Positions 1 through 61,972 of a stretch of 61,972 nucleotides of DNA are shown one piece after another. Below the pieces are notes generated by a model. The model was given only the letters and a program-made list of their open reading frames with translations, was not told the origin of the DNA and searched no databases. The stretch lies in assembly GCA_964550165.1 (NCBI GenBank), contig CAZJYC010000005.1, positions 1-61,972 of the forward strand, given 5' to 3'. The stretch is from an uncultured Eubacteriales bacterium (GTDB taxonomy: Bacteria; Acidobacteriota; Aminicenantia; Aminicenantales; Aminicenantaceae). Numbering within the stretch: position 1 is the first letter of the stretch; each line of letters starts with the position of its first letter. The translations under genes and the position numbers were made by a program.

Positions 1-103
1 CGAAGGGCAGCTCGGGAAGGCTAAACCTTCAATGGTCGCTTCGGCCATCTCTGAGGGCCTTTTTGTTACCAAAAACTCCTTCACCCAAACAAAATGGAAG
101 AGA
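1..103. repeat. Right-arm fragment of a MITE-like element, truncated by the window start. Same family as the complete element at 18277-18508.
   Basis: Bases 20-103 (ccttcaatggtcgcttcggccatctctgag...cacccaaacaaaatggaagag) align to 18444-18508 (ccttcaatggtcgcttcggccatctctgag...cacccacacaaaagggaaga). The start of the element lies upstream of the window. Confidence 0.6.
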
Positions 104-296
104 TTCATTTAGAATTTAGTATGGTGTTCTGGTTTTTGCCGCTTTTTTGACAGAACGAACAACCTGTCTGAAGCCGGGAAACTATTCCAAAAATACCAGG
201 AAGAATTTATAATGGCTGTTCGTCTAAATTTTAGTTATATCCAAAACGGATGTCAAAAAATCATATGCATTCAAATTATCATTAAAGGAGGAAAAT

Positions 297-2120
297 GTGA
301 TGAAAAAGTCCGTCCTGTTGATTCTTTTAATTGTCTTTTTGATTTTCAGCGTGAGCGCGCAGACTCCTCAAACCGCTCAGCAGCCAAAACCCGAAGATAT
401 TTTAAAGAACCTGATCCTTGTCGAAAAACCTCAGGCCGTGCCAGAAAAAATGAAAATCGGGTTTGAGTCCATAACTGCTAAAGATTCTTTGGTGATGCTA
501 TCTTATATTGCTTCTGATCTCATGGAGGGCCGGGAGACTGCGACGAGAGGATACGAGCTGGCTTCTGAGTATGCGGCGTCCCTTTTTGCCTTATGGAAGT
601 TGAAACCCGCCGGAGATGCTCCAAGCATGGGCCGCATGATGGCCAGAGGCATGGCCGCCGCGGGACAGCAGGCGCCGCCACGGGAAAAAAGCTATCTCCA
701 GGAATTTGTCATGAAGGAAATCTCAGATGTCTCCAGCCAGATCAACCTGGAAGTCAGGAAGGGCGCTCTCTTGAAGACGCGAAGCTTTAAGTCAGGAGTC
801 GACTTCACCAGCATGCCCTCGACAGCCGGCTCTATTGAAGCCCCCGTAGTTTTTGCCGGCTACGGAATCAAGGAAAAAGAGATTGGCTGGGATGATTTCA
901 AAAATCTCGACGTCAAGGGAAAAATCGTCCTGATCATTTCCGAAGCACCGGGAAAGGACAATCCCAAGTCGCCTTTCCAGAAAAAGGAGTTGAAGGAGAA
1001 ATATTTTCCACCCGCTGCCTTCGGTCCTTTTCGCCGCGGCGGCGGATTTTCCAAGACCCAGGAGATTGCCAAACTTGGTGCCGCAGCCATCCTTCAAGTC
1101 CAGAACTCAACAAAAGACGCCGACATCTACAGAGGGCTTGCCGGGCAAAGGCGAATTTCCGATGAGCGTCCGATAATTCGAAGGCCGCGGCGACGCCTGA
1201 TGATTCCGGGCAGCGGAGCGCCGATGCCCTGGGAGGCTTCGCCGGTCATCACGGTCCCGCGCGAGATGGCCGATGCCATTTTGGAAGCAAGCGGTCAAAA
1301 AATTGAAGGCCTGCAGAAGCGAATCGAGGACACTTTAAAGCCTTTTTCCATGGAATTGCCCGGAACCAAGCTGACAATTTCGACCACGGCCAAGACTGAG
1401 CTGGTCCGCAGCGCCAACGTCCTGGCTTATATCGAAGGCTCCGACCCGGCCTTGAAAAATGAGTTCGTCGTGGTTGGCGGCCATCTCGACCATCTCGGGA
1501 AATGGGAAGACTATATCTTCAACGGCGCCGACGACAACGGCTCTGGCTCGGTCGGCGTCCTGAATCTGGCCAGAGCTTTCATGGCCAGTCCGGAAAAGCC
1601 CAAACGCTCCATTCTCTTCTGCCTCTGGACAGGAGAAGAGCTCGGCCTTCTAGGCTCCCGCTACTATGTCCAGAACCCCGCTTTTCCCCTGGATAAAACT
1701 GTAGCCTATATCAACATGGACATGATCAGCCGGCCCTACGATGAAAGAAGCATCAGCCGCATGTCCCGGATGTTCAACATCCCCAGCACCCAGGAGCTTC
1801 TCAAGAAAATCAAGCCGGAAAATTTCCTGCCCGTCTCGTTCTCGGCCGGAGCAGGCCTGGATGATATCCTGAGAAATGCCGACCAGTTTGTGGGCCTTGA
1901 CCTGTTTTTGCGCGAGGCCGGCGGAGGTCTCGACCGCGGAATGGGAGGCAGCGATCATTCGTCGTTTGCCGCGGCGAAAATTCCCTGGGTGTTTTTCAAT
2001 TCGAGCATGACCGAGGATTATCACCAGACCAGCGATAGCGTGGAGAAGGTCAGCGGCCAGATGATCGAAAACATCTCGCGTCTGGCCTATTTGACGGCAT
2101 TTGCGTTGGCGGATAAATGA
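297..2120 (+). CDS. Secreted M28-family Zn aminopeptidase with a PA domain
   Basis: N-terminal signal peptide (MMKKSVLLILLIVFLIFSVSAQT). M28 metal-binding signature GADDNGSGSVGVLNLARAF. Downstream EEXG-like LWTGEELGLLGS. AAAGGAGG Shine-Dalgarno at 284-291. An ATG at 300 is equally possible as the start. Confidence 0.75.
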   Translation: MMKKSVLLILLIVFLIFSVSAQTPQTAQQPKPEDILKNLILVEKPQAVPEKMKIGFESITAKDSLVMLSYIASDLMEGRETATRGYELASEYAASLFALWKLKPAGDAPSMGRMMARGMAAAGQQAPPREKSYLQEFVMKEISDVSSQINLEVRKGALLKTRSFKSGVDFTSMPSTAGSIEAPVVFAGYGIKEKEIGWDDFKNLDVKGKIVLIISEAPGKDNPKSPFQKKELKEKYFPPAAFGPFRRGGGFSKTQEIAKLGAAAILQVQNSTKDADIYRGLAGQRRISDERPIIRRPRRRLMIPGSGAPMPWEASPVITVPREMADAILEASGQKIEGLQKRIEDTLKPFSMELPGTKLTISTTAKTELVRSANVLAYIEGSDPALKNEFVVVGGHLDHLGKWEDYIFNGADDNGSGSVGVLNLARAFMASPEKPKRSILFCLWTGEELGLLGSRYYVQNPAFPLDKTVAYINMDMISRPYDERSISRMSRMFNIPSTQELLKKIKPENFLPVSFSAGAGLDDILRNADQFVGLDLFLREAGGGLDRGMGGSDHSSFAAAKIPWVFFNSSMTEDYHQTSDSVEKVSGQMIENISRLAYLTAFALADK

Positions 2121-2165
2121 TAATTGATCCGCATCAAAGAGATCGTTTGTGGCTAATGGCAGTCT

Positions 2166-3462
2166 TTATTCGTAGAGCAAATACTTCTTCTGTTTCTCCT
2201 TGAAGAGATTCTCGTCCTTCTCCATCTGCGCCAGCAGCTCGTCGTAACTGATTTTGCCCTTGATATACCGGCTGAGAAGATTGTTGCCGAACATGAAATC
2301 CAGGTAGCGTGATTCTGAAAAAGATTTATCCGGAAACTGCTCCTTGATGATTTTGATGAGTTCAAGCCCGAAACGGATGGAATAGCACTTCTCTTTACTG
2401 ACGATGTTAGCCCGAATTCCGCGGCAATTTTTTTTCTCATAAAGCGGGTGAAGGACCTTTCCCTGAAGAGAATAGGGCGTGAATTCGACAGGCTCGAGTT
2501 CGATGCCGAACCGGGCCCCGCCGTTCATCTTTTCAATGATGGCGGCCGGATCAAACCAGGGGGCGCCGAACTGGAGAAAAGGGAAAAGTGTCCCTTCTCC
2601 TTTATTGAGGCCTAAGGCGCCCAGCAGGGCTGTTCCCGGAAAGATGATGGCGGTCTCGGCCGTCGGGATGTTCGGGGAGGAGGGTGTCCAGCTAAGGCCG
2701 GTGTCTTCCCAGAAGAATCTTCTTTGCCAGTTTTTCATTTTAATCAGTCGAATGTCAGCCATCTCAGGAACCCAGCCTTCTCCCTTCATCATCATCGCCA
2801 GCTCAGCCGCGGTCAACCCGTAGCGGATCGGGATGGGAAAGGCTCCGATAAAAGAGGTGTATTCAGGCCGGAGAAGAGGGCCTTCGATGATCTCGCCGCC
2901 CAGAGGATTGGGCCTGTCCAGGATGTAGACAGGAATACGGGCCTCGGCTGCCGCTTCGATGATGTATTTCAGGGTAGTAATGTAAGTGTAGAACCTGACA
3001 CCCACATCCTGGATATCGTAGACAAAGGCATCAAGATGGATGGTTTGATCGGCTGTCGGCTTTTTTGTCTCTTCGTAAAGACTGTATATTTTGATGCCGT
3101 TGATCTGACTGTCTTCGACCTCAATTCCTCCTTCCACGTCGCCAAAAAATCCATGCTCGGGAGAGAAAATGGCCTGGACCTTTTGTCCTTTTTCCAGGAG
3201 AGCATTAAGGAGCGACTTTCCCTGAGGAAGGAGAGAGGTGTGGTTGATGACAAGTCCCAGCGATTTTCCTTGAACTTCGGAGAGGCATTCTTCTATAAAA
3301 ACCTCATTGCCCAGCACAACCTTTTTTTCGCGCTCAGGAGAAGTTTTTTCCTGATGAAAGCAAAATAGAAAAATTGCGCTTATAAAAAGAAGAAAGACAA
3401 GTCCGACTATGATATTTTTCTTCAAGATCAGGAGCCCTTCATTTTCTCTGCGATGTGACATG
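2166..3462 (-). CDS. DUF1343 / NamZ-family exo-beta-N-acetylmuramidase-like protein, N-terminally membrane anchored
   Basis: Family-typical block LGLVINHTSLLPQGKSLLNALLEKGQKVQAIFSPEHGFFGDVEGG. Start chosen at the ATG at 3462 (MSHRRENEGLLILKKNIIVGLVFLLFISAIFLF), which sits just before the TM segment. The ORF-track start at 3653 would overlap the upstream gene by about 210 nt. Confidence 0.6.
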
Positions 3463-5613
3463 GATGAGATATTCACCCAGCCCTGTTTTTTTGACGATGT
3501 CCAGCGCTTCTTGCTGGGAAAAGGCTTGCTTGAGTCGAAGCGATTCAAGGATGCGAATGATGGACAGGGCGACTTCGGCTGTCTGGCCTGCTTCTCTCTG
3601 TTTATCCTTGAGAAATCCAATCGCCTCAAAGAGCACCGCATTGGCTTCAGCATAGGTAATGGGCTTGTGCTCTCCGTAGAGTTTTATCCATTGAGGCCTG
3701 GCCAGGACATCGTTGGTGTGAGACTGAATGAGGTGTGTCGCCCGGCCGATGAGCTTGAGGTTGCCCGGGCTGACATTGGTCATGGTGTTTCCGATGACTT
3801 TTCCCAGACGGGCCATGACCCCGGTCGAATGCGCGTTGAGAAGAATTTTGAGGGCGATCTGCGCCTTGAGACCCAGCGGGTCGTTTTTCCGGCTGACATT
3901 CACCGCCACAAGAGAATCTTTTGTCGCCGCGTCAAAGCCAGGGATTTTTTGAATAAGCTTAAATACATCTTCTGATGATTTGTCGGTGATGATAATAGCG
4001 GCCACACGGCTTCCTGCTTTCAAGAAGAGGTCGAGGGACCTTCTGAAATCAGAGTTCTTTTTTCGAAGCTGTTCTTCCTCTGGGCTGATACAGACAACGA
4101 CCCCAAGGTCTTCTTTTTCGGGTCCGCGGTTTCTCAGGTTGAACCCGGCAAAGGAGAAATCATAAAGGAACTGCTGGTCATCTCCTGCCTTGTTCAGGCT
4201 TTCCAGGGCGGCTCTTTTCAGGTAGGGGTCTTCGATTTCCTGTTCAAAGGGCTTTTGATAGAAACGACGGCTCAGCCCTCTGAAGGGCCTCCCCAGAAAG
4301 GCCTGCCAGGCGTCCTGGAGGCTGGATGCGGGCGTCAAGACCTGAATCCAGCATTTTCTTCTTTCTTCTTTGACCGTGTCCAGGGGAAAAAGGCGAAAGG
4401 TCGGGCTCCTTTCCGTGCTGTCGATGAAAACGGTGATCAGGCCTTTTTGGGCAAAATAGGTGGAGAAGCGCCCGCTTTTGTAAGTCTCGGCTTCGAGCGC
4501 TGTGAATTTAGATAAGGCCGACAGGCTGGCTTTGACCCCCTTCAGGATGGAAGAGAATTCTTTTAGCTTTTTTTCAAGACGGACCTCCTCCGCAAAACCC
4601 AGTTCTGCCATCTCTTTTTCGCAAAGAAAATTCTTTAGAATGCGTTCGAACGCTTTCCCCAGGATATTGCCGACAATGAAGGTCTCGATGGTCGTGGCCT
4701 GCATCCGCGTTGAGCCGGTTATGGCCTGAGGGCCTGTGAAGAGGTTGATCTTGGTGATTCCTGGCTCTTCAAGGACCTCCCGGCTGCGCTCAAAGGGAAG
4801 GAGCTTTTCGTCGGGGTTGTTGTAGACAAAATAGAGATTCTTTCTGGATTTTGCCGGGTTGTAATCACCGGCTTTTTTCCACTGGTCCAAGGCAGCCAGG
4901 ATTGTGCCGATGACCGACGAGGTCTCGCCTCCTTCAGTGACGCAGATGACAACGTCCCCTTTTTCGATCCCTCGGTCCTCTAGCTGAAGACGTCCGATAA
5001 GCTGAAGGTCTTCGAACCCTTCCAGGGAGCTGATCAGGGCCCGGTCGGCTCCGGTCATTTCTCCGATGAGCCTCTGTTCGATATTCTCTCCAAGCTGATG
5101 TTTGATTTTTGACCAGATCTTTCTTTTTTCCTTGACTCTCCTCCAGAAAGGACGCCAGAAAGTGCTTTCCATCTGTTTGGCCAGGCGGCCGGTAGCGCCG
5201 CAGCCGTATATGTAAATCTTTTTCCCGGAGAGAACAGCTTCTTCCAAAGCTTGAGAAGCCTGCTCAAGAACATCCTTCTCTCCGGCCATAGCTTCGAGCT
5301 TTTCTGCGATGTCCTCATCCACGGAGAAAAGGAGGCGCAGCCCGGTCTCGCAGTCTTGCTGGATTTCCTGGCTGAGGTTCCAGGTTTTGGGGTGGCGCTG
5401 TTCTGTCAGCAGGGTGTGGAGCTGAAATTGAGTCTTGTTCCGGACATAATCCACGGAGTCTGGCGAAGGCGTTATTCTCAAAAGCTGAAGCAGGCTCATC
5501 TCATTTTTTATGGAGACTTTGGTCTTCTGGACCGGATTCGAAAGCAGTTGAAACGCCGGAAAAAACAGAGCCAGGGCAATCAAAGGAAAATACAGAATTC
5601 TACTCGCATTCAT
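3439..5613 (-). CDS. Tandem-SIS-domain protein of the MurQ / GckR (N-acetylmuramic acid-6-P etherase / glucokinase-regulator) family with an N-terminal signal peptide
   Basis: Signal peptide MNASRILYFPLIALALFFPAFQ. First SIS block KIYIYGCGATGRLAKQ ... FTGPQAITGSTRMQATTIETFIVGNILGKAF, compared with MurQ GAGTSGRLG ... [31 protein letters not shown]. Second block LKILLNAHSTGVMARLGKVIGNTMTNVSPGNLKLIGRATHLI, compared with MurQ [26 protein letters not shown]. Confidence 0.6.
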   Translation of the reverse strand: MNASRILYFPLIALALFFPAFQLLSNPVQKTKVSIKNEMSLLQLLRITPSPDSVDYVRNKTQFQLHTLLTEQRHPKTWNLSQEIQQDCETGLRLLFSVDEDIAEKLEAMAGEKDVLEQASQALEEAVLSGKKIYIYGCGATGRLAKQMESTFWRPFWRRVKEKRKIWSKIKHQLGENIEQRLIGEMTGADRALISSLEGFEDLQLIGRLQLEDRGIEKGDVVICVTEGGETSSVIGTILAALDQWKKAGDYNPAKSRKNLYFVYNNPDEKLLPFERSREVLEEPGITKINLFTGPQAITGSTRMQATTIETFIVGNILGKAFERILKNFLCEKEMAELGFAEEVRLEKKLKEFSSILKGVKASLSALSKFTALEAETYKSGRFSTYFAQKGLITVFIDSTERSPTFRLFPLDTVKEERRKCWIQVLTPASSLQDAWQAFLGRPFRGLSRRFYQKPFEQEIEDPYLKRAALESLNKAGDDQQFLYDFSFAGFNLRNRGPEKEDLGVVVCISPEEEQLRKKNSDFRRSLDLFLKAGSRVAAIIITDKSSEDVFKLIQKIPGFDAATKDSLVAVNVSRKNDPLGLKAQIALKILLNAHSTGVMARLGKVIGNTMTNVSPGNLKLIGRATHLIQSHTNDVLARPQWIKLYGEHKPITYAEANAVLFEAIGFLKDKQREAGQTAEVALSIIRILESLRLKQAFSQQEALDIVKKTGLGEYLIHVTSQRK

Positions 5614-5791
5614 TTTTTATAGCCTCTTATTCATTTGCTTGCTTGTCCGAAAAAAGTTCAACTCCTTCAACCGCACAGGATGGAAGAGAACATTTAGGTT
5701 TAAGGAGATCGCCGCGCTTCTTTCGGGAGCTCGCGATGGCATTTTTATCATTGCGTTATTGTGAGATTTTCCGCACGAAAAAAGTGATTCG

Positions 5792-6301
5792 TCAGCCATA
5801 CTGCTGCTCATCGTCGAGAATATCGGCTTTCTGCCATTCCTTGACCCATTCGCCCACCAGGAAAGATCTCATTTTTCCGTCTGCCGTCGAGCAGACCACA
5901 CGGTTGAGGCCGGCGTTGATGATTATCTTCTTGCACATAAAACAGGGAAAGGCGTTAATCGGCTTGAATTTTCCGGTGATGCTGCCGTAGATGTACATGT
6001 CACCTCCCAGCAAGCTGACTCCAGCCCGGGCGGCGTTGATGATCGCGTTTTGCTCGGCATGAACGCTCCGGCAGAGCTCGTAGCGCTGTCCATGAGGGAT
6101 GCCCAGCTTATCGCGGAGGCAGAAGCCGTGCTCGAAGCTGTCTTTGGTTTTCCTGGGCGCTCCGACATATCCGGTGGAGATGATCTGGTCATCCTTGATG
6201 ATGATCGCGCCGATCGAGCGGCGAAAACAGGTGCTGCGCCGTGCCACTTCTTCGGCAATGCCCATGTAATACTGGTCTTTGGAAATTCTTATTGGACTCA
6301 T
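5792..6301 (-). CDS. comEB: dCMP (deoxycytidylate) deaminase, ComEB/Dcd family
   Basis: Zinc-binding motifs HAEQNAI and PCxxC (FPCFMCKK). Size 169 aa. The ATG overlaps the stop of the upstream kinase gene (ATGA). Confidence 0.8.
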   Translation of the reverse strand: MSPIRISKDQYYMGIAEEVARRSTCFRRSIGAIIIKDDQIISTGYVGAPRKTKDSFEHGFCLRDKLGIPHGQRYELCRSVHAEQNAIINAARAGVSLLGGDMYIYGSITGKFKPINAFPCFMCKKIIINAGLNRVVCSTADGKMRSFLVGEWVKEWQKADILDDEQQYG

Positions 6302-6837
6302 GGCAATTCCTCCAGCTTTTTGTGCAAATCTTCGAGGGAGCCGTCGTTGATAATCATAAAATCGGCCATCTTCATACAGCTCTGGAGCTGTTGTCCTTTT
6401 CTGCGCCTTGTCATCTCTTCTCTTTCTTTTTTGATGAATTCCCGAAGAGATGAAGCCGATTCCTCCCTTCCCCTTTTTTTCGCCCTCTCGTATCTTAATT
6501 CGACAGGAGCGTCGACGGAGAGCAAAATGAATTTATTATGTTTTCTCAAGTATTCGACTTCCTTGGGATTGCGGATGCTGTCGATGACAGCTTTGCTTTG
6601 GACTTTTTCCATGACGCGCCTGGCCAAGATATCGGGGCCAAGCTTTTCTCTGAGCTCGTTTCCCATCTGGATCAGGTTGTTTCGGGTTGGCTCCTTGCCT
6701 TTTTTCTGAATCTCTTCACGAATCAGGTCGGAGAGAGAAAAATAGGCGTATCCTCTTTTAACAAAAAAGGCAGCCACCTCTCCCTTTCCCGCGCCGTTCG
6801 TCCCTGTCAGCCCGATCAGTCTCGCTTCTTTTTTCAC
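6298..6837 (-). CDS. Small P-loop nucleotide/nucleoside kinase (dephospho-CoA-kinase / dNMP-kinase-like)
   Basis: N-terminal Walker A LIGLTGTNGAGKGEVA. Size 179 aa. Translationally coupled to the dCMP deaminase gene. Confidence 0.45.
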   Translation of the reverse strand: MKKEARLIGLTGTNGAGKGEVAAFFVKRGYAYFSLSDLIREEIQKKGKEPTRNNLIQMGNELREKLGPDILARRVMEKVQSKAVIDSIRNPKEVEYLRKHNKFILLSVDAPVELRYERAKKRGREESASSLREFIKKEREEMTRRRKGQQLQSCMKMADFMIINDGSLEDLHKKLEELP

Positions 6838-6844
6838 AACAAAC

Positions 6845-8128
6845 CTACAACCTTCCTCTCAACAGTCTTTTGCACCAGGAAAGAAAGAGAAAAAAATAGG
6901 CATCGAGGATGAGGTCAAACCTGAAGAGGGGATTGACGATGCCAGCCTTTAAAAATAGCCAGAGGACAAAGTCTTTATGCTTCGGGGGACAGCCTTTGAT
7001 TTTTCTTCGTTTCCTGGCCTTCACTTCGCCCTGAATTTGCGAGCAGTTGCCGATAACCATCAACCTGTCGGCTTCAACATTTCCGTTATGCTTGCCGATG
7101 ACAACAGTCCAGGGAGGAAGGCTCTTCCAGAGCGCTGGTTTTCTGTCCTTAATCATGTAGAGCCAGTCTAAGAAAACGCCATGACAGCCGCCCTCGCAGT
7201 AGGGTTTGCCGGCGATTGTCTGGATATTGCAGTCCGCCTCGTCCACCCTGGCCAGGCCGAGGTCCCAGTCTCTTGTTTTTTGCCGGATTTCCTCGAGAGA
7301 TATATCGCCCAGGAGCTCAATCTCTTCGAGGCGGAGCGGCCCGTAGCCCCTTTCATGGGCGATGCGGAGGTGCTGGATTTTTTGCGGGTCAAGATGGAGG
7401 ATATGGGCGCAAACAACGTCATGAGCCAGAGGATTCTTGGCCATGACAACGATCCCCAGATGCTTGCCGTGCTGCGTGAGATGATTTCCCCCAAGCGAAA
7501 TCTCGATACAATCAGTGGCGATGAAATCCGGATAGCCGACCTCGAGCAAATCGACGATTTTCTCGTCCAGGTTGTAATTGTGGTTCCACATTCTTTCTCT
7601 ATCTTTGAGGATTCCTACGTTGAGCTTAATCGCCGCTGTCAGCCCCTGGGTAAGATTATTGCTTTTGAGTTTCGGGGCGTAGACGAGAAAGTCGTTTTCG
7701 ACAATTTCTCTGGCTGTGGTGATTTGGGTATGGATTTTTCCTTTCTTAAGGGCCACCCTGACCTTCTTCGCCTCTTCTATGGGAAGTAGCTTGACCTTAT
7801 ATTGTTTTTTCAGCTTCTGGTAGCCGGCTCTCCTGAACATCCTGGAGGTCGGCATCCCAGCTCCACATTTTTCAGCGATTGTGATTTTTAGCTCATCGCT
7901 TTTTCCGTCTATCATGGCCAGGAGTAAGCCTTCGAGGAATTCCGGCCGGGTGTAAGCCGAAGGGGCAACTTGATGATGGGCCATGACCACATTGGGCTTG
8001 ATGGTCACGCGGCCCTGAACAGATGAAGCTAGACCGAGTTCATCGAGGCCTTCCTGGATGACTTTTTTGATTGTCTCCGGACTGTAATCTGGAACCCTGC
8101 GGATTATGACTTTCTCTTTTTCCTTCAT
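6845..8128 (-). CDS. DUF362-family protein
   Basis: N-terminal VTIKPNVVMAHHQV block typical of DUF362. Cys-rich C-terminal part (CEGGCHG). Confidence 0.4.
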   Translation of the reverse strand: MKEKEKVIIRRVPDYSPETIKKVIQEGLDELGLASSVQGRVTIKPNVVMAHHQVAPSAYTRPEFLEGLLLAMIDGKSDELKITIAEKCGAGMPTSRMFRRAGYQKLKKQYKVKLLPIEEAKKVRVALKKGKIHTQITTAREIVENDFLVYAPKLKSNNLTQGLTAAIKLNVGILKDRERMWNHNYNLDEKIVDLLEVGYPDFIATDCIEISLGGNHLTQHGKHLGIVVMAKNPLAHDVVCAHILHLDPQKIQHLRIAHERGYGPLRLEEIELLGDISLEEIRQKTRDWDLGLARVDEADCNIQTIAGKPYCEGGCHGVFLDWLYMIKDRKPALWKSLPPWTVVIGKHNGNVEADRLMVIGNCSQIQGEVKARKRRKIKGCPPKHKDFVLWLFLKAGIVNPLFRFDLILDAYFFLFLSWCKRLLRGRL

Positions 8129-8133
8129 GCTGC

Positions 8134-8868
8134 TTAGCCAGCTAGCTCATCATCAGATTCTTTCCTCTTTTTTTTGCCAAAGATGAGGGCAATCAAGATG
8201 CCCAGGCCGTAAAGGGCGAGCATAGGAACAGCGATGATAGTCTGATTCATCACATCCGGGCTGGGTGTAATCACTGCGGCGATGATGAAAATGGCAAGGA
8301 AAGCATATTTGAAATTTCTTATCATCCATCCTGACGTGACGATTCCCATGCGCGCAAGGAAGAAGATGAGAGTCGGCATTTCAAAAACCAAGGCTATTCC
8401 TAAGAGAAGCCGAATGGCCAGGCTAAAATATTGATCCACTGTAATAACAGCTTTAAATTTGCTTCCCATTTTAAGGAAGAAATTGCAGGCAAAGGGAAAA
8501 GCGACAAAGTAGCCGAAGAGGGCGCCGAGGATAAAAAAGACCGTTGTGAAGAAAACAAAGGGGATGACGTATTTTTTTTCTCTTTGGTAGAGACCGGGAG
8601 CGATGAACAGCCAGAATTGGAAGAAGATGATTGGTGAAGAGATGAAAATAGCGGCCAGGAAAGAGACTTTGATGTAGACCATGAAAGGGGCGGTTAAGGT
8701 CGTGTAAGCTAATTGGTCTCCCCCGGGAAGATATTGGGTGAGGGGACGAGCCAGGATGTCATAGATTTCGTCATGGAACATCCAGGCTGGGATAACCGTC
8801 ACGATAAGGGCGATGAAGGAGTACCAGATTCTTCTTCTGAGTTCATCCAGGTGTTCAAGGAAAGTCAT
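8134..8868 (-). CDS. tatC: Twin-arginine translocase subunit TatC
   Basis: MTFLEHLDELRRRIWYSFIALIV... six-TM TatC signature. The ATG at 8868 abuts the tatA stop (8873-8875). The Lys-rich 5' extension of the ORF track (to 9033) overlaps tatA and was not used. Confidence 0.8.
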   Translation of the reverse strand: MTFLEHLDELRRRIWYSFIALIVTVIPAWMFHDEIYDILARPLTQYLPGGDQLAYTTLTAPFMVYIKVSFLAAIFISSPIIFFQFWLFIAPGLYQREKKYVIPFVFFTTVFFILGALFGYFVAFPFACNFFLKMGSKFKAVITVDQYFSLAIRLLLGIALVFEMPTLIFFLARMGIVTSGWMIRNFKYAFLAIFIIAAVITPSPDVMNQTIIAVPMLALYGLGILIALIFGKKKRKESDDELAG

Positions 8869-8872
8869 CCCA

Positions 8873-9118
8873 TCAGCTGACTTTTTTTTCTTTCCCGCCA
8901 TCTTCGATATCTTTCTTGATTTCTTCCTGAAGATCCTTGAGCTCTTCGGCTTGAATCTCTTCCTCGATTTTTTCTTTGATCTCATCCGAGGTTTTTCTGA
9001 ATTCTCGGATCGCTCTTCCGATCGACCGTCCAACTTCTGGGAGCTTCTTGGGGCCGAAGATGAGCAGGGCTATGGCTAAAATGATGAGGAGTTCAGGGAG
9101 TCCAATGTTTCCGAACAT
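8873..9118 (-). CDS. tatA: Twin-arginine translocase subunit TatA/E
   Basis: [42 protein letters not shown]. Start taken at the internal Met (MFGN...), which sets the boundary at 9118. Confidence 0.8.
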
Positions 9119-9189
9119 TTTAGCCAATCCGGGATGCAATTCAAAATATAGCCATTCATCTGGGATTAGTCAACTGGAACTTTCCAAGA

Positions 9190-9336
9190 GCTCCGGGTAG
9201 CGGGCTCAAAAACACGCGGGCTTTGCCCCAGCGAGGCAAAGCCCGCTCGGTTTCAGGCTTCGCTCTCCTCTCCCTTCGGTCGAGGAACCGTGCCCGCTCA
9301 GCCTTCAAACGGTTTTCTCGTCCGCAACCCTCCGCT
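9190..9336 (+). repeat. A-type dispersed intergenic repeat (MITE/REP-like), copy 1
   Basis: gctccgggtagcgggctcaaaaacacgcgggctttgccccagcgaggcaaagcccgctcggtttcaggcttcgctctcctctcccttcggtcgaggaaccgtgcccgctcagccttcaaacggtttt. Near-identical to 55536-55682 in reverse orientation and to 38468-38647. Confidence 0.8.
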
Positions 9337-9432
9337 AAATAAGAATGGAGAGATCACTTTTAATAATTATGAGAAGGGGAAGTTTTTATTCTGCTAAGAT
9401 AACAAGCTTTTTAAAATTAATTTTAGTTTTTA

Positions 9433-9470
9433 GGGCTCCGGGTAGCAGGCTCAAAAATACGGCGCTTTTT
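9433..9470 (+). repeat. A-type repeat, 5'-arm fragment
   Basis: gggctccgggtagcaggctcaaaaatacggcgcttttt matches the head of the A-type repeat. Confidence 0.6.
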
Positions 9471-9553
9471 GGCTTGGCATGTTCTGGAGAGAATAAATGT
9501 GGTTCTTTACAAGAAATAATGGCTTTGATAATATAAGGTTTAATGCAAAAGTC

Positions 9554-11131
9554 ATGAAAAGAAAGATATTTCTTTTTTTTATCCTCACCCTAATCCTGAT
9601 TCTTCCTCTCGCCAAAAATGAGGACATCTGGAGCCAATCTCTCCAGAAAATGTCTGTCATTTTTTCTCTTGTAGAGCAGAATTACTATAAAGAGATAAAT
9701 TCTGAGGAATTAACCTATTCCTCGATCAGGGGGATTGTCCAAACTTTGGACCCTCATTCTTATTTCCTGGATCCGAGCCATTTTTCTCGCTTGATGGAAG
9801 AGCACGAAGGAAAATACTACGGCTTGGGAATCATGATTCAAAAGCAGGATGACCGGCTGGTCGTCATTTCTCCGCTTGAGGGATCTCCAGCTTACAGGTT
9901 GGGGATTCAGCCCGGGGACGTCATTTCCCATATCAACGGGGAGAGCACGAAGCCCATCTCAAGCTATGACGCCATGCAAAAGCTGAGAGGGCCAAAAGGA
10001 ACAAAGGTGACTATCACCATCGTTCGCGAAGGATTGGAAAAGCCTTTGGAGCTGACCATAGAGCGAGAGGAAATTCCTCTCTACAGCGTTCCCTATTCCT
10101 TCATTCTTCAGGATGACATTGGGTACATCTATATTCGTAATTTTGCCACAACCACAACCAAGGAATTCCAGGAAAAAATGGAATTCTTGGCCAAACAGGG
10201 CATGAAAAGGCTCATTCTCGATCTGAGGTGGAATGGAGGCGGGACTTTTCTTCAATCTTTGGAGATCTCGGACGAATTTCTCCCGAAGGGCGCTCTGGTC
10301 GTGACCATTCAAGGCAGGAACAAAAGGTACAGCAGGGAGTTCCGGGCTATTGAGGACAACCAGTACGAAGGCATCCCTCTGGTTGTCTTGATCAACCGCG
10401 GCAGCGCCAGTGCCCCTGAAATCTTGAGCGGTGCCATCAAAGATAATGACAGAGGGGTGATTGTTGGTGAGGATTCTTTTGGAAAAGGTCTCGTCCAGAC
10501 AGTCATTGCTCTCCAGGAGGATGCTGCCTTGGCCTTAACCACAGCCAGGTATTTCACCCCCAGCGGAAGGTCCATCCAGAGAGACTACAATAATCTCGAT
10601 GATTGGATCGTGAGGAAGGAACTTCCTGAGGAAAAGAGAGAAGTGCGGTATACAGCTAAAGGAAGGAAAGTCCTGGGCCAGGGAGGCATTGCTCCAGACT
10701 ATAAGGTCGGGACCTCGGGTCACGCCGTCACCCTTGAGCTTCTCTCCAACGGCGCCTTTTTTGCTTACGGCCGGAAATTTTCAAACAGGGATACTCCTCT
10801 CTCAAAAAAGTTTATCTTTCCTAAGGACATGCAGGCGTCCAGCCGCGTGATGAGCGGCGGAAAAGTCATCGGAAAAGACTTTTCAGCGGACTCTCAGGTT
10901 CTGGAAGATTTTAAGGCCTTTCTCCAGTCGAACAAGATCCGCTATGACCGGGATCAATTTAAAGAAGCCGAAGAGGAAATCACAAGAGAGCTTAATCGAG
11001 AGATCATCTCTTCTATCTGGGGGATTGAGGAGGGCGTTAGGGATTACCGCAAACATGACCCAGTTGTCATGAAAGCCATAGAAGTCTTGCCAGAGGCAGA
11101 GGCGCTGGTCCAGAAACCCGGGAAAAAATAA
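9554..11131 (+). CDS. ctpA: C-terminal processing (tail-specific) protease, S41 family, with a PDZ domain
   Basis: Signal peptide from MKRKIFLFFILTLILILPLA. PDZ region GLGIMIQKQDDRLVVISPLEGSPAYRLGIQPGDVI. S41 motifs LILDLRWNGGG and GSASAPEILSGAIKDNDRGVIVGEDSFGKG. Confidence 0.85.
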   Translation: MKRKIFLFFILTLILILPLAKNEDIWSQSLQKMSVIFSLVEQNYYKEINSEELTYSSIRGIVQTLDPHSYFLDPSHFSRLMEEHEGKYYGLGIMIQKQDDRLVVISPLEGSPAYRLGIQPGDVISHINGESTKPISSYDAMQKLRGPKGTKVTITIVREGLEKPLELTIEREEIPLYSVPYSFILQDDIGYIYIRNFATTTTKEFQEKMEFLAKQGMKRLILDLRWNGGGTFLQSLEISDEFLPKGALVVTIQGRNKRYSREFRAIEDNQYEGIPLVVLINRGSASAPEILSGAIKDNDRGVIVGEDSFGKGLVQTVIALQEDAALALTTARYFTPSGRSIQRDYNNLDDWIVRKELPEEKREVRYTAKGRKVLGQGGIAPDYKVGTSGHAVTLELLSNGAFFAYGRKFSNRDTPLSKKFIFPKDMQASSRVMSGGKVIGKDFSADSQVLEDFKAFLQSNKIRYDRDQFKEAEEEITRELNREIISSIWGIEEGVRDYRKHDPVVMKAIEVLPEAEALVQKPGKK

Positions 11132-11488
11132 TATTATCCAGCTTCCCAAGCGGACAATTCCTCGTTATTCTTGCCTTCCCCATCATCTTTTAATCTCAAA
11201 AGTTTTTTTCTGGGTCATATCTTGTTAAAGTCTCAAAAATATTTCAAGGGCAGTCATCATTTCTTGATTAATCCGAATGCATGAGGTCAAATCTTCTGGA
11301 ATCCCTGTCGTGATTCGTCTGGCTATCCTAAAATCAGTCAAACCGGGGCAACAATCCAATGATATCCGATGTTTCACACCGGTTAAAATACTGCTATAAT
11401 TGCAGGCTGAGGATAGCCAAAAAGAAATCTGCTTTTTAATATATAAGATGTTCGGATAATTTATACCCTAAGAAAAGGAGCATGAATC

Positions 11489-12931
11489 ATGTCTTCATTC
11501 TATGAAAAAGTCAATGCCTTATCTCAAAGAATCATTGGAAACAATAATTGGAGGCAGGGGGAATCCTTTAACCTTATTCCCTCAGAGACCTCTCCCTCTT
11601 TATCGGTGAAGATGTGCGAAATCTCTGACCCATCCGGGCGCTACGCGGAGCACAGGACGATGAAGGGAGAAGAAGTTTATTTTTATCAAGGAACGGATTT
11701 CATCAGAGATGTTGAAATAGAGGTGCAGCAGGAGCTTTGCCGTTTCTTCAACTGCAGTGATGTCGAATTGAGACCGATAAGCGGACAGATGGCCAACGAG
11801 GTTGTGTTCAAAGGAATGGTTCGCTTCTTGAACCGCGAAAGACCTCAGGGGCAGCCAATGCGGAAGATGAGGCTGGTCATGAACAATGAGCTGACCAAAG
11901 GAGGGCATCTCAGTTCTCAGCCTATGGGCGCTCTCTTCAACTATGTCGAGGAGGATCCGCAAACAGGAAAGGAAAAGGTGATCAATTTTCCTGTCCTCAA
12001 AGAAAATCCCTATAAACCCGACCTTGAAAGACTCAAGGAGCTTATGGCGGAGAATAAGCCGGAGCTCCTAATTTTTGGCAAGAGCATGTTCCTTTATCCG
12101 GAGCCCATTCAGTTTGTTTTTGATTTGGTCAAGGACTGGGACGTTCGTCCCGTTATCATGTACGATATGGCCCACGTGCTCGGACTCTACGGAGTTTTTC
12201 AGATGCCTTTCGAAGAAGGCGCGGATGTTGTCACTGGAAGCACGCATAAAACCTTTTTTGGGCCTCAGAGAGGTTTGGTCGCAGGCAATTTTCCCAAGGA
12301 AAGCCCTCTGCGTAAATTATGGGTGGATATCAAGAGTCGTGCTTTTCCAGGTTCGACGAGCAATCATCATCTCGGGACTCTTCTGGCCCTCCTGATGGCA
12401 ACCTATGAAATGAATGAGTTCAAAGAAAGTTACCAGAAACAGGTGAGAAGCAATGCCAGAGCCTTTGCCCGTGCTTTAAGAGACGAGGGGATTCAGGTGG
12501 AAGGGGATGAGAAAGGCGGATTTACAGAAACACACCAGGTGGTCATCCGGGTCAAGGCCTATGGCAATGGCCAGGAGATTGCCCGGCGGCTCGAAGAGAA
12601 TAATGTCATCACAAATTACCAAGCCTTGCCCGACGACGAGACATTTCTTGAATCGAGCGGAATCCGCATGGGTGTCCAGGAAATGACACGCTTCGGGATG
12701 GTCGAGAAAGATTTCGATGTACTCTCCGGATTTATCGCTGATGTGATTATTAAAAATAAAAAGGTCAAAGAAGAGGTCAAAAAATTTCGGAAAGACTTCC
12801 TTCAGATGAGATTCTGCCTGCCGCTTGAGCAGGCCCTCCCCCTTGCCGTCAGAATCCTGAAAAGCGTCGTCCATACCCCGCGGTTCTCCGACGTTTTCAT
12901 CGCAAATATGGAGAAATTATCTCAGGAATGA
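11489..12931 (+). CDS. Serine hydroxymethyltransferase-family PLP enzyme (divergent GlyA-like, 480 aa)
   Basis: FNLIPSETSPS compares with GlyA ELIASENFTS. GSTHKTFFGPQRGLV compares with GlyA TTHKTLRGPRGG, the PLP-lysine region. Followed directly by purD and purE. Confidence 0.55.
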   Translation: MSSFYEKVNALSQRIIGNNNWRQGESFNLIPSETSPSLSVKMCEISDPSGRYAEHRTMKGEEVYFYQGTDFIRDVEIEVQQELCRFFNCSDVELRPISGQMANEVVFKGMVRFLNRERPQGQPMRKMRLVMNNELTKGGHLSSQPMGALFNYVEEDPQTGKEKVINFPVLKENPYKPDLERLKELMAENKPELLIFGKSMFLYPEPIQFVFDLVKDWDVRPVIMYDMAHVLGLYGVFQMPFEEGADVVTGSTHKTFFGPQRGLVAGNFPKESPLRKLWVDIKSRAFPGSTSNHHLGTLLALLMATYEMNEFKESYQKQVRSNARAFARALRDEGIQVEGDEKGGFTETHQVVIRVKAYGNGQEIARRLEENNVITNYQALPDDETFLESSGIRMGVQEMTRFGMVEKDFDVLSGFIADVIIKNKKVKEEVKKFRKDFLQMRFCLPLEQALPLAVRILKSVVHTPRFSDVFIANMEKLSQE

Positions 12932-13001
12932 AGAGGTCCAGAGTTTTGTTGACTTGAAGACCCTTTTTTTGTCAGAATGGTAAAAAAAATGAGGCCCTGA
13001 G

Positions 13002-14282
13002 TTGAAAATTTTGGTAATTGGCTCTGGAGGGAGAGAGCACGCGTTAGCCTGGAAAATCGCTCAAAGTCCGCGCGTCAAAAAAGTGTATTGTGCTCCTGGA
13101 AATGCAGGAACGATGAGTGTGGCCCAGAACGTCCCCATCAAAGATTCTGACATCAGAGGATTGCTGGATTTTGCCTCCAGAGAAAAGGTTGATTTGACTG
13201 TGGTCGGGCCGGAGCTTCCGCTATCTCTTGGCGTCGTTGATGAGTTTGAGAGGCGAGGATTAAAAGTGTTCGGGCCCAACAAAAAAACAGCCGAGCTGGA
13301 AGGAAGCAAGGTCTTTGCCAAGCAGTTTATGGAGCGCTATAAAATTCCCACGGCTAGATATAAAATCGCCGAATCTCCTCAGAAGGCCAAGGAGGTTATT
13401 AACTCGGGCGAATTTTCATTTCCTCTTGTTGTTAAGGCTGATGGATTGGCCGCCGGAAAGGGAGCTGTGATCTGCAAGAGTCCGGAAAGAGCCGAAGAAG
13501 TTGTCCACACCATAATGATCGAAAAGCAGTTCGGTGAGTCTGGCAAAAGAGTTCTTGTTGAGGAATGTTTGACCGGAAAGGAAGTCTCTTTTATCGTCCT
13601 TTCCGATGGCAAGAAAGTGATTCCCCTTGTGACCACAATGGACCACAAGCCTGTCTATGACGACGACAAAGGTCCGAACACCGGAGGGATGGGAACGATT
13701 TCCCCTTCTCCTTTTATCAATAAAGAGCTTTTCTTTAAAATTATGGAATCCATCGTTTTTCCCACCGTGATCCATATGCATGAGGAAGGGAGGAAGTATA
13801 AAGGTGTCCTCTATGTGGGATTGATGCTGACCAGGCAAGGTCCCAAGGTCCTGGAATACAACTGCCGCTTCGGAGACCCGGAGACCCAGCCTCAGATGCT
13901 GAGGATGGAGACCGACCTTGTCGATGTCCTTCTTGCTGTCGTGGAAGAAAGAGCGATGGATAAAGAAATCAAGTGGAGTCGAAAGCCCTCAGGCTGCGTG
14001 ATTCTGGCTTCGGGCGGATACCCGGTGAAATACGAAAAGGGCAAGAGAATCGAGGGCTTATTGGAGGCCTCAGAGTATCCGGGTGTCACCGTCTTCCATG
14101 CGGGGACAAAGTTTGACAAAGGGAATTATTATACTGACGGCGGAAGAGTTTTGGGAGTTTGCGCTTCGGAAGATACATTGGCCGAAACCATGCAAAAAAT
14201 CTACAAAGGCATCTCTCTCATATCTTTTGAAGCCATGCATTTCCGCGGCGATATCGGCGTCAGAAGGGGGAAGGAAGAATGA
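13002..14282 (+). CDS. purD: Phosphoribosylamine--glycine ligase
   Basis: (M)KILVIGSGGREHALAWKIAQSPRVKKVYCAPGNAGT and ATP-grasp motifs. TTG start at 13002. The nearest upstream ATG runs into a stop. Confidence 0.85.
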   Translation: MKILVIGSGGREHALAWKIAQSPRVKKVYCAPGNAGTMSVAQNVPIKDSDIRGLLDFASREKVDLTVVGPELPLSLGVVDEFERRGLKVFGPNKKTAELEGSKVFAKQFMERYKIPTARYKIAESPQKAKEVINSGEFSFPLVVKADGLAAGKGAVICKSPERAEEVVHTIMIEKQFGESGKRVLVEECLTGKEVSFIVLSDGKKVIPLVTTMDHKPVYDDDKGPNTGGMGTISPSPFINKELFFKIMESIVFPTVIHMHEEGRKYKGVLYVGLMLTRQGPKVLEYNCRFGDPETQPQMLRMETDLVDVLLAVVEERAMDKEIKWSRKPSGCVILASGGYPVKYEKGKRIEGLLEASEYPGVTVFHAGTKFDKGNYYTDGGRVLGVCASEDTLAETMQKIYKGISLISFEAMHFRGDIGVRRGKEE

Positions 14283-14770
14283 AAGTTGCCATTTTCATCG
14301 GAAGCGATTCAGATTATGAGGTTGTCCGGGACGCTCTGGAGATACTCAAAAAATTCAAGGTTCCTTATTCGCTGGAAGTGACTTCTGCCCATCGTACTCC
14401 TGAAAGAACCCTTAAGCTCGTAAAATCCTTTGAAGAGGCAGGCGCTGAAGTTTTTATTGCTGCTGCTGGCAAGTCGGCTCATTTGGCCGGATTTGTCGCG
14501 GCTCATACAATCCGGCCTGTCATCGGAGTCCCTGTTTGGGATTTGACTTTGAACGGACTGGATGCCCTTCTCTCCACTGTTCAGATGCCAAAAGGAGTTC
14601 CAGTGGCGACCATGGGCCTAGGCCAATCTGGAGCTTCCAATGCGGCCCTGCTGGCCATCCAAATCTTGAGCTTGAAAGAGCCTAACTTGAGGGAGAGGAT
14701 GAGGAATTTTCGGGATAAGATGGCCGCGCAAATCGAGAGCGAATCAAAAAAAATCCGACAAAGACTGTGA
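14279..14770 (+). CDS. purE: N5-carboxyaminoimidazole ribonucleotide mutase
   Basis: MKVAIFIGSDSDYEVV...SAHRTPER...AGKSAHLAG. ATGA overlap with purD. Confidence 0.85.
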   Translation: MKVAIFIGSDSDYEVVRDALEILKKFKVPYSLEVTSAHRTPERTLKLVKSFEEAGAEVFIAAAGKSAHLAGFVAAHTIRPVIGVPVWDLTLNGLDALLSTVQMPKGVPVATMGLGQSGASNAALLAIQILSLKEPNLRERMRNFRDKMAAQIESESKKIRQRL

Positions 14771-16020
14771 CTTCTTTTGCGATCCAAACCTTTGGCTGTC
14801 GCGTGAATCAGGCAGAGGCCTTTCTCTGGTCTGATGAATTCCAGAAGAATGGGCTAAAGTACAAAGAGAATTTTTACCGCAGCGATTTGGTGGTCGTCAA
14901 TTCCTGCACTCTCACCAGCCGGGCAGACAGTGATCTGAGAAGCTTTATTCGAAAGGTTTCCTGTCTGAATCCGAGAGCAAAGTTGGTCGTTACGGGCTGT
15001 TTTGCGCAGCGGGCCTCTGAAGAGTTGAGAAGGATGCCGCAGGTCTGGCGCATTTTTCCCAACACAGAGAAAGACGATTTGGCCCGGGAAGTTCTTTCCG
15101 TTTTTGGCTCGAAAAGAAAAAATCCAGTCCTGGCTTTCCGCTCTCGCGCCCTGGTTAAGATTCAGGATGGATGCAATTTTCGCTGCACTTTTTGTATCAT
15201 TCCCAGTGTCAGAGGCCGAAGCAAGAGCGCAGAGAAGGAAAAAACCCTGAATCAAATTCAGGAGTTCATCGCTCAAGGATTTAAGGAAATCGTACTGACA
15301 GGAATTCATCTCTGCTCTTATGGGGCTGACCTCACGCCCAAAATATCATTCTTGGAGTTAGTTCGAGAAATAGAGAGAGTCGATGGCCTCCTCAGGTTAA
15401 GGCTGAGTTCTCTTGATCCCAGATTCTTGAAACCCGGTTGGATTGACTGCCTCACGTCGAGCGGGAAGATATGTCCTCACTTTCATCTCTCGTTGCAGAA
15501 TGGCTCAGACAGAATCCTGGAGCGGATGGGCCGGAAGATAAAGACAGAACAATACAAAGGAATTCTTCATGATTTGCGCGAGAAATCTCCTTTGGCATCC
15601 TTGGGAGCCGATATTATCGTCGGATTTCCAGGAGAAAGCGAGGATGATTTTGCGCAGACCTATTCCTTTCTCGAGCAATCGCCCTTAACCTATTTTCACG
15701 TGTTCACCTACTCCCCTCGTCCTGGGACCGCTGCAGCATCCTGGCCGCAGGTCGAAAGCAATCTCAAAAGACAGAGAGCAGCACTCCTGAGGGATCTCTC
15801 CAGGAAGAAAAATGCGAGCTTCCGCAAGCTCTTTGTAGGAAAGGAATGTAATGGCATTGTGATAAAGAAAGAGAGAGCAAGGACTGAAGTTCTGACATCC
15901 AATTATCTCAAGGTTTTTATTCCTTCCTGTCCTTATCAGGAAAAAGAAGAGGTTAGAGTCAGAATTGTCAAGGCCGACGGAGGAACAACAGGGGAATTAA
16001 TCCATTCAGCCAATTCTTAG
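14767..16020 (+). CDS. MiaB/RimO-family radical-SAM methylthiotransferase (MtaB-like)
   Basis: FAIQTFGCRVNQAEA MTTase N-domain. Radical-SAM CNFRCTFCIIP. C-terminal TRAM-like region. GTG start overlaps the purE stop. Confidence 0.75.
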   Translation: MTSFAIQTFGCRVNQAEAFLWSDEFQKNGLKYKENFYRSDLVVVNSCTLTSRADSDLRSFIRKVSCLNPRAKLVVTGCFAQRASEELRRMPQVWRIFPNTEKDDLAREVLSVFGSKRKNPVLAFRSRALVKIQDGCNFRCTFCIIPSVRGRSKSAEKEKTLNQIQEFIAQGFKEIVLTGIHLCSYGADLTPKISFLELVREIERVDGLLRLRLSSLDPRFLKPGWIDCLTSSGKICPHFHLSLQNGSDRILERMGRKIKTEQYKGILHDLREKSPLASLGADIIVGFPGESEDDFAQTYSFLEQSPLTYFHVFTYSPRPGTAAASWPQVESNLKRQRAALLRDLSRKKNASFRKLFVGKECNGIVIKKERARTEVLTSNYLKVFIPSCPYQEKEEVRVRIVKADGGTTGELIHSANS

Positions 16021-16044
16021 TAACTATCCAGGGGTTTGTTTTCA

Positions 16045-16191
16045 ATGATACTTCCAGTTTCATTCTATTCCCGCCCGACCCTTGAAGTCCTGGAAGATCT
16101 CATCGGAATGGTTCTGGTCAGGCGTTCCCCGATTGGCTCTGCGGCCGGGATCATTGTCGAAGCAGATTTTATGATTTCTATCGGTAATTGA
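16045..16191 (+). pseudogene. Truncated remnant of 3-methyladenine DNA glycosylase (Mpg/AAG family). Only about 48 N-terminal codons remain.
   Basis: MILPVSFYSRPTLEVLEDLIGMVLVRRSPIGSAAGIIVEAD... matches the Mpg N-terminus (sFY.Rdtl.vA.dLLG.vLvr....G.IVEtEAY). The frame then stops after 48 aa, and mutL starts 15 nt later. Confidence 0.5.
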
Positions 16192-16205
16192 GCTAAAATG
16201 AAAAG

Positions 16206-17906
16206 ATGAAAAAAATTGTCATTCTGTCCCCTGAGATATCCCAGAAAATCGCTGCCGGCGAAGTCGTGGAGAGGCCCTTTTCTGCTGTCAAAGAGCTGGT
16301 GGAGAACTCTTTGGACGCCGGAGCTTCGGAGATAAAGGTTGAGCTTATCTCAGGAGGAAAAAAATTGATCAGGGTAATTGATAATGGGCAGGGGATGAGC
16401 CGGGAAGATGCTCTGCTCTGTTTTGAGAGGCATTCAACGAGCAAAATTTCAAGCGTGGAAGAACTTGACCGGATCTCAACTTTGGGATTTAGAGGAGAGG
16501 CTCTGCCCAGCATTTCCGCTGTTTCCAAGGTGATTCTAAAGACTTCTGACGGAAGCGCAGAACATGGAACGTTGATCGAGCGGGAAGGCGATAAATTTGT
16601 TCGAGTCTCGGATGTGGCCTTTCCCAGAGGGACAAGCGTTGAAGTCAGAGACTTGTTTTTCAATTTACCGGCAAGGAAGAAATTTCTGCGCTCCGATAGA
16701 TCAGAGTTGACCCTGACCGTAAAATACCTGTCCACAGTTTGCCTTGCCTATCCGCAAACCAGGTTCTCGGTGGCTCATGGAGAAAGGCAGCTCTTCGATT
16801 ATCCGCCGGTCGACACCCTCAGGGAGAGGATTTTTCAGGTATTCGGAAAATCCTCTCTGGAAAACCTGCTGGAAGTGGATTACAAAGAGGATGGCTGGAT
16901 GATCTCTGGGTACGCCTCACGCCCGCCTTCAGGACGTCGGGACAGAAGCTATCAGCATTTTTTTGTCAACAGACGCCCGGTCAAAGACAGAATCCTTCAG
17001 GCAGCCTTGAACCAGGCTTATCAAGGGTTTTTGGAAAAAGACAAATTTGCCGAAAGCGTCCTCTTTTTCTCCAGTCCTTATGAAGAAGTGGATATCAATG
17101 TCCATCCAGCCAAAGCCGAAGTCAGGTTTAGAGACTCCGGCCGTGTTTTTCAGCTTGTCGTCCGCAGCCTCGGACAGGCCGTGCTTAGAGAAAAAGGAAT
17201 CAAAGAGATTTATCCCGCTCAAGAAGAAGAGAAAAGAGCCCTGCGGATCAAAGAAGAGAGTGCTGCCGCCATCTTTCCGGCTAAAAAAGCAGCTGAAATT
17301 CGCGAACAGGATTTATTCCCGCCTTTGGCCAAGCAAGAGAAAATCTACCCGCGCGCTTTGGGTCAGTATCTTGACACCTACATCGTTGCTCTCACTGAAG
17401 AAGGAATCGTCGTTCTCGATCAGCACAATGCTCATGAAAGAGTTCTTTTCGAGCAGTACGAAGAGATCCACAGAAAGAAGAAGTGGCCGAGGAAGCTGGC
17501 TCTTTGTCCCATTCTGTTTGAGCTTTCCCCTTCTCAGGTCTTGAGTCTCGAAAGCGATCAAGCGCTGCTCGAAGAAGCAGGGTTCCGGGTGGAGGCCATG
17601 GGCAGCCGGAGCTATGCTTTAAAGGAGTATCCGGATATTCTCAAGGATCTGGAAGCAAAGGACATTCTGCTTTCGCTCCTTGAAGAAATGAAAGAAGAAA
17701 AGGTCGAGGACAAGAAGAGGAAAATGCTGGCCACACTGGCGTGCAAGACAGCAGTCAAGGCTGGACAGCCCCTCTCTCTAGAGAAGATGAATTATCTGGC
17801 GGAGGAGCTCTTCAAGACATCCCATGCGGCGCTTTGCCCCCATGGAAGACCTGTCATGATCAAGATGGCAAAAAGAGAAATCGAGAGGGCTTTGAAGAGG
17901 CGCTGA
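16206..17906 (+). CDS. mutL: DNA mismatch repair protein MutL
   Basis: ILSPEISQKIAAGEVVERPFSAVKELVENSLDAGASEIKVEL GHKL ATPase N-terminus. 566 aa. Confidence 0.9.
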   Translation: MKKIVILSPEISQKIAAGEVVERPFSAVKELVENSLDAGASEIKVELISGGKKLIRVIDNGQGMSREDALLCFERHSTSKISSVEELDRISTLGFRGEALPSISAVSKVILKTSDGSAEHGTLIEREGDKFVRVSDVAFPRGTSVEVRDLFFNLPARKKFLRSDRSELTLTVKYLSTVCLAYPQTRFSVAHGERQLFDYPPVDTLRERIFQVFGKSSLENLLEVDYKEDGWMISGYASRPPSGRRDRSYQHFFVNRRPVKDRILQAALNQAYQGFLEKDKFAESVLFFSSPYEEVDINVHPAKAEVRFRDSGRVFQLVVRSLGQAVLREKGIKEIYPAQEEEKRALRIKEESAAAIFPAKKAAEIREQDLFPPLAKQEKIYPRALGQYLDTYIVALTEEGIVVLDQHNAHERVLFEQYEEIHRKKKWPRKLALCPILFELSPSQVLSLESDQALLEEAGFRVEAMGSRSYALKEYPDILKDLEAKDILLSLLEEMKEEKVEDKKRKMLATLACKTAVKAGQPLSLEKMNYLAEELFKTSHAALCPHGRPVMIKMAKREIERALKRR

Positions 17907-18013
17907 AAATTGACATCGATGGGCCCTTTTGCTAAGATAACTCACGCTAAAATCTTGAATAATCTTCCAGGATGCCCGCTCGGGCGATAAGATCTTCATC
18001 AAGCCGAAAGTCT

Positions 18014-18088
18014 CGGGGAGTAGCGCAGCCTGGTTAGCGCGCCTGCCTTGGGAGCAGGAGGTCATCGGTTCAAATCCGATCTCCCCGA
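18014..18088 (+). tRNA. tRNA-Pro (anticodon TGG)
   Basis: Cloverleaf read by eye: acceptor cggggag/ctccccg, D-arm gcgc-agcctggttagc-gcgc, anticodon arm cctgc-cttggga-gcagg, T-arm atcgg-ttcaaat-ccgat. Confidence 0.8.
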
Positions 18089-18156
18089 TTGAAATTTAGG
18101 TTGTGGAAGAAATCGTTTGGATATAGATGTCAATTGTGATAGAAAAATATTAAGTT

Positions 18157-18230
18157 GCGCCTGTAGCTCAGGTGGATAGAGCAGCTGCCTTCTAAGCAGC
18201 GGGTCGGGGGTTCGAGTCCCTCCAGGCGCG
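18157..18230 (+). tRNA. tRNA-Arg (anticodon TCT)
   Basis: Acceptor gcgcctg/caggcgc, D-arm tagctcaggtggatagagca, anticodon arm gctgc-cttctaa-gcagc, T-arm gggggttcgagtccctc. Confidence 0.8.
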
Positions 18231-18276
18231 CATTCCATTTCTGTTAAGACCCTTGTGAGAATAAGGTTTTTGGCTC

Positions 18277-18508
18277 TCTTCCCTTTTGTGTGGCTTATCT
18301 GAAAGCCTCTCCAGGATGGCCTCGCTCCCCTTCAGGTTTTTAACGCCGTTCCCTCGCAGCCCTTCTTGGCGGCTGCGGATCGCTCCGGCTAAGCGGTTCG
18401 AAAACACGCGGGCTTTGCATCACCTGGCGAAGCCTTCAATGGTCGCTTCGGCCATCTCTGAGAGGCTTTCTGTTACCCCTATCTTCTTCACCCACACAAA
18501 AGGGAAGA
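18277..18508. mobile_element. Complete composite MITE-like element (about 232 bp) with about 45-bp imperfect terminal inverted repeats. An A-type repeat fragment is nested inside.
   Basis: Left end tcttcccttttgtgtggcttatctgaaagcctctccaggatggcc. Right end ggccatctctgagaggctttctgttacccctatcttcttcacccacacaaaagggaaga. The outer 17 nt are perfect inverted repeats. The interior carries gctccggctaagcggttcgaaaacacgcgggctttg, which is an A-type repeat head. Confidence 0.75.
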
Positions 18509-18798
18509 CAATTGGTTTTTTTTAACCAGATGATTTCTTGCTCTTTACAAATCCCCGGCTGCGGTGAGCGCCATGACCCTTTTAGGTGAGGGAAGAAAGG
18601 CAAAATTCACCTTCGCAATCCTCTCTACGGATGATTGACACTCAGAGGGTTCTCTGCGACTATGAATGGGAATTTTGATGCCGTTTTATTGACATTTTTT
18701 GAAAAGAATATTTCGTTGAGAAGAGAAAATCGTTATGAGGAAAACGTCCTTTCTTTATGATAGGCTCGGGCCCATGGTGCAGACCCGAGTTAAAAGAG

Positions 18799-18827
18799 TT
18801 GACAAATATTGTCAGATTGTTTATTTT
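18799..18827 (+). promoter_or_regulatory. Candidate sigma-70 promoter of pilB, with a GACA-N5-TGTC inverted repeat overlapping the -35
   Basis: TTGACA (18799-18804), 17-nt spacer, TATTTT (18822-18827). The pilB ATG is at 18852 with GAGGAAAA as Shine-Dalgarno. Palindrome gacaaATAttgtc at 18801-18813. Confidence 0.4.
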
Positions 18828-18851
18828 ATTCGAGCCGCTTAACGAGGAAAA

Positions 18852-20576
18852 ATGGCCTCCAATCTTGGTGAACTTCTCTTAAGGGAAAAGCTTATTAATA
18901 CGGAGCAGCTGAGGAATGCCCTTGATTTTGAGAAGAAGAATAAGGTTCCCGTGGCTTCTGCTTTCGTTTCCCTTGGCTATATCTCGGAAGAGGAAATGGC
19001 CCAGGCTTTGAGTCGTCAGCTGGGCTACCCCTACATTGACCTCAGCCAATTCGAAATCTTCCCTGATGTCATCGAGCTCATCCCGGTGGATATTGCCAAG
19101 AAACATATGATCATGCCCATTCACCGCATCCGGTCTTTTCTCACCATGGCCATGGTCGACCCCACAGACCTCGACATCATCGAGAATGTCCGGTTCCGGA
19201 CGAACTTGAGCATCCAGCCTGTGATTGCTTCTGAGTCGGGGATTATGGATGCCGTCAATAAATATTACGGCACCAGCGATTCGCTCCGCGTTAAGGAAAT
19301 TATCGATGAAATCGAGCAGTCTGAAGATTCAACGATCAACGTCATCGAAGATGAGGATGAAGACTACAGCATTGAGGAATTGGTTCACTCCACCGAGGAA
19401 GCACCCATCATCACCCTTGTCAACACCATATTCTTGGATGCCATAAAGAAAGGCGCCTCCGATATCCATTTTGAGCCCTACGAAAAATCCTTCCGGGTAA
19501 GATACCGAATAGACGGAATTCTCCATGAAATGATGGATCTCGCCTTGAAATTCAAGAATCCGATGGTCTCCCGCGTGAAGATTCTATCAAACATGGATAT
19601 TGCCGAGAAAAGGCTGCCTCAAGACGGCCGACTCAAGGTGAGAGTTAGATGGGGAGAAAACAACCGTAAGGAAGTCGATATGCGCGTTTCCGCCGTGCCG
19701 ACGATATATGGAGAGAAAGTTGTCTCCCGTATTCTTGACCGGGAGATGTTGAAGCTAGACCTCACGAAATTGGGATTTGAAGTCGAGTCGCTTGACATTG
19801 TTAAAAAGGCGATTACCAGACCCTGGGGAATTATCCTTGTGACCGGACCGACAGGAAGCGGAAAGACCAACACTCTGTACTCAGCCATTTCCTCTCTGAA
19901 CTCCCAGGAAAAGAACATCATGACCGCGGAAGATCCCGTCGAGTTTAACATTCCTGGAGTCAACCAGGTCAACATCAAAGAAGAGATTGGCTTAACGTTT
20001 TCGTCATCTCTTAGGTCTTTCTTGCGGCAGGACCCGGATATCATGCTCGTCGGCGAGATGCGCGATTATGAGACTGTCGACATCGCCATCAAAGCGGCCC
20101 TAACCGGACACCTTGTTTTCTCCACCGTTCACACCAACGATGCTGCGGGCACCATCGTCAGGCTGATTAACATGAATGTCGAACCATTTCTGATCGCGGA
20201 TTCCCTCGTTCTGATTGTAGCCCAAAGGCTGGTCAGGCGTCTGTGCAAAAAGTGTAATGAAGAGCATAAGTTCTCGCCTGAAGCGCTTGTCGATATCGGC
20301 TTTTCTCCGGAGGACGCGAAAGAGATCAAAGTGTATAAACCCAAGGGTTGTGCGGCCTGCAGTGACACGGGCTACAAGGGAAGAGTCGGGCTGTTTGAAG
20401 TCCTGCAGATAACCGATGAAGTGAGAGACCTCATCTTAAGCAGGGCTCAACCAAGAGAAATAAAGAAGAAAGCCATGGAACAGGGCATGCTCACACTGCG
20501 GCGGAGCGGCTTGATCAAGATAAAAGAAGGCGTCACTTCTGTCGAAGAAGTCTTAAGAGAAACCGTTAGGGATTAG
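18852..20576 (+). CDS. pilB: Type IV pilus assembly ATPase PilB (GspE family)
   Basis: N-terminal GSPII_E_N-like domain. Walker A GPTGSGKTNTLYSAIS. C-terminal tetracysteine CKKCNEEH...CAACSDTGYKGRVGLFEV. Confidence 0.9.
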   Translation: MASNLGELLLREKLINTEQLRNALDFEKKNKVPVASAFVSLGYISEEEMAQALSRQLGYPYIDLSQFEIFPDVIELIPVDIAKKHMIMPIHRIRSFLTMAMVDPTDLDIIENVRFRTNLSIQPVIASESGIMDAVNKYYGTSDSLRVKEIIDEIEQSEDSTINVIEDEDEDYSIEELVHSTEEAPIITLVNTIFLDAIKKGASDIHFEPYEKSFRVRYRIDGILHEMMDLALKFKNPMVSRVKILSNMDIAEKRLPQDGRLKVRVRWGENNRKEVDMRVSAVPTIYGEKVVSRILDREMLKLDLTKLGFEVESLDIVKKAITRPWGIILVTGPTGSGKTNTLYSAISSLNSQEKNIMTAEDPVEFNIPGVNQVNIKEEIGLTFSSSLRSFLRQDPDIMLVGEMRDYETVDIAIKAALTGHLVFSTVHTNDAAGTIVRLINMNVEPFLIADSLVLIVAQRLVRRLCKKCNEEHKFSPEALVDIGFSPEDAKEIKVYKPKGCAACSDTGYKGRVGLFEVLQITDEVRDLILSRAQPREIKKKAMEQGMLTLRRSGLIKIKEGVTSVEEVLRETVRD

Positions 20577-20586
20577 AGGGAGAAAA

Positions 20587-21702
20587 ATGAAGTTATCGAT
20601 GCAAGAATTGCTTAAAACGACGGTGGATAGGGATGCCAGTGACCTCCATATCACCACCCACACTCCCCCTCGAATAAGAGTCCATGGAAGTATCATTTCT
20701 CTCGACTATCCCCATCTCACAGCGGCCGACACCAAGGAGCTTATCTACACCCTCTTGACGGACAGGCAGAAGAAGCTGTTCGAGGAGAAACTGGAGCTGG
20801 ATTTCTCCTTTGGCATCAAGGATGTAGGCCGCTTCAGGGCCAATGTCTACATGCAGAAAGGCTCCGTGGCCGGGGCGTTTCGGAGGTTGATGCCCCATAT
20901 CTGGAACTTTTCTCAGCTGGGAATTCCGACAAAGATTACCCAACTCTGTCATATACCGAGGGGATTAGTCGTGATCACAGGGCCAACGGGCTGCGGGAAA
21001 TCAACAACCCTTGCCTGTATGGTCAACTACATCAACAGCGAAAGATCCGTCCACATCATCACCATCGAAGACCCTATCGAATATTTTTTCAGTCCAAAAA
21101 AGTCCATCATCAATCAGAGGGAGCTCAATGTCGATACCCTGTCCTACCCCAACGCCCTGCGCTCCGTCTTGAGAGAAGACCCGGACGTTGTTCTTGTTGG
21201 AGAAATGAGGGATTTGGCCACAATGGAAGCCACTTTGCGTGTCGCAGAGACAGGCCACCTGACATTCTCGACACTTCACACAAACTCAGCGGCTGAAACA
21301 ATTTCCAGAATTGTCGATATCTTCCCGCCTCAGCATCAGGCTCAAACGCGGGTCACCCTTTCCATGTGTTTAGAGGCCGTGCTCACCCAAGCCCTTCTGC
21401 CTCGTGCGGACGGGAGGGGGAGGGTTTTGGCCATGGAGATACTCATCCCTAATTCTGCCATAAGAAATCTCATCCGAGAGAACAAAATCCACCAGATATA
21501 CTCCGCCATGCAGATGGGCCAGGAGAAATTTGGGATGCAAACCTTTAACCAATCTCTGGCCGCCCTCTACTATAAAGGATTGATAACCCTTGAGACGGCT
21601 ATGAACGTCTCTTATAAGGCAGATGAATTGACGGAAATCATTCAGAAGAAAGAGGGATTTAAAGCGGCCGTTGCGGGCTCCTCTTCTGAAAGAGGAAGAT
21701 AA
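20587..21702 (+). CDS. pilT: Twitching-motility retraction ATPase PilT
   Basis: MQELLKTTVDRDASDLHITTHTPPRIRVHG. GPTGCGKSTT Walker A. 371 aa. Confidence 0.9.
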   Translation: MKLSMQELLKTTVDRDASDLHITTHTPPRIRVHGSIISLDYPHLTAADTKELIYTLLTDRQKKLFEEKLELDFSFGIKDVGRFRANVYMQKGSVAGAFRRLMPHIWNFSQLGIPTKITQLCHIPRGLVVITGPTGCGKSTTLACMVNYINSERSVHIITIEDPIEYFFSPKKSIINQRELNVDTLSYPNALRSVLREDPDVVLVGEMRDLATMEATLRVAETGHLTFSTLHTNSAAETISRIVDIFPPQHQAQTRVTLSMCLEAVLTQALLPRADGRGRVLAMEILIPNSAIRNLIRENKIHQIYSAMQMGQEKFGMQTFNQSLAALYYKGLITLETAMNVSYKADELTEIIQKKEGFKAAVAGSSSERGR

Positions 21703-21718
21703 TGAAAAGGGGGAGATA

Positions 21719-22921
21719 ATGGCTGTCTTTGTTTGGGAAGGCAAGAATCGTTTTGGTGAACCTGTCAGAGGAGAGCGCGTTGCCAGGTCTGTGGATGAGC
21801 TCTCAAGAGTTCTGGCGAGAGAACAGATCAGCGTCGGTAATATTTCAAGAAAAACGGCTGAGTTCAAGATTCCCTTTCTGAAGAGAGAAAGAGTTTCTCT
21901 CAAGGAGCTGGCAGTCTACAGCCGGCAGCTCTCCGTGTTGATTGACGCGGATCTTCCTTTGATCCAGAGTTTAAACATGCTGGCTGAGCAAACGAGGAAC
22001 AAATACTTCAAGAATGTCATTCAAAATATTAGAAAGGATGTCGAAGGGGGCTCCACGCTCAATCAGGCCAAAAAGAAATACCCGAAAGTTTTCGACGACC
22101 TGTACTCTAATCTTGTGGCTTCAGGTGAGCAGAGCGGTTCGCTCGATGTCATGTTGCGGCGTCTATCCGAGTATTTGGAGAAAATCGTCAAGTTGCGGGC
22201 TCAGGTCAAGCAGGCGATGACTTATCCGACAGCTGTGTTTGCCTTTTCTGTCGTGGTGACGATTTTCATGATGTGGAAAGTCGTGCCGATCTTTTCCAAT
22301 ATTTTTCTCGAACTCGGAGCCAGTTTGCCTATCTTGACCAGGGTGGTGTTGGGCATCAGCGATTTTGTCCAGAGATATGTGATTGCTGTCTTCATCGGCC
22401 TGATCGGTTTTATTTTTCTTTTCAGGTATTTCAAGCAAACACCGACGGGGAGGATGAGTATAGATACTTTCGTGATGAAGATACCTCTTTTCGGAAAATT
22501 GATCGAGAAAGTCGCCCTGTCTCGAATCACCCGAACCCTGGCCACGCTTCTCACGGGTGGAGTGCCAATGCTGGAGAGCTTGAAAATCACGTCCTCGACA
22601 TCAGGAAATATCGTTATTGAAAATCATATCCTTGAAGCGCGAAGCCGGGTGGCAGGCGGAGCGAGCCTTATGGATGCTCTGAGAGAAAGAGCCCGTTTTC
22701 CCTATATGCTGTGCCAAATGGTGGGCGTGGGGGAAGCCACAGGAAAGCTTGACACGATGCTGACCAAGCTGGCTGATTTTTACGACGATGAGGTGGAGAG
22801 CGCAGTCGGCTCCCTTCTTTCTGTCTTGGAGCCGATTCTTCTGATCGTTGTCGGAGGAATGATCGGAGCGATCGTTATCTCCATGTACCTCCCGGTCTTC
22901 AACTTGATGCAGCAGTTTTAA
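21719..22921 (+). CDS. pilC: Type IV pilus inner-membrane platform protein PilC (GspF family)
   Basis: Two GspF repeats. Start taken at the ATG at 21719, preceded by AAAGGGGGAG. The upstream Met in the ORF track overlaps pilT. Confidence 0.85.
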   Translation: MAVFVWEGKNRFGEPVRGERVARSVDELSRVLAREQISVGNISRKTAEFKIPFLKRERVSLKELAVYSRQLSVLIDADLPLIQSLNMLAEQTRNKYFKNVIQNIRKDVEGGSTLNQAKKKYPKVFDDLYSNLVASGEQSGSLDVMLRRLSEYLEKIVKLRAQVKQAMTYPTAVFAFSVVVTIFMMWKVVPIFSNIFLELGASLPILTRVVLGISDFVQRYVIAVFIGLIGFIFLFRYFKQTPTGRMSIDTFVMKIPLFGKLIEKVALSRITRTLATLLTGGVPMLESLKITSSTSGNIVIENHILEARSRVAGGASLMDALRERARFPYMLCQMVGVGEATGKLDTMLTKLADFYDDEVESAVGSLLSVLEPILLIVVGGMIGAIVISMYLPVFNLMQQF

Positions 22922-22993
22922 AGAAGAATTAGATAAGAAAGAAAAATTAATCTCCACCTGCAAGCGAATAAGGATGTCAATAGATACCTGGAA

Positions 22994-24289
22994 ATGAAAG
23001 AAATTCAGGAAGTTGAAAAGATAACCAGAAAAAAAAAAGACATCTTAAGACTCATCCTTATTCGCCTGATCATTGTCACCTCTCTTCTCATCTCAGCGGT
23101 TATCATTCAGTCCAGTACTTCGATTTTTCTCCCGCTTAATCCTTTCTACTTCCTGATTCTCACTATCTATTTTCTCTCGTTCGTCTATCTTCTTCTCTAT
23201 ATCTCAGGCAAGTTTTATACCGCCCAGGTCTGCCTTCAGATTTTCTTCGACCTCCTTTTGATCACAACACTCGTTTATCTTTCAGGAGGGTTGCAAGGGT
23301 CTTTTTACTTCCTTTACATATTCGAAATTATCGCGGCGAGCATCGTTCTCTCCAAGCGTGCGGCCTACCTGACAGCTGCCCTTTCTGGCATATTTTTCGG
23401 TATCCTTGTCAATCTGATGTATTTTGAAATCATTCCCTATTTAGGTCCCGAAGAAAGCATGGAAATATCCCTTGGCCTTGTCATCAACAATATTTTTGTA
23501 GCCTCGAGTGCCTTTTTTCTCGTGGCCTTTTTGATGAATATCCTGACCGGAAGTTTGCAGAAGACCAGGGACGAGCTGCGCCGGGCGCAAAAGGAGCTTG
23601 AGATCAAAACGCGTCTGGCTGTTGCCGGAGAGGTCTCAGCCCAGCTTGCGCATGAAATCCGAAATCCCCTGGCAGCCATCTCCGGCTCAGTCCAGGTTTT
23701 GAAAGATGAGTTGGGATTGAGCGGAGAGCAGCGGGACCTGATGAACATCATCATCGAAGAATCCAAGAGAATTTCACAATCCATCGAACAGTTCCTGAAT
23801 CTTGCGTCTCCTGTCCAGAGAACCTTCTCCTCCATCGATCTTTCAGCGATTCTGAAGGAAGCCCTCGTGCTTCTTCAGAGAAGTGGAGAGGTGAACGGGA
23901 ATGTGAATGTGGAAGGGAACTTCAAGGTTATAAGCGTTCCTTATTTCGGAAACAGCAATCAGTTTAAGCAGCTCTTCTGGAATCTGGTCAAAAATTCTCT
24001 CAAAGCTATGCCCGCGGGCGGAACATTGACCATAGACTTTGCCAAGATCAAAAAGGACAAACTCCGGTTGAGAATTGCTGACACAGGAGTGGGTATGTCC
24101 AAAGAGGAAAAAGAAAGGTTATTCGAGCCGTTTTTTTCAGGGTTCGAGAACGGAAGAGGAATCGGCATGGGCGTTATCCGCCGCATCGTTGCCGACTATC
24201 GAGGAGAAATCGATGTTCTCTCTGAGTCCAATAAAGGGACAGAGGTTATCATAACTCTCCCTCTGGGGTCAAAAGGTCATCGTTTATAA
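22994..24289 (+). CDS. Membrane sensor histidine kinase (PilS-like)
   Basis: About six N-terminal TM helices. H-box HEIRNPLAAISGSVQVL. HATPase_c with G-boxes (DTGVGM, GRGIGMGV). Confidence 0.8.
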   Translation: MKEIQEVEKITRKKKDILRLILIRLIIVTSLLISAVIIQSSTSIFLPLNPFYFLILTIYFLSFVYLLLYISGKFYTAQVCLQIFFDLLLITTLVYLSGGLQGSFYFLYIFEIIAASIVLSKRAAYLTAALSGIFFGILVNLMYFEIIPYLGPEESMEISLGLVINNIFVASSAFFLVAFLMNILTGSLQKTRDELRRAQKELEIKTRLAVAGEVSAQLAHEIRNPLAAISGSVQVLKDELGLSGEQRDLMNIIIEESKRISQSIEQFLNLASPVQRTFSSIDLSAILKEALVLLQRSGEVNGNVNVEGNFKVISVPYFGNSNQFKQLFWNLVKNSLKAMPAGGTLTIDFAKIKKDKLRLRIADTGVGMSKEEKERLFEPFFSGFENGRGIGMGVIRRIVADYRGEIDVLSESNKGTEVIITLPLGSKGHRL

Positions 24290-24317
24290 TACGCATCGAT
24301 AAAAAGGAGAGTTCAAC

Positions 24318-25685
24318 ACGGAAAAACTGCTCATCATCGATGACGAGAAGAGTCTTCTCGACCTCCTGAACGTTGTCTTTAAGAAGGAAGGCTATAAAGT
24401 CGAGACTGCCCTTTCTGCGTCCAAGGCTTTCGAATTACTGGACAGCCAGAATTTCGACCTCATCCTCACCGATATAAAGCTTCCTCAGCACAGCGGAATG
24501 GATGTTCTTCGGCATGTCAAAAAAAGTAGACCAGACGTTCCAGTCATCATGATAACCGCCTACGGGAATATCAAGCAGGCTGTAGAGGCGATGAAAGAGG
24601 GGGCGATGGATTATATTCTCAAGCCTTTTGACGTGGAAGAGTTGAAGATCATCGTCGCCCAGGGGCTGGAGCGGTGGAGGCTGAGGAAGGAGAATATCCA
24701 GCTCCGAAAGGAGCTGAAGGAGAAGTACAGCTTCGAGAATATCGTCGGCAAGAGCAAGAGGATGAGGGAAATCTACAGCTTGATCGAGAAAACAGCCCCA
24801 ACGGATTCAACCATTCTCATCACCGGGGAAAGCGGGACAGGGAAAGAAATGGCGGCCAGGGCCATCCATGTTCTCAGTCGCCGGCGCGATAAGTCGTTTG
24901 TATCCATAAATTGCGGGGCTCTTCCGGAAAGCCTTCTGGAGAGCGAGCTCTTCGGACATATGAAAGGGGCTTTCACCGACGCCGTGGCCGATAAAGATGG
25001 CATGTTTGAGGTGGCGGAGGGAGGAACTCTGTTCCTGGATGAAGTGGGAGAGACGTCTCCCGTGACACAGGTGAAGGTTCTCCGGACTCTCCAGGATAGG
25101 AAAGTAAGGAGAGTCGGCGGCACAGAAGAGATTCCTGTGGATGTCCGGATTATCGCAGCCACCAACCAGAATTTAAAAAGAAAAATCGAAGAAAAAAAAT
25201 TCCGCGAAGACCTTTTCTACAGACTGAATGTCATCTCTTTTGAGATGCCTCCTTTAAGAAAAAAGAAGGAGGACCTGCCTCTTCTTGTCTCCCACTTTCT
25301 AAAAAAATACTGCGATAAAATGGGGACGAGGGCGAAAAGAATTGCTCCAGAGGTGATGAGTATCTTCGAATCTTACCACTGGCCAGGAAATGTCAGGGAG
25401 CTGGAGAATGTGATTGAAAGAGTTGTGGCCATCGAAGAAAGGAATATTATAACCAGGGACAGTCTTCCAGAAGAGCTGCTTTCTCCTCATAAGAAGCCCG
25501 ATACCGGGTATCTTTTTGAATCCGGGTTTAAGCTCAATTCTCACCTTGATGATATCGCCAAGAATTTTATCAGACAGGCTCGCCAGGCTACGGACGGGAA
25601 TCTCAGGAAGGCAGCCTCCCTCCTTGGAATCAGCTACCGCACCTTGAGATATCTCATCGAGAAGTACAGCATAAAATCACCCTGA
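24318..25685 (+). CDS. Sigma-54-dependent response regulator (NtrC/PilR family). The 5' boundary is uncertain.
   Basis: Receiver domain EKLLIIDDEKSLLDLL...DLILTDIKLPQHSGMDVLRHV is encoded upstream of the ORF-track start at 24498, in the same frame. AAA+ GESGTGKEMAARAIH. GAFTDA sigma-54 contact motif. C-terminal HTH LRKAASLLGISYRTLRYLIEKY. No ATG/GTG/TTG lies between the in-frame TAA at 24300 and the receiver domain. Confidence 0.8.
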   Translation, partial: TEKLLIIDDEKSLLDLLNVVFKKEGYKVETALSASKAFELLDSQNFDLILTDIKLPQHSGMDVLRHVKKSRPDVPVIMITAYGNIKQAVEAMKEGAMDYILKPFDVEELKIIVAQGLERWRLRKENIQLRKELKEKYSFENIVGKSKRMREIYSLIEKTAPTDSTILITGESGTGKEMAARAIHVLSRRRDKSFVSINCGALPESLLESELFGHMKGAFTDAVADKDGMFEVAEGGTLFLDEVGETSPVTQVKVLRTLQDRKVRRVGGTEEIPVDVRIIAATNQNLKRKIEEKKFREDLFYRLNVISFEMPPLRKKKEDLPLLVSHFLKKYCDKMGTRAKRIAPEVMSIFESYHWPGNVRELENVIERVVAIEERNIITRDSLPEELLSPHKKPDTGYLFESGFKLNSHLDDIAKNFIRQARQATDGNLRKAASLLGISYRTLRYLIEKYSIKSP

Positions 25686-25742
25686 AAAATTCCAGAAAAG
25701 CGGTCGATGGGAATTCTAAGAATCTCAAAAAGCGCCAAAATT

Positions 25743-25768
25743 TGTCAAATGAAAGACATAAATTGTCA
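25743..25768 (+). promoter_or_regulatory. Candidate enhancer/UAS with three TGTC/GACA half-sites, upstream of the pilin sigma-54 promoter
   Basis: tTGTCaaatgaaaGACAtaaatTGTCa, with half-sites at 25743-25746, 25755-25758 and 25765-25768, about 70-110 bp upstream of the -24 element. Same GACA-N5-TGTC geometry as at the pilB promoter. Confidence 0.4.
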
Positions 25769-25838
25769 TTTTAAATTGAAAAATATGATAGTTATGTATT
25801 AATTTATTTATTTTCAATATGTTAAGATTGAACTGAAT

Positions 25839-25854
25839 TGGCACGTATATTGCT
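25839..25854 (+). promoter_or_regulatory. Sigma-54 (RpoN) -24/-12 promoter for the pilin genes
   Basis: TGGCACGtataTTGCT matches the consensus TGGCACG-N4-TTGCW exactly. The pilin ATG is at 25935. A sigma-54 activator gene lies immediately upstream. Confidence 0.75.
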
Positions 25855-25934
25855 ACTAATTAAGCATCGTGAAAAAACATTTAAATTTTGAGCCAGACTG
25901 AAAATAAAGTCACTCAAAAAAAGGAGGTTTTTAA

Positions 25935-26468
25935 ATGTTAAAAAAAGTGAGAGGCTTCACACTGATTGAACTGTTGATCGTTGTGGCCATCATCGGAATT
26001 CTTGCCGCTCTGCTCATCCCCAACGCCATTACCGCCATCCAGAAAGCCAAGCAGAAAAGCACCATGAAGGACCTTACCGTTATTTCCACAGCCATCGCCG
26101 ACTACGTGACTGACGCGGGTGCAGCTCCGATCCAGGATGGCACCTATAATGCCACTGCTGCTTTTTACACCGCACTTTCTCCCTTCTATGTCAAGGTTCT
26201 TCCCATCAACGACCAGTGGGGTAACAATTTCTATGCTTACTGTGGCACCGCTGTCGACGGCAACTATGGATGTACTGGGGCTGGAACGGATGACTTTCTC
26301 GTCGCCTCCTACGGCCGCGACAGGGAGTTGGAGAGCTTCAGCTTCAACCCCTCTGACCCGGAAGCCGGGCTCTTTGTTGTCAGCTCCATGGCTCACTTCA
26401 ACAATGACCTGGTGATGTGGAACGGCTCCTGGATCCGCGCTCCGAGGACTGCTGCAACCGGCACATAA
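25935..26468 (+). CDS. pilA: Type IV pilin with a prepilin cleavage/N-methylation domain
   Basis: MLKKVRG|FTLIELLIVVAIIGILAALLIPNAI: G-1, F+1, E+5. AAGGAGG Shine-Dalgarno. 177 aa. Confidence 0.85.
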   Translation: MLKKVRGFTLIELLIVVAIIGILAALLIPNAITAIQKAKQKSTMKDLTVISTAIADYVTDAGAAPIQDGTYNATAAFYTALSPFYVKVLPINDQWGNNFYAYCGTAVDGNYGCTGAGTDDFLVASYGRDRELESFSFNPSDPEAGLFVVSSMAHFNNDLVMWNGSWIRAPRTAATGT

Positions 26469-26629
26469 TTTTAACTCAGCTCTGCTTAGAAGCCTTTGTG
26501 ATTGGCTGAAGAGGGGCGATACATCGTAGGATGGATCGCCCTTTTTCATTTAGCCTCCAAGGAAGGACAGTGTTGCTAAAAAAAGCTTTGCGGATGAGAG
26601 GAAAAAATAGTATACTCGAGCCAAAGGTT

Positions 26630-27193
26630 ATGGAGAAAAACGCAAAGGGTTTTACATTGATTGAACTTCTGGTTGTGGTGGCTGTGGTCGGGATTCTTGC
26701 CGCCCTGACCATCCCCAATGCTATCGTGGCAATCCAGAAATCCAAGCAAAAGCAGACCATGAAGGACATGGTCGGAATCGCCACTGCTATTGCCGATTAC
26801 ATCACGGATAAAGGAGAAGCCCCTGACTCAGGGAATCAAGCAGGGCCGATCAGCGCTACAGGTGTTTTTATCCAGTCTATTTCTCCCACATACATCAGAA
26901 GCTGTCCTGTCAACGATAAATGGGGAAATCCTTACAGGGTTTATTCAGGTATGGCTGTTGGCACAGTTTACGGCATTCCGTCTGATGATTTAGGCCCTGA
27001 TGACTTTTTGATTGTGTCTCTGGGACGGGATAAAGCAGACGGCGGCTCGATGACTTATACTTATAATCCCAGCAATCTCTATGCAGGATTTTATGCGATC
27101 AATTCCGTCGATGACTTCGACAATGACCTGATCAACTTCAACGGCACCTGGCTTCATGCGCCCCGCATACTCCTGTCCGAATCCGGAACATAA
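26630..27193 (+). CDS. Second tandem type IV pilin, paralogous
   Basis: MEKNAKG|FTLIELLVVVAVVGILAALTIPNAI. C-terminal FNGTWLHAPR mirrors WNGSWIRAPR of the first pilin. Start taken at the internal ATG at 26630, not 26531. Confidence 0.8.
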   Translation: MEKNAKGFTLIELLVVVAVVGILAALTIPNAIVAIQKSKQKQTMKDMVGIATAIADYITDKGEAPDSGNQAGPISATGVFIQSISPTYIRSCPVNDKWGNPYRVYSGMAVGTVYGIPSDDLGPDDFLIVSLGRDKADGGSMTYTYNPSNLYAGFYAINSVDDFDNDLINFNGTWLHAPRILLSESGT

Positions 27194-27367
27194 TCGAGCT
27201 GATATCTGCTCTCACCTCAGCCACTTCTTGCAAAATTCTTTATCCCTTAAATCCTTCCTTTTTAACTCCGCATTCATCCAATCCTTTCCTGATAGAGTTT
27301 GTCCCTGCCTTTAAATCCTGAACAAAATAAAAAGGCTCTCTGCTGGTTAAACGTAAACTTGATTGAT

Positions 27368-27476
27368 TCTCTTCCATTTTGTGTGGCTTATCTGAGAACT
27401 TCTCAGAGATGGCCTCGCTCCCCTTCAGGTTTTTAACGGCGTGCCTTCGAGCCCATCTGCCTGAGCCAGAAGCAAT
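27368..27476 (+). repeat. MITE-like left-arm copy (B-type half of the element)
   Basis: tctcttccattttgtgtggcttatctgagaacttctcagagatggcctcgctccccttcaggtttttaacgg aligns with 18277-18355. Confidence 0.7.
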
Positions 27477-27535
27477 ATCAAAATTTTTGATTGCTCATTC
27501 TTAAAAATATCCGTTCTATGGTATAATCTCCAAAA

Positions 27536-28285
27536 ATGCGAACCATAATTCTTCTCGTTATTTACATCCTGTTGTCGATTCTCATTCTCATTCCAGTTAT
27601 TTTGTTTTGTTACCTGATGAAGCGGGAACAGCCTTTGTTCTCCATCAGCAAATGGGCTTTGCGCCTCGGTCAGATAGTTTTAGGAATTCGGCTTGATGTC
27701 TCTGGGATAGAAAAAATAGAAAAAAAAGCTGCATATGTTTTCATGTCCAACCATTTGAGTTTAGTCGACGGGCCTTTGCTTTTCATGCTCATCCCCAAAT
27801 CCTTAAAAGTCATCCTGAAGAAGGAAGTCTTCAGGATTCCGGTCATCAGCCAAGGCATGAGACAGGCCGGTTTTATCCCCGTTGACCGCAAAAGCATAAG
27901 AGGGGGAAAAGAAAGTATTGACCGGGCCTCAAGAGTCATCAGGGAGAAGGCTTTCTCTTTCCTGATTTTTCCTGAGGGGACGAGGAGCCGGGATGGGAAG
28001 CTTCAGCCATTCAAGCGGGGTGGATTTTTACTGGCCTTAAACAGCGGTGCTTCTATCGTTCCGGTGAGCATCAAAGGTTCCTATGAACTCATGCCCAAAG
28101 GCTCCTTTTTTGCCAAGAGAGGCGATATCAGGGTGATTTTTCATTCCCCTCTTTCTGTGGCGGGATTCAAACAAGATAGAATTTCCGAATTAAGAGATCG
28201 AGTCAGGGACATCATCCAATCGGGATTAGGGCAAGATGCAGAAGCCTGTCAGCCTTGTCAGCTCCAGCCGTATAATCCTGAATAG
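27536..28285 (+). CDS. plsC: 1-acyl-sn-glycerol-3-phosphate acyltransferase
   Basis: N-terminal TM. Acyltransferase motifs NHLSLVDGPLLF (HX4D) and FPEGTRSRDG. Confidence 0.85.
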   Translation: MRTIILLVIYILLSILILIPVILFCYLMKREQPLFSISKWALRLGQIVLGIRLDVSGIEKIEKKAAYVFMSNHLSLVDGPLLFMLIPKSLKVILKKEVFRIPVISQGMRQAGFIPVDRKSIRGGKESIDRASRVIREKAFSFLIFPEGTRSRDGKLQPFKRGGFLLALNSGASIVPVSIKGSYELMPKGSFFAKRGDIRVIFHSPLSVAGFKQDRISELRDRVRDIIQSGLGQDAEACQPCQLQPYNPE

Positions 28286-28365
28286 GCTGAAAATTGAGTT
28301 ATGAATCAGGCTGGCTGAAGAAAGAAGAAAAGCCCTTTTTTACGTGCCGGACATAAGGAGGGTCG

Positions 28366-28932
28366 ATGGATTATCAAAACGTTATCGATGAATGGAGGCA
28401 GGTTGCCGGAGAATTCTTTGCGGCCAGAGGAGATCTTTTTGAAAAGGTGATAGGCCTCTCGGCCGAGAGCTTAAAAAAGGATCATAAGATTTTGATTTTT
28501 GGAAACGGAGGAAGCGCAGCCCAAGCCCAGCATTTTGCCGCCGAGCTTGTGAATAAATTCTTGAAGGAAAGGGCTCCCCTCCGGGCGATTTCTTTGACGA
28601 CAGATACATCTGCCTTGACTTCCATCGCCAACGACACCTCTTTTAATTTTGTTTTTAGCCGCCAGATAGAAGCTCTGGGCGACCGGGGAGATATCGCCGT
28701 CGGTCTTTCCACAAGCGGCACTTCGCCCAACGTGATCGAAGCCTTAAAAACCGCCAAGACAAGAGGCTTGTTCACCGTGGCCCTGACAGGAGAAGGAGGG
28801 GGGAAGCTCGGACCGTTGGCCGATTATCTCCTCGATGTGCCTTCCAAGAGCACGCCGAGGATTCAGGAGATTCATATCTTGCTCCTTCACCTTCTGGCTC
28901 AGGAAATAGAAAAAAGGATGCAGGCGGTTTAG
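28366..28932 (+). CDS. gmhA: SIS-domain sedoheptulose-7-phosphate isomerase (GmhA / DiaA-like)
   Basis: ILIFGNGGSAAQAQHFAAEL ... DIAVGLSTSGTSPNVIEALKTAKTRGLFTVALTGEGGGKL. Confidence 0.8.
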   Translation: MDYQNVIDEWRQVAGEFFAARGDLFEKVIGLSAESLKKDHKILIFGNGGSAAQAQHFAAELVNKFLKERAPLRAISLTTDTSALTSIANDTSFNFVFSRQIEALGDRGDIAVGLSTSGTSPNVIEALKTAKTRGLFTVALTGEGGGKLGPLADYLLDVPSKSTPRIQEIHILLLHLLAQEIEKRMQAV

Positions 28933-30752
28933 CGATAGCGTCCGAATCGCTCCCGCCGCGGCCTGGATTTGGATTCCCAGAATGTGGCTGGCTTCGCCTC
29001 CGAAGCAGGGCCTTCGGCAACAGCGACGTGAGATTTCCTTTCGCTTCTGTCGATACGGAAGGACCGCTCAGCCGCATAGAGGACTTCATCCCGGAGCCCT
29101 TCAGAAGCGATTTCTTCTGTGAACTTTCGCCTTCCGTCCACCAAGTCTTTGATATAGTGCTGGATTTGCTCCTCAGAATAGTACTTGCGTACATCCCATT
29201 CATCCATGCTTTTTCCTTCACAGGCCTTGATCGCCTTCGTCCCCAAAATACTTTTCTCGTAGTGGTTGGTCCCGCGCAGATCGCCACGCTGAATTTGAGC
29301 CATGAGAGGAATAGGGACGCGGGTCACTTTCCGCACCAGCCTCTTTTTCTTAGCGCCGCCTTCTTCGAATGTCTCGATGATTTCTCCCATGCCGCCTGTA
29401 TTGTACTGCATGAACTTGAGCTTATCCGGGTGGTTGCTGACCAGAGTCATGATGATTTCATAAAAGCGGTTGACTTTTTTTGCCCTGGAGCCGACGATGA
29501 AAGGGTCGGTTCCAACGGTGCGCACGGATTCTCCGGCCTTGTCGGGCTGGCTGGCGTAGCTGTGCGTGCTTTCCCCCCAGAGATAGGCTAACACGGCCTG
29601 CTCAGGAGTGAGCTCCTGGGCGAAGCTCATGATCGTGTTTCTTCGGGTGATAAAGGCGAAGATCAGGCCGTCCAGGTCCTCGAGCGGCGGCAGATTGATG
29701 GACTCTGAGTCAATTCCGACCATTTTTCCCTTGATGTTGACCTTGAGTTTTTTCCTTTGGATGACTGCTCTTCCGTTTGCCGTCAGGCTTTCGTCCAGGA
29801 AATCGACATCGCCGCTGGCTTTGATCATCACGTTTTCAAAAAGAGCGGATTTGTCGATTAAGGCATTGTACATCGCCTCCTGGTTTTCTTTTTCGACATC
29901 CGTCTTCACAAAGAAATTGTCTTCTGTTCCCAAGGCCGAACCATCTTTTCTCAAGAAGACGATATCATCCTGAGTGACGAGAGTTTTTTCGCCTCTTCCA
30001 TGGTCAAGCCCAAGCTGGTGGCAGGACCAGGTGGATTTTCCTGTGGCCGAAAGTCCGAAGAGGAAAACGCCGTAGGTTTTAAGCCTGTCGTTTTTGTCTC
30101 TGACCGTAACGATCTTTGTCCCGGCATGGAGGCCGAGCATGCCCCGCTCGTCAGCCGACCACATCGCCTGGCGGAGAAATCCCTTTTTGTCTTCGCCCAT
30201 ATAATCGGTGCCAAGGGCAATGTTGATGTGGCCTTCAGGGAGAGCAAGCACCTGCTGGCGGAGCTGATGCTCTTCGGGGATATGAATCATGATGAACTCC
30301 GGGCCAGGCCGCTTTCCGGGCTTGAATAGAGTTGTTCCCCACATGTATCCTAGCCGGTAGTTGATGGTGTCTGCTTCAGAGACATAGAGGTTACAGAAAG
30401 GGTTATGAGAGTCGTTGTCGCCCATCTGGCGCCGGATATGGTAAAAAGGAAGGGTGCGCAGCAGATGGAGCACCTTTTCCAGTTCCTCCGGCGCATTGGC
30501 AATCAAAGATTTCTGCAACTCTGAGGGGCGGGGCACCCTGACATATTCGCTTCCCAGGTAGACAGTCTTGGGTCCAATCCGGCTGGATATGGCCGATCTC
30601 CAGCCATAAGACCCGTTTTTTGCCCTGACTCCGGCGGCCTTGGCTTTGGATTCGAGCCAGTCAAGGTCCACGCTCTTGATGTTCGGTCCTTTCAGAGCGC
30701 TGGGGAGTTCTTCCCTGAATTTTTTGTATGCGGCTTCGTTATAAATGCTCAT
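28929..30752 (-). CDS. Divergent phosphoenolpyruvate carboxykinase (ATP)-like P-loop protein
   Basis: Kinase-1a-like GVFLFGLSATGKSTWS compares with PckA FFGLSGTGKTTLS. LTPEQAVLAYLWGESTHSYA compares with PckA LTPEQAMYHFLSGYTAK. The PckA Mn-binding His in IGDDEHGW is absent here (TQDDIVFL). Confidence 0.5.
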   Translation of the reverse strand: MSIYNEAAYKKFREELPSALKGPNIKSVDLDWLESKAKAAGVRAKNGSYGWRSAISSRIGPKTVYLGSEYVRVPRPSELQKSLIANAPEELEKVLHLLRTLPFYHIRRQMGDNDSHNPFCNLYVSEADTINYRLGYMWGTTLFKPGKRPGPEFIMIHIPEEHQLRQQVLALPEGHINIALGTDYMGEDKKGFLRQAMWSADERGMLGLHAGTKIVTVRDKNDRLKTYGVFLFGLSATGKSTWSCHQLGLDHGRGEKTLVTQDDIVFLRKDGSALGTEDNFFVKTDVEKENQEAMYNALIDKSALFENVMIKASGDVDFLDESLTANGRAVIQRKKLKVNIKGKMVGIDSESINLPPLEDLDGLIFAFITRRNTIMSFAQELTPEQAVLAYLWGESTHSYASQPDKAGESVRTVGTDPFIVGSRAKKVNRFYEIIMTLVSNHPDKLKFMQYNTGGMGEIIETFEEGGAKKKRLVRKVTRVPIPLMAQIQRGDLRGTNHYEKSILGTKAIKACEGKSMDEWDVRKYYSEEQIQHYIKDLVDGRRKFTEEIASEGLRDEVLYAAERSFRIDRSERKSHVAVAEGPASEAKPATFWESKSRPRRERFGRYR

Positions 30753-30779
30753 CGAAAAAACACATCCCTTCTTATCGAA

Positions 30780-33131
30780 CTATCCTTTCTTGGCCTCGCC
30801 GCTGACAATTTTTTTGATATCCTCGGCTGAGGCAACTCCGCTGTTAAACATATAGCATGTCGAGCTTTCAAGAAGCCTTTCGAAGAAATTCCTCTGCAAT
30901 TCCGCCCTTTCAGGGGTCTTCAGCAGAAGATGGGGATTATAAAAAGGCTGGCTCTTGGCCGGACTGAGGGTCTGTCTCATGCCTATGATTTCTCCGGATT
31001 CGAGAATGCGCAGTGCATCGTCTTTATCCATTTCCACAGAGGGCGGAGAAACAGTATCGGAGCGAAGAATGAATATCCAGCGCAGCGAAGTCCTTTTGAC
31101 ATGCTTGGCCGGCCCCTGGATCCAGTAAGGATCGAGAAGGGCATGGGCATCTTTAGATGCCTTGTAGCAGTAGGGTGAACCACGGTCAAGACGGCAGTCA
31201 TCAAGCCTGAGGCATTCGCTGTTCTGGCAGTCCTCCTTGCGGATGATGACATTCTCGCATTTGCTGTTGTCAAAAAGCGCTGCCAGACGGGCAAAGGATT
31301 CGACAGTGTTGGTCGGCAGGAAGAGCTTCCGTTCAACAGAATCGGCCAGGGCCGCGCCTCCCGAAAAGCGGACAAAGACCGTGTCGTTGGAGTGCAGACG
31401 GAATCGGTCATCCTCGAGGAGGGCAAAGAAGAGCTCAGTTTTTTTGGTGCCCTTGGGGCCGATGAGAACGAGCCCGTTTCCGTCGATATCGGCAGACATA
31501 CCCCTGACAGCGTAGACATTAAACAATCTTTCTGAGACATCCATCACAAGCCCCAGGGCCATGCTCCGCAGTGGAGAATAGTTGTCGGCGTTGACAAGAA
31601 TGCCTGTGTTCGTTTCTGTGTTGTAGTACGCGTGCGGTTCGCGGCCGGCAATGCCGTCAACGGCGTAGATGATGCCGTGCGGCTCTAAATCCGCTTCCAG
31701 TTGAGCCGGGTACCAGTTTTCCATCCAGAAATCGTTCAGATGGGCAATATTGGTCCGCAACTGAACGACAACACCGTTGATGTTGGCATTCCATTCAAAA
31801 TAGTTTTCGTAGCTGAGATGACTTTCCATTTCGGCCACCAGGGCGTCTTTCATCTTGAGCGAGATGCTGGAGTCCATGGGAACGGACTTTTTCCAGCGGG
31901 TTAGGGTGTTGTTCAGGGCAATACGCCTGACCTTTTTGGCCGTCTTGAGGCGGGAAAGGGCATCGATAATCCGGTCCATACCCTTCTCCAGGTTTTCCAT
32001 GGACGTGGCATAGGAGATGCGGATGTAATCGTCAGCGCCGAAGGCATCACCGGGAACGATGGCCACTCGTGCCTCTCTCAGAAGGTAGTAAGCCATTCCG
32101 TAGGAGTTTCGAATCTGGATATTGTTGAATTCTTTATCATAGTAATAGGAACAATTGGGGAAAAGATAGAATGCGCCCTGGGGCTTGAAGCAGGAAACAT
32201 GGGAAATAGTCTGAAGTCTCATTAAGAGATAATTCCTCCGTCTCTGGAATTCAGCCGTCATCCTGGAGACATCATACTGGGGTCCGGACAAGGCTTCCAG
32301 GCTTGCTTTTTGCGAGATGGAGCAGGGATTGGAGGTGGTATGGCTCTGGACTTTGGCCATGGTGTCGATGATTTCTGCCGGACCGGCCGCAAAGCCTATG
32401 CGCCACCCGGTCATGGAGTAGGATTTTGAGACCCCGCTGATGAGGATAGTCCTTTTTTTGATTTCCTCTCCCAAGGAAGGAAAACTCACAAAACGGAAGT
32501 CGTCGTAGATGATTTTGCTGTAAATTTCATCGGCGATAACGAGGATGTCCTCGTCGGGAATGATGTCAGCCAGGGCTTCCAGCTCGTGTTTTTGGTAAGC
32601 GGCACCTGTGGGATTGGCGGGGTTGTTGAGGATTAAGGCCTTGGTTGCGGGAGAAATAGCATCCTTGAGCTGGTCTGGGGTCAGGAGAAAGCCGTTTTCC
32701 TCCTTGGTCGGGATGATGACAGCTTTGCCTTTGGCCAGCGCCACAGCCTGAGGGTAGGTGACCCAGTAGGGTGCAGGGACGATGACTTCATCGCCTTCGT
32801 TGACAACGGACTGAATGAGGTGGAAGAGGGAGCTTTTTGCGCCCGTGGAGACGATGATTTCGTTCCTGGCATATCTCAGGCTAAAATCTTCACTGAGCCT
32901 GGTGATGATGGCTTCCTTCAGGGCTGGGATTCCCTCGGTTTCTGTGTATTTGGTGAAATTCTGCTCGATGGCCCGGATGCCAGCAGTTTTGATGTGTTCG
33001 GGCGTGGGGAAATCCGGCTCTCCAACGCTGAGGTCGACGACATCGATTCCTTCCGCCTTCATCGCTTTGGCTTTGGTTGTAATTTTGAGTGTCGGAGATG
33101 TGCCGATTTGATTAGCCTTTTCTGATATCAT
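30780..33131 (-). CDS. Fusion protein: class-I aspartate/aromatic aminotransferase (N-terminal, about 400 aa) plus a PEPCK/HprK-like P-loop domain (C-terminal, about 380 aa)
   Basis: N-terminus DLSVGEPDFPTPEHIK...SKSYSMTGWRIGFAAGP, with the PLP-Lys context. C-terminus ...GNGLVLIGPKGTKKTELFFALLEDDRFRLHSNDTVFV, whose layout parallels the kinase core of the neighbouring PEPCK-like protein (GVFLFGLSATGKSTWS...TQDDIVFL). Confidence 0.55.
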   Translation of the reverse strand: MISEKANQIGTSPTLKITTKAKAMKAEGIDVVDLSVGEPDFPTPEHIKTAGIRAIEQNFTKYTETEGIPALKEAIITRLSEDFSLRYARNEIIVSTGAKSSLFHLIQSVVNEGDEVIVPAPYWVTYPQAVALAKGKAVIIPTKEENGFLLTPDQLKDAISPATKALILNNPANPTGAAYQKHELEALADIIPDEDILVIADEIYSKIIYDDFRFVSFPSLGEEIKKRTILISGVSKSYSMTGWRIGFAAGPAEIIDTMAKVQSHTTSNPCSISQKASLEALSGPQYDVSRMTAEFQRRRNYLLMRLQTISHVSCFKPQGAFYLFPNCSYYYDKEFNNIQIRNSYGMAYYLLREARVAIVPGDAFGADDYIRISYATSMENLEKGMDRIIDALSRLKTAKKVRRIALNNTLTRWKKSVPMDSSISLKMKDALVAEMESHLSYENYFEWNANINGVVVQLRTNIAHLNDFWMENWYPAQLEADLEPHGIIYAVDGIAGREPHAYYNTETNTGILVNADNYSPLRSMALGLVMDVSERLFNVYAVRGMSADIDGNGLVLIGPKGTKKTELFFALLEDDRFRLHSNDTVFVRFSGGAALADSVERKLFLPTNTVESFARLAALFDNSKCENVIIRKEDCQNSECLRLDDCRLDRGSPYCYKASKDAHALLDPYWIQGPAKHVKRTSLRWIFILRSDTVSPPSVEMDKDDALRILESGEIIGMRQTLSPAKSQPFYNPHLLLKTPERAELQRNFFERLLESSTCYMFNSGVASAEDIKKIVSGEAKKG

Positions 33132-33157
33132 GACTGACCTGCTTTTTTAAGGAATGG

Positions 33158-34564
33158 TTATTTCTCTTCTTTTTCTTCAGGAGAGAATTTGTCTTTGAGA
33201 TATTTCTTCAAGTCCACTCCGGTCAGGGACTTGACAACTTCGGGCATTTGAGCCAGAACTTCTGCCACCTGGGAGGTGATTTTGGTCGTTCCTAAATTTT
33301 TATCCCCTCCGACGACGACAATTTTATCTACTTTGGACAGAGGCTCGGAGATGGCTCTAGCCAAATCAGGGAGTATCTTGAGGTACATTTCAAAAAGAGC
33401 GGCCTGGTTGTATTTCTGCCAGGCGTCAGCCTTTTTCATCATCGCCTCAGCCTCAGCCAGGCCTTTTTGCTTGAGCTCCTCTGCGGCAGCCTCGCCCTCA
33501 AGTTTCAGCGCCTCGGCTTTCCCTTTGGCCTCAGCCAATATGCGGTATTCTTCAGCTTCTGCCTCGGCCTTGAGCTGGTATTTCCGGGCATCGGCTGGCT
33601 TGACGACCGTGGATTCGAGCTCTTTCTGTTTGCGGGCAATTTCCAATTCCTCAATCTTTATCGCCTGTTCTCTCTCGATAAGCATGACCTTGGCTTCTTC
33701 CTTCTTGATGTCCTGGGACATTCTGAAACGCTCGAGTTCGTAAGAGAGGTCTGCCTGAGCCTTTTTCTGGTTGACTGCAACCTGTGATTCGGCTTTTTTG
33801 CCTTCATTCTCCCACTGGGCTTTGGCGATCAGAGCTTCTGCCGCAAGCTTGGCAACCTCTGCTTCTTTGCGGGCCTGAGACGATTTGATCGTGGCTTCCT
33901 TCTGAGTCTCGGCTTCTGCGATCGCCGCATCGCGCTTGGCCGCAACGATTTGAGGCTTGCCGAGGGCATCCAGGTACCCTTGCGTATCGCTAATGTCTTT
34001 GAGGGCAAAGGACATCATGGTCAAGCCCATTCGGGAAAAGTCCTTCAGGGTTGCCTCTGTGACCTTAGCCGAAAATTCTCCTCTTTTCCTATAAATATCG
34101 TCTGCGGTCATGTTGCCGATGACCTCCCGCATTTTTCCCTCGAGGATGGTCACCGAAACGTCCCTGATCCCTTCCTTTCCCAAACCTAAGAATTGCTCTG
34201 CAGCCAATCGGATGGAATGGTCGGAGGAGTCGATCTTGACCTGGGCTGTGGCTTCAGCCATGATGGGCACACCGCCATTGGTCAGTACTTCAGGAGTCTT
34301 GATATTCAGGGTGATGACTTCCATAGGCAGGAAGTTGACGACTTCGAGGAAAGGCAGGACAAAAGTTCCACCGCCGAGACGATAGCGGTAGCCGATTTTT
34401 CTTTTTGTGCCATCCGGCTCGATGACAGTCCTTTTTCTTCCGCCGGAAATAATAAGGACTTCATTGGGGCCAACTTTCCGGTATTGTTTGGCCAAGAGAA
34501 GAATGACCAGGGCTAAGACAACGACTATGATGCCTATTATGACGAGTTGAGTGATGAGGGCCAT
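33158..34564 (-). CDS. floT: Flotillin-like SPFH/band-7 protein with a long coiled coil
   Basis: N-terminal TM MALITQLVIIGIIVVVLALVILLLA. SPFH domain. Ala/Glu/Lys-rich coiled-coil heptads. Start taken at the ATG at 34564, preceded by AAGGAGGTG. Confidence 0.8.
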   Translation of the reverse strand: MALITQLVIIGIIVVVLALVILLLAKQYRKVGPNEVLIISGGRKRTVIEPDGTKRKIGYRYRLGGGTFVLPFLEVVNFLPMEVITLNIKTPEVLTNGGVPIMAEATAQVKIDSSDHSIRLAAEQFLGLGKEGIRDVSVTILEGKMREVIGNMTADDIYRKRGEFSAKVTEATLKDFSRMGLTMMSFALKDISDTQGYLDALGKPQIVAAKRDAAIAEAETQKEATIKSSQARKEAEVAKLAAEALIAKAQWENEGKKAESQVAVNQKKAQADLSYELERFRMSQDIKKEEAKVMLIEREQAIKIEELEIARKQKELESTVVKPADARKYQLKAEAEAEEYRILAEAKGKAEALKLEGEAAAEELKQKGLAEAEAMMKKADAWQKYNQAALFEMYLKILPDLARAISEPLSKVDKIVVVGGDKNLGTTKITSQVAEVLAQMPEVVKSLTGVDLKKYLKDKFSPEEKEEK

Positions 34565-34832
34565 CGCCACCTCCTTGGAATCCTCCTCTTTAAAGGGAGG
34601 ACTCAAATATGAGAATCACCATTATAATTATTTATTTTCTTTTTTTAAAGACCTTTTCCTGGGCGAATAACATGTTCTTTTCGATATGGAAAATCATGTT
34701 AAGGATCTCGGAGTTTCGAATGACTCCTTACATAACTCAGGATTGAAGTTTTCTGGAGGATTGGGTCTTCGCTTACGGCAACAGTCATTCTTGGACATGG
34801 AAAATGGAGATGTCCCAAGAGATCGGTGTTGG

Positions 34833-35777
34833 CTATCTTTTTTTCAGGCTCAACTTTTTTTGGAAATAATCGATTGTTTTCAGCAGGCCCTCCTCGAGGC
34901 CTGTTTTTGGAAGCCAGCCGAGTTTTTCTCTGGCCAGGGTGATGTCAGGGCAGCGCCGGATAGGGTCATCGGGGGGCAGCGGATTGTGGGCAATCTTCGA
35001 GGAGCTTTTTGTGAGCTCGATGATTTTTATGGCCAATGAGAGCACTGTGATTTCATCCGCGCTGCCTAAATTCACAGGCCCTGTAACGTCCTCTGTACCC
35101 ATCATTTTGATCAGAGCCTGAACCATATCAGAAACATAGCAGAAAGACCGGGTCTGACTTCCCTCTCCGTAAACGGTCAGGGGCTCTCCTCTTAAAGCCT
35201 GGACGATGAAGTTGCTGACAGCTCTTCCGTCGTCGATGGCCATCCGGGGGCCGTAGGTGTTGAAAATCCTCGCGATTCTGATGTCCACCTTGTTCTGGCG
35301 GTGATAATCCATCATCAACGTCTCAGCGGCTCTTTTCCCCTCATCATAGCAACTTCGGAATCCGACCGGATTGACATTGCCCCAGTAAGTTTCCGGTTGA
35401 GGATGAACTTTTGGGTTGCCGTAGATCTCGGAGGAGGACGCGAACAGGATACGGGCCTTTGTCCTTTTAGCCAAGCCCAGCATGTTGACCGTGCCCATGA
35501 CGTTGGTTTTGACCGTTTTGATCGCGTTGTCCTGATAATGGATGGGCGAAGCTGGACAGGCAAGGTGGTAGACTTGATCGACTTCAACAAAGAGCGGGTG
35601 GATGATGTCATGGCGGATTGCTTCGAAATGGAGAATGGGGATGAGATGGCGGATGTTATCCTTGCTTCCAGAAAAAAAATTATCGACGGAGATGATGTCT
35701 TCGCCCTTTTCGAGCAGAGCTTCACAAAGATGGCTGCCCAGGAATCCAGCCCCTCCTGTGACCAGAATGCGGCTCAT
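34833..35777 (-). CDS. NAD-dependent UDP-glucuronate decarboxylase (UDP-xylose synthase)-like short-chain dehydrogenase
   Basis: [39 protein letters not shown] Rossmann N-terminus typical of UXS/ArnA-C. YxxxK present ([10 protein letters not shown]). Confidence 0.75.
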
Positions 35778-35792
35778 CTCTTTCTTTCCGTC

Positions 35793-36536
35793 TTATCTGT
35801 AAGCCATGAAAAGCAGACTCTTTTTCTTGAGGATGTCTCTCTGAATCTGGATAATTTCCTTGATTCCTTTATCTGCCAGGGTGAGGAGAGTCGAAAGATC
35901 TTTTCTCGAGAAAGGATTTTTCTCTGCTGCGACCTGGACTTCCACCAGCTGCCCTCTCTCTGTTTCAACGACATTCATATCGATCTCCGCTCTTGAGTCC
36001 TCAGCGTAGTCGAGGTCAAGGAACGGTTGTCCATCGACTATGCCTACGCTGACTCCAGAGACCAGATGTTTGAGGGGCATCTGGTCGATCGTTTTTTCGT
36101 CCAGCATCTTTTTCAGGGCCAGAGCCAGAGCCACGCAGGCTGATGTGATCGAGGCCGTGCGTGTTCCCCCGTCAGCCTGGATGACATCACAGTCTAGGAT
36201 GATCGACCTCTCGCCCAGGACGATGAGGTCGGTCACAGCGCGAAGGGAGCGCCCGATCAGGCGTTGAATCTCCTGGCTCCGGCCGGAAAGACGGGTGAGC
36301 GACCTTTCGCGGACTGTTCTTTTTTCCGTGGAGCGGGGAAGCATGGAGTATTCTGCTGTGATCCAACCTGCTCTGCTGTTTTTGAGAAAGGGAGGGACTT
36401 TGTCTTCGATGGTGGCTGCGGCAACGACCCTGGTTTTGCCGATTTCGATGAGGGCTGAGCCGTCAGCAAAATCCAGATAATCCGGCTTGATCTTTATCGG
36501 CCTGAGTTCGTCGAAAGCGCGGTTGTCGTCTCTCAT
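35793..36536 (-). CDS. rph: Ribonuclease PH
   Basis: MRDDNRAFDELRPIKIKPDYLDFADGSALIEIGKTRVVAAATIED. ATGA overlap with the lpxL stop. Confidence 0.85.
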   Translation of the reverse strand: MRDDNRAFDELRPIKIKPDYLDFADGSALIEIGKTRVVAAATIEDKVPPFLKNSRAGWITAEYSMLPRSTEKRTVRERSLTRLSGRSQEIQRLIGRSLRAVTDLIVLGERSIILDCDVIQADGGTRTASITSACVALALALKKMLDEKTIDQMPLKHLVSGVSVGIVDGQPFLDLDYAEDSRAEIDMNVVETERGQLVEVQVAAEKNPFSRKDLSTLLTLADKGIKEIIQIQRDILKKKSLLFMAYR

Positions 36537-37441
36537 CGTTTGCTTTCTTCCTTTGGCCTCGTTCTCCATCGGTTGTGAAACCAAAGCCAATAGTCAGGTT
36601 TTCTGCGAATTTGAGCTTCTATGATATTAGTGCATGTCTGAGTGATTTTCAATACCTGATCTTGGTCTTTTTCTGGGAGGATCTCCAGGGGACTTAGGAT
36701 TTGGATACGATAGGTCTTGGCTGAGGTCGGACAGCAAAAGGCGGGGATAAGAGGAGATTTTGTCCTGAGATAGAATGCGGCCAAAGCCGGCGTTGTGGCC
36801 GCTTTCTTGCCGAAGAAATCGACAAAGACGGCCTGCTGTCTGAGAACGTTCTGGTCGATCAAAAAAACAACCATTTCCTTGGCCCGGAGCGCCTGAAGAA
36901 CCTTTTTTGTCGCCTGAAGCTTGTAGATAACCTTTGCTCCCAAACCTGTCCTGAGCTTGAAAAGTTCTTTTTCAAGGAGCCTATTATCCAGCGGCCGGGC
37001 GACCACACTGAATTCGCCCTTTTTGGATAGAAAGTGTTGAGCAACTTCCCAGTTTCCATAATGCGCTGAAAAAAGAAGGGCACCTCTTTTTTCCTGAAGC
37101 GCTTTGTCGAGGTAATCTTCGCCCTCGACATCGATGAGTCCATTCTTTTTTTCTTCGTCAAGGCAAGGGAACTTGATGCCCTCCGCAAGAAACTCGCCGA
37201 AATGCCTGAAAGAGTTCTTGGCAATTTTTTTCTGCTCGGAGACGGAGAGTTCTGCACCAAAGGCTATGCTCAGGTTAGAGAGAGCGATCCGCCGATGTTT
37301 TTTATCCAGGTGGTAAAAAATGAGGCCCAGAGACCGGCCCAGGGAAAGGCATATCTTTCGGGGAAGAACGGCAAACAGAGCTCTAACGGGTTTGAAAACC
37401 CAGTATACCGTTCGTTCCCTGAATCCCGGCATCTCAGGCAC
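36533..37441 (-). CDS. lpxL: Lipid A biosynthesis (Kdo2-lipid IVA) lauroyl/myristoyl acyltransferase, LpxL/HtrB family
   Basis: Family motif FSAHYGNWEVAQHF (HxGNWE). 302 aa. Directly downstream of lpxK. Confidence 0.75.
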   Translation of the reverse strand: MPEMPGFRERTVYWVFKPVRALFAVLPRKICLSLGRSLGLIFYHLDKKHRRIALSNLSIAFGAELSVSEQKKIAKNSFRHFGEFLAEGIKFPCLDEEKKNGLIDVEGEDYLDKALQEKRGALLFSAHYGNWEVAQHFLSKKGEFSVVARPLDNRLLEKELFKLRTGLGAKVIYKLQATKKVLQALRAKEMVVFLIDQNVLRQQAVFVDFFGKKAATTPALAAFYLRTKSPLIPAFCCPTSAKTYRIQILSPLEILPEKDQDQVLKITQTCTNIIEAQIRRKPDYWLWFHNRWRTRPKEESKR

Positions 37442-38447
37442 TTATACCTCTGTTCTGGAGCAGGCGAACGAACTCTGGATAGAATTCGTGATCCAGGTCA
37501 AGGGCGATCTTCAAATAATAGAAAGGGAGGTCTTTAAACTTATCTTTGTCAGCGAGCTTGACCGCGTCTTTCTCGGTGGTGATGATCGCCCCGGCTTGAG
37601 TATTTTGGTATATATCTTTGATTTTCTTAACAGAGGACGGCGGATAAGAATGATGATCAGCGAATTTCAGGAAGGCGAGCGGCTGAAGGCCCTCCTTCTG
37701 GAGTGTGGAGCGAAACCGTTCGGGCTGAGCTATGGCGCAGAAAGCTAAATTTTTTTTCTCCCGGAATTTTTCGACCTGTATCATCTCTTCTTGCCCTACC
37801 TTGAAAAGCCCTGCGCTTCGCACGGAGTATTCGAGAGTGCAGATTTTCGGAAAGCGCTGCTTTATGTTTTGGGAATTCGCGCCTTTTTTTATAAGGAGAA
37901 TATGAGCTCTTTTCAGGGAAGTGACGTGTTCGCGCAGGGCAATCGTCTCGTCCGGGTCATAGAGGACAATGTCCAGGTCACGGTGAAGGCGCCGATGCTG
38001 AAAGCCGTCGTCGAGCACAGCGATGCCAAAACCGGATTGCGCGGCTCTGCGGCAAGAGACAAGGCGGTTCTTGCCGATAAAGATTCCGGCAGACGGAATA
38101 TTCTGGGCCACCAGAAAAGGCTCGTCTCCTGAATCCAGCCAGCTTCCAAAGATATTTTTTCCGTCGGAAAGAACGCCCCCCTTTTTTTCCCACTTGCCTT
38201 TGTATCCTCGGGAAACAAGGGCTGGCTTGAAGCCGCGCTGGGCGAGAAACGAGATTAAGTTTACGACCATGGGGGTTTTTTCCGTTCCGCCAAAGGCGAT
38301 GTTCCCGACACTGATGACCGGAAGCGGAGCTTTTTGAGGCGTGAGAAATTTCCGATTGTATAGCCAATTTTTTAACTGGCATCCTGTGCGGTAAGGAAAA
38401 GAGAGTAAGAAGAAAAGAAACTTCATCCTCTGGCGACTATACACCAT
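37434..38447 (-). CDS. lpxK: Tetraacyldisaccharide 4'-kinase
   Basis: PVISVGNIAFGGTEKTPMVVNLISFLAQRG...VSRGYKGK P-loop region typical of LpxK. Confidence 0.85.
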   Translation of the reverse strand: MVYSRQRMKFLFFLLSFPYRTGCQLKNWLYNRKFLTPQKAPLPVISVGNIAFGGTEKTPMVVNLISFLAQRGFKPALVSRGYKGKWEKKGGVLSDGKNIFGSWLDSGDEPFLVAQNIPSAGIFIGKNRLVSCRRAAQSGFGIAVLDDGFQHRRLHRDLDIVLYDPDETIALREHVTSLKRAHILLIKKGANSQNIKQRFPKICTLEYSVRSAGLFKVGQEEMIQVEKFREKKNLAFCAIAQPERFRSTLQKEGLQPLAFLKFADHHSYPPSSVKKIKDIYQNTQAGAIITTEKDAVKLADKDKFKDLPFYYLKIALDLDHEFYPEFVRLLQNRGISA

Positions 38448-38467
38448 TCAATTTTCTCTTTCAAGGT

Positions 38468-38647
38468 GCTCCGGCTATGCGGTTCAAAAACACGCCGCTT
38501 TTTCCCCAGCGAGGCAAAAGCGGCTCGGTTTCAGGCTTCGCTCACAGAAAAAGGGGACTGTCCCTTTTTATTAGAGGGACAGTCCCCTTTTTCTGCACCG
38601 TGCCCGGCTCAGCCTTCAAACGGTTTTTTCACCGCATAGCCTCCGCA
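38468..38647 (+). repeat. A-type dispersed repeat, copy with TIRs and an internal 46-nt perfect palindrome insertion
   Basis: Head gctccggctatgcggttcaaaaacacgccgc. Tail gttttttcaccgcatagcctccgca, which is the inverted complement of the head. Internal hairpin aaaaaggggactgtccc-tttttattaga-gggacagtccccttttt at 38547-38592. Confidence 0.8.
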
Positions 38648-38752
38648 CAGCATAGAATAGGCCGGCAATAAAATAGCAGTCTGAAGAGATACATTTCTCC
38701 AAGAAAAGGAAGAGAATCAAGTTGGATGATAAACTGAATGAGATTAAATACA

Positions 38753-38816
38753 GGGCTCCGGCTATGCGGTTCAAAAACACGCCGCTTTTCTGTCTTGAGC
38801 CACTCTGCCTGAGCCT
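38753..38816 (+). repeat. A-type repeat, head fragment
   Basis: gggctccggctatgcggttcaaaaacacgccgcttttctgtcttgagccactctgcctgagcc. The gcctgagcc tail also ends the copy at 27368-27476. Confidence 0.65.
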
Positions 38817-38917
38817 TCCTTTTTTATCTTTGACACGGGCTTTTGTCTTGTGATAATTTTAGCAACAAAAAAATGGCCATTCTGGCTGAACGAGCTTACT
38901 AAAAAGGAGGAGAAAAT

Positions 38918-41900
38918 TTGAGAAAAGGAAATTTTTCACATCAATTTTTGCTGGTCCTGAGTATTGTTATAATCCTTGGCGTTCTTATTGGCGCGAAAAA
39001 AGTGAAGAAGGATGATGAGCCTCTTTTGACATCCAACATGCTTAAAGGGCTTCAATGGAGGTGTATTGGCCCAGCCAACATGGGAGGCAGGATTGACGAT
39101 TTTGCTGTTGTCGAAAGCGACCCAAAAGTCTTTTATGTGGCCACGGCTTCAGGGGGAGTCTGGAAGACAGTCAATAACGGTGTGACCTGGGACCCCATCT
39201 TCGATGACCAGAACACAAGCACGATCGGCGATGTGACAGTCTCTCCCTCCAATCCGGATCTTGTCTGGGTTGGAACGGGAGAGCCCAACAACCGTCAGAG
39301 CTCTTCCTGGGGAGACGGCGTTTATAAATCCAGCGACGGCGGAAAAACATGGAAAAACATGGGTCTTCGGGATACCCATCACATCGGCCGTATCGTCATT
39401 CATCCTGCCAATCCCGACATCGTTTATGTCGCTGCCCTTGGGCATCTCTGGGGACCGAACAAGGAAAGAGGCTTGTTCAAGACTGTTGACGCGGGAAAGA
39501 CCTGGGTCAACACCAAGTTTATTGACGAAAACACAGGCTTTGTCGATGTGGCTATGGACCCGGAAAATCCCGATACGCTGTATGCAGCAGCCTACCAGAG
39601 GCAGCGCCGGGGCTGGGGCTTTAGCGGAGGAGGGCCTGGGAGTGGACTTTACAAGACCACAGACGGCGGAGAAACCTGGCAGCTCCTGACAAACGGGTTG
39701 CCTTCGGGTGCGACAGGCAGGATCGGAATCGATATCTTCCGCAGCAACCCTAGTATTGTCTATGCCATCATCGAACACAGGCAGGGAGGCGTTTTTCGCT
39801 CTGATGATAAGGGGATGACATGGCAGCAAATGTCCAGCACCAACCCCAGGCCGATGTACTACAGCAAGATCCGTATCGACCCTGCCAACGACCAGAGAAT
39901 CTGGGTGCTCGGCGCTTCGATGTATGTCTCCGAGGACGGAGGAAAAACATTTCGGACCGATTATGTCAGAAGAGTCCACGGCGACCATCATGCGATGTGG
40001 ATTAATCCAAAAGATTCCAACCATATGATTCTCGGCTCAGATGGAGGAATCTATTTTTCCTATGACCGCGGCCGGACCTGGGATTTTGTCAATTCCCTTC
40101 CTCTGGGGCAGTTCTATGAGGTCGGCTTTGATATGCGCAAGCCCTACTATGTCTATGGCGGGCTGCAGGATAACGGAAGCTGGGGGGGTCCGAGCGCAAC
40201 CTGGTACGCGACAGGAATTACCAACGAAGACTGGGCCAGAGTCGGCGGTGGCGACGGTTTTTACGTCCAGGTTGACCCTACGGATTACAACGTCATCTAT
40301 GCCGAATCGCAGACCGGGAACATTTTCCGCTTTGATCTAAAGACAGGAGAGAGTAAATCGATAAGGCCCGAGCCGGAGGATGAGAACGAGAATTACAGGT
40401 TCAACTGGAACTCTCCGATCCTTATCTCCCCTCATGACCACAAGACAATTTATTTTGGCGGGAACAAGCTTTTTAATTCCAGAGACAGAGGAGAGACATG
40501 GGAAGCTTCGATTGACCTCACCACCCAGCAGGACAGAGAAAAGTTGCCTCTTATGGGGATCCTTCCTGACAGGGATACGCTCTCCCGTCATGACGGAATC
40601 GCCTACTACGGGGATATCACCACCATTTCTGAATCGCCGCTTAGAGAAGGCCTTCTCTATGTCGGGACGGATGACGGCAATGTCCAGGTCTCTCGCGACG
40701 GCGGAAAAACATGGAAGAATGTGATCAGCAAAGTTCCCGGAATGCCCAAATTGACCTATGTGACGCGGCTTGTTGCCTCCCGCTTTGAGGAAGGGACAGT
40801 CTATGCCACCTTTGACGGCCACCGCAACGATGACTTTAAAGCTTACGTTTTCGTCTCAGCCGATTATGGCGAGAGCTGGAAGAATATTTCCGGAAGCCTG
40901 CCTGAAGGCGGCATTGTCAACGTGATCAGAGAACATCCGCGCAACCCCAACCTTCTCTTTGTCGGAACAGAGCGGGGGGCTTATTTCTCCATAGATCGGG
41001 GAAAAAACTGGATAAAGTTTGAGAATGATTTTCCGATTGTTCCCGTGGATGACATCGCCGTTCATCCCAGGGAGAATGACCTGATTTTTGGCACGCACGG
41101 CCGGAGCGTCTGGATTCTGGATGATATTACTCCTTTGGAACAGTCAACTCCTGAGGTGCTCGCTTCCAGGAGCTATCTTTTTGATATCCGCAATGCGGTG
41201 ATCTACAGCCCTTATTACCACAAAGGCACTCTGGGCCACAAAATCTTTGTCGCCCTGAATCCTCCCTATGGGGCGATGATCAGCTACTACCTGAAGGAAG
41301 AGCCGAATGAGAGCGTCAAGATAGTTGTCCAGGACGGCGAGGGCCGAGAGGTCAGAGAACTCGACGGGACAAAGGATGCAGGCATCAACCGCTTCACCTG
41401 GGATTTGAGGTATGGACCGCCGGCGGCACAGGTGGAGGGGATGATGGGCCGCTTCAGAGCCTCAGGGCCGTTTGTTCTGCCCGGGGAGTATAGGGTGACA
41501 CTCAAAGCCGCTGGCCAGGAAACGACAAAGTCGGTGACCGTCGAAGGCGACCCAAGGATCGACATTTCTTTCGAAGACAGGAAAGCCCAGCATGATGCGC
41601 TGCTCAGCCTTCAGAATTGCTATCCGGCCCTCTCAGCGGCACGAACGACTTCGGAATATATCAGGAATGAGCTCGAGAAGCTGGACAGGGCTCTGAAAAA
41701 GCTCCCGGATGTTCCTCAAACCGTTACGGATAAGATCAAGGCCATGGCGGACGAAATCAAAGACATTCGCTTGAAACTTGAAGGCGACCGCGAAGCAGGC
41801 TTTGGGGGAATTCGCGCTTCGGTTATGGGACGGCTGGGGAGCCTAGCCAGGTCCATTGGAGGCTATACCGGAGCACCTTCTGAGCGCCAGGTCAAGAAGA

Positions 41901-42043
41901 TTCCGCAAATCACCGAGGAGCTGAGATCATTGGTGGAGAGGATCAACAGGGTCATTGAGGTTGACATTCCTGCGCTCAACAAAGTGCTCAACGAGAACAA
42001 TATTCCGCATATTTTCCCGGTAAAAAAGATCAAGCTCGATTAG
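38918..42043 (+). CDS. Large BNR/Asp-box repeat beta-propeller protein (sortilin/VPS10-like or GH74-like), N-terminally anchored
   Basis: N-terminal TM (FLLVLSIVIILGVLIGA). At least ten S-x-D-x-G-x-T-W Asp-boxes (SSDGGKTWKN, TVDAGKTWVN, TTDGGETWQ, SDDKGMTWQQ, SEDGGKTF, SYDRGRTWDF, SRDRGETWEA, SRDGGKTWKN, SADYGESWKN, SIDRGKNWIK). Confidence 0.7.
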   Translation: MRKGNFSHQFLLVLSIVIILGVLIGAKKVKKDDEPLLTSNMLKGLQWRCIGPANMGGRIDDFAVVESDPKVFYVATASGGVWKTVNNGVTWDPIFDDQNTSTIGDVTVSPSNPDLVWVGTGEPNNRQSSSWGDGVYKSSDGGKTWKNMGLRDTHHIGRIVIHPANPDIVYVAALGHLWGPNKERGLFKTVDAGKTWVNTKFIDENTGFVDVAMDPENPDTLYAAAYQRQRRGWGFSGGGPGSGLYKTTDGGETWQLLTNGLPSGATGRIGIDIFRSNPSIVYAIIEHRQGGVFRSDDKGMTWQQMSSTNPRPMYYSKIRIDPANDQRIWVLGASMYVSEDGGKTFRTDYVRRVHGDHHAMWINPKDSNHMILGSDGGIYFSYDRGRTWDFVNSLPLGQFYEVGFDMRKPYYVYGGLQDNGSWGGPSATWYATGITNEDWARVGGGDGFYVQVDPTDYNVIYAESQTGNIFRFDLKTGESKSIRPEPEDENENYRFNWNSPILISPHDHKTIYFGGNKLFNSRDRGETWEASIDLTTQQDREKLPLMGILPDRDTLSRHDGIAYYGDITTISESPLREGLLYVGTDDGNVQVSRDGGKTWKNVISKVPGMPKLTYVTRLVASRFEEGTVYATFDGHRNDDFKAYVFVSADYGESWKNISGSLPEGGIVNVIREHPRNPNLLFVGTERGAYFSIDRGKNWIKFENDFPIVPVDDIAVHPRENDLIFGTHGRSVWILDDITPLEQSTPEVLASRSYLFDIRNAVIYSPYYHKGTLGHKIFVALNPPYGAMISYYLKEEPNESVKIVVQDGEGREVRELDGTKDAGINRFTWDLRYGPPAAQVEGMMGRFRASGPFVLPGEYRVTLKAAGQETTKSVTVEGDPRIDISFEDRKAQHDALLSLQNCYPALSAARTTSEYIRNELEKLDRALKKLPDVPQTVTDKIKAMADEIKDIRLKLEGDREAGFGGIRASVMGRLGSLARSIGGYTGAPSERQVKKIPQITEELRSLVERINRVIEVDIPALNKVLNENNIPHIFPVKKIKLD

Positions 42044-42418
42044 CTTGACGTAAGCATCTTTTTTCCGTGAAGGCATATGATGACAAAAACCAACTCTAAG
42101 AGTGCTGGTTTCCGTCCTTCCTCGCCAAAGACCCTCCCACTCACCACCGTGGGCTTCGGAGGACGGAAACCAGCGCCTCCCTTCCTCACTCTATCAAATC
42201 TCTTTTCTCATCACAGGGAAAAAGATGGTTCCTAGCTTGACCGACCAAGACAGGAATTTCTGGAAAGAAGCGGCGCTAATAAATTTAAAGGGAAGCGAGG
42301 CCTTTCAGGTGAGCTTTTTCTTTGGAGAAGCGAATTGATAGGGATGAAGCCGCGAAAGATAGTCCTTGGTCGAGAGGAAGTTCAGGATTTAGGGCAGAAG
42401 GGATCGTTCGTTGAGAAA

Positions 42419-42928
42419 ATGAGGATAAAAAAGATAATATTTTTTCTTCTTTTGGGGCTTTCGCTGGAGGTTTTCCTTCCGCACTGCAAAGATGGATCGC
42501 AGGTGAAGGGCGTCTCCGTTGAGGTCAGCTTTTCTGAAGCCGTTTTAACAGATAATTTGCTTGTCGATATGGAGTACAAGTGGAGGACAAAGAAAAATTA
42601 TGTCCAGGTCGAAGAAAAATGCAGCGTTTTTGTGCACTTCTGGCATCGCAGTAACCTTCTTTTCTACGATAACCACCTTCCCGAGATTCCTCCTTCGCGA
42701 TGGGAGCCTGAAAAAGAATACATCTATACCCGAAGAATCTATTTTCCTCGTTTTATCGATGCCCGTGACCCTGAGTTCAAAGGAAGAGAAATCCTGAGAC
42801 TGTCTGTCGGGTTTGCATTCCCCTCTTCAAGCCCGGGAAAGCCCTTAAGGAAAATTTTCGAGAGAAAACTGAAAGTATTTCCTCATTCTGGAACACCTGA
42901 TATCAGCTTTGAAGCGGGGCTGGAATGA
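42419..42928 (+). CDS. Hypothetical secreted protein
   Basis: Signal peptide MRIKKIIFFLLLGLSLEVFLP from the internal ATG. No recognisable family. Confidence 0.4.
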   Translation: MRIKKIIFFLLLGLSLEVFLPHCKDGSQVKGVSVEVSFSEAVLTDNLLVDMEYKWRTKKNYVQVEEKCSVFVHFWHRSNLLFYDNHLPEIPPSRWEPEKEYIYTRRIYFPRFIDARDPEFKGREILRLSVGFAFPSSSPGKPLRKIFERKLKVFPHSGTPDISFEAGLE

Positions 42929-42982
42929 TTGGGAGATAAATCTGGAAGCCTTACTCTCAGCTTCTGACTTTTGATCTGGGAC

Positions 42983-43522
42983 TTATCTTATGATTTGTCC
43001 GCGCAGCCTCTCCAGCTCTTCCCTAATTTTTTTCTCTTGTTCTTGAGCCATTTCGATTCTTTGCGAAATTTCGCTGATTTCTCTCTGGATGTTGCTCCTG
43101 TCGGCCGTATCATCCATGCTGTAGAATTCCTGCCAGAGGCCGTTCAGCCTTGTGCTTAACAGGCTGACGTATTCTCCGGCGTGAACCAGCTTTTCCTCAA
43201 GATCAGCAATCATTTTTTGAGCATCTTCTTCGGATAAATTTTCTGGGGTTCCAGGCGGCGCTGCTTCAGGAGCCATTTCCGCAGGGGGAGTTGTTTCTGG
43301 AGGCATTTCAGGCGTGAAAGCTGATGGAGGAGGGACATCGATAGCCGGCCTTTTCTTAAGACCTCTCAAGTCAGAATTAGTGACAACGATGACTTTTCTG
43401 CCTTTTAAACTTTCCCTTCTTTCTCTTTCTCTTTTGGCATAGTCAACTAAGTTTTGGGAAAAGAGAATAGAAGAAAGGAATAAAGGGAGAGAAAACACCA
43501 AGGTTGTTTTTTTGAGACTCAT
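42983..43522 (-). CDS. Hypothetical secreted protein with a Pro/Glu-rich linker and a C-terminal coiled coil
   Basis: Signal peptide MSLKKTTLVFSLPLFLSSILFSQN. PPETTPPAEMAPEAAPPGTPE low-complexity linker. Confidence 0.45.
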   Translation of the reverse strand: MSLKKTTLVFSLPLFLSSILFSQNLVDYAKRERERRESLKGRKVIVVTNSDLRGLKKRPAIDVPPPSAFTPEMPPETTPPAEMAPEAAPPGTPENLSEEDAQKMIADLEEKLVHAGEYVSLLSTRLNGLWQEFYSMDDTADRSNIQREISEISQRIEMAQEQEKKIREELERLRGQIIR

Positions 43523-43566
43523 TTTTTTTCTCTATGCCGTAATTTTATAAAATAAAAAGAGTTATG

Positions 43567-45957
43567 TCAATCAGGGAGAGAAAAAAATGCGGCTGTCCGC
43601 ACAGAAATCTTCCGGCCATCCGATGAGACCTCGATGGCTCCCTGGATATCGGTGCGGTAAACCTTCGCTCCCAAGGCGCGATATCTTTCGAGAACATCTT
43701 GATTGGGGAATCCGTAGCTGTTCCCTTCACCGACGGAAATCACAACGATGCCAGGGGCAACACTCTCCAGAAAGGCATTCGAACTTGAAGAGCGGCTTCC
43801 GTGGTGGGGGGATTTTAGAACCTGAGACTTGATATCATCGGCATGTTCGATAATCGCTTTTTCCGAATCCATGCCGATATCGCCGGTAAGAAGAAAAGAA
43901 GTCTTACCGTAAGTGATTCTGAGCACCAGAGACTGTTCGTTGTCCGCGCTGCCCACGTAAGGATTCCCCCGCTCAGGATGGAGAACATCGATTGTGATAT
44001 CTTTTTCTTGGCGGGAGTCGCCGCGGAACAGTCTTTTGCGCGGAACAGACTCTGGAATTAGCCTTTTTAATTCCCTGTAAGTCTGGCTGCGGGTCGGGCT
44101 GAAGGCTTCCCAGTATTCGCCAATCTTGAAGTTTCTCTCCACGGCAATGAGTCCGTTGAGATGGTCGGGGTGGGCATGGCTCAGGACCAGATAATGAATT
44201 TTTTTGATTCCTTTTCTCCAGAGAAAAGGGGAGACGACATTTTCTCCGATGTCGAAGCTTCCTTCAGGAAAACCGCCGCCGTCGATGAGCATTTTCTTTT
44301 GCCCCGGGAATTCGACAAGCATGGATTCTCCCTGTCCGACATCGATCAGAATGAGCTTCAGGTTTTTGGACAGGGATGGAAACGGATAAGTGATGGTGAT
44401 GCCCAGGAAGGCAAGAAAGCAAAGGGCAAGCACAAGTTTCTGTCTCTTGAATTTTGGGGGAAAGGCCAGAAGATAAAGAAAGAGGAAATAACCCAGCAGG
44501 GTGAGCTTATGGGGGGTGGGAATCCGGTAAGAAACCATGGAGACTTTATCCAGAGAATGCGAATACATGATGAGCAAATCTATGAGATATTTTATGCCCT
44601 TGGCAATGTGTTGAGCCAGAGTTGGACTGAGAAAAGAGAAAGGAAGGAAAATATAGCCGGTGGCCATGATGATTCCTACCAGAGGCAAGGCGACAAAATT
44701 GAGGATGAGGGAGGAAAAGGTCACCCGGTTGAAAGAGCTGGCGATAAGAGGAAGAACCCCAAGCTGGGCGGTGAGGGAGAGGGCAAAGATTTCGCTGATT
44801 CTTAAGGGAAGCTTGGGAAGGGATTTGATGATTTTCGGGAAAAAAATAATTATGGAAAAAGTGGCGGCAAAAGTCAGCTGAAAGCCGAGATCAAAGAGGT
44901 TGAAGGGATTGGCCAGAAGGAGAAAGAAGGCGGCGACGGAGATGGTGTTGATGAGGTTGACCTTTTTCCAGATAAGTTTGCCCAAGAGAAAAATCAGAGT
45001 CATGATTGTGGCCCTCATCACCGAAGGCCTTCCTTCCACCAAAAAAGCAAAGAAAAGAAGAAAGCCTATGAGGAGGAGATACGAGAGACGCTGGGGAACT
45101 CTCAAGAGCTTGAAGAATGAGAAAAGGAAGAAAGAAAGAATGGCGATATGGGCTCCAGAGATGGCAAAGAGATGAAAGATGCCGGCATTCTGAAGGGAGA
45201 GAGTCACGGCGGGATCCATTCTCGCTCTCTCCCCGAGAAGAAGGGCCTCAAGAACGGCTCCTTGAGAGGAGAGAGAATTTGTGTCTGAAGAGAGAAAATG
45301 CTTTTCGATTTGACGCTGTAATTTCTGGCGAAGGGCTGAGATGAGGCGGAGAGGGAAATATTCTCTCCCTGATTCCAGTTTTTGCACGAGAAGAAGACTT
45401 TTGGAAAAGGCCCTGCTGTGGATCTTCTGGCTTTTGAGGTAGGCCTCTAAGGTGGGTGTCTTGAAATTTCTGAATCCCTTATAGGGCAAGATGCGCGCCG
45501 AGACCTTGATTTTGTCCGTAACGAAAAGGTTGAGAGGTGTCGCGTATTCTGAAGAACGGGGAATTGAGACCCGAAGGTTCCCTCTCACTTCTTCCACCTT
45601 ATTCTGGTAGGCGACTTTTTCCACTTTTAAAAAAAGAAAATCGTTCTCCCGACCGTGGTCGGGCGATCGGGATAACCTGCCATAAAAATCGAGATAACCC
45701 GCATGTTTGAGTTTCCGCAGAGAATTTTCTTCATAACTCCTGTTGGAGAAGGAATAGAGGCTTGCGCCAAAAAAAAGAGTCGTCAAAAGAATAAAAATAA
45801 AACAGAGTTTGTCTCTTCTGTATACATAAAACAGCCAGGCGCAGCCGAGGCAGAAGAGAAGCGCCACAACGCAGGACAGCGTGGGAAGAAACAGAAAAGA
45901 GGCAAAGAAAATTCCTAACGCCAGTGACAATGCCAAGAAAAGGAAGGGAAAAGGCAT
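43567..45957 (-). CDS. comEC: DNA internalization competence protein ComEC/Rec2
   Basis: Polytopic competence domain. C-terminal metallo-beta-lactamase HxHxDH motif LVLSHAHPDHLNGL. 796 aa. Confidence 0.85.
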   Translation of the reverse strand: MPFPFLFLALSLALGIFFASFLFLPTLSCVVALLFCLGCAWLFYVYRRDKLCFIFILLTTLFFGASLYSFSNRSYEENSLRKLKHAGYLDFYGRLSRSPDHGRENDFLFLKVEKVAYQNKVEEVRGNLRVSIPRSSEYATPLNLFVTDKIKVSARILPYKGFRNFKTPTLEAYLKSQKIHSRAFSKSLLLVQKLESGREYFPLRLISALRQKLQRQIEKHFLSSDTNSLSSQGAVLEALLLGERARMDPAVTLSLQNAGIFHLFAISGAHIAILSFFLFSFFKLLRVPQRLSYLLLIGFLLFFAFLVEGRPSVMRATIMTLIFLLGKLIWKKVNLINTISVAAFFLLLANPFNLFDLGFQLTFAATFSIIIFFPKIIKSLPKLPLRISEIFALSLTAQLGVLPLIASSFNRVTFSSLILNFVALPLVGIIMATGYIFLPFSFLSPTLAQHIAKGIKYLIDLLIMYSHSLDKVSMVSYRIPTPHKLTLLGYFLFLYLLAFPPKFKRQKLVLALCFLAFLGITITYPFPSLSKNLKLILIDVGQGESMLVEFPGQKKMLIDGGGFPEGSFDIGENVVSPFLWRKGIKKIHYLVLSHAHPDHLNGLIAVERNFKIGEYWEAFSPTRSQTYRELKRLIPESVPRKRLFRGDSRQEKDITIDVLHPERGNPYVGSADNEQSLVLRITYGKTSFLLTGDIGMDSEKAIIEHADDIKSQVLKSPHHGSRSSSSNAFLESVAPGIVVISVGEGNSYGFPNQDVLERYRALGAKVYRTDIQGAIEVSSDGRKISVRTAAFFSLPD

Positions 45958-45969
45958 CAGCTTAGAGAT

Positions 45970-47265
45970 TTACTGGTATTCATATTCAGCAGTGCTCTGC
46001 CGCTCCAGACAATCCAGGAGGAGGTGGCACATGATTTTGATTCCCAAAGGGATGCTTTGTTCGTCAGAATTGAAATAAGGGCTATGGAGAGGGGCCATGG
46101 TTTCCTCTGCGGGATTTTTCACGCCCAGGAAAAAATAGAAGCCAGGAATCTTCTGGCAGAAATAGGAAAAGTCTTCGGCAATCATTTGGGGACGCAGTCC
46201 TTTCACTTTCTCTGCCCCAAGGACATCGACGAGAGTCGGCCGCATGATCGCAGCCAATTCCGGGTGGTTGTAGACCGAAGGACAGCCTTCTCTGTAAATC
46301 AAGGTGTATTCTGCTCCGAAAGACTGGGTAATTCCTTTCACGATATTTTCTATCGCTTTAGGGATTTTCTTTCTGTTTTCATCGCTCAGGGTTCTGACAG
46401 TGCCCTCAAGATAGACCTCTTCGGCGATGATGTTTGACGTTGTGCCGCCTTCAATCTTCCCAATGGTCAGCACTGCAGGGTCGGTGGGGTCGATTGTCCG
46501 GCTGACAACGGCCTGGAGGCTTTGAATGACCTCCGCGGCAACGACGATGGCATCGATCCCTTCATAGGGACGAGCGCCGTGGGAGCTTTTTCCTGTGATG
46601 GTCATTCGGAACCAGTCAGAGTTTGCGGTTATGGGACCCGGAGAGAAGAAAACTTCACCTACATTTTCAGGCCAGACATGGAGTCCAAAGATCGCACCGA
46701 CAGAGGGATTTTCCAGAACTTTCTCCTTGATCATCAGCTTTGCTCCCTCTTCCTCCTGGGCTGAACCTTCTTCAGCGGGTTGAAAAATAAATTTGATGTT
46801 GCCCTTGATTTTGTCTTTTAAGGCAGAGAGGACCATAGCGGTTCCCAAAGCTATGGACATATGAATGTCGTGTCCGCAGGCATGCATCACTCCCGCGTTT
46901 AAAGACTTAAAGGGGACATCCGCCATTTCTTGAATGGGCAAGGCGTCCATGTCAGCCCTGTAGCCGACGGTCAGCCCCTGTTTTTCACCTCGAAGCAGGC
47001 CGACAACGCCAGTCTTGGCCACATTGGTTTTCACCTCAAGGCCCGATGACATGAGCTTGGACGCCACCAGCTTCGCTGTTTGATACTCCTGATTACCCAG
47101 TTCCGGGTTCATGTGGAGGAAGCGACGGATTTTTATGATCTCACTTATGTGTTTCTGGATTTTTTCTTCGATGAGAAGCGATGTGGTTTTGTCCACGGGG
47201 AATGCTCGAAGGGAAAAAAAAGCCAGAGAGAAAAAGACTATTTTCAGCTTGAAGCTGACTTTCAT
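45970..47265 (-). CDS. M20D-family amidohydrolase/peptidase (hippuricase-like), secreted
   Basis: Signal peptide. M20 metal-binding region GHDIHMSIALGTAMVLSAL...IKFIFQPAEEG. Confidence 0.75.
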   Translation of the reverse strand: MKVSFKLKIVFFSLAFFSLRAFPVDKTTSLLIEEKIQKHISEIIKIRRFLHMNPELGNQEYQTAKLVASKLMSSGLEVKTNVAKTGVVGLLRGEKQGLTVGYRADMDALPIQEMADVPFKSLNAGVMHACGHDIHMSIALGTAMVLSALKDKIKGNIKFIFQPAEEGSAQEEEGAKLMIKEKVLENPSVGAIFGLHVWPENVGEVFFSPGPITANSDWFRMTITGKSSHGARPYEGIDAIVVAAEVIQSLQAVVSRTIDPTDPAVLTIGKIEGGTTSNIIAEEVYLEGTVRTLSDENRKKIPKAIENIVKGITQSFGAEYTLIYREGCPSVYNHPELAAIMRPTLVDVLGAEKVKGLRPQMIAEDFSYFCQKIPGFYFFLGVKNPAEETMAPLHSPYFNSDEQSIPLGIKIMCHLLLDCLERQSTAEYEYQ

Positions 47266-47713
47266 GGCTACATGTTAGAATTGGATGAGGGGAAAGTCAA
47301 GAAACCTGGGGAAAACATCTATATTGAGGGAAAGGAAATTGCTTTTTTATTGCAGTGGCCAAGCGACCATATTAAAATTGACGGACGTTGTAAAATTACC
47401 CCTTGAGATTGCAGCCCAAATTAACCCTAAAACCGGTTCGAAATGGGGGAATACTCTTGATGTGTGCTCATGACGCAATTTTACGATTTTTTATTGACAA
47501 AAATTTTTTTTCTCTAATCTATAATTCATTCAACAGATTATAATTAATGCTTAGGTTTGGAAAATAAAAATTGTTAACAAAAAGTGCCAGAAGTCTTTTC
47601 TTCACAAAAAAGGACAAATTAGATAGACGAGCTTGGGCCATTTTTAAAAAATATGGTCCTCTTCCAAGAATAAAGAATGAAGAAATAGAAGTATGCTATT
47701 TTGGGAGAATTAA

Positions 47714-50700
47714 ATGAAAAGAGTTATTTTCGGCTTAATATTTATTTTGTTTTTTTCTTCACTTATGAATCTCAATGCTCAATGGGCGAGAACTTATGGG
47801 GGAATTTTTGATGATTGTGTGCGTTCAATCCAGCAGACGACTGATGGAGGATATGTTGTCGCGGGCTACACTCGCTCTTTCGGTGCCGGGAGCAATGATT
47901 TTTGGGTTTTAAAACTTTCCCCGAATGGCTCGATAGAGTGGCAGCGGCTCTATGGAGGAAGCCATGCAGATTATGCTCGTTCTGTAGAACAGACAAGCGA
48001 TGGAGGATACGTCATTGCAGGAGATACCTGGTCGTATGGTGCTGGAGGAGGTGATCTTTGGATTTTAAAGCTTGATTCAGATGGTTTGATAGAATGGCAA
48101 AGGACCTATGGAGGGCAAGAAAGCTACGAGACCGCTTATTCTCTCCAGATAATAACAGATGGAGTTTATGTGGTTGCAGGTTACACACGCCCAACTTATC
48201 AAGACGACTATGATTTTTTTATCTTAAAGGTTTATTCAGAAGGAGAGATTGACTCCTCATGTGGATTCATTGGAAGCTCGGATGCATTTATTGTTTACAC
48301 CTATGTCTCCCCACAATCTGTTAGCTTATCGCCTCAAGATACAAGTATTACTCCCAACGACACAAGTTGCTCTACTCAAGAAACTAATGTCATAAGCGTT
48401 CTGCTCTGCGGGTCTTCAAAATATGTTCTTACAATATCCATGACTACAGGAGGTTCAACAGCTCCTGAGCCTGAAAGTTACCCTTTTGACTATGGTCAAA
48501 TAGTCTCAGTGGAAGCCATGGCTGATCCCGGATACCTGTTCAGCGGATGGTCAGGAGATATTCCGCCTGGTCATGAAAACAATAATCCTCTTTCAGTTAC
48601 AGTTGACAGAGACAAGGCGATAAAAGCCAATTTTTCGGTTGTTCTCGGTAATTATGAGCTCATAATCAGCGCATCCTCGGGAGGGACGACAAATCCCATG
48701 CCAGGAGCCTATTCCCATTCCAGTGGGACACAGGTCTGCATAACTGCTCTCCCAAGTCCAGGCGGCTCTTTTTTGAACTGGTCTGGTGATGTACCCTCGG
48801 GTCATGAGAATGACAATTCATTATGCATTACTCTGGATTCGGATAAATCTGTAATTGCACATTTTAGCACAGTTCAAAAGTGGACCTTTATGGTCTATCT
48901 TGATGCGGACAATGATATTGAGCAGGCTGCTATAGATGACTTGCTGGAGATTGCTGAGGTAGGCTCCAGTACTGATGTCAATCTTGTCGTTCAGTTCGAC
49001 CGAATCAGCGGCTATGATAACAGATATAAAAATTGGACATCGACCAAACGATTTTATGTTACCCATGCCATGGAACCCACGCCTGAAAATGCGGTTGAAG
49101 ATTTAGGTGAACTGAACCAAGGCGACCCTCAAACTTTAATAGATTTCATCAATTGGGCTAAAGCGAATTATCCTGCGACAAATTATGCTCTTGTTCTCTG
49201 GAATCATGGTGGCGGCTGGAGGGCGCCAAAAGAGAAGACGGCGAAAGAAGGAATGAGAAGACAGAGCGAGATAAGTATTAAAGCTGTATGTTGGGATTAC
49301 ACTGATGAAGGGGATGCATTGTATTTGGATGAACTTCAGGGCGCTTTGAATGCAAGTGGAAATGTCCATTTAATTGGATTTGATGCAGCCTTGATGGGGA
49401 TGGTCGAGGTGGCTTATGAGCTCAGGGACAACGGTGAAGTCATGGTTGGCTCCGAAGAATCCGTGTCCGCCGAAGGCTGGGCTTATGATGAGATTCTTCC
49501 CAGCTTATTAAGCAATCCCAACGGGACAGCTGTTCAATTCGGCACCGATATTATCGATCAGTGCTATACGTTATATACCAAGTCCGCAGTTGATTTGAAA
49601 AACATGAACGCTTTAGCCACTGCCATGAGTTCTTTTGCGCAGGCAATGATTGAATACTGGGATTCAGATAAAAATTCTGTTAAGAATGCAGCTGATGCTG
49701 TGATTGCGGAGATAGGGAAGACCGTTATCCGAGAAGATCACAATCCAGATTGGCCTCATGCCCATGGATTGGCTATTTATTTTCCGGAATTTTCGGATGA
49801 GTTTGATTCAGATTATAACGGAACTATAATCGATTTTCCCAATGATACTCAATGGGAGGAATTTTTACAGGAATTCTACGCATCGATGAAGGGTTCCTGG
49901 ATTGCGCAGTGCAGAGCTGGCTCTCAAGAGTTTTATTACCCGCAGCACATGGATCTCTATCATTTCTGTGCATTGATAAGTATTAAAATCCAGGAAATAG
50001 ATTATTATACCGAACATAAAATCTCACATCAGTTCATTGGTGGCGGAACAGAACAGCAATTCTATGAGGATGACGATAGCATGTCCTTTGCTCTTCCTTT
50101 TGATTTTCCTTACTTTGGAGAAACCATTCCTGCCGGAACAGAAATCTACATCTGCTCCAATGGCTTCGTCGATCTTGGGCATTTTTCATCTGATTACCTT
50201 AACCTTGGCTATGAGCTAATAAGAAATAAAAGGATTGCGCCTCTCTGGCTGGATTTAGTCATCAGTTTTTGGACAGAAGGTCATGATATCTACATCACAA
50301 GTAATCCCGATAATCTTGTTATCCGCTGGGCCGCAAAGACATGCTCAGCGGGGGGACCTGTTAATTTTGAGCTCATTCTCTATGCTGATGGGCGAATTCA
50401 GTTTAACTATGACGACGGAAATGATTTCAGCAATACGATATTAAGGCCAACAATCGGCATTTCTAAAGGAGACAGAATCAATTATTATTTCTCAGCTTAT
50501 AATTGCCAAAAGTATCTGACGAACGTTGATTCCATTGTTTTTTTGCCTGCGGGCGTAACATACTATGAGGTTACAATAGCTGCATCTGCTGGAGGTAGCA
50601 CTAATCCTTCGCCAGGAACACACATTTTTGTCGAGGGAAATGATATCACAATCCAAGCCATACCCGAATTTGGCTATAGATTCGACAACTGGACAGGAGA

Positions 50701-51298
50701 TATTCCCCCAGGCCACGAGAATGATAATCCGCTCGCGATTCATGTCGATTCCAACAAGTCAATAACAGCCAACTTTTTCCAACAGAACAAATTGACCTTA
50801 GTTGCAAAGAGCGGTGGCACAACTGATCCATCGCCTGGAAATTATTCATACGACCCTGGAACGCAAGTGATAATAAAAGCCATAGCAAACAGTGGTTATC
50901 AATTTAGCGGATGGAGCGGTGATGCAAGCGGAACAACTAACCCGATAACAATAACCATGGATTCAGACAAATCCATAACAGCCAACTTCAAAGCGACGGA
51001 CGGCGGCGATGATGGCGGAGGTAAGGGAGGCGGTTGCTTCATCGCCACAGCCGCTTATGGCTCTGCGCTTCATCCGCATGTGAATGTTCTTCGCGAGTTC
51101 AGGGATCGTTATCTTATGACCAACGCCTTGGGCCGCAAGCTGGTTAACATTTATTATAAATATTCTCCATTTCTGGCTGACGTCGTTTCCAGACACAAGA
51201 CATTGAAGGCTGCAATTCGGATTAGCCTTTTGCCTCTCGTTATTTTCAGTTACACGACGGTTCGTTTTGGGCCGATAATCCTCGCTATGCTTGTCTGA
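47714..51298 (+). CDS. Giant modular surface protein: SBBP-type beta-propeller repeats, InlB-type B-repeat domains, a clostripain/C11-like core (apparently Cys-less), an unknown domain, two more B-repeats, and a CFxxTAAYGS C-terminal anchor-like tail
   Basis: Signal peptide. Three ~45-aa repeats ...[28 protein letters not shown]...IEWQRLYGG. Repeated GGST.P.PG.Y.Y..G..V...A.P..GY.F.GWSGD units. [14 protein letters not shown] and [10 protein letters not shown] (C11 hallmarks), but IGFDAALMG where C11 has FDAC. C-terminal [30 protein letters not shown] followed by a hydrophobic tail. Confidence 0.7.
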
Positions 51299-51677
51299 TA
51301 GGTCATTTGTATTGGCAGTGCAGCAGATCCGCGGATATTTGCCACAATTTCCAAGCGCTGAGTTCCGAAAAAGGCAATCCCTCCAAGACTGACATGTCAA
51401 TATGAGCGAAAGAGAAGTCGTCTTCCCGAAAACTTCAAAAACATCCCCATCCGGATAGAATTCCACAGCTGATTGGGCTAAAAACTCACTACTGCTCTCT
51501 CAGAATAACCTCTTCGCTGATCTGTAGCTATAAGAGCCCCTGCTTGAGAATCTGTGGTGGAGGAGGTCTAAGCTTGAAGGTCAAGAAACCTGGGAATGCA
51601 TTTTTTTTCGTGGTTGAAAATTATGTTATGGATTTTGTGATGTTTCCGAAACCGGGCTTTACTGATGGGCGCGAGGA

Positions 51678-53285
51678 TCAGATGATGACATTCTCCTGGA
51701 ATGTGCCGAAAGCTTCCTTGAGGACTGAAGAGATTTCTCCTAACGTCGCCTTGGCCTTTACGGCAACGATGATGCCGGGCATGAGGTTTTTTCCGGATGC
51801 GATGGCCTCTTTTATGTCTAGGAGGGCAGCTTTAGGTTCAGCCTCTGACCTCTTTTTTTTGAGGCGTTGAAGTTTTCGGATTTGATCTCTTTCAACTTTT
51901 TTAGGCGGGGCATATGTTTTGAAGCGGATTTTCTCCTCTGGATTTTTGTATTCGTTAAGACCGACGAGGATCTGTTCCTTGCTCTCAACCTGGGTCTGAT
52001 ATTTATAGGCGCTCTCTTGAATTTCCTTCTGGATGAATCCCTTTTCGATTGCGGCCAGCATTCCTCCCATGTCCTCTATTTTTTTAAGGTACTCCATGAC
52101 TTTTCCTTCAATCTTATCGGTCAAGCTCTCCACATAGTAGGAGCCGCCCACAGGGTCGGCGGTGTCAGCCACTCCGCTTTCATGGGCAATGATCTGCTGG
52201 GTACGGAGCGCGATCTGGACAGACTCTTCGCTCGGCAGGGCCAGAGCTTCATCCCTGGAGTTGGTGTGCAGGGATTGGGTTCCTCCCAGGACGGCTGACA
52301 GGGCCTGGAGTGCGACCCGGACGACATTATTCTCTGGCTGTTGGGCAAGCAGGGTCACCCCGCTTGTCTGGGTGTGGAACCTGAATTTCCAGGAAAGGGG
52401 ATTTTTCGCCTGAAACCGTTCTCTCATCAATCTGGCCCATATTCTCCTCGCCGCGCGAAACTTGGCCACTTCCTCGAAGAAATTGTTGTGCGCTGCCAGA
52501 AAGAAAGATAGACGCGGCGCAAAGCCGTCCACTTTTAAGCCGGCCTGGATCGCAGCCTCAACATAGGTTAGAGCGTTGGCAAGGGTGAAGGCCAGTTCCT
52601 GAACAGCGGTGGCGCCCGCTTCCCGGATATGATAGCCGCTGATGCTCATCGTGTTCCAGTTGGGGACATTCTGCTGGCAGAAGGCGATGATGTCGGTGAT
52701 GATTTTGAGGGAGGCTTGGGGCGGATAGATGTAAGTGCCCCGGGCGATGTACTCTTTGAGAATGTCATTCTGGATCGTTCCCGAAAGCCTGTCCCAGCTT
52801 ATCCCTCTTTTTTCGGCCAGGGCGAGATACATCCCGAGGATAATGGCGGCCGTGGCATTGATGGTCATCGAAACACTGACTTTATCTAAGGGAATCTGGT
52901 CAAAGAGGGTTTCCATATCCTCGATGGAGTCGATGGCCACTCCAACCTTTCCCACTTCTCCGCGGGCTTGAGGATGGTCGGAATCCAGGCCTATCTGCGT
53001 GGGAAGGTCGAAGGCCACACTGAGCCCTGTTTGGCCCTGCAAAAGCAGAAAGCGGTACCTTTTGTTGGATTCCTCAGCCGTTGCGAACCCGGCATACTGG
53101 CGCATCGTCCACAGCCTGCCGCGGTACATGCTGGGATAGACGCCGCGCGTGAAGGGGTAGGTCCCGGGTTCGCCCAGATCGCGAGCGGGGTCGAAAGAGG
53201 CTAAATCCTCCTCGCTGTAGGTTTTTTTGATTTCAATCTGGGAGGATGTGAAAAAACTGTTTTTTCTTTCTTTTTCAGAGGCCAT
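51678..53285 (-). CDS. Methylmalonyl-CoA (acyl-CoA) mutase, catalytic N-terminal domain subunit
   Basis: [56 protein letters not shown]. 535 aa, ending before any B12-binding domain. Confidence 0.85.
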
Positions 53286-53377
53286 TATAAGCTTAGAATT
53301 TTTCTTTCGGCTTCAGGATGAGGCCCTCGGCAAAAAACTATGCTTGGGCATAGATTAAACCCGAACTCTGTTTCAAA

Positions 53378-54694
<1,317 letters not shown>

Positions 54695-54747
54695 TTATCC
54701 TTAGGTCTTTATTGTGTCCGGGAGGCCTGTCGCAGTGTCTAAGAGAT

Positions 54748-55071
54748 TTATTTTTCTGTTTTCTTTGGAGGTCTTGCTGGTTCCTTTTTTCCTATTTCTT
54801 CTTTCTTTTTCTCGACGAATTCCTTTATCGTATCCAGCCCTTCTTGAGTTTTTTCTCGGACAATCTTTATCCCTTTTTCTGCTTCTTTGGCGATTTTTCC
54901 ATAGCTTTCTTTTGCCTTTTCTCCGGCTCTGGCTGCGCCTTCTTGAATTTTTTTCCTGGTTTCTTTTCCGCTTGCAGGAGCAAACAAAACACCCAAGACG
55001 AATCCTGTGGCAGCGCCGACGAGGAACGAAAGAGTGACTTCCAGAAAGCTGGAGCCCTTATCATTTGCCAT
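54748..55071 (-). CDS. YtxH-domain protein
   Basis: FLVGAATGFVLGVLFAPASGKETRKKI signature followed by a Lys/Glu-rich helix. Confidence 0.6.
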   Translation of the reverse strand: MANDKGSSFLEVTLSFLVGAATGFVLGVLFAPASGKETRKKIQEGAARAGEKAKESYGKIAKEAEKGIKIVREKTQEGLDTIKEFVEKKKEEIGKKEPARPPKKTEK

Positions 55072-55435
55072 GTTTATCCTCCTTTCTTCGTTTTTTTATG
55101 AGACGCCAAGCGAAACGGAGAAGTGGAAAAAGGAGAGGCCAGTATCTGGAGGAAGGTTTGATGATTTTCATCGTCAGGAGCGCAGCAATCTCTGAGATGT
55201 TGATAGCAGTTTTTTTCGTCGCTTCGAGTGCCGCCCCCAAATCTTCGATTTTTGCATTCACTTTTTGGCTGGTTTCATTCAAGTTCGCGATAAGCTCTCT
55301 GACCTTTTTGAGTATTTCCTCTCCTTCCTTGGCTGTCTTTAAGAGTTGAATCATAAAAATGACAAAGACAGTGATAGCGACCACAACGCAAAGGGTTATG
55401 ACCATAAACAGAAATTGATTCAGAGTTAGTGTCAT
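55061..55435 (-). CDS. DUF948-family membrane protein
   Basis: N-terminal TM. Helical VRELIANLNETSQKVNAKIEDL region. Overlaps the YtxH gene by 11 nt. Confidence 0.5.
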   Translation of the reverse strand: MTLTLNQFLFMVITLCVVVAITVFVIFMIQLLKTAKEGEEILKKVRELIANLNETSQKVNAKIEDLGAALEATKKTAINISEIAALLTMKIIKPSSRYWPLLFPLLRFAWRLIKKRRKEDKHGK

Positions 55436-55535
55436 TGCAGTTAATAGATAAAATAAAATACCCTCTTTGTCAAATAGAGCGGGGGCGGATTTTCAAACTT
55501 AATTTATCAAACCCTAAGTTTGACGCAATTCAAAG

Positions 55536-55682
55536 CGAAGGCTGAATGGCGAAAAAACCGTTTGAAGGCTGAGCGGGCACGGTTCCTCGACCGAAGGGAG
55601 AGGAGAGCGAAGCCTGAAACCGAGCCTCTTTTGCCTCGCTGGGGCAAAAGAGGCATGTTTTTGAGCCATTTAGCCTGAGCTC
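55536..55682 (-). repeat. A-type dispersed repeat, full copy in reverse orientation
   Basis: The reverse complement reads gctcaggctaaatggctcaaaaacatgcctcttttgccccagcgaggcaaaagaggctcggtttcaggcttcgctctcctctcccttcggtcgaggaaccgtgcccgctcagccttcaaacggtttttt, near-identical to 9190-9336. Confidence 0.8.
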
Positions 55683-55684
55683 TC

Positions 55685-56284
55685 TTATTTCCAGAGGACT
55701 TTATGGATGTTTTCCAGGTTGTGAACGTTCTCAATTTTTTCCAGAATTTGAGTAAAAATATCCTCTTTTTTGTGTTCGAGCGCGTCTTCCCAATCGTGAA
55801 AAAGGGATGAGGGAACGAACTCGTAATCTTTTTTTAAAAGGCGGTTGATCCCCAGAAACGCCTGCCAGTGGGTGATCATGATTAAGGCCAGAACGCCGAA
55901 GAAGACGTTCGGGCCTGGGAGAAGGGCGGCCAATCCGCTGAGAGGCAGGAGAAGCGCTTCTCCGATGAGAAAAAAAATATGCCTGGTTCTTTGTTTTTGG
56001 AGGAAAAAGTAGAATTTGTGTCTCATTTTCTTCTCATCCAGCCGGTCTGAGTGGAAGATCTGAATCTTTTGTTCTTCGAGTTTCCGGATTTTGCCGAAAG
56101 CCTGTTCCTGTCTGAGAATCCTTTGCGGCAGAAGCATAAGCTTCACTTTGGCTTTTTCCCAGATTTTCTTCCAGCGGGAGGTTTTAAGCTGGATTTGTTT
56201 GAGGGGTTCAGAGGAGAAATATCTGTATTTCCTGCGGTAGTCCCGGACAAAATAGAATCTCATCGGTGGGGCACATTTTAGCAT
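55685..56284 (-). CDS. Hypothetical membrane protein
   Basis: 199 aa with central TM helices (IFFLIGEALLLPLSGLAALLPGPNVFFGVLALIMITHW). No recognisable family. Stop abuts the A-type repeat. Confidence 0.4.
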   Translation of the reverse strand: MLKCAPPMRFYFVRDYRRKYRYFSSEPLKQIQLKTSRWKKIWEKAKVKLMLLPQRILRQEQAFGKIRKLEEQKIQIFHSDRLDEKKMRHKFYFFLQKQRTRHIFFLIGEALLLPLSGLAALLPGPNVFFGVLALIMITHWQAFLGINRLLKKDYEFVPSSLFHDWEDALEHKKEDIFTQILEKIENVHNLENIHKVLWK

Positions 56285-56316
56285 CTCGCTTGAAATCGAG
56301 TAAAGCGATAAAAAAT

Positions 56317-57309
56317 TTACCGCCGCTGGTTGAGGAGATAGATGAAGAAGGGTGCGCCGACGGCTGCGGTGATGATCCCGATCGGCAGCTCTGTCGGAAA
56401 GAGAAGGGTCCGGGCTATGAGGTCAGAGTAAAGGAGAAAGACTCCTCCTGTCAGCGAGGATAGAAAGAAGAGGAATCTGTGGTCAGGACCGGTGAGAATC
56501 CGGACCCAATGGGGAACGATCAGTCCGACAAAGCCGATGATGCCGCTGACCGAGACGGATGAAGCGGCGAGCAGGGTGGATAAAACAAGAAAGATCTTTC
56601 TGACGCGGCCAACCGGACATCCCAAAGATTGGGCCACTTCATCCCCCAGAACCAGAAGATTCATGTCTTTAGCCAGCCACTGGGCCACAGCAAAGCAGAG
56701 GAGAAAGTAGGGGAGAACGGCGGTAATTTGATTCCAGTCGGAAAGAGCGAAGCTTCCCAGAAGCCAGAACACGGCCTGTTCGAAAGATTCTGATTTCAGG
56801 AAGATCAGGAAGGATGTCAGCGCTGAAGCCAATGCCCCGGCAGCAATTCCTGTCAGGAGCAGGGTTTCCACCTTGAAAATCCCTCTTCTCTGGGAGAGGA
56901 GATAGACAAAATAGACGATAACAAACCCTGAGGCAAAGGCAAAGATGCTCTGCAGGGAGAAGCCGAAAACCTGGACGCTCAATCCGAGATAGATAGCCAG
57001 CACAGCGCCAAAAGATGCTCCCGACGAGACACCGACCACAAACGGTCCGGCCATGGGATTCTGAAAGTATCCCTGAAGGATAGCGCCGGAGAGCGACAGG
57101 CTCGCTCCGACAAGGAAAGCCAGGAGGGCACGCGGAAGCCTGAGCTCAAGAAAGATTGTGGCGTAGCTTTTGTCGTGATGGAGAAGAAGGTTCCACAAGT
57201 CGCCAAAGCCCGTCTTCACCGGCCCGACAAGAAGGGAAAGCAGGAGACCCGCTGCAAAAAGAACCAGCAGGGCCAGGAAAAGGCTCAATCTTTTTGACTT
57301 GACTTTCAT
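56317..57309 (-). CDS. FecCD-family ABC transporter permease (iron-siderophore/cobalamin type)
   Basis: About nine TM helices and FecCD/BtuC-like conserved Gly-rich segments. 330 aa. Confidence 0.8.
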   Translation of the reverse strand: MKVKSKRLSLFLALLVLFAAGLLLSLLVGPVKTGFGDLWNLLLHHDKSYATIFLELRLPRALLAFLVGASLSLSGAILQGYFQNPMAGPFVVGVSSGASFGAVLAIYLGLSVQVFGFSLQSIFAFASGFVIVYFVYLLSQRRGIFKVETLLLTGIAAGALASALTSFLIFLKSESFEQAVFWLLGSFALSDWNQITAVLPYFLLCFAVAQWLAKDMNLLVLGDEVAQSLGCPVGRVRKIFLVLSTLLAASSVSVSGIIGFVGLIVPHWVRILTGPDHRFLFFLSSLTGGVFLLYSDLIARTLLFPTELPIGIITAAVGAPFFIYLLNQRR

Positions 57310-58214
57310 CGTTCTGGCTCAAAATGTTGAGGATGGAGGAGACGGGCCAGCTCCTCTAAGGCGTCGACAAGCCTTGGTCCAGGCCTTGTCGCCAGGTTTT
57401 CATCCAGAAAATAGACGCGGTCTGCCGCCACAGCCTTGATTCCCTGGAGATGAGTTTTGGTTTTGATCCAGTCCCTGGCTTTGTCGAAATCTTCCCGGGA
57501 CCTGGAAAGGATGACGATGGCTTCCGGATCTTCATCGATGAGCTGCTCCTGGTTGTAGAGGAGCCATTTTCTGGGGATATCTCCGGCGATATTCTTTCCC
57601 CTGGCCTGAATCACCAGGTCGTTGAGGAAGCTTTCGCCTCCGCTAGTCCAGAAGCCAGAGCCATGGATGGAGAGGAAAACCTTTGGCTCATGCTCGACAT
57701 TTTGAAGAGCTGACTGAATTTTTTCGTGTCTTCTTCTCAGGGACTGGATAAGGTTCTCAGCCTCATTTTGCTCTATGGTGACGGCTCCTATTGTCTCGAT
57801 AAGAGTGAACACGGATTCCAGGTCATTTCCCATTTCTAAAACAAAGAGAGGCAGATGCAGGCCCCTGAGGCGTTTCAGAATCCTCAGCGGGTTCCCGCGG
57901 AAGCCAATGATCAGATCGGGGTTCAGGGCTTTGACTTTTTCGATATTGGGGTCGACAAGCCCGCCGATTTTTTCCTTTGCTTGCGCCTCTGGCGGATAGT
58001 CACAGTAGCGGGTCACTCCCACGACTCTTTCTCCCAAGCCCAGCGAAAAGAGGATTTCGGTGATGTTGGGAGCAAGAGAGACGATTCTTTGCGGCCGCGA
58101 AACGGCGATATAAGAGAAACCCAGAGCATCCTTGACGACTTCTTTTTGCTGGCCGAAAAGCAGGGCGCTGGGCAGAAAAAGCAAAGCGACGAGCCCTGTT
58201 TTTTTGAATCTCAT
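57306..58214 (-). CDS. Periplasmic substrate-binding protein of the FecCD-type importer (BtuF/FhuD-like)
   Basis: Signal peptide MRFKKTGLVALLFLPSALLFGQQ. Class III SBP layout. Overlaps the flanking genes by 4 nt on each side. Confidence 0.75.
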   Translation of the reverse strand: MRFKKTGLVALLFLPSALLFGQQKEVVKDALGFSYIAVSRPQRIVSLAPNITEILFSLGLGERVVGVTRYCDYPPEAQAKEKIGGLVDPNIEKVKALNPDLIIGFRGNPLRILKRLRGLHLPLFVLEMGNDLESVFTLIETIGAVTIEQNEAENLIQSLRRRHEKIQSALQNVEHEPKVFLSIHGSGFWTSGGESFLNDLVIQARGKNIAGDIPRKWLLYNQEQLIDEDPEAIVILSRSREDFDKARDWIKTKTHLQGIKAVAADRVYFLDENLATRPGPRLVDALEELARLLHPQHFEPER

Positions 58215-58999
58215 GATTTATCGAACTTGGGGATCAGCGAAATCTCCGGAAGCCTGGAATGGATATTTTCCCTTATCTCCACCTCGGCGGCGAAGACTTC
58301 TTTGATGTTTTCTTTCGTAATCAGCTTTTCTGGAGGGCCTAAGGCCTGGATTCTGCCGTCCTTGAGGAACATGATTTTCTGAGAATAAGGTATGGCCAGG
58401 TTGATGTTGTGCTCGGTGCAGAGGATGGTCTTGCCTCTTTCCTGGAGCATGTGGAGGATATGATAAATCTCAACCTGATAGTTGATGTCCAGATGGGAGC
58501 TGGGCTCGTCAAGAAAAAGAAGAGGCGCATCCTGGGCCAAAGCCCTGGCAATGAAGACTCGCTGGCGCTCGCCGCCGCTGAGATGGGCCAATTTTTTCTG
58601 TCTGAGATGCGTAATCTGAGTGATATTCATCATTTCGTCGATGATCTCCAGGTCTCTGGGTGAGCAACCTCCAAGCCGGCCTTGATGGATGTACCGTCCC
58701 ATGAGGACAATCTCCATCACGCTGAATTCAAAGGTAAAGCCGAAAATCTGGGGTACGTAAGCGATTTTTTTGGCGACCTGCCTCGGATTTAAAGAGAAAA
58801 TATTTTCTCCATCGACCGTGACCTGGCCGGAGACGTTCTTCAGCAGTCCCTGCAGAGCCTTGATCAAGGTGCTCTTGCCTGCCCCGTTTCTGCCAAGGAC
58901 GGCAATGGACTCGCCTACCTTCAGAGAGAAAGAGATATCCTTGATGACATAGCCGTTTTCATAGCCGGCAGCGAGGTTTTTGACTTCGAGAATTTCCAT
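58211..58999 (-). CDS. ABC transporter ATP-binding protein (FecE/BtuD-like)
   Basis: Walker A GRNGAGKSTL. ABC signature LSGGERQRV. Walker B LLFLDEP. Confidence 0.88.
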   Translation of the reverse strand: MEILEVKNLAAGYENGYVIKDISFSLKVGESIAVLGRNGAGKSTLIKALQGLLKNVSGQVTVDGENIFSLNPRQVAKKIAYVPQIFGFTFEFSVMEIVLMGRYIHQGRLGGCSPRDLEIIDEMMNITQITHLRQKKLAHLSGGERQRVFIARALAQDAPLLFLDEPSSHLDINYQVEIYHILHMLQERGKTILCTEHNINLAIPYSQKIMFLKDGRIQALGPPEKLITKENIKEVFAAEVEIRENIHSRLPEISLIPKFDKS

Positions 59000-59730
59000 C
59001 TTAAAAAAACTTGATTTCTTTTGAAGTTATCAAATAACTATCCAGATTCCGAGCCGCAATTTTTTAATTCTTTTTGAAAACCCCTGTTTTGTCAAGCTGG
59101 AAGAACCATTCTGCTCTTCAACTTGTGCTGACAGTTCCGCTCGGTCAATTTATTATCTTCCATGATGGGACGAAGGGAAAATGATGATAAAATCTCAAAG
59201 CGCACTGCCGTCATTTCAAAACCAAATTCCTATCACTAATACGCTTTATTCGTTCTTTCCCAACAATAAAATATAGATAAATTTTAAAAGACCATAAAAT
59301 GCTGTGCTTTAGTGAGGGCAGCCAGCATTTGGGATATTTGGGTTCTTAGGAAAATAGATTTATTTTGATAAGCGCGTCTAGTGTCCTACAATATTGATCA
59401 GTTGTCTCATAAAATAGAACAGGAGATAAAACTAGCTGATTCCGGACTCACCTATTATTTTTGTATTCTTGAATTTCAAAGCTGTATCTTTTTACAATTT
59501 TGGAATCATTTTCCGTGGCTACTGGATAAGCCTTGCCATTCTTAAAGAAAAGATCATGAGGAGAAATAGCCAAAATAAAGGGAAAAAGAAGTTTGTTTTC
59601 AGGGTCATTGCCTTGACTTTTGGCAGCAACGAAACTAACATTTAGGATTGAATTTTCAAGGAAAAAAGAATAGAAGAAGAGCTTTTTCTTCTTCGTTTTT
59701 ATCCCTCAGGAAATTCTGGAAGACCCAAAA

Positions 59731-61972
59731 ATGAGGAAAGACTACAACTTCAGGACAATCGAAGAAAAGTGGCAGAAGATCTGGGAGGAGAAAGGCGTCT
59801 TCCAGGCCTGTGAGGATTTCCAGAAAACAAAATTCTACTGCCTGGAGATGTACCCCTATCCCTCCGGCCATATCCACATGGGACATGTCCGGAATTATGC
59901 CATCGGAGATGTCATTTCCCGCTACAAGATTATGAACGGATTTAATGTCATCCATCCCATAGGCTGGGATGCGCTGGGCATGCCCGCCGAGAACGCCGCC
60001 ATCAACCAGGGAATTCATCCCCAGACGTGGACTCTGGACAATATCGCCCACATGAAAGGCCAGCTGAAAAAACTTGGCTTCAGCTACGATTGGTCGCGAG
60101 AAGTCAACACCTGCCTTCCTGAATATTACAAATGGAATCAGTGGATTTTCCTCAAGATGTTTGAGCGCGGACTGGCCTACCGCAAAAAAAGCTGGGTGAA
60201 CTGGTGTCCGCAGTGTGGGACAGTGCTGGCCAACGAACAGGTCGTCAACGGCGGCTGCTGGCGGTGCGATACCCGTGTCTTGCAGAAGGAGATGGAGCAG
60301 TGGTTCCTCAAGACAACCCAATACGCCGAAGAGCTTCTCTCCGGCCATGCTCTCCTGGAAAAATGGCCCGAGCACGTCCTACTCATGCAGAAAAACTGGA
60401 TCGGGAGGAGCAGCGGAGCGCACATCACCTTCCCTCTGGCCGATTCTTCCCGTTCGGTCGAAGTCTTCACCACCAGAATCGACACCATCTACGGCGCGAC
60501 GTTTCTCGCCCTTTCGCCTGAGCATCCTTTGACTGCGGAGCTCATCCGGGATTCCAGCCAGAAACAGAAAATTCAGGAGTGGATCCAGAAAAGCGTTGAG
60601 AGCGTCCGACTCCGGGAGCAGCCGGGAGAGGTCGAGAAGGAAGGCATAGATACGGGCAAGAAAGCGGTCAATCCTTTCAACGGCGAGACAATACCAGTCT
60701 GGATTGCCAATTATGTCTTGATGGAATACGGGACAGGAGCCATCATGGCTGTTCCTGCCCATGACCAGCGAGACTTTGAATTCGCCAAAAAATATTCTCT
60801 GCCGATAAAGACGGTCATCGTTCCAGAAGGAGAATCTCCTGTCGAAGGTGAAGGAGCTTTCGAAGCCTACGGCCGGCTTGTCAATTCCGGGCCATTCTCC
60901 GGCAAGCCCTCGCCGGAAGCGATCGAAGAAATGGCCGCCCATGCCACGGAAAAGGGATTTGGCAGGGCGAACACAATTTTTCGCATCCGCGACTGGGGAA
61001 TTTCCCGGCAGCGCTACTGGGGGACGCCCATTCCCGTGATCTACTGCCAGAAATGCGGGATTGTCGGTGTCCCTTACAAGGACTTGCCCGTCGTCCTTCC
61101 CCGTGAGGTGGAACTCAAAGGAGAGGAGGGCTCTCCCCTGGAAAAGGTGGAAAGCTTTGTCAAGACTGCATGCCCCGAATGCGGCGGCGAAGCCAGACGG
61201 GAAACAGACACCATGGATACTTTTTTTGACTCCTCCTGGTATTATTTTCGCTACACCTCGCCTCAAGAAAAGAAGCTTCCTTTCAACCCCCAGGCCGCCG
61301 ATTACTGGCTTCCTGTGGACCTTTACATCGGCGGTGTGGAGCACGCCATCCTCCATCTGATCTATGCCCGCTTTTTCTGCAAGGTTCTCAGAGATTTAGG
61401 ATTGACTTCAATCAGCGAGCCGTTCCCGCGGCTGCTGGCTCAAGGCATGGTCACCAAAGACGGTTTTGCCATGTCCAAATCCAAGGGTAATGTCGTCTAT
61501 CCGGATGATATGGCCAAGAAATACGGAGCCGATACTCTGAGGCTTTTCATCCTTTTTGCCTCGCCTCCGGAAAAAGAGTTTGCCTGGAGTGACAAAGGCA
61601 TCGAAGGGTGCTACAGGTTCCTGAACAGGGTCTGGGCGACTGTGAACGAGAATCTGGATTTATTCAAAGAGAGAATGGGCATTCAAGAAGAAGAACCAGG
61701 TGAGGAAGCCAGCGGCCTGAGAAAAAAGATGCACCAAACAATCAAGAGGGTCAGCGAGGATATCGAGAAAAGATACCATCTCAACACGGCCATTAGTTCC
61801 ATCATGGAGTTTCACAACCAGATTAAACGAGAGGCCGATAAGTTGAGGCAGAACGCAGAAGGAAGGGCAATGTTGAAGGATTGTTTGGAGGCACTCATTG
61901 TGCTCCTCTCGCCTTTCTCTTCGCACATGTGCGAAGAATTGTGGGAAAGGATGGGCCATAAGACTCTCCTCG
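59731..61972 (+). CDS. leuS: Leucyl-tRNA synthetase, 5' portion (runs off the window end)
   Basis: MRKDYNFRTIEEKWQKIW...YPYPSGHIHMGHVRNYAIGDV...GWDALGMPAENAAI. HIGH motif (HMGH). The Zn/editing region follows. No stop before 61972. Confidence 0.92.
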   Translation, partial: MRKDYNFRTIEEKWQKIWEEKGVFQACEDFQKTKFYCLEMYPYPSGHIHMGHVRNYAIGDVISRYKIMNGFNVIHPIGWDALGMPAENAAINQGIHPQTWTLDNIAHMKGQLKKLGFSYDWSREVNTCLPEYYKWNQWIFLKMFERGLAYRKKSWVNWCPQCGTVLANEQVVNGGCWRCDTRVLQKEMEQWFLKTTQYAEELLSGHALLEKWPEHVLLMQKNWIGRSSGAHITFPLADSSRSVEVFTTRIDTIYGATFLALSPEHPLTAELIRDSSQKQKIQEWIQKSVESVRLREQPGEVEKEGIDTGKKAVNPFNGETIPVWIANYVLMEYGTGAIMAVPAHDQRDFEFAKKYSLPIKTVIVPEGESPVEGEGAFEAYGRLVNSGPFSGKPSPEAIEEMAAHATEKGFGRANTIFRIRDWGISRQRYWGTPIPVIYCQKCGIVGVPYKDLPVVLPREVELKGEEGSPLEKVESFVKTACPECGGEARRETDTMDTFFDSSWYYFRYTSPQEKKLPFNPQAADYWLPVDLYIGGVEHAILHLIYARFFCKVLRDLGLTSISEPFPRLLAQGMVTKDGFAMSKSKGNVVYPDDMAKKYGADTLRLFILFASPPEKEFAWSDKGIEGCYRFLNRVWATVNENLDLFKERMGIQEEEPGEEASGLRKKMHQTIKRVSEDIEKRYHLNTAISSIMEFHNQIKREADKLRQNAEGRAMLKDCLEALIVLLSPFSSHMCEELWERMGHKTLL

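Follow-up and report, generated by a model that had tools for sequence, protein, structure and literature searches.

MurQ-family proteins are normally cytoplasmic, which makes an export signal on one of them unusual, and the locus described here raises the question of what such a protein could be doing when encoded beside a muramidase. We analyzed a window of 61,972 nucleotides (contig CAZJYC010000005.1) from an uncultured bacterium placed in the Aminicenantaceae, for which a first-pass annotation had proposed an extracytoplasmic module of a signal-bearing MurQ/GKRP-type tandem-SIS protein, a membrane-anchored NamZ-type enzyme and a secreted M28/PA peptidase. All three predicted ORFs were found where that annotation had placed them (Table 1). 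The surroundings of the tandem-SIS gene are housekeeping genes.

Table 1. Features of the locus, with positions in the window, strand and the evidence used for each assignment.
Feature	Position	Strand	Evidence
Tandem-SIS gene, 724 aa, predicted exported MurQ homologue of GKRP architecture with lid	3439..5613	-	ORF, AF2 model, Foldseek, profile matches
Shine-Dalgarno-like AAGAGG, 9 nt 5' of ATG 5613	5623..5628	-	Sequence read
Putative signal peptide or signal anchor, residues 1-29 of tandem-SIS protein	5527..5613	-	Hydrophobicity, homologue comparison, low pLDDT
SIS-1, residues ~60-330	4624..5436	-	Alignments to MurQ and GKRP, GKRP ligand-site list, conservation
SIS-2, residues ~335-580	3874..4611	-	hmmsearch --max local alignment, GKRP numbering, predicted secondary structure
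C-terminal helical lid, residues 582-724	3442..3870	-	Alignments, GKRP ligand-site list, conservation
NamZ/GH171 exo-beta-N-acetylmuramidase homologue, 419 aa, N-terminal membrane anchor	2166..3425	-	Pfam, gene calls on identical contigs, junction sequence
M28 aminopeptidase homologue, predicted secreted, convergent neighbor	297..2120	+	Pfam Peptidase_M28, PDB relatives

Architecture of the tandem-SIS protein

The 724-aa ORF belongs to a large bacterial family having two MurQ-derived SIS domains and one lid. Pfam gave weak matches to SIS_2 and GKRP_SIS_N, the latter at 26.0, slightly below the cut-off of 27, and the NCBIfam MurQ model reached 99.7 bits where 168 are required, with the protein falling below all curated MurQ thresholds. 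A profile of the family matched MurQ at 5e-42 and GKRP at 1.5e-22. With the AF2 model (pLDDT 94.2, pTM 0.92), the best PDB matches found by Foldseek were full-length GKRP (E~1e-17, TM 0.7 over ~700 columns), together with matches to the two-SIS isomerase domains of GlmS, and the modeled SIS-2 displayed beta/alpha alternation. The predicted fold thus confirmed the order SIS-1, SIS-2 and lid, as found in GKRP/GCKR and in the GKRP-like etherases of Naegleria gruberi.

The homologous SIS domain and C-terminal lid of MurQ (E. coli, H. influenzae 1NRI/4LZJ, Y. enterocolitica 4S12) occur in a homodimer of ~300-aa subunits, whereas the protein studied here is a fused pseudo-dimer having a helical hairpin inserted in SIS-1 where MurQ has its E83 loop. 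Vertebrate GKRP is only 13-17% identical to the bacterial protein, which in contrast to GKRP has neither the regulatory N-terminal extension nor a glucokinase partner, carrying a signal peptide instead.

A putative composite MurQ-type active site

SIS-1 contains the P-loop GCGATGR (137-143), the EGFED motif with E201, TEGGETSS (226-233) and GSTRM (300-304), with E201 aligning to MurQ E114 and GKRP E153. In SIS-2 the P-loop is lost and D398-S-T-E401-R-S-P-T-F406 is kept. This DSTERSPTF stretch was in register with DASECPPTF of MurQ in a local alignment (hmmsearch --max), placing E401 at E83, and corresponds to MDGVECIHTF of GKRP, for which sequence and numbering were verified, where E401 equals E348. 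By sequence, SIS-2 alone could not be matched significantly to either MurQ or GKRP (10 bits in one search, nothing in another), and the putative equivalence of E401 to MurQ E83 derives from the short in-register motif and the fold topology, not from superposed coordinates. The P-loop, the EGxED glutamate, the GSTRM loop, the lid motif N-x-K-L-x-x-R and the DASECPPTF-type motif are all common to MurQ, but here the glutamate motifs are split over the two SIS domains, giving a single active site. GKRP shows the same degeneration, having a P-loop only in SIS-1 and an E83-type motif only in SIS-2, and its H351 is replaced by Pro in the tandem-SIS protein, as in MurQ.

Using the list of GKRP ligand-site residues in PMC4109836, we found one-to-one counterparts at A140/T141, E201, T226-S233, G300/T302/R303, E401/P404 and, in the lid, N618/K620/R624 (GKRP N512, K514 and R518). 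Among 79 diverse family members these positions were invariant or at least 90% conserved, to the same degree in the groups with and without a signal, and D398, E401 and R402 were near-invariant. The sequence comparisons thereby point to one intact composite MurQ-type site, built from the SIS-1 P-loop and E201, E401 of SIS-2 and N618/K620/R624 of the lid, so that a check of both SIS halves for the two MurQ glutamates, as suggested by the first-pass annotation, finds them present in composite form.

That annotation had preferred a binder over an etherase. Such a non-catalytic periplasmic sensor or binder of a sugar or sugar acid, recognizing MurNAc or a muropeptide-derived ligand in order to pass it to a transporter, tether NamZ to its substrate or signal, seems rather doubtful to us. 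Vertebrate GKRP is indeed a pure ligand-binding regulator retaining E153 and E348, and a few divergent signal-bearing family members have lost E201, E401 or R303. Every active-site residue is, however, under strong constraint in the protein studied here and in almost every relative, and identically so in cytoplasmic members within catabolic clusters; the fold of ~690 aa is enzyme-like, 75% identical and large for a binding module. Active etherases of GKRP architecture are also known (from protists, lancelet and frog), with non-mammalian GKRPs acting on MurNAc-6-P, and the preference for a binder was not supported. Conserved glutamates are still no proof of catalysis, because rat GKRP keeps both and is essentially inactive.

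Predicted export signal and association with NamZ

The N-terminus of the tandem-SIS protein, MNASR-ILYFPLIALALFFPAF, consists of MNASR, a hydrophobic core (peak hydrophobicity Hmax12 = 2.54) and a conserved Gln29, with low AF2 pLDDT over residues 1-35. Signal-peptide-like hydrophobic N-termini with a positive n-region were seen in 117 of 120 close homologues. Pairwise identity among these was 0.32 in the signal region versus 0.75 in the mature part, and despite this variable sequence the hydrophobicity was preserved in all 18 homologues compared. The position of AAGAGG relative to ATG 5613 favors initiation at this upstream codon, which brings in the hydrophobic stretch, with Met39 having neither a Shine-Dalgarno site nor conservation among homologues, and the positive n-region predicts an N-in/C-out topology. 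Homologues from other lineages have AXA-type cleavage sites or, in Pendulispora (P0124), a lipobox (VVAC). No clear AXA site is found in the c-region of the window protein itself (QLLSNPVQ), and its N-terminus may thus be an uncleaved anchor. Signal-bearing members contained 0.45 Cys per 100 aa versus 1.36 in the others (p=4e-7), or 0.56 versus 0.85 within the subfamily (p=1.7e-5), phylogeny being ignored in both comparisons. On these heuristic and comparative grounds the N-terminus acts like an export signal, as had been claimed, and the protein would be exported.

The NamZ ORF matched NamZ_N (3e-72) and NamZ_C (2e-29) in Pfam, and the protein begins with a signal anchor, KKNIIVGLVFLLFISAIFLFCF, in agreement with the membrane-anchored neighbor first proposed. 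Judging from the junction and from gene calls on identical contigs, it probably starts at TTG 3425, 13 nt past the SIS stop codon, so that a product of 419 aa replaces the 495-aa maximal ORF; an alternative start at ATG 3461 would overlap the SIS gene. The two genes are probably co-transcribed. Of 80 species-level genomes, 17 had NamZ less than 300 nt from the tandem-SIS gene, in varying gene order and in several lineages, and one more had it nearby. One in-frame fusion (L037, P0041 type) has a single N-terminal signal, no internal TM segment and the NamZ anchor lost; about three quarters of the genomes have no NamZ at the locus. Predicted compartments of the partners agreed in 15 of 16 pairs: all 13 signal-bearing SIS proteins with an adjacent or nearby NamZ had a partner with its own signal or anchor, and at L081 and L083 both proteins lacked signals. 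At L082 the SIS protein has no signal but its NamZ does, an arrangement known from B. subtilis.

The protein could instead be an ordinary MurNAc-6-P etherase of the cytoplasm that happens to have a GKRP-like format, with the hydrophobic N-terminus being a start-codon artefact, a cytoplasm-facing tether or confined to a minor isoform. This would agree with the intact phosphate-site residues, the location among housekeeping genes, the L082 arrangement and the signal-less close relatives in Planctomycetota, Bacteroidales and other Acidobacteriota, but we consider it quite improbable in view of the N-terminal extension, which stays open and hydrophobic among homologues, and its predicted topology, the start-site evidence, the lipobox and AXA-type sites, the Cys depletion, the architecture of the NamZ fusion and the co-varying signals. 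The lack of a signal in a Planctomycetota homologue of 54% identity indicates that localization is lineage-specific and that the chemistry was presumably established in a cytoplasmic setting.

NamZ and MurQ are known to act in one pathway, as in the murQRP-amiE-nagZ-namZ operon of B. subtilis, and NamZ was the single functionally informative recurrent neighbor, across lineages and as a fusion. Conserved adjacency, in-frame fusion and co-varying signal peptides support an extracytoplasmic peptidoglycan-sugar module as far as NamZ is concerned. The M28 ORF does have a Peptidase_M28 domain (1.7e-38) and a classical signal peptide, with no PA domain matched in Pfam at E<=0.01. Being convergent to NamZ, outside its operon, and adjacent at none of 80 other species-level loci, it is judged to be a bystander.

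Candidate substrates and the proposed reaction

Near cytoplasmic relatives we found catabolic clusters with genes for a NagB-like protein, a ROK kinase, a D-lactate-dehydrogenase-type FAD-linked oxidase, an AmiE-like beta-lactamase-family protein, SSS and MFS transporters and GH3 NagZ. Beside the exported forms, neither a transporter nor a histidine kinase nor any other partner was conserved, which also speaks against a binder. Further fusions of the tandem-SIS module were to GH2, DUF4838/GH67N-like domains (with a signal peptide), GlcNAc 2-epimerase and GNAT, linking it to unphosphorylated amino-sugar chemistry; repeated fusion to glycosidases (NamZ, GH2, DUF4838) is also typical of carbohydrate-binding modules and would suit a binder.

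The anion-binding residues with which MurQ and GKRP contact the 6-phosphate show full conservation, pointing to a ligand that is phosphorylated or carries some other anionic group. To our knowledge, MurNAc-6-P is not to be expected in the periplasm, which counts against the reading favored below and would suit a binder. Lyase or isomerase chemistry of a MurQ/SIS-superfamily enzyme on a different substrate, such as another 3-O-substituted or 6-anionic amino sugar (for instance 6-sulfated or 6-phosphodiester-derived MurNAc or GlcNAc originating in foreign cell walls) or, in oligosaccharides, MurNAc at the reducing end, is in our judgment unlikely. The sub-threshold MurQ score, the helical hairpin and the family's own invariant residues absent in MurQ (E149, E227, E230, R402 and W153/R154), the diverse fusion partners, the loci without NamZ and a remote ~600-aa subfamily abundant in Pirellulales would all suit it. 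Against it, the only known product of NamZ is MurNAc, and the oxidase and NagB-like genes of the cytoplasmic clusters are those expected downstream of an etherase.

The reading that we favor, with even confidence, is that the protein is a MurQ-type lactyl-ether lyase of the periplasm whose substrate is MurNAc set free by NamZ, possibly lacking a 6-phosphate. In the periplasm, NamZ would act on glycan strands devoid of peptides and free MurNAc from their non-reducing ends, whereupon the tandem-SIS protein would strip off the D-lactyl ether as MurQ does, by beta-elimination and rehydration on the open-chain sugar, yielding GlcNAc (or a derivative) and D-lactate outside the cytoplasm, most probably with no prior ATP-dependent 6-phosphorylation. 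In B. subtilis and Tannerella forsythia, where BsNamZ and TfNamZ1-3 carry an export signal as the NamZ homologue of this locus does, free MurNAc is likewise generated extracytoplasmically, but it is then imported (by MurP or MurT) and phosphorylated before a single-domain MurQ acts in the cytoplasm on the PTS- or kinase-generated phosphosugar; here the MurQ-family partner itself bears a signal and in some relatives is fused to NamZ. An exported MurQ relative paired with a muramidase in this manner suggests that cell-wall sugars may be processed outside the cytoplasm.

Architecture and family membership of the tandem-SIS protein

The three ORFs named in the first-pass annotation, for a MurQ/GKRP-like tandem-SIS protein, a GH171 exo-beta-N-acetylmuramidase homologue (NamZ) and an M28 peptidase, were all present in the window (see table). 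The NamZ domains scored well above the Pfam cut-offs (NamZ_N 242.7 bits against 26.9, NamZ_C 103.8 against 25), as did the catalytic domain of the M28 ORF (132.7 bits against 21.3), for which PDB relatives exist. Gene calls on identical metagenomic contigs placed the start of NamZ at a TTG codon 13 nt past the stop of the 724-aa gene, giving a protein of 419 aa and thus a tight coupling of the two genes on the minus strand, with the plus-strand M28 gene converging on this pair. The PA domain that had been proposed for the M28 ORF was not recovered, with no Pfam PA match at E<=0.01; in length and layout the ORF broadly resembles PA-bearing M28 enzymes among its PDB relatives. A scan for promoters and terminators over window positions 1-6400 gave counts not above those of shuffled sequences, thereby neither supporting nor opposing an operon boundary.

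Features of the window and of the tandem-SIS protein, with GKRP residue equivalents
Feature	Position	Strand	Remarks
M28 ORF, 607 aa	297-2120	+	Pfam Peptidase_M28 1.7e-38; putative signal peptide with Gln
NamZ homologue, maximal ORF	2166-3653	-	Pfam NamZ_N 3e-72, NamZ_C 2e-29
Tandem-SIS protein, 724 aa	3439-5613	-	Borderline Pfam SIS_2 and GKRP_SIS_N; sub-threshold curated MurQ models; putative signal peptide with Gln in the family (Q29)
Conserved upstream block	5792-9139	-	Includes 179-aa AAA_17/18 kinase-like gene; also at L004, L005 and many other loci of tandem-SIS relatives
Putative signal peptide with Gln	47714-51298	+
Putative signal peptide with Gln	57306-58214	-
SIS-1	residues ~60-330
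SIS-2	residues ~335-580
Lid	residues ~582-724
GKRP T109/S110	A140/T141		SIS-1, in GCGATGR
GKRP E153	E201		SIS-1, in EGFED; MurQ E114 position
GKRP S179-S183	T226-E230		SIS-1, in TEGGETSS; canonical SIS "SGET"-type loop
GKRP G256/S258/R259	G300/T302/R303		SIS-1
GKRP E348/H351	E401/P404		SIS-2
GKRP N512/K514/R518	N618/K620/R624		Lid

The 724-aa protein, whose nearest named relatives (67-75% identity) all come from Candidatus Aminicenantes MAGs, stayed below the thresholds of the curated MurQ models, with 99.7, 84.4 and 78 bits where 168, 255 and 302 are required (NCBIfam TIGR00274, NF003915 and NF009222), and the match was split over three stretches instead of following a single SIS domain of about 300 aa plus lid. 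It also fell just below the cut-off of GKRP_SIS_N (Pfam PF22645; 26.0 bits against 27), which more distant family members passed with 30-48 bits. With 79 diverse homologues as its basis, AlphaFold2 gave a model with a pLDDT of 94.2 and a pTM of 0.92, disorder being confined to residues 1-35. Foldseek searches of the PDB with this model ranked full-length GKRP structures first (3W0L, 4BB9, 4LY9 and 4LC9; E of about 1e-17, TM of about 0.7, some 700 columns), with the two-SIS isomerase domains of GlmS ranking after and single-domain MurQ covering the model only in part. The family profile matched MurQ at 5e-42, through SIS-1 and the C-terminal lid, and GKRP at 1.5e-22. Taken together, the model, the Foldseek ranking and the profile matches indicate an order of SIS-1, SIS-2 and lid, and the earlier proposal of a duplicated SIS architecture like that of GCKR was therefore right. 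The profile of SIS-2 alone found neither MurQ nor GKRP in the PDB, and the kinship of this domain to both was seen only by fold and by a local alignment of 10 bits with filters off. The protein would work like MurQ, yet it falls outside both the curated thresholds and the single-domain, cytoplasmic definition of that enzyme; with GKRP it has architecture and ligand site in common but no tie to glucokinase, which the nucleo-cytoplasmic eukaryotic protein binds and inhibits, and no glucokinase partner was found in the neighbourhood of its gene.

A predicted composite active site

The residues of GKRP that contact fructose phosphates are listed in PMC4109836 (Fig. 1B), and by combining this list with HMMER alignments we assigned their equivalents in the window protein. 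All sites were present and conserved, with the exception of GKRP H351, which is replaced by Pro. Across the 79 members the active-site residues either did not vary or were conserved to at least 90%, equally so in the groups with and without a signal-like N-terminus.

Catalysis by E. coli MurQ reportedly depends on two glutamates, E83 and E114, as assigned by Hadi et al. in 2008. Both were kept here and near-invariant, although not within one domain as in the conventional enzyme: E201 lies in SIS-1 and E401 in SIS-2. For E83, found in the sequence LDASECPPTFG of the E. coli enzyme, SIS-1 had no counterpart, a helical hairpin being inserted at that place. SIS-2 instead holds FIDSTERSPTFR, with E401 in the motif DSTERSPTF, which the SIS-2 profile with filters off placed in register with DASECPPTF of Yersinia MurQ (10 bits, non-significant alone); GKRP SIS-2 reads IMDGVECIHTFG, with E348 and H351 at matching positions. 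The equivalence of E401 with MurQ E83 thus draws on motif and topology rather than on coordinates. The P-loop and the E114-type Glu of SIS-1 would, together with the E83-type Glu of SIS-2, form the single active site of a predicted pseudo-dimer, a division of catalytic motifs that the tandem-SIS protein has in common with GKRP.

Glutamates of the SGET type are a canonical feature of SIS domains that bind phosphosugars, for example in GlmS, and E227 and E230 were therefore rejected as an argument against a phosphate ligand.

The GKRPs of Naegleria, lancelet and frog are reported to be etherases, a 2026 preprint being among the sources, while rat GKRP is reported to be essentially inactive in spite of having both glutamates. 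Conservation of these residues is consequently compatible with catalysis but no proof of it. The same example would accommodate a non-catalytic binder, which the first-pass annotation had favoured over an etherase; with the full set of active-site residues kept alike in both groups, we regard such a binder as rather unlikely. In alignment A2 of the family, two or three divergent signal-bearing members carry D or Q in place of E201, G or C in place of E401, or G or A in place of R303, and such members perhaps descend from the exported clade as pseudo-enzymes or binding proteins.

Predicted export signal and association with NamZ

Translation of the tandem-SIS protein is predicted from the ATG at 5613, preceded by a Shine-Dalgarno sequence AAGAGG with a 9-nt spacer. 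Met39 was rejected as the true start, as it is neither preceded by a Shine-Dalgarno sequence nor conserved. The N-terminus reads MNASR, a 16-residue hydrophobic core and QLLSNPVQ, and an N-terminus resembling a signal peptide was found in 117 of 120 homologues (67-100% identity). Pairwise identity was 0.32 over residues 1-28 against 0.75 in the mature part, with hydrophobicity kept in 18 of 18 cases, a combination of variable sequence and conserved hydrophobicity that is the usual signature of signal peptides. Cleavage motifs were clear in many relatives (VSA|QE, HAA|QE), at least 90% of which have a Gln right after the hydrophobic core, and a homologue from Pendulispora (Myxococcota) carries a lipobox (LPVVAC) with a low-complexity linker behind it. 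The window protein itself has n- and h-regions and a c-region without a clear AXA, and the hydrophobicity heuristic used here is not very specific, since it flagged 11 of the 41 window ORFs, known envelope proteins among them.

Independent support for export of the signal-bearing members comes from their depletion in cysteine. Among 50%-identity representatives, and with kinship ignored, the mature domains had 0.45 Cys per 100 aa in signal-bearing and 1.36 in signal-less members (p=4e-7), and the near-invariant P-loop Cys was replaced in 5 of 8 of the former but in 2 of 57 of the latter representatives. In the close subfamily, using species-level genomes and again ignoring kinship, the corresponding figures were 0.56 and 0.85 (p=1.7e-5). 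That the enzyme is cytoplasmic and its N-terminus misread is in our estimate quite improbable next to the cysteine contents and the conserved hydrophobicity. Export of the tandem-SIS protein is a well-supported prediction, which would set it apart from cytoplasmic MurQ; it draws on the conserved N-terminus, the cysteine depletion of signal-bearing members and the fusion and co-variation with NamZ seen among relatives.

As a side observation, predicted signal peptides of this genome often have Gln directly behind the hydrophobic core or the putative cleavage point (SVSA|QT, LNA|QW, LFG|QQ), and the tandem-SIS consensus is x|QE. The TfNamZ preprint describes a similar "Q-rule" for Bacteroidetes, whereas the organism here belongs to the Acidobacteriota-related Aminicenantes.

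NamZ was the sole functionally informative recurrent neighbour of the tandem-SIS genes. It lay less than 300 nt away in 17 of 80 fetched genome loci, within 2 kb in one more, and was fused in frame in another, being otherwise located downstream or upstream on the same strand or in convergent orientation. In the fused locus (L037), which has a linker identical to that of the 1,147-aa protein P0041 (a cluster of 8 member sequences), there is one N-terminal signal peptide and the hydrophobic anchor of NamZ is gone. The window NamZ has KK followed by a 19-residue hydrophobic segment and is among the ORFs passing the permissive heuristic, a putative export-type N-terminus that parallels those of BsNamZ and TfNamZ. 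For each of the 13 signal-bearing tandem-SIS genes with NamZ next to or near them, NamZ also bore a signal or anchor of its own; both proteins were signal-less at loci L081 and L083, and L082, with a signal-less SIS protein beside a signal-bearing NamZ, was the one exception; predicted localisation thus co-varies between the partners. At L051 the order was NamZ, a signal-bearing GH3 (NagZ-type) gene and a tandem-SIS gene whose product has a lipoprotein-like signal. Signal-less tandem-SIS genes were followed by an SSS transporter at five loci and by a NagB-like gene in Planctomycetota. The L081/L083 cluster, all signal-less and apparently cytoplasmic, comprises an FAD-linked oxidase (D-LDH type), NamZ, tandem-SIS, an AmiE-like beta-lactamase-family protein and a ROK sugar kinase; the MAGs are labelled Hadarchaeota, which perhaps reflects a placeholder name or a transfer of the cluster.

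The M28 peptidase, counted earlier as part of the module, was adjacent only in the window's own genome and was dropped. Upstream of the tandem-SIS gene, Aminicenantes have a conserved housekeeping block of tatA, tatC, DUF362, with or without aldehyde dehydrogenase, the kinase-like gene and dCMP deaminase, and NamZ-less loci often continue downstream with genes for a KamA-type radical-SAM aminomutase, a D-Ala-D-Ala-ligase-like ATP-grasp protein, a GNAT protein and V-type ATPase; no functional link of either set to the tandem-SIS finding was evident. Between 9.5 and 25.7 kb of the window we found no peptidoglycan-recycling genes; the genes there have housekeeping functions or belong to type IV pili, the latter forming a type IV pilus/type II secretion-like cluster at 18852-25685(+) with two T2SSE ATPases, a T2SSF platform protein, a PilS-like histidine kinase and a sigma-54 response regulator.

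Further fusions were found among longer relatives, represented by P0214 (GH2 domains), P0222 (a signal-bearing DUF4838/GH67N-like glycosidase-type region), P0185 (a GlcNAc 2-epimerase domain), P0193 (a GNAT acetyltransferase) and P0154 (signal-bearing, with an unannotated 350-residue N-terminal region). These partners of the longer relatives act on unphosphorylated sugars. Their diversity could also suit an enzyme for a different substrate, which we consider unlikely with NamZ as the recurrent neighbour.

Putative periplasmic chemistry and the origin of the GKRP architecture

NamZ is known from its literature as an exported exo-muramidase releasing MurNAc, which in known systems reaches cytoplasmic MurQ for cleavage only after import and phosphorylation. 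Here, in contrast, the MurQ-family partner is found in the predicted compartment of NamZ, sometimes as one polypeptide with it. The simplest mechanism would be a periplasmic two-step relay, in which NamZ would release MurNAc and the tandem-SIS enzyme would then strip the D-lactyl ether from it. The periplasm lacks ATP, suggesting activity without a 6-phosphate, but the fully conserved anion site of the family contradicts this, and mainly because of that conflict we give the putative relay about even chances. The more specific proposal, in which the exported proteins would act outside the cytoplasm as lactyl-ether lyases on MurNAc with no need of a kinase, with the corollary that the GKRP architecture originated and radiated among bacteria and only later passed to eukaryotes, is tentative and to our minds rather doubtful as a whole. 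If true, unphosphorylated MurNAc released by NamZ, or MurNAc at the reducing end of glycan fragments, would be converted to GlcNAc and D-lactate in the periplasm, in a catabolism of peptidoglycan sugars bypassing MurP or MurT/MurK.

An exhaustive search gave 1,394 related clusters at 50% identity, 385 of them at E<1e-30; most are 560-740 aa long. A close relative was encoded in at least 583 species-representative genomes. The closer subfamily, a mix of signal-bearing and signal-less members, spans Aminicenantes, other Acidobacteriota, Planctomycetota, Myxococcota, Bacteroidales, Chlamydiae, Deferribacterales and one Legionella MAG; in a distant subfamily of about 600 aa (e.g. Pirellulales) the signal was almost always absent. 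Some MAG titles ("uncultured Eubacteriales", "Hadarchaeota") look like placeholder names and carry no weight here. In current accounts GKRP arose in eukaryotes, when bacterial murQ was duplicated and fused. The architecture of SIS-1, SIS-2 and lid, with motifs lost in the asymmetric pattern of GKRP, is widespread among bacteria, as the number of clusters illustrates, and the duplication-fusion may be older than eukaryotic GKRP. This bacterial spread and the shared division of labour bear on the published models of GKRP origin.

The GKRP architecture and the NamZ-MurQ partnership are already known themes, and what would surprise a specialist is the predicted compartment, the fusion to NamZ and the implied phosphate-independent or periplasmic chemistry. 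The searchable literature yielded no prior description of exported MurQ/SIS proteins, of a periplasmic etherase or of bacterial proteins with GKRP architecture. To our knowledge, MurQ-family and SIS-domain proteins are regarded as strictly cytoplasmic phosphosugar enzymes. A conserved clade with predicted export, paired with or fused to NamZ, points to a possible cleavage of the MurNAc lactyl ether outside the cytoplasm, which would need either chemistry without the 6-phosphate handle or an unrecognised periplasmic source of MurNAc-6-P, making the tandem-SIS protein a predicted candidate for a new enzyme specificity. If this is true, reconstructions of peptidoglycan (necromass) recycling would change for sediment bacteria such as Aminicenantes, and lineages of this kind might do without a MurNAc transporter or kinase.

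What the first reader, a model, noticed from the sequence alone, without database searches (positions are those of the whole stretch)
9190..9336. Second dispersed repeat family (A-type, about 150 bp) occupying intergenic regions. At least 5 copies or fragments in this window.
Copies lie at 9190-9336, 9433-9470 (fragment), 38468-38647, 38753-38816 (fragment) and 55536-55682 (reverse orientation), plus the nested fragment at 18390-18440. Each has a head gctccgg(g/c)ta(g/t)cgg(g/t)tcaaaaacacg and a tail that is its approximate inverted complement (...ccgtgcccgctcagccttcaaacggtttt), and a conserved core cccagcgaggcaaa(g)...ggtttcaggcttcgctc. They sit preferentially in divergent promoter regions (tatA<>ctpA, lpxK<>BNR gene). 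That placement is typical of REP/MITE elements that can modulate transcription or encode small RNAs.
Basis: seen in the sequence. Interest (0 to 1): 0.6.

Follow-up and report, generated by a model that had tools for sequence, protein, structure and literature searches.

The report
Structured palindromic repeat family of Aminicenantes
The finding is real: it is a roughly 150-base non-coding repeat that folds into a branched hairpin, occurs many times in genomes of the uncultured phylum Aminicenantes and comes and goes between related genomes, so it is a new example of the small mobile palindromic repeats already known from other bacteria.

Summary
**Observation: confirmed.** The window holds three full copies: 9189-9336 (+), 38467-38647 (+) and 55534-55681 (-). 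It also holds head-only or miniature fragments at 9435-9469, 38755-38815 and 18382-18422.

**Distribution.**
- There are no matches in viral contigs, plasmids, phages or Rfam.

**Structure.**
- The element folds as a three-way junction.
- A long outer stem (P1) and hairpin P2 differ in sequence between copies but stay paired: 95% and 90% paired in two independently anchored alignments, with 0 of 500 shuffles as high.
- The junction strands, the P2 loop and an AAAAC/GTTTT clamp are nearly invariant.

**Mobility.**
- Orthologous sites in related genomes are filled, empty or hold other repeats.
- There is no target-site duplication.
- Other repeat families sit in its hairpin loops, and it sits at the centre of other palindromes.
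- No transposase was found nearby.

**Interpretation.** This is a non-autonomous REPIN- or MITE-like element recognised by its fold. It is tolerated between divergent promoters and after stop codons.

**Verdict:** a new member of a known kind, of moderate interest. The enzyme that moves it and the strand that matters are unknown.

The parts
9189..9336 (+). Full copy 1, lying between the divergent -35 boxes of tatA and ctpA.
   Evidence: Profile E = 4e-45. RNA fold -62 kcal/mol, z = -3.8. Promoter-like sites lie at 9173-9145 (-) and 9506-9534 (+).
9190..9213 (+). P1 5' arm of copy 1 (GCTCCGGGTAGCGGGCTC plus the invariant AAAAAC). It pairs with 9313-9335.
   Evidence: Every pair in the two variable P1 helices shows changes on both sides between copies. 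In the inner clamp, 4 of 6 pairs never vary in the second alignment.
9216..9246 (+). P2 hairpin of copy 1. The stem is GCGGGCTTTGCC / GGCAAAGCCCGC and the conserved loop is CCAGCGA. On the opposite strand it is followed by GTGTTTTTGA, which looks like a terminator.
   Evidence: Stem covariation. Terminator-like hit on the - strand at 9246-9216.
9246..9265 (+). Conserved block C1 (CTCGGTTTCAGGCTTCGCTC), the 5' strand of helix P4'.
   Evidence: Identical in all three window copies. Present in 116 of 182 copies in this exact form. P4' pairs are compensated in variants.
9266..9286 (+). P3, a short variable hairpin (TCCTC...GAGGA). Its loop is where other repeats are inserted in other copies.
   Evidence: Alignments A2 and A3. 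P3 pairs counted.
9287..9312 (+). Conserved block C2 (ACCGTGCCCGCTCAGCCTTCAAACGG), the 3' strand of helix P4'.
9313..9335 (+). P1 3' arm of copy 1 (TTTTCTCGTCCGCAACCCTCCGC).
9435..9469 (+). Head-only fragment, same orientation, about 100 nt after copy 1. It carries the same rare P1 variant as copy 1 (29 of 35 identical, 22 of the first 23).
   Evidence: E = 0.02 alone. Sequence read directly.
38467..38647 (+). Full copy 2, lying between the divergent lpxK and BNR-repeat gene promoters.
   Evidence: Profile E = 3e-36. Fold -97 kcal/mol, z = -11.8. Pfam LpxK and BNR. Promoter-like sites at 38464-38436 (-) and 38830-38857 (+).
38544..38595 (+). A long palindrome containing GGGGACTGTCCC / GGGACAGTCCCC. 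It takes the place of the short P3 hairpin in copy 2.
   Evidence: Alignment A1, fold, motif search. The same hairpin occupies P3 in L033, L041, L047 and L070. It also stands alone in L052, L103 and L230.
38755..38815 (+). Miniature copy. A 35-nt head identical to the head of copy 2 is followed by 7 nt and a tail-like end, GAGCCACTCTGCCTGAGCC. The core is missing.
   Evidence: (35 of 35 identical).
55534..55681 (-). Full copy 3. It starts a few bases after the stop codon of a 199-aa gene, in the same orientation as that gene, and lies upstream of the next gene's promoter.
   Evidence: Profile E = 2e-48. Folds. The orthologous site is empty in L141 and L210 and holds only a solo tail in L015.
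18382..18422 (+). Head-only fragment at the centre of a copy of another palindromic repeat family (B-type, 18270-18508).
   Evidence: families D2, D3, D5 and inverted pair I12; E = 3e-6.
27435..27469 (-). Weak end-like fragment (GAGCCCATCTGCCTGAGCC on the + strand) next to the second B-type left arm.
   Evidence: (E = 0.07). Marginal.

Best explanation
**What it is.** The element is a non-autonomous interspersed repeat of the REPIN / MITE / ERIC kind, specific to Aminicenantes. One copy is about 146-150 bp, encodes nothing, and folds on either strand into a three-way junction.

**Anatomy**
- P1 is a long closing stem whose outer part is free to vary in sequence as long as it pairs.
- An invariant AAAAC/GTTTT clamp closes P1 on the inside.
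- P2 is a hairpin with a variable stem and a conserved loop, CCCCAGCGAG.
- P4' is a helix made of two nearly invariant blocks, C1 and C2. It carries the small variable hairpin P3.

**Shown**
- Copies are gained and lost as discrete units between related genomes.
- There is no target-site duplication.
- Composites are gained and lost as units too.
- Insertions of other repeat families into the element fall in its hairpin loops.
- The element itself sits at the dyad of other palindromes and in the untranscribed spacer between divergent -35 boxes.

**Inferred**
- Copies are made, rarely, by an enzyme acting in trans. It would read the folded single strand, using the invariant junction strands and loop as sequence determinants and the stems as shape. 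This is the way Y1/HUH transposases read REP and IS200/IS605 hairpins.
- Hairpin tips, or the cruciforms extruded between divergent promoters, would be the preferred or the only tolerated landing sites.
- The A-run, GC-rich hairpins and T-run layout gives terminator-like signals in both directions. That would keep a copy transcriptionally inert and let it persist.
For: **Copy number and host range**
- More than 103 stretches in reference genomes, nearly all Aminicenantes MAGs, and 120 in metagenomes.
- 182 distinct full copies in 1.6 Mb.

**Structure**
- 24 of 37 predicted pairs keep pairing through changes on both sides.
- 95.2% of cells are paired against 82.5% in shuffles, 382 against 114 double-change cells, 0 of 500 shuffles as high, and slid controls reach at most 56%.
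- An independently anchored metagenome set repeats this: 90.4% against 80.0%, 428 against 132, 0 of 500.
- P4' pairs are compensated: G-C becomes U-A, A-U or C-G in 12 of 182 copies at one pair and in 6 at another.

**Gain and loss at orthologous sites**
- The tatA<>ctpA spacer between the two -35 boxes is 5 nt, about 30 nt, 332 nt (the window) and about 270 nt of nested repeats (CP070825).
- The site after the 199-aa gene holds a full copy, a solo tail, or nothing.
- Clean filled and empty pairs are L086/L160 against L002, L101 against L116, and L165 against L076.

**No target-site duplication**
- Direct-repeat scores of true flanks equal those of permuted flanks: 5.59 against 5.42 +/- 1.11, with 0 of 162 above the 99th percentile.
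- Inverted complementarity of the flanks is raised.
- The first flanking base pair pairs in 65 of 78 copies.

**Nesting at loops**
- The F-type repeat lies in the P2 or P3 loop.
- The GGGGACTGTCCC hairpin lies in P3.
- The A element lies at the centre of C-type, D-type and B-type palindromes.
- An inverted A-in-A composite accounts for 36 of 179 copies.

**Other points**
- Orientation relative to flanking genes is weakly biased or unbiased: 21 sense against 12 antisense.
- Terminator-like hits occur on the antisense strand.
- Compensatory changes in a long hairpin are also reported for REPINs (PMC3116915).
- Small pneumococcal repeats insert into one another, and one of them is terminator-like (PMC10969869).
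Against: **No enzyme identified**
- No transposase or other candidate enzyme was found.
- No multi-copy ORF family other than ordinary paralogues occurs near copies.
- No head and tail pair encloses a gene.
- No E. coli RayT homologue occurs in 1.65 Mb of sampled sequence. That sample is small and scattered over many genomes.

**No recent activity seen**
- No two copies at unrelated sites are more than about 96% identical.
- The family could therefore be old and largely immobile.

**Ambiguities**
- The restriction of insertions to loops could reflect selection on a functional fold rather than targeting.
- Which strand, and whether DNA or RNA, carries the selected structure is not resolved. A-C mismatches, which read as G-U on the other strand, outnumber G-U in P1 and P2 (74 against 34). 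These counts are not independent events.
Confidence: 0.6

Rival explanations
1. The element is mainly a host-recruited element acting in cis: a bidirectional transcription terminator or insulator, or an mRNA 3'-end stabiliser. Its copy number and fold would be kept by selection on that function, as proposed for REP/BIME, ERIC and SPRITE elements.
For: - The P2 hairpin followed by GTGTTTTTGA scores as an intrinsic terminator on the antisense strand.
- On the sense strand the P4'/P3 structure is followed by a run of 4-7 T.
- The A-run and T-run are invariant while the rest of P1 varies.
- Copy 3 starts a few bases after a stop codon, in sense orientation.
- Insertions are tolerated only at loops.
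Against: - Copies are not enriched in convergent spacers: 8 of 64, against 12% of all spacers.
- Two of the three window copies lie upstream of both flanking promoters, where nothing needs terminating.
- Orthologous sites work without a copy in related genomes.
- About 100 nt of invariant junction sequence is far more than a terminator needs.
Confidence: 0.15
2. The copies are genes for a family of small structured RNAs acting in trans, each transcribed on its own. The variable P1 or P2 sequences would act as specificity determinants.
For: - Strong compensatory covariation in a three-way junction with invariant unpaired strands.
- Low folding energies relative to shuffles.
- No match to any Rfam family, so it would be new.
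Against: - No promoter-like site lies within or directly before the window copies.
- There is no strand preference relative to neighbouring genes.
- Both strands fold equally well.
- Truncated, nested and composite copies are common.
- The variable stems are fully paired inside the element, not exposed.
- The copy number, about 3 full copies per 62 kb here, is far above that of known sRNA gene families.
Confidence: 0.05
3. The element spreads and stays palindromic without a dedicated transposase. Host replication and repair would act on hairpins through template switching, fold-back priming, gene conversion between nearby copies, and mismatch correction within an extruded hairpin. The arm-to-arm covariation would then be a mechanical by-product rather than a selected feature.
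For: - Complementarity extends 1-5 variable bases beyond the conserved ends.
- Head fragments near copies 1 and 2 of the window, and one in L055, carry the P1 variant of their own neighbour (35 of 35 and 29 of 35 identical in the window). That points to local conversion or partial duplication.
- No transposase was found.
- Orthologous sites hold rearranged versions, for example L026 against L066.
Against: - The centre of the element is not palindromic, so fold-back copying cannot create it.
- Dispersal to hundreds of unrelated sites needs a transfer step.
- The junction strands are nearly invariant across species whose flanking DNA is only 70-88% identical. That argues for recognition of specific sequence.
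Confidence: 0.12

Closest known systems
REPINs (REP doublets forming hairpins) mobilised by RAYT / TnpA-REP tyrosine transposases (PMC3116915, PMC8266576)
   Same: - Non-coding, intergenic and present in many copies per genome.
- Forms a long hairpin whose arms keep pairing through compensatory changes, while short blocks stay invariant.
- No target-site duplication.
- Old and apparently vertically persistent, with defunct single-arm remnants.
   Different: - No 20-40-nt REP unit with a conserved 5' tetranucleotide.
- The fold is a three-way junction with an asymmetric centre, not a symmetric doublet.
- About 150 nt long, against about 70-110 nt.
- No RAYT was found in the sequence sampled.
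- The host is a phylum in which the searches run here turned up no report of such a system.
Bacterial MITEs with folded transcripts: ERIC of enterobacteria, Correia/NEMIS of Neisseria, and RUP, BOX and SPRITE of Streptococcus pneumoniae (review PMC10969869)
   Same: - Length of 100-200 bp with inverted ends and an intergenic location.
- Stable predicted secondary structure.
- Elements insert into one another and cluster.
- One of them, SPRITE, is terminator-like.
   Different: - Those with a known partner have conserved terminal inverted repeats and a short target-site duplication (from general knowledge, TA for Correia and RUP). Here the ends vary and no duplication exists.
- No similarity to any Rfam family. 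The sequences of these particular repeats were not compared directly.
IS200/IS605-family ends and their miniature derivatives (single-strand, hairpin-guided Y1 transposition)
   Same: - No terminal inverted repeat is needed and there is no target-site duplication.
- Recognition is of imperfect hairpins in single-stranded DNA.
- This is a lead recalled from general knowledge of the family, not a tested relationship.
   Different: - No conserved target tetra- or pentanucleotide was seen at the left flank on reading the flanks by eye.
- The two internal hairpins are unlike each other.
- A long closing stem is present.
- No tnpA or tnpB gene was found nearby.
Insertion sequences that target hairpins of repeats (IS1397/ISKpn1 into REP loops, some IS110-family members into REP, class C group II introns after terminator hairpins)
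   Same: Insertion falls at or next to the tip of a pre-existing palindrome. This is recalled from general knowledge; IS1397 is cited in the reference list of PMC3116915.
   Different: Those are autonomous, protein-coding elements. Here both guest and host are small non-coding repeats.

Membership tests
Classical MITE (deletion derivative of a DDE insertion sequence) | Small, non-coding, many copies | tested here: met
   About 150 bp. 182 distinct full copies in 1.6 Mb of sampled loci.
Classical MITE (deletion derivative of a DDE insertion sequence) | Conserved terminal inverted repeats shared with a parent insertion sequence | tested here: inconclusive
   The ends are inverted complements, but their sequence varies between subfamilies. 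No head and tail pair enclosing a gene occurs in the sampled loci. Whole genomes could not be searched.
Classical MITE (deletion derivative of a DDE insertion sequence) | Target-site duplication (short direct repeats) at the flanks | tested here: not met
   Flank direct-repeat scores equal those of permuted flanks, with 0 of 162 above the 99th percentile. Filled and empty site pairs show none.
Classical MITE (deletion derivative of a DDE insertion sequence) | Insertion polymorphism between related genomes | tested here: met
REPIN-RAYT system | Two inverted REP units (20-40 nt, conserved 5' tetranucleotide) separated by a spacer | tested here: not met
   The element has an asymmetric centre made of P2, C1, P3 and C2. 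No repeated REP unit is present.
REPIN-RAYT system | Long hairpin kept by compensatory changes, with invariant blocks | tested here: met
   For comparison see PMC3116915.
REPIN-RAYT system | A single-copy RAYT gene in the same genome, flanked by the repeats | tested here: inconclusive
   tblastn with E. coli RayT against 1.65 Mb of loci and the window gave no hit better than E = 1.2. No complete genome could be scanned.
Any Rfam RNA family, including self-cleaving ribozymes, riboswitches and known sRNAs | Score at or above the family's gathering threshold | tested here: not met
   Only two tRNAs in the window reach threshold. The best sub-threshold hits over copy 1 score 22-23 bits, against thresholds of 47 and 72.
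Integron attC site | R''/L''-L'/R' architecture with a GTTRRRY core, next to gene cassettes and an integrase | tested here: not met
   The inner clamp reads GTTTTCT or GTTTTTT, not GTTRRRY. The neighbours are housekeeping genes.
Intrinsic (Rho-independent) terminator | GC-rich hairpin followed directly by a T-run | tested here: met
   On the antisense strand, P2 followed by GTGTTTTTGA is called in copies 1 and 3. Copy 2 gets only a weaker 5-pair call there. This is pattern only; function was not tested.

The most novel reading that the evidence does not exclude
The element may be the cis substrate of an unrecognised, long-resident mobilisation system in Aminicenantes. That system would read a three-way-junction fold in single-stranded nucleic acid and deliver copies to the tips or dyads of other hairpins. 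Several unrelated structured repeat families (here called A, B, C, D, F and the GGGGACTGTCCC hairpin) would use the same landing rule, giving the nested repeats seen. It would be a REPIN-RAYT-like partnership with a different substrate architecture, and possibly a different enzyme.
Probability: 0.25. Interest if true: 0.6.

Novelty: new member of a known kind. Interest (0 to 1): 0.35.

Why it matters
- **Extends the known range.** Structured, persistent, non-coding repeats of the REPIN/MITE kind would reach an uncultured phylum known only from metagenomes.
- **Unusually clear signal.** Stems vary freely but stay paired, while about 60 nt of junction sequence stays fixed across species. That separates the shape the mobilising or binding factor needs from the letters it needs.
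- **Practical use.** These repeats break short-read assemblies of Aminicenantes. One contig ends inside copy 1 and many loci have copies at contig ends. A profile of the family helps finish genomes, mask false ORFs and avoid mistaking copies for regulatory RNAs.
- **A testable question.** The nesting of several repeat families strictly at hairpin loops raises the question of how small non-coding DNA finds hairpin tips.

Tried and rejected
- **Rfam.** Searches at gathering and at permissive thresholds, over copy 1 and over an F-type insert, found nothing relevant.
- **Viral contigs, plasmids, phages.** No match, so no vector was identified.
- **A partner transposase.**
  - The genes next to three copies in the complete chromosome CP070825 are housekeeping genes.
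  - No head and tail pair encloses a gene.
  - The multi-copy ORF families near copies are ABC ATPases, response regulators and spurious ORFs that run over repeats.
  - E. coli RayT finds nothing.
- **False leads on insertions.** A 1.5-kb insertion in L052 relative to L064 is an ordinary gene, present in one and absent from the other, not an insertion sequence. A 167-nt difference between L021 and L101 is divergent spacer, not a repeat.
- **RNAalifold's pairing of C1 with C2.** Variants are not compensated in that register. A different register, P4', is partly supported.
- **A possible 15-nt flanking direct repeat in L101.** This is an isolated case and falls below the permutation threshold.
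- **Strand assignment from wobble pairs.** Inconclusive.
- **Literature.** A search for Aminicenantes repeats found nothing relevant.

Full report
**1. Observation**

The sequences at the reported coordinates are as described.

- Repeat detection recovers the 35-nt head at 9190, 9435, 18382, 38468 and 38755. The last two are identical.
- It also recovers a 150-nt inverted match between 9187-9336 and 55534-55683, 85% complementary.
- With one extra covarying flank pair on each side, the three full copies span 9189-9336 (+), 38467-38647 (+) and 55534-55681 (-).
- A profile built from 78 copies scores them at E = 4e-45, 3e-36 and 2e-48.
- The fragments score 3e-6 (18379-18422), 2e-5 (38752-38789) and 0.02 (9432-9469).
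- The fragment at 38755-38815 is really a miniature copy: a head, 7 nt, and a tail-like end.

**2. How widespread it is**

  - Nearly all are Candidatus Aminicenantes MAGs, including the complete chromosome CP070825.1.
  - MAGs labelled "uncultured Eubacteriales" or "Actinomycetota" share 70-88% nucleotide synteny with the Aminicenantes MAGs, so they belong to the same lineage.
- The 1.6 Mb fetched holds 182 distinct full-length copies.
- Nothing matches in viral contigs, plasmids or phages.
- Nothing matches in Rfam.
- A public contig identical to the window ends inside copy 1, and many loci have copies at contig ends. This is what a multi-copy repeat does to short-read assemblies.

**3. Anatomy**

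The three window copies align over their whole length. Copy 2 carries a 52-nt palindrome in place of the short inner hairpin. Both strands fold far better than shuffles: z = -3.7 to -6.8 for copies 1 and 3, and -11.8 for the one strand of copy 2 that was folded.

Seventy-eight copies were aligned as A2.

- RNAalifold predicts 37 pairs. In 24 of them at least one copy changed both bases and kept the pair.
- Counting pairs on that structure gives 95.2% standard pairs against 82.5% in column shuffles.
- It gives 382 against 114 cells changed on both sides.
- 0 of 500 shuffles are as high, and registers slid by 1-3 columns reach at most 56%.

An independent set of 82 metagenome copies, chosen with an anchor outside C1, C2 and the variable part of P1, was aligned as A3. 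A structure I wrote for it gives 90.4% against 80.0%, 428 against 132, and 0 of 500.

The parts are as follows.

- **P1** has about 15 variable pairs, all with double changes, for example GC:31, AU:30 and UA:10 at one position.
- **A clamp** of AAAAC/GTTTT closes P1 on the inside and almost never varies.
- **P2** has a covarying stem. Its loop, CCCCAGCGAG, is conserved.
- **C1 and C2** are nearly invariant blocks.
- **P3** is a short variable hairpin.

RNAalifold's pairing of C1 with C2 is not supported once copies with variant C1 or C2 are included. A different register, P4' (C1 CG.TTT.AGGC with C2 GCCT..AAACG), shows real compensation. One pair changes from G-C to U-A (6 copies), A-U (3) or C-G (3), and another is compensated in 6 copies. 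The fold is therefore a three-way junction of P1, P2 and P4'/P3.

The strand that matters cannot be assigned. In P1 and P2, A-C mismatches (which read as G-U on the other strand) outnumber G-U by 74 to 34. These are not independent events, and P4' is fully Watson-Crick.

**4. Evidence of gain and loss**

- **tatA<>ctpA.** The space between the two divergent -35 boxes differs between relatives.
  - It is 5 nt in one relative (L228) and about 30 nt in another (L227).
  - It is 332 nt in the window, made of copy 1, a spacer and the head fragment.
  - It is about 270 nt of nested repeats in CP070825 (L230).
- **After the stop codon of the 199-aa gene.** The window has copy 3, L015 has only a solo tail, and L141 and L210 have nothing.
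- **Between the FecCD permease gene and the 199-aa gene.** The four genomes have 32 nt, 135 nt, a D-type repeat, and an A copy respectively.
- **Collinear alignments interrupted in one partner only** give three clean cases.
  - A 216-nt composite, A inside a C-type palindrome, is present in L086 and L160 and absent from L002.
  - An A copy is present in L101 and absent from L116.
  - A 142-nt F-type repeat lies in the P2 loop of an A copy in L165 and is absent from the orthologous A copy in L076.
- **No junction shows a target-site duplication.** Over 162 copies, direct-repeat scores between true left and right flanks match those of permuted flanks (5.59 against 5.42 +/- 1.11, none above the 99th percentile). 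Inverted complementarity of the flanks is raised.
- **The first base outside the conserved ends pairs in 65 of 78 copies.** Pairing decays over the next 2-3 positions.
- **No two copies at unrelated sites exceed about 96% identity**. The family is old and there is no sign of a recent burst.

**5. Nesting**

Partial profile hits fall into a few classes.

- Copies are split by an F-type insert in the P2 loop (L006, L026, L035, L063, L094).
- Copies are split in the P3 loop by inserts of about 125-135 nt (L070, L078, L100, L103). In L100 and L103 the insert was read and is F-type.
- The GGGGACTGTCCC palindrome sits in P3 (window copy 2, L033, L041, L047, L070).
- In 36 of 179 full copies, an inverted head fragment lies 1-24 nt after the tail, matched by an inverted tail fragment before the head. 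This is a full copy sitting inside a core-less copy of opposite orientation. The composite recurs at many loci.

In turn, A copies sit at the centre of other palindromic repeats: C-type, D-type, and B-type in the window at 18270-18508. Every nesting event read at sequence level, at least eight distinct kinds, lies at a hairpin loop or dyad.

At one orthologous site the two genomes hold the same outer copy with different interiors, L026 against L066.

Same-orientation head fragments that carry their neighbour's own P1 variant occur only in the window (38755 and 9435) and in L055. Local gene conversion or partial duplication is the simplest reading, but it is not shown.

**6. Context**

- Pfam confirms TatA/TatC, CtpA-type S41 peptidase, LpxK and a BNR/sortilin-repeat protein as the neighbours.
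- With rough ORF-based gene calls, 64 classifiable copies fall in divergent (23), tandem (33: 21 sense, 12 antisense) and convergent (8) spacers. Of all spacers, 13% are divergent, 74% tandem and 12% convergent.
- So there is roughly threefold enrichment in divergent spacers, no enrichment at convergent gene ends, and no significant orientation bias. Orthologous loci are counted more than once, so these are soft numbers.
- Window copies 1 and 2 lie between the -35 boxes of divergent promoters and carry no promoter-like site of their own. They are probably not transcribed.
- On the antisense strand, P2 followed by GTGTTTTTGA is called terminator-like in copies 1 and 3, with only a weaker 5-pair call in copy 2. 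On the sense strand, P4'/P3 is followed by 4-7 T.

**7. Interpretation**

These are the properties of the small non-autonomous palindromic repeats of bacteria:

- high copy number and restriction to one lineage;
- discrete gain and loss;
- truncated and composite derivatives;
- intergenic location;
- no coding capacity.

The covariation shows that the fold, not just the sequence, is required. The invariant junction strands and loop show that something also reads specific bases. No strand bias, no promoters and placement upstream of promoters all argue against a family of RNA genes. Lack of enrichment at gene ends argues against a primary terminator role.

The absence of a target-site duplication fails the test for classical DDE-type MITEs. 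It points towards hairpin-reading, single-strand mechanisms such as REPIN/RAYT or IS200/IS605. That step is inference, because no enzyme was found.

Whether loops are targeted or are merely the only tolerated sites is open. Negative supercoiling between divergent promoters would favour cruciform extrusion there, which could explain either targeting or tolerance. This is speculation.

**8. Comparison and novelty**

- REPINs share the compensated long hairpin, the invariant blocks, the lack of a duplication and the persistence (PMC3116915). They are symmetric doublets of a short REP unit tied to a RAYT gene, which is not the case here or was not found.
- Pneumococcal BOX, RUP and SPRITE share mutual insertion and a terminator-like design (PMC10969869).
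- The family itself is not in Rfam, and a literature search for Aminicenantes repeats found nothing.
- I file it as a new member of a known kind. It has an unusual branched architecture and unusually clean structural covariation. Interest is moderate.

Noticed in passing
window 19-101, 18270-18356, 18426-18508, 27363-27449: A second palindromic repeat family (B-type). At 18270-18508 it has left and right arms that are inverted repeats of each other (18296-18321 / 18450-18475), with the A-type head fragment at its centre. It lies directly after two tRNA genes (18014-18088, 18157-18230).
   Followed up: partly
window 38544-38595; also L052:2960-3040, L230:2740-2820, and the flank of L103:3797-3955: A short palindrome, AAAAAGGGGACTGTCCC(C)TTTTT, shaped like a bidirectional terminator. 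It recurs in Aminicenantes loci both alone and inserted into the P3 loop of A-type copies.
   Followed up: partly
L026:2466-2630, L103:229-353, L100:3254-3387, L165:1295-1436: An F-type structured repeat of about 125-165 nt containing GGGGGAAC.GCGAAGC.GTTCCCCC and GGTCGCAGG.CGC...GCG.CC. It is found inside the P2 or P3 loop of A-type copies in either orientation. It is present or absent within an orthologous A copy (L165 against L076). It has no Rfam match.
   Followed up: partly
L009, L023, L027, L082, L083, L086, L230 (C-type); L004:5700-6010, L037, L079, L049, L141:7040-7200 (D-type): Two further palindromic repeat families. The C-type has ends like GCATCTCCAAA.CCGTGATG ... CATCACGGAAATGGAGATGC. 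The D-type has arms like CGACAGAGTCGGGCGGCGAGTATGT ... GGGAATGGCGTGAAAAATCTGAA. Both often hold an A-type copy at their centre, and the D-type also occurs without one (L141).
   Followed up: partly
window 9497-9560: The long ORF of ctpA starts at 9497, but a conserved promoter-like site (TTTACA, 17 nt, TAATAT at 9506-9534) lies inside that extension. Relatives (L228, L230) start at the equivalent of the ATG near 9556, so the true start is probably about 9556.
   Followed up: partly
L001 (Logan SRR8652713 contig), and many loci flagged as ending in a copy: Short-read contigs of these organisms often end inside A-type copies. L001 is 99.98% identical to window 9291-18333 and begins within the tail of copy 1.
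   Followed up: yes
L002-L104 record titles and synteny: MAGs titled 'uncultured Eubacteriales' (binchicken and SRP co-assemblies) and 'Actinomycetota' (FK_Sedi_B_Bin.138) share 70-88% nucleotide synteny and this repeat family with Aminicenantes MAGs. Their taxonomic labels look wrong.
   Followed up: partly
L052:2874-4433 against L064:4888-4909: A 425-aa gene is present in one genome. The other has only its last roughly 30 bases left, so a gene was deleted between genomes that are 85% identical. It is unrelated to the repeats.
   Followed up: partly
window 9435-9469 and 38755-38789; L055:264-312: Same-orientation head fragments lie 45-105 nt from a full copy and carry that copy's own rare P1 sequence variant (35 of 35 and 29 of 35 identical in the window). 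No mechanism was established. Local gene conversion or partial duplication is suspected.
   Followed up: partly

Follow-up and report, generated by a model that had tools for sequence, protein, structure and literature searches.

A gene on the plus strand at 47714..51298 of the window, by which we mean the whole 61,972-nt stretch of DNA analysed here, encodes a multi-domain protein with a clostripain-like (C11) peptidase domain in which alanine stands where the nucleophilic cysteine is expected. Does this domain still cleave peptide bonds, is the gene decaying, or has a protease fold been kept for a role other than catalysis? The ORF call agrees with the original prediction of a 1194-aa product: the gene is complete, with 1194 codons plus stop, and runs uninterrupted across 3582 nt, without internal stop or frameshift. 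It is monocistronic, with minus-strand genes on either side that encode an M20 peptidase (45970-47265) and a methylmalonyl-CoA mutase (51678-53285). The start at M1 is supported because the predicted signal peptide is homologous to the N-termini of the relatives P0143, P0251 and P0248-P0250. A promoter and terminator scan gave counts no higher than in shuffled sequence, and an Rfam search of the window returned two tRNAs only, both distant from the gene. No second C11 gene, CFI-box gene or B-repeat gene was found elsewhere in the window. MutL assigns the DNA to Candidatus Aminicenantes, here an uncultured bacterium of sediment type; enolase compared with GTDB representatives was uninformative, its best matches, at 66%, being spread over many phyla.

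The C11 domain together with its C-terminal subdomain spans aa 389-755 (48878..49978, plus strand), as delimited by profile, phmmer and AlphaFold/Foldseek analyses. Pfam Peptidase_C11 (PF03415) scores 157.3 bits on aa 394-655 (E=1e-45; gathering score 25.8), which is inside the range of 149-193 bits of the relatives. An AlphaFold model of aa 383-960 reached a pLDDT of 87.5 and a pTM of 0.82, and the top 11 Foldseek matches in the PDB were all C11 structures, the best being clostripain 9cip (E=3e-21). Thus, the model has the fold expected of a C11 homolog, and profile search and structure prediction both uphold the proposed C11-like domain. The clostripain equivalog TIGR02806 scores 94.5 bits, below its cut-off of 550.

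Alignments place Ala559 (GCC, 49388..49390, plus strand) at the nucleophile position, equivalent to Cys179 of PmC11 and Cys231 of clostripain, as had been predicted. In the phmmer alignment to the PDB, NHGGG is paired with clostripain His176 and FDAALMG with FDAC(231)LMG, PmC11 chain B has FDAC(179)YM opposite FDAALM, and among the 120 closest homologs the position is Cys in 119 and Ser in one. A shifted register or alternative nucleophile is ruled out, as the alignments to clostripain, to PmC11 and to the 120 homologs are independent of each other and agree. The GCA GCC codons at 49385-49390, IGFDAALMG and the two further motifs named at the outset (24 residues together) are all found in the sequence. 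The catalytic-His block was also correctly recognised, as His498 (CAT) is kept and aligns with clostripain His176, a residue present in 118/118 aligned homologs, but its codon lies at 49205..49207 (plus strand) and not at 49204-49206. Asp557 (GAT, 49382..49384, plus strand), the S1 specificity residue that corresponds to PmC11 Asp177 and clostripain Asp229 (PMC4850288, PMC11296011), is invariant in 120/120 homologs, and the acidic S1 pocket residues Asn400, Asp557 and Glu587 are all retained. Of the residues that mark an active C11 peptidase, the protein therefore has the His and the S1 Asp and lacks the Cys.

Two further elements of the active site can be recognised. The activation (autoinhibitory) linker, R503-K523 (49220..49282, plus strand), was located from alignments and model with reference to PmC11 (PMC4850288); R503 aligns with clostripain Arg181 and K523 with clostripain Arg190, the residue with which PmC11 Lys147 has been equated (PMC4850288), and the linker is the sole disordered internal stretch of the AlphaFold model. 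In the substrate-binding loop SVSAEGWA (aa 583-590; 49460..49483, plus strand), aligned with PmC11 Thr204-Pro210, six of eight residues depart from the family consensus TEPGDGWP, P585S and P590A among them.

Outside the core, the protein follows the domain order of its family, that is, signal peptide, propeller-type repeats, two B-repeats, C11, a NIDO-like domain, two B-repeats and a CFI-box tail (all on the plus strand). Sequence inspection and alignment to relatives identify a Sec-type signal peptide of 22 residues that ends before QW (47714..47779). It is followed by three DUF5122/delta-60-type beta-propeller repeats of ~52 aa each (47780..48253), which match the DUF5122 profile at 38 bits against a cut-off of 27 and stay under the cut-off of the delta-60 profile (50 versus 76.5); a motif count gives 2-3 repeat cores here and 4-7 in the collinear relatives. 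These repeats had been taken for SBBP beta-propellers, an assignment that is replaced by DUF5122: the protein has no Pfam SBBP match at E<=0.1, and the NCBIfam SBBP/LipL53 model (Lepto_SBBP_lipo) reaches 20 bits on the N-terminal repeats against a cut-off of 400. Instead of the five InlB-type B-repeats proposed, profile searches find four copies of Flg_new_2 (PF18998, a divergent InlB B-repeat; 175.8 bits versus a threshold of 23.6), two on each side of the core, at 48422-48634 (aa 237-307), 48653-48865 (aa 314-384), 50564-50776 (aa 951-1021) and 50789-50989 (aa 1026-1092). The NIDO-like all-beta domain (aa 763-945, 50000..50548; NIDO is PF06119) comes after C11, an order seen also in the collinear relatives and several homologs of shorter length.

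A Gly/Asp-rich spacer of 15 residues (50990..51034) leads into the CFI-box-CTERM domain (NF041770; aa 1108-1176, 51035..51241), which begins with Cys1108 in a ten-residue motif and covers model positions 1-69 of 69 at 102.6 bits against a cut-off of 40, so that the NCBIfam search bears out the CFI-box-type C-terminal domain. With other CFI-box-CTERM proteins it shares this full-length match and the signature that extends from the ten-residue motif to LREFRDRYL, but the tail runs for 87 residues past the Cys, compared to ~110 in most relatives. No description of CFI-box-CTERM function was found in the searchable literature, where the term "CFI-box" had no matches.

The protein closes with a short hydrophobic end of 18 residues and the tandem stops TGA TAG (51296-51301; whole feature 51242..51301). 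Most relatives carry a full transmembrane helix and an Arg/Lys cluster after the CFI-box domain, a feature observed in the relatives that lies outside the NCBIfam model. The present protein stops nine residues into this helix, its last 11 residues being followed directly by TGA TAG, whereas the relatives run on for ~25 residues with the rest of the helix and the basic cluster; a search for a remnant of both in another frame 3′ of the stop gave nothing convincing. Surface anchoring is uncertain because the tandem stops cut off the C-terminal membrane helix, and the proposed display on the cell surface is thus doubtful for this copy. Judged from its domains, the product would be a Sec-exported multi-domain protein of the envelope or the extracellular space. 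Other relatives that are apparently complete have short CFI tails, too.

The collinear relatives (P0251, P0143, P0248-P0250, P0124 and P0254), which are uncharacterised metagenomic proteins, agree with it in signal peptide, repeat types, C11-NIDO-like core, B-repeats and CFI-box tail; identity is 51-59% across ~1140 aligned columns. By their catalytic residues, the members of this family fall into three states. P0248-P0250, P0124 and P0254 are His/Cys and, unlike our protein, have an intact catalytic pair; the gene studied here represents the His/Ala state; and P0251 and P0143 are Gly/Ala, with the same Cys-to-Ala change in the same GCA GCC codons but, unlike in our protein, with the His and the whole activation linker also lost. 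All collinear relatives have more propeller repeats, most have a complete membrane anchor, and relative to them our protein has a nine-residue deletion after position 617. For this His/Ala gene, no ortholog above ~58% identity is on record, and dS is saturated against every relative.

The Cys-to-Ala substitution is not unique, since two relatives carry it. Beyond these two, Ser, Gly and Asp repeatedly replace the nucleophile Cys in the wider C11 family, with Ser in six other domain instances, and ~4% of the sampled C11 domain instances are without Cys or His. For a common origin of the change in our protein and the Gly/Ala pair, neighbor-joining bootstrap was 54% on C11 plus NIDO and 50:50 on the full length, and polarised informative sites on this grouping split 11:5:4. 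A tree of C11 only placed P0143 among other dead sequences, possibly through long-branch attraction. Gene conversion of the active site from a co-resident Gly/Ala paralog was rejected, as no tract of nucleotide identity rose above the level of the intact relatives, and so was a mosaic or recombinant origin (single-breakpoint maximum chi-square, p=0.46, not significant). The same samples contain both dead and intact family members, which, to judge from tetranucleotide signatures, probably share genomes; no synteny was found among the loci of the relatives.

Purifying selection that keeps a dead C11 domain was shown on the Gly/Ala pair. The C11-domain dN/dS of P0251 and P0143 is 0.175 (~0.18), which matches the 0.157 (0.16) of the intact pair P0250 and P0248, indicating that the dead domain is kept by selection in the family. 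With 86% amino-acid identity, it is the second-best conserved domain of this protein pair, and at 55 near-invariant C11 positions the Gly/Ala proteins deviate at only two or three, namely the two catalytic residues and, in P0251, M413I. The Gly/Ala domain is as strongly conserved as its intact counterparts, and it follows that selection maintains the C11 fold for a non-catalytic role in this family. The original prediction of a pseudo-protease stands in that the protein is a C11 homolog without nucleophile and neither a register artefact nor an assembly error; the adhesin or scaffold function proposed with it is putative. That it serves, like its Gly/Ala relatives, in a selected non-catalytic role, probably binding, is the explanation we favour, and we consider it on the whole rather probable.

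The favoured explanation would work as follows. Fold, catalytic His and acidic S1 pocket are kept, and with Ala as nucleophile the domain should neither cleave peptide bonds by a thiol-based mechanism nor activate itself. This presumed loss of activity follows the analogy with PmC11 C179A, which is catalytically inactive and does not process itself (PMC4850288); by the same analogy, self-cleavage in the linker is not expected in the absence of the Cys, although R503 and K523 are present. The linker would thus stay uncut, and the pocket would probably be occluded unless an intact C11 enzyme cuts K523 or R503 in trans. The most likely role, judging from the retained S1 pocket, would be to bind peptides or proteins that contain Arg or Lys, and the B-repeats, the NIDO-like beta domain and the propeller-type repeats could provide further binding surface. 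The Candidatus Aminicenantes lineage has been described as a protein degrader, and a binding role fits this lifestyle. Substrate-loop drift (P585S, P590A) counts against this role, as binding might be impaired as well.

A wider reading, which we put forward only tentatively, is that one Aminicenantes family displays three successive stages of protease death, from the intact enzyme through loss of the nucleophile to the additional loss of His and autoinhibitory linker, with purifying selection on the end state. C11 domains would have become non-catalytic receptors for Arg/Lys peptides that capture detrital protein beside intact paralogs, with the His/Ala protein as a rare intermediate. If true, this protein would show the order of events in the loss of a protease.

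Against a selected role, the gene may be a decaying paralog, a pseudogene in the making under relaxed selection since the loss of the nucleophile, with an idle C11 domain and at most the other domains useful. The protein deviates at nine of the 55 near-invariant C11 columns, a number reached by 0/117 homologs and exceeding that of nine independently fetched relatives (at most five); the propeller array is shortened, the membrane helix and basic tail are cut off, nine residues are deleted after residue 617, the GC content is below that of the flanks (0.44 versus 0.49 for the window), and the His/Ala gene has no ortholog on record. However, conservative exchanges between hydrophobic residues account for five of the nine deviations, and at columns conserved to at least 60% the protein deviates at 19%, an ordinary degree of divergence given a median of 16%. 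The reading frame is open, the Pfam score is that of a normal family member, the predicted fold is confident, and the short tail has its counterparts among apparently complete relatives. Moreover, purifying selection clearly acts on sister proteins that have kept even less of the catalytic machinery. We therefore regard decay as unlikely, while the fewer propeller repeats, the truncated anchor, the nine-residue deletion and the lower GC content were counted against the favoured explanation.

Some pseudo-caspases regulate caspases, and by resemblance the dead domain, its basic linker uncut, might act as a competitive substrate, trap or partner of an active C11 enzyme in the same cell. Dead and intact members share communities and probably genomes, the known cleavage positions of the linker are still occupied by basic residues (R503 and K523), and cleavage of PmC11 C179A in trans is possible when the enzyme ratio is high (PMC4850288). 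PmC11 is monomeric, however, so that a caspase-style heterodimer is not expected (PMC4850288), and the Gly/Ala relatives have no linker and hence no decoy substrate at that site. Nor was an intact C11 found for this organism in the window or in contigs of the same sample series: four candidates were checked, and none came from SRR86527xx. Such a decoy or regulator is improbable in our view; the lack of an intact C11 in the window and these contigs was also counted against the favoured explanation of a binding pseudo-protease.

It is more improbable still that the domain remains an enzyme, rescued by a His-activated water or by another nucleophile, for which Cys617, specific to this lineage, and Cys526, which is conserved, would be examples. 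His498 and the S1 pocket are kept, a Cys was gained at the near-invariant Tyr617 position, and Ser takes the nucleophile position in the six domain instances mentioned above; but the side chain of Ala is not nucleophilic, PmC11 C179A lacks activity with every other residue in place (PMC4850288), conservation of Cys526 extends to the active enzymes and this residue is not known as catalytic, and in two relatives the His, too, is gone. An assembly or consensus error or a rare variant as the source of the Ala is hardly credible, since, even though all three assemblies with this gene belong to a single sample series (SRR86527xx), they stem from at least two sequencing runs and agree on the gene, that of SRR8652715 yielding the identical protein independently (100% nucleotide identity) and that of SRR8652713 the identical protein with 17 SNPs in 13.4 kb, 0 of them inside the gene, while a change from Cys (TGY) to GCC takes two adjacent nucleotide differences, as was argued from the start, the GCA GCC pair recurs in two relatives 54% identical at the protein level, and Ala559 comes together with eight more changes that are specific to the lineage and lie at invariant positions.

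Pseudo-proteases are already known as a phenomenon, but the literature searches retrieved no paper on a characterised C11 pseudo-protease; the SRR accessions of the sample series had no match in the literature either. Within one architecture, the family provides intact, half-dead and fully dead forms from nature, with which the behaviour of a clan CD fold after the loss of catalysis can be tested. In the fully dead proteins the linker is excised exactly, which raises the question of whether its loss opens a binding pocket. Sediment metagenome studies count PF03415 matches as clostripain potential (e.g., PMC6469976), and because ~4% of the sampled instances have no Cys or His, such counts overestimate proteolytic capacity. 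Annotation pipelines probably label C11 proteins without nucleophile as peptidases.

Among known systems, clostripain of Hathewaya histolytica (9cip; MEROPS C11) is the best match both in sequence (E=6.6e-24) and in fold. Both proteins have the alpha/beta/alpha sandwich, the His-Gly block, the FDA-x-LMG block and the S1 Asp (PMC11296011), as well as basic residues at both linker cleavage positions. In contrast, clostripain has Cys231 where our protein has Ala, identity is only ~20%, and our C11 domain sits inside a 1194-aa multi-domain protein. In PmC11 of Parabacteroides merdae (3uws/4yec), His133, Lys147, Asp177 (the S1 determinant; PMC4850288), Cys179 and Asp207 correspond to H498, K523, D557, A559 and E587, and Asn50 corresponds to N400 by the conserved D-x-D-N motif rather than by pairwise alignment. 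By this residue mapping, our protein is the natural equivalent of the engineered C179A variant (PMC4850288). It differs from PmC11 in that its linker is longer, its substrate loop carries additional changes and many domains are added. Caspase-like pseudoenzymes such as cFLIP are known pseudo-proteases. So are the CspA and CspC pseudoprotease domains of Clostridioides difficile, which are cited in PMC12445089. These proteins belong to protease families other than C11, CspA/CspC being subtilisin-like (S8) and cFLIP a caspase homolog (C14), and what they have in common with the C11 domain described here is a protease fold that was kept after the loss of catalytic residues, with non-catalytic reuse.

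The gene at 47714..51298 on the plus strand (1194 codons) encodes a protein in which Pfam detects a Peptidase_C11 domain at aa 394-655 (E=1e-45, 157 bits vs. a gathering score of 25.8), DUF5122 beta-propeller repeats where SBBP repeats had been predicted, four Flg_new_2 B-repeats instead of the five expected, and a NIDO match below threshold. NCBIfam adds the C-terminal CFI-box-CTERM domain (NF041770; aa 1108-1176, 102.6 bits vs. 40), which had been anticipated; its clostripain equivalog model falls far short of the cut-off (94 vs. 550). The gene has a GC content of 0.44 compared to 0.49 for the window and 0.47-0.54 for neighbouring genes. In a phmmer search against PDB sequences, A559 lies opposite Cys231 of clostripain (9cip), with FDAALMG on FDACLMG, and H498 within an NHGGG block lies opposite His176; the alignment to chain B of PmC11, the C11 peptidase of Parabacteroides merdae, pairs A559 with Cys179 and D557 with Asp177. 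Ala559 is encoded by GCC at 49388-49390 (+) and His498 by CAT at 49205-49207, which shifts the originally assigned 49204-49206 by a single base. AlphaFold predicts aa 383-960 with confidence (pLDDT 87.5, pTM 0.82); the model's top PDB matches are all C11 structures, led by clostripain (E=3e-21), and its sole disordered internal stretch is the activation linker at aa 502-520. The protein is a C11 homolog that has lost its nucleophile, and both alignments agree with the original prediction on this point.

An assembly error behind Ala559 is very unlikely, as had been argued from the sequence: GCC is two substitutions away from any Cys codon, and two runs, assembled independently in Logan, both encode the identical protein. 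The SRR8652715 assembly has 100% nucleotide identity to the window over 5.4 kb; across 13.4 kb, the SRR8652713 assembly differs by 17 SNPs, all outside the gene. Sixteen of the 17 (five non-synonymous) fall within ∼1.1 kb at 51800-52887, in the 3′ half of the minus-strand methylmalonyl-CoA mutase gene (51678..53285), leaving a single SNP in the other 12 kb; such clustering suggests a tract acquired by recombination or a segment that varies between strains. The other neighbours are likewise ordinary chromosomal genes (ComEC, M20 peptidase, enolase, MutL, PilB, S41 peptidase and others), and none of the neighbours has an obvious functional link to the C11 gene. All named MutL relatives, at 74% identity or less, belong to Candidatus Aminicenantes, which have been described as protein-degradation specialists (PMC6469976). 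Directly downstream of mutL lie tRNA-Pro(TGG) and tRNA-Arg(TCT) (18013-18231), and a 783-aa ORF on the minus strand (30783-33131) matches aspartate aminotransferase on aa 1-397 only, with no NCBIfam assignment for its C-terminal ∼380 residues.

Nucleophile loss is rare in C11 (about 4%) yet recurrent, because in 245 diverse proteins, with 262 domain instances between them, the column holds 251 Cys, six Ser, and one each of Ala, Gly and Asp, with two gaps. An exhaustive profile-free search placed 15,821 cluster representatives in the protein's family. Its 120 closest homologs, at 60% identity or less, carry Cys in 119 cases and Ser in one, and the catalytic His is present in every homolog covering that column. 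The six Ser instances are P0002 (L002 959-3088), P0125, P0135, P0184, P0161 and P0169, some with further losses (Asp to Gly/Ala, His to Gln), and P0140 combines His to Arg with Cys to Gly.

A full-length search and pairwise comparisons revealed collinear relatives, all with a homologous signal peptide (...LNAQWARTY), DUF5122-type repeats and two B-repeats, followed by the C11 domain, a NIDO-like domain, two further B-repeats, a Gly-rich spacer and the CFI-box tail. P0248, P0249, P0250 and the LVIVD-repeat versions P0124 and P0254 have an intact His/Cys pair; of these, only P0248 and P0250 were aligned across the activation linker, and both retain it. The Ala559 protein has His/Ala with the linker present. 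In P0251 (L084 77-4336) and P0143 (L087 2508-6737), Gly/Ala is accompanied by an exact deletion of the ∼21-residue linker (compare 49220-49282 of the window), and the GWR and C(W/L)D blocks that border it are kept. Codons 558-559 read GCA GCC in the Ala559 gene and both Gly/Ala genes, and GCC TGT, GCT TGC or GCC TGC in Cys-bearing relatives. The protein is probably a pseudoenzyme within C11 whose family shows three stages of catalytic loss; the original pseudo-protease reading gains support and is extended.

A C11 domain lacking both catalytic residues is under purifying selection as strong as that in intact enzymes, because Nei-Gojobori dN/dS, calculated domain by domain, is similar in the Gly/Ala pair P0251-P0143 (dN 0.075, dS 0.43, dN/dS 0.175, 86% amino acid identity) and the His/Cys pair P0250-P0248 (dN 0.102, dS 0.65, dN/dS 0.157, 82%), and because the Gly/Ala proteins deviate at only 2-3 of 55 near-invariant positions, namely the catalytic pair and, in P0251, also M413I. 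These values cover the two pairs only; dS of the Ala559 gene is saturated against every relative. In the dead pair, which is 73% identical overall, only one domain is better conserved than C11. This purifying selection is the main evidence that the C11 fold would have a non-catalytic function in the family.

The Ala559 protein itself keeps N400 (in a conserved D-x-D-N motif, taken as PmC11 Asn50), H498, D557 and E587 (opposite PmC11 Asp207), together with the basic linker, in which R503 and K523 occupy the cleavage-site positions of clostripain and PmC11 (PMC4850288, PMC11296011). It departs from nine of the 55 near-invariant columns (L402I, F410L, M413I, I424L, M469Q, C559A, P585S, V614I, Y617C), a number reached by none of 117 homologs and at most five in nine independently fetched relatives; at columns conserved to at least 60% its deviation is ordinary (19% vs. 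a median of 16%). The pattern is one of constraint relaxed selectively at the most conserved positions rather than of decay throughout. Six of eight positions in substrate loop 583-590 are off consensus. Having only about three propeller-type repeats (4-7 in relatives), a 9-residue deletion after residue 617, low GC and a truncated tail counts against full functionality. The ORF ends in tandem stops (51296-51301) nine residues into a TM helix that in most relatives is followed by an Arg/Lys cluster. Export is likely, because of the signal peptide, and membrane anchoring uncertain, because of the truncation. The long CFI-box form (P0251, P0248-50, P0124) extends about 110 aa from its Cys through TM helix and Arg/Lys cluster; short forms of 76-87 aa without the helix occur in P0143 and another subgroup (P0267, P0273, P0291), and the NCBIfam model spans the first 69 residues only.

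The Ala559 protein, the Gly/Ala pair and the His/Cys trio are mutually near-equidistant (57-59% identity). Gene conversion at the active site and mosaicism of the protein were both tested, with negative results. One ancestral Cys-to-Ala change shared with the Gly/Ala pair is weakly favoured: neighbour-joining bootstraps for grouping the Ala559 protein with that pair are 54% on C11+NIDO and 50% on full length, and polarised informative sites support this grouping by 11:5:4. The tetranucleotide correlation of the P0251 flank (L084) with the window is 0.956, equal to that of chunks within the window, and that of the P0143 (L087) and P0250 (L088) flanks is 0.95, compared to 0.77 for the best of 80 unrelated genomes. 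This suggests that the Ala559 protein and P0251 reside in one genome and P0143 and P0250 in another. Because of these signatures and of co-occurrence, with P0251 in the window's own sample series and P0143 and P0250 both in one JGI sample, individual organisms probably carry a dead copy together with an intact or a half-dead paralog. A host-specific CFI tail would fit, since tail identity is 75% between the Ala559 protein and P0251 and only 59% between the orthologs P0251 and P0143.

Through its retained acidic S1 pocket, the C11 domain of the Ala559 protein may bind basic residues. The pocket would probably be closed, because the autoinhibitory linker is not self-cleavable, unless an intact C11 enzyme cuts it in trans; in the Gly/Ala relatives, loss of the linker from the gene appears to have removed this obstacle. 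The engineered equivalent in a known C11 enzyme, PmC11 C179A, shows neither activity nor self-processing, and its cleavage in trans is possible when the enzyme ratio is high (PMC4850288).
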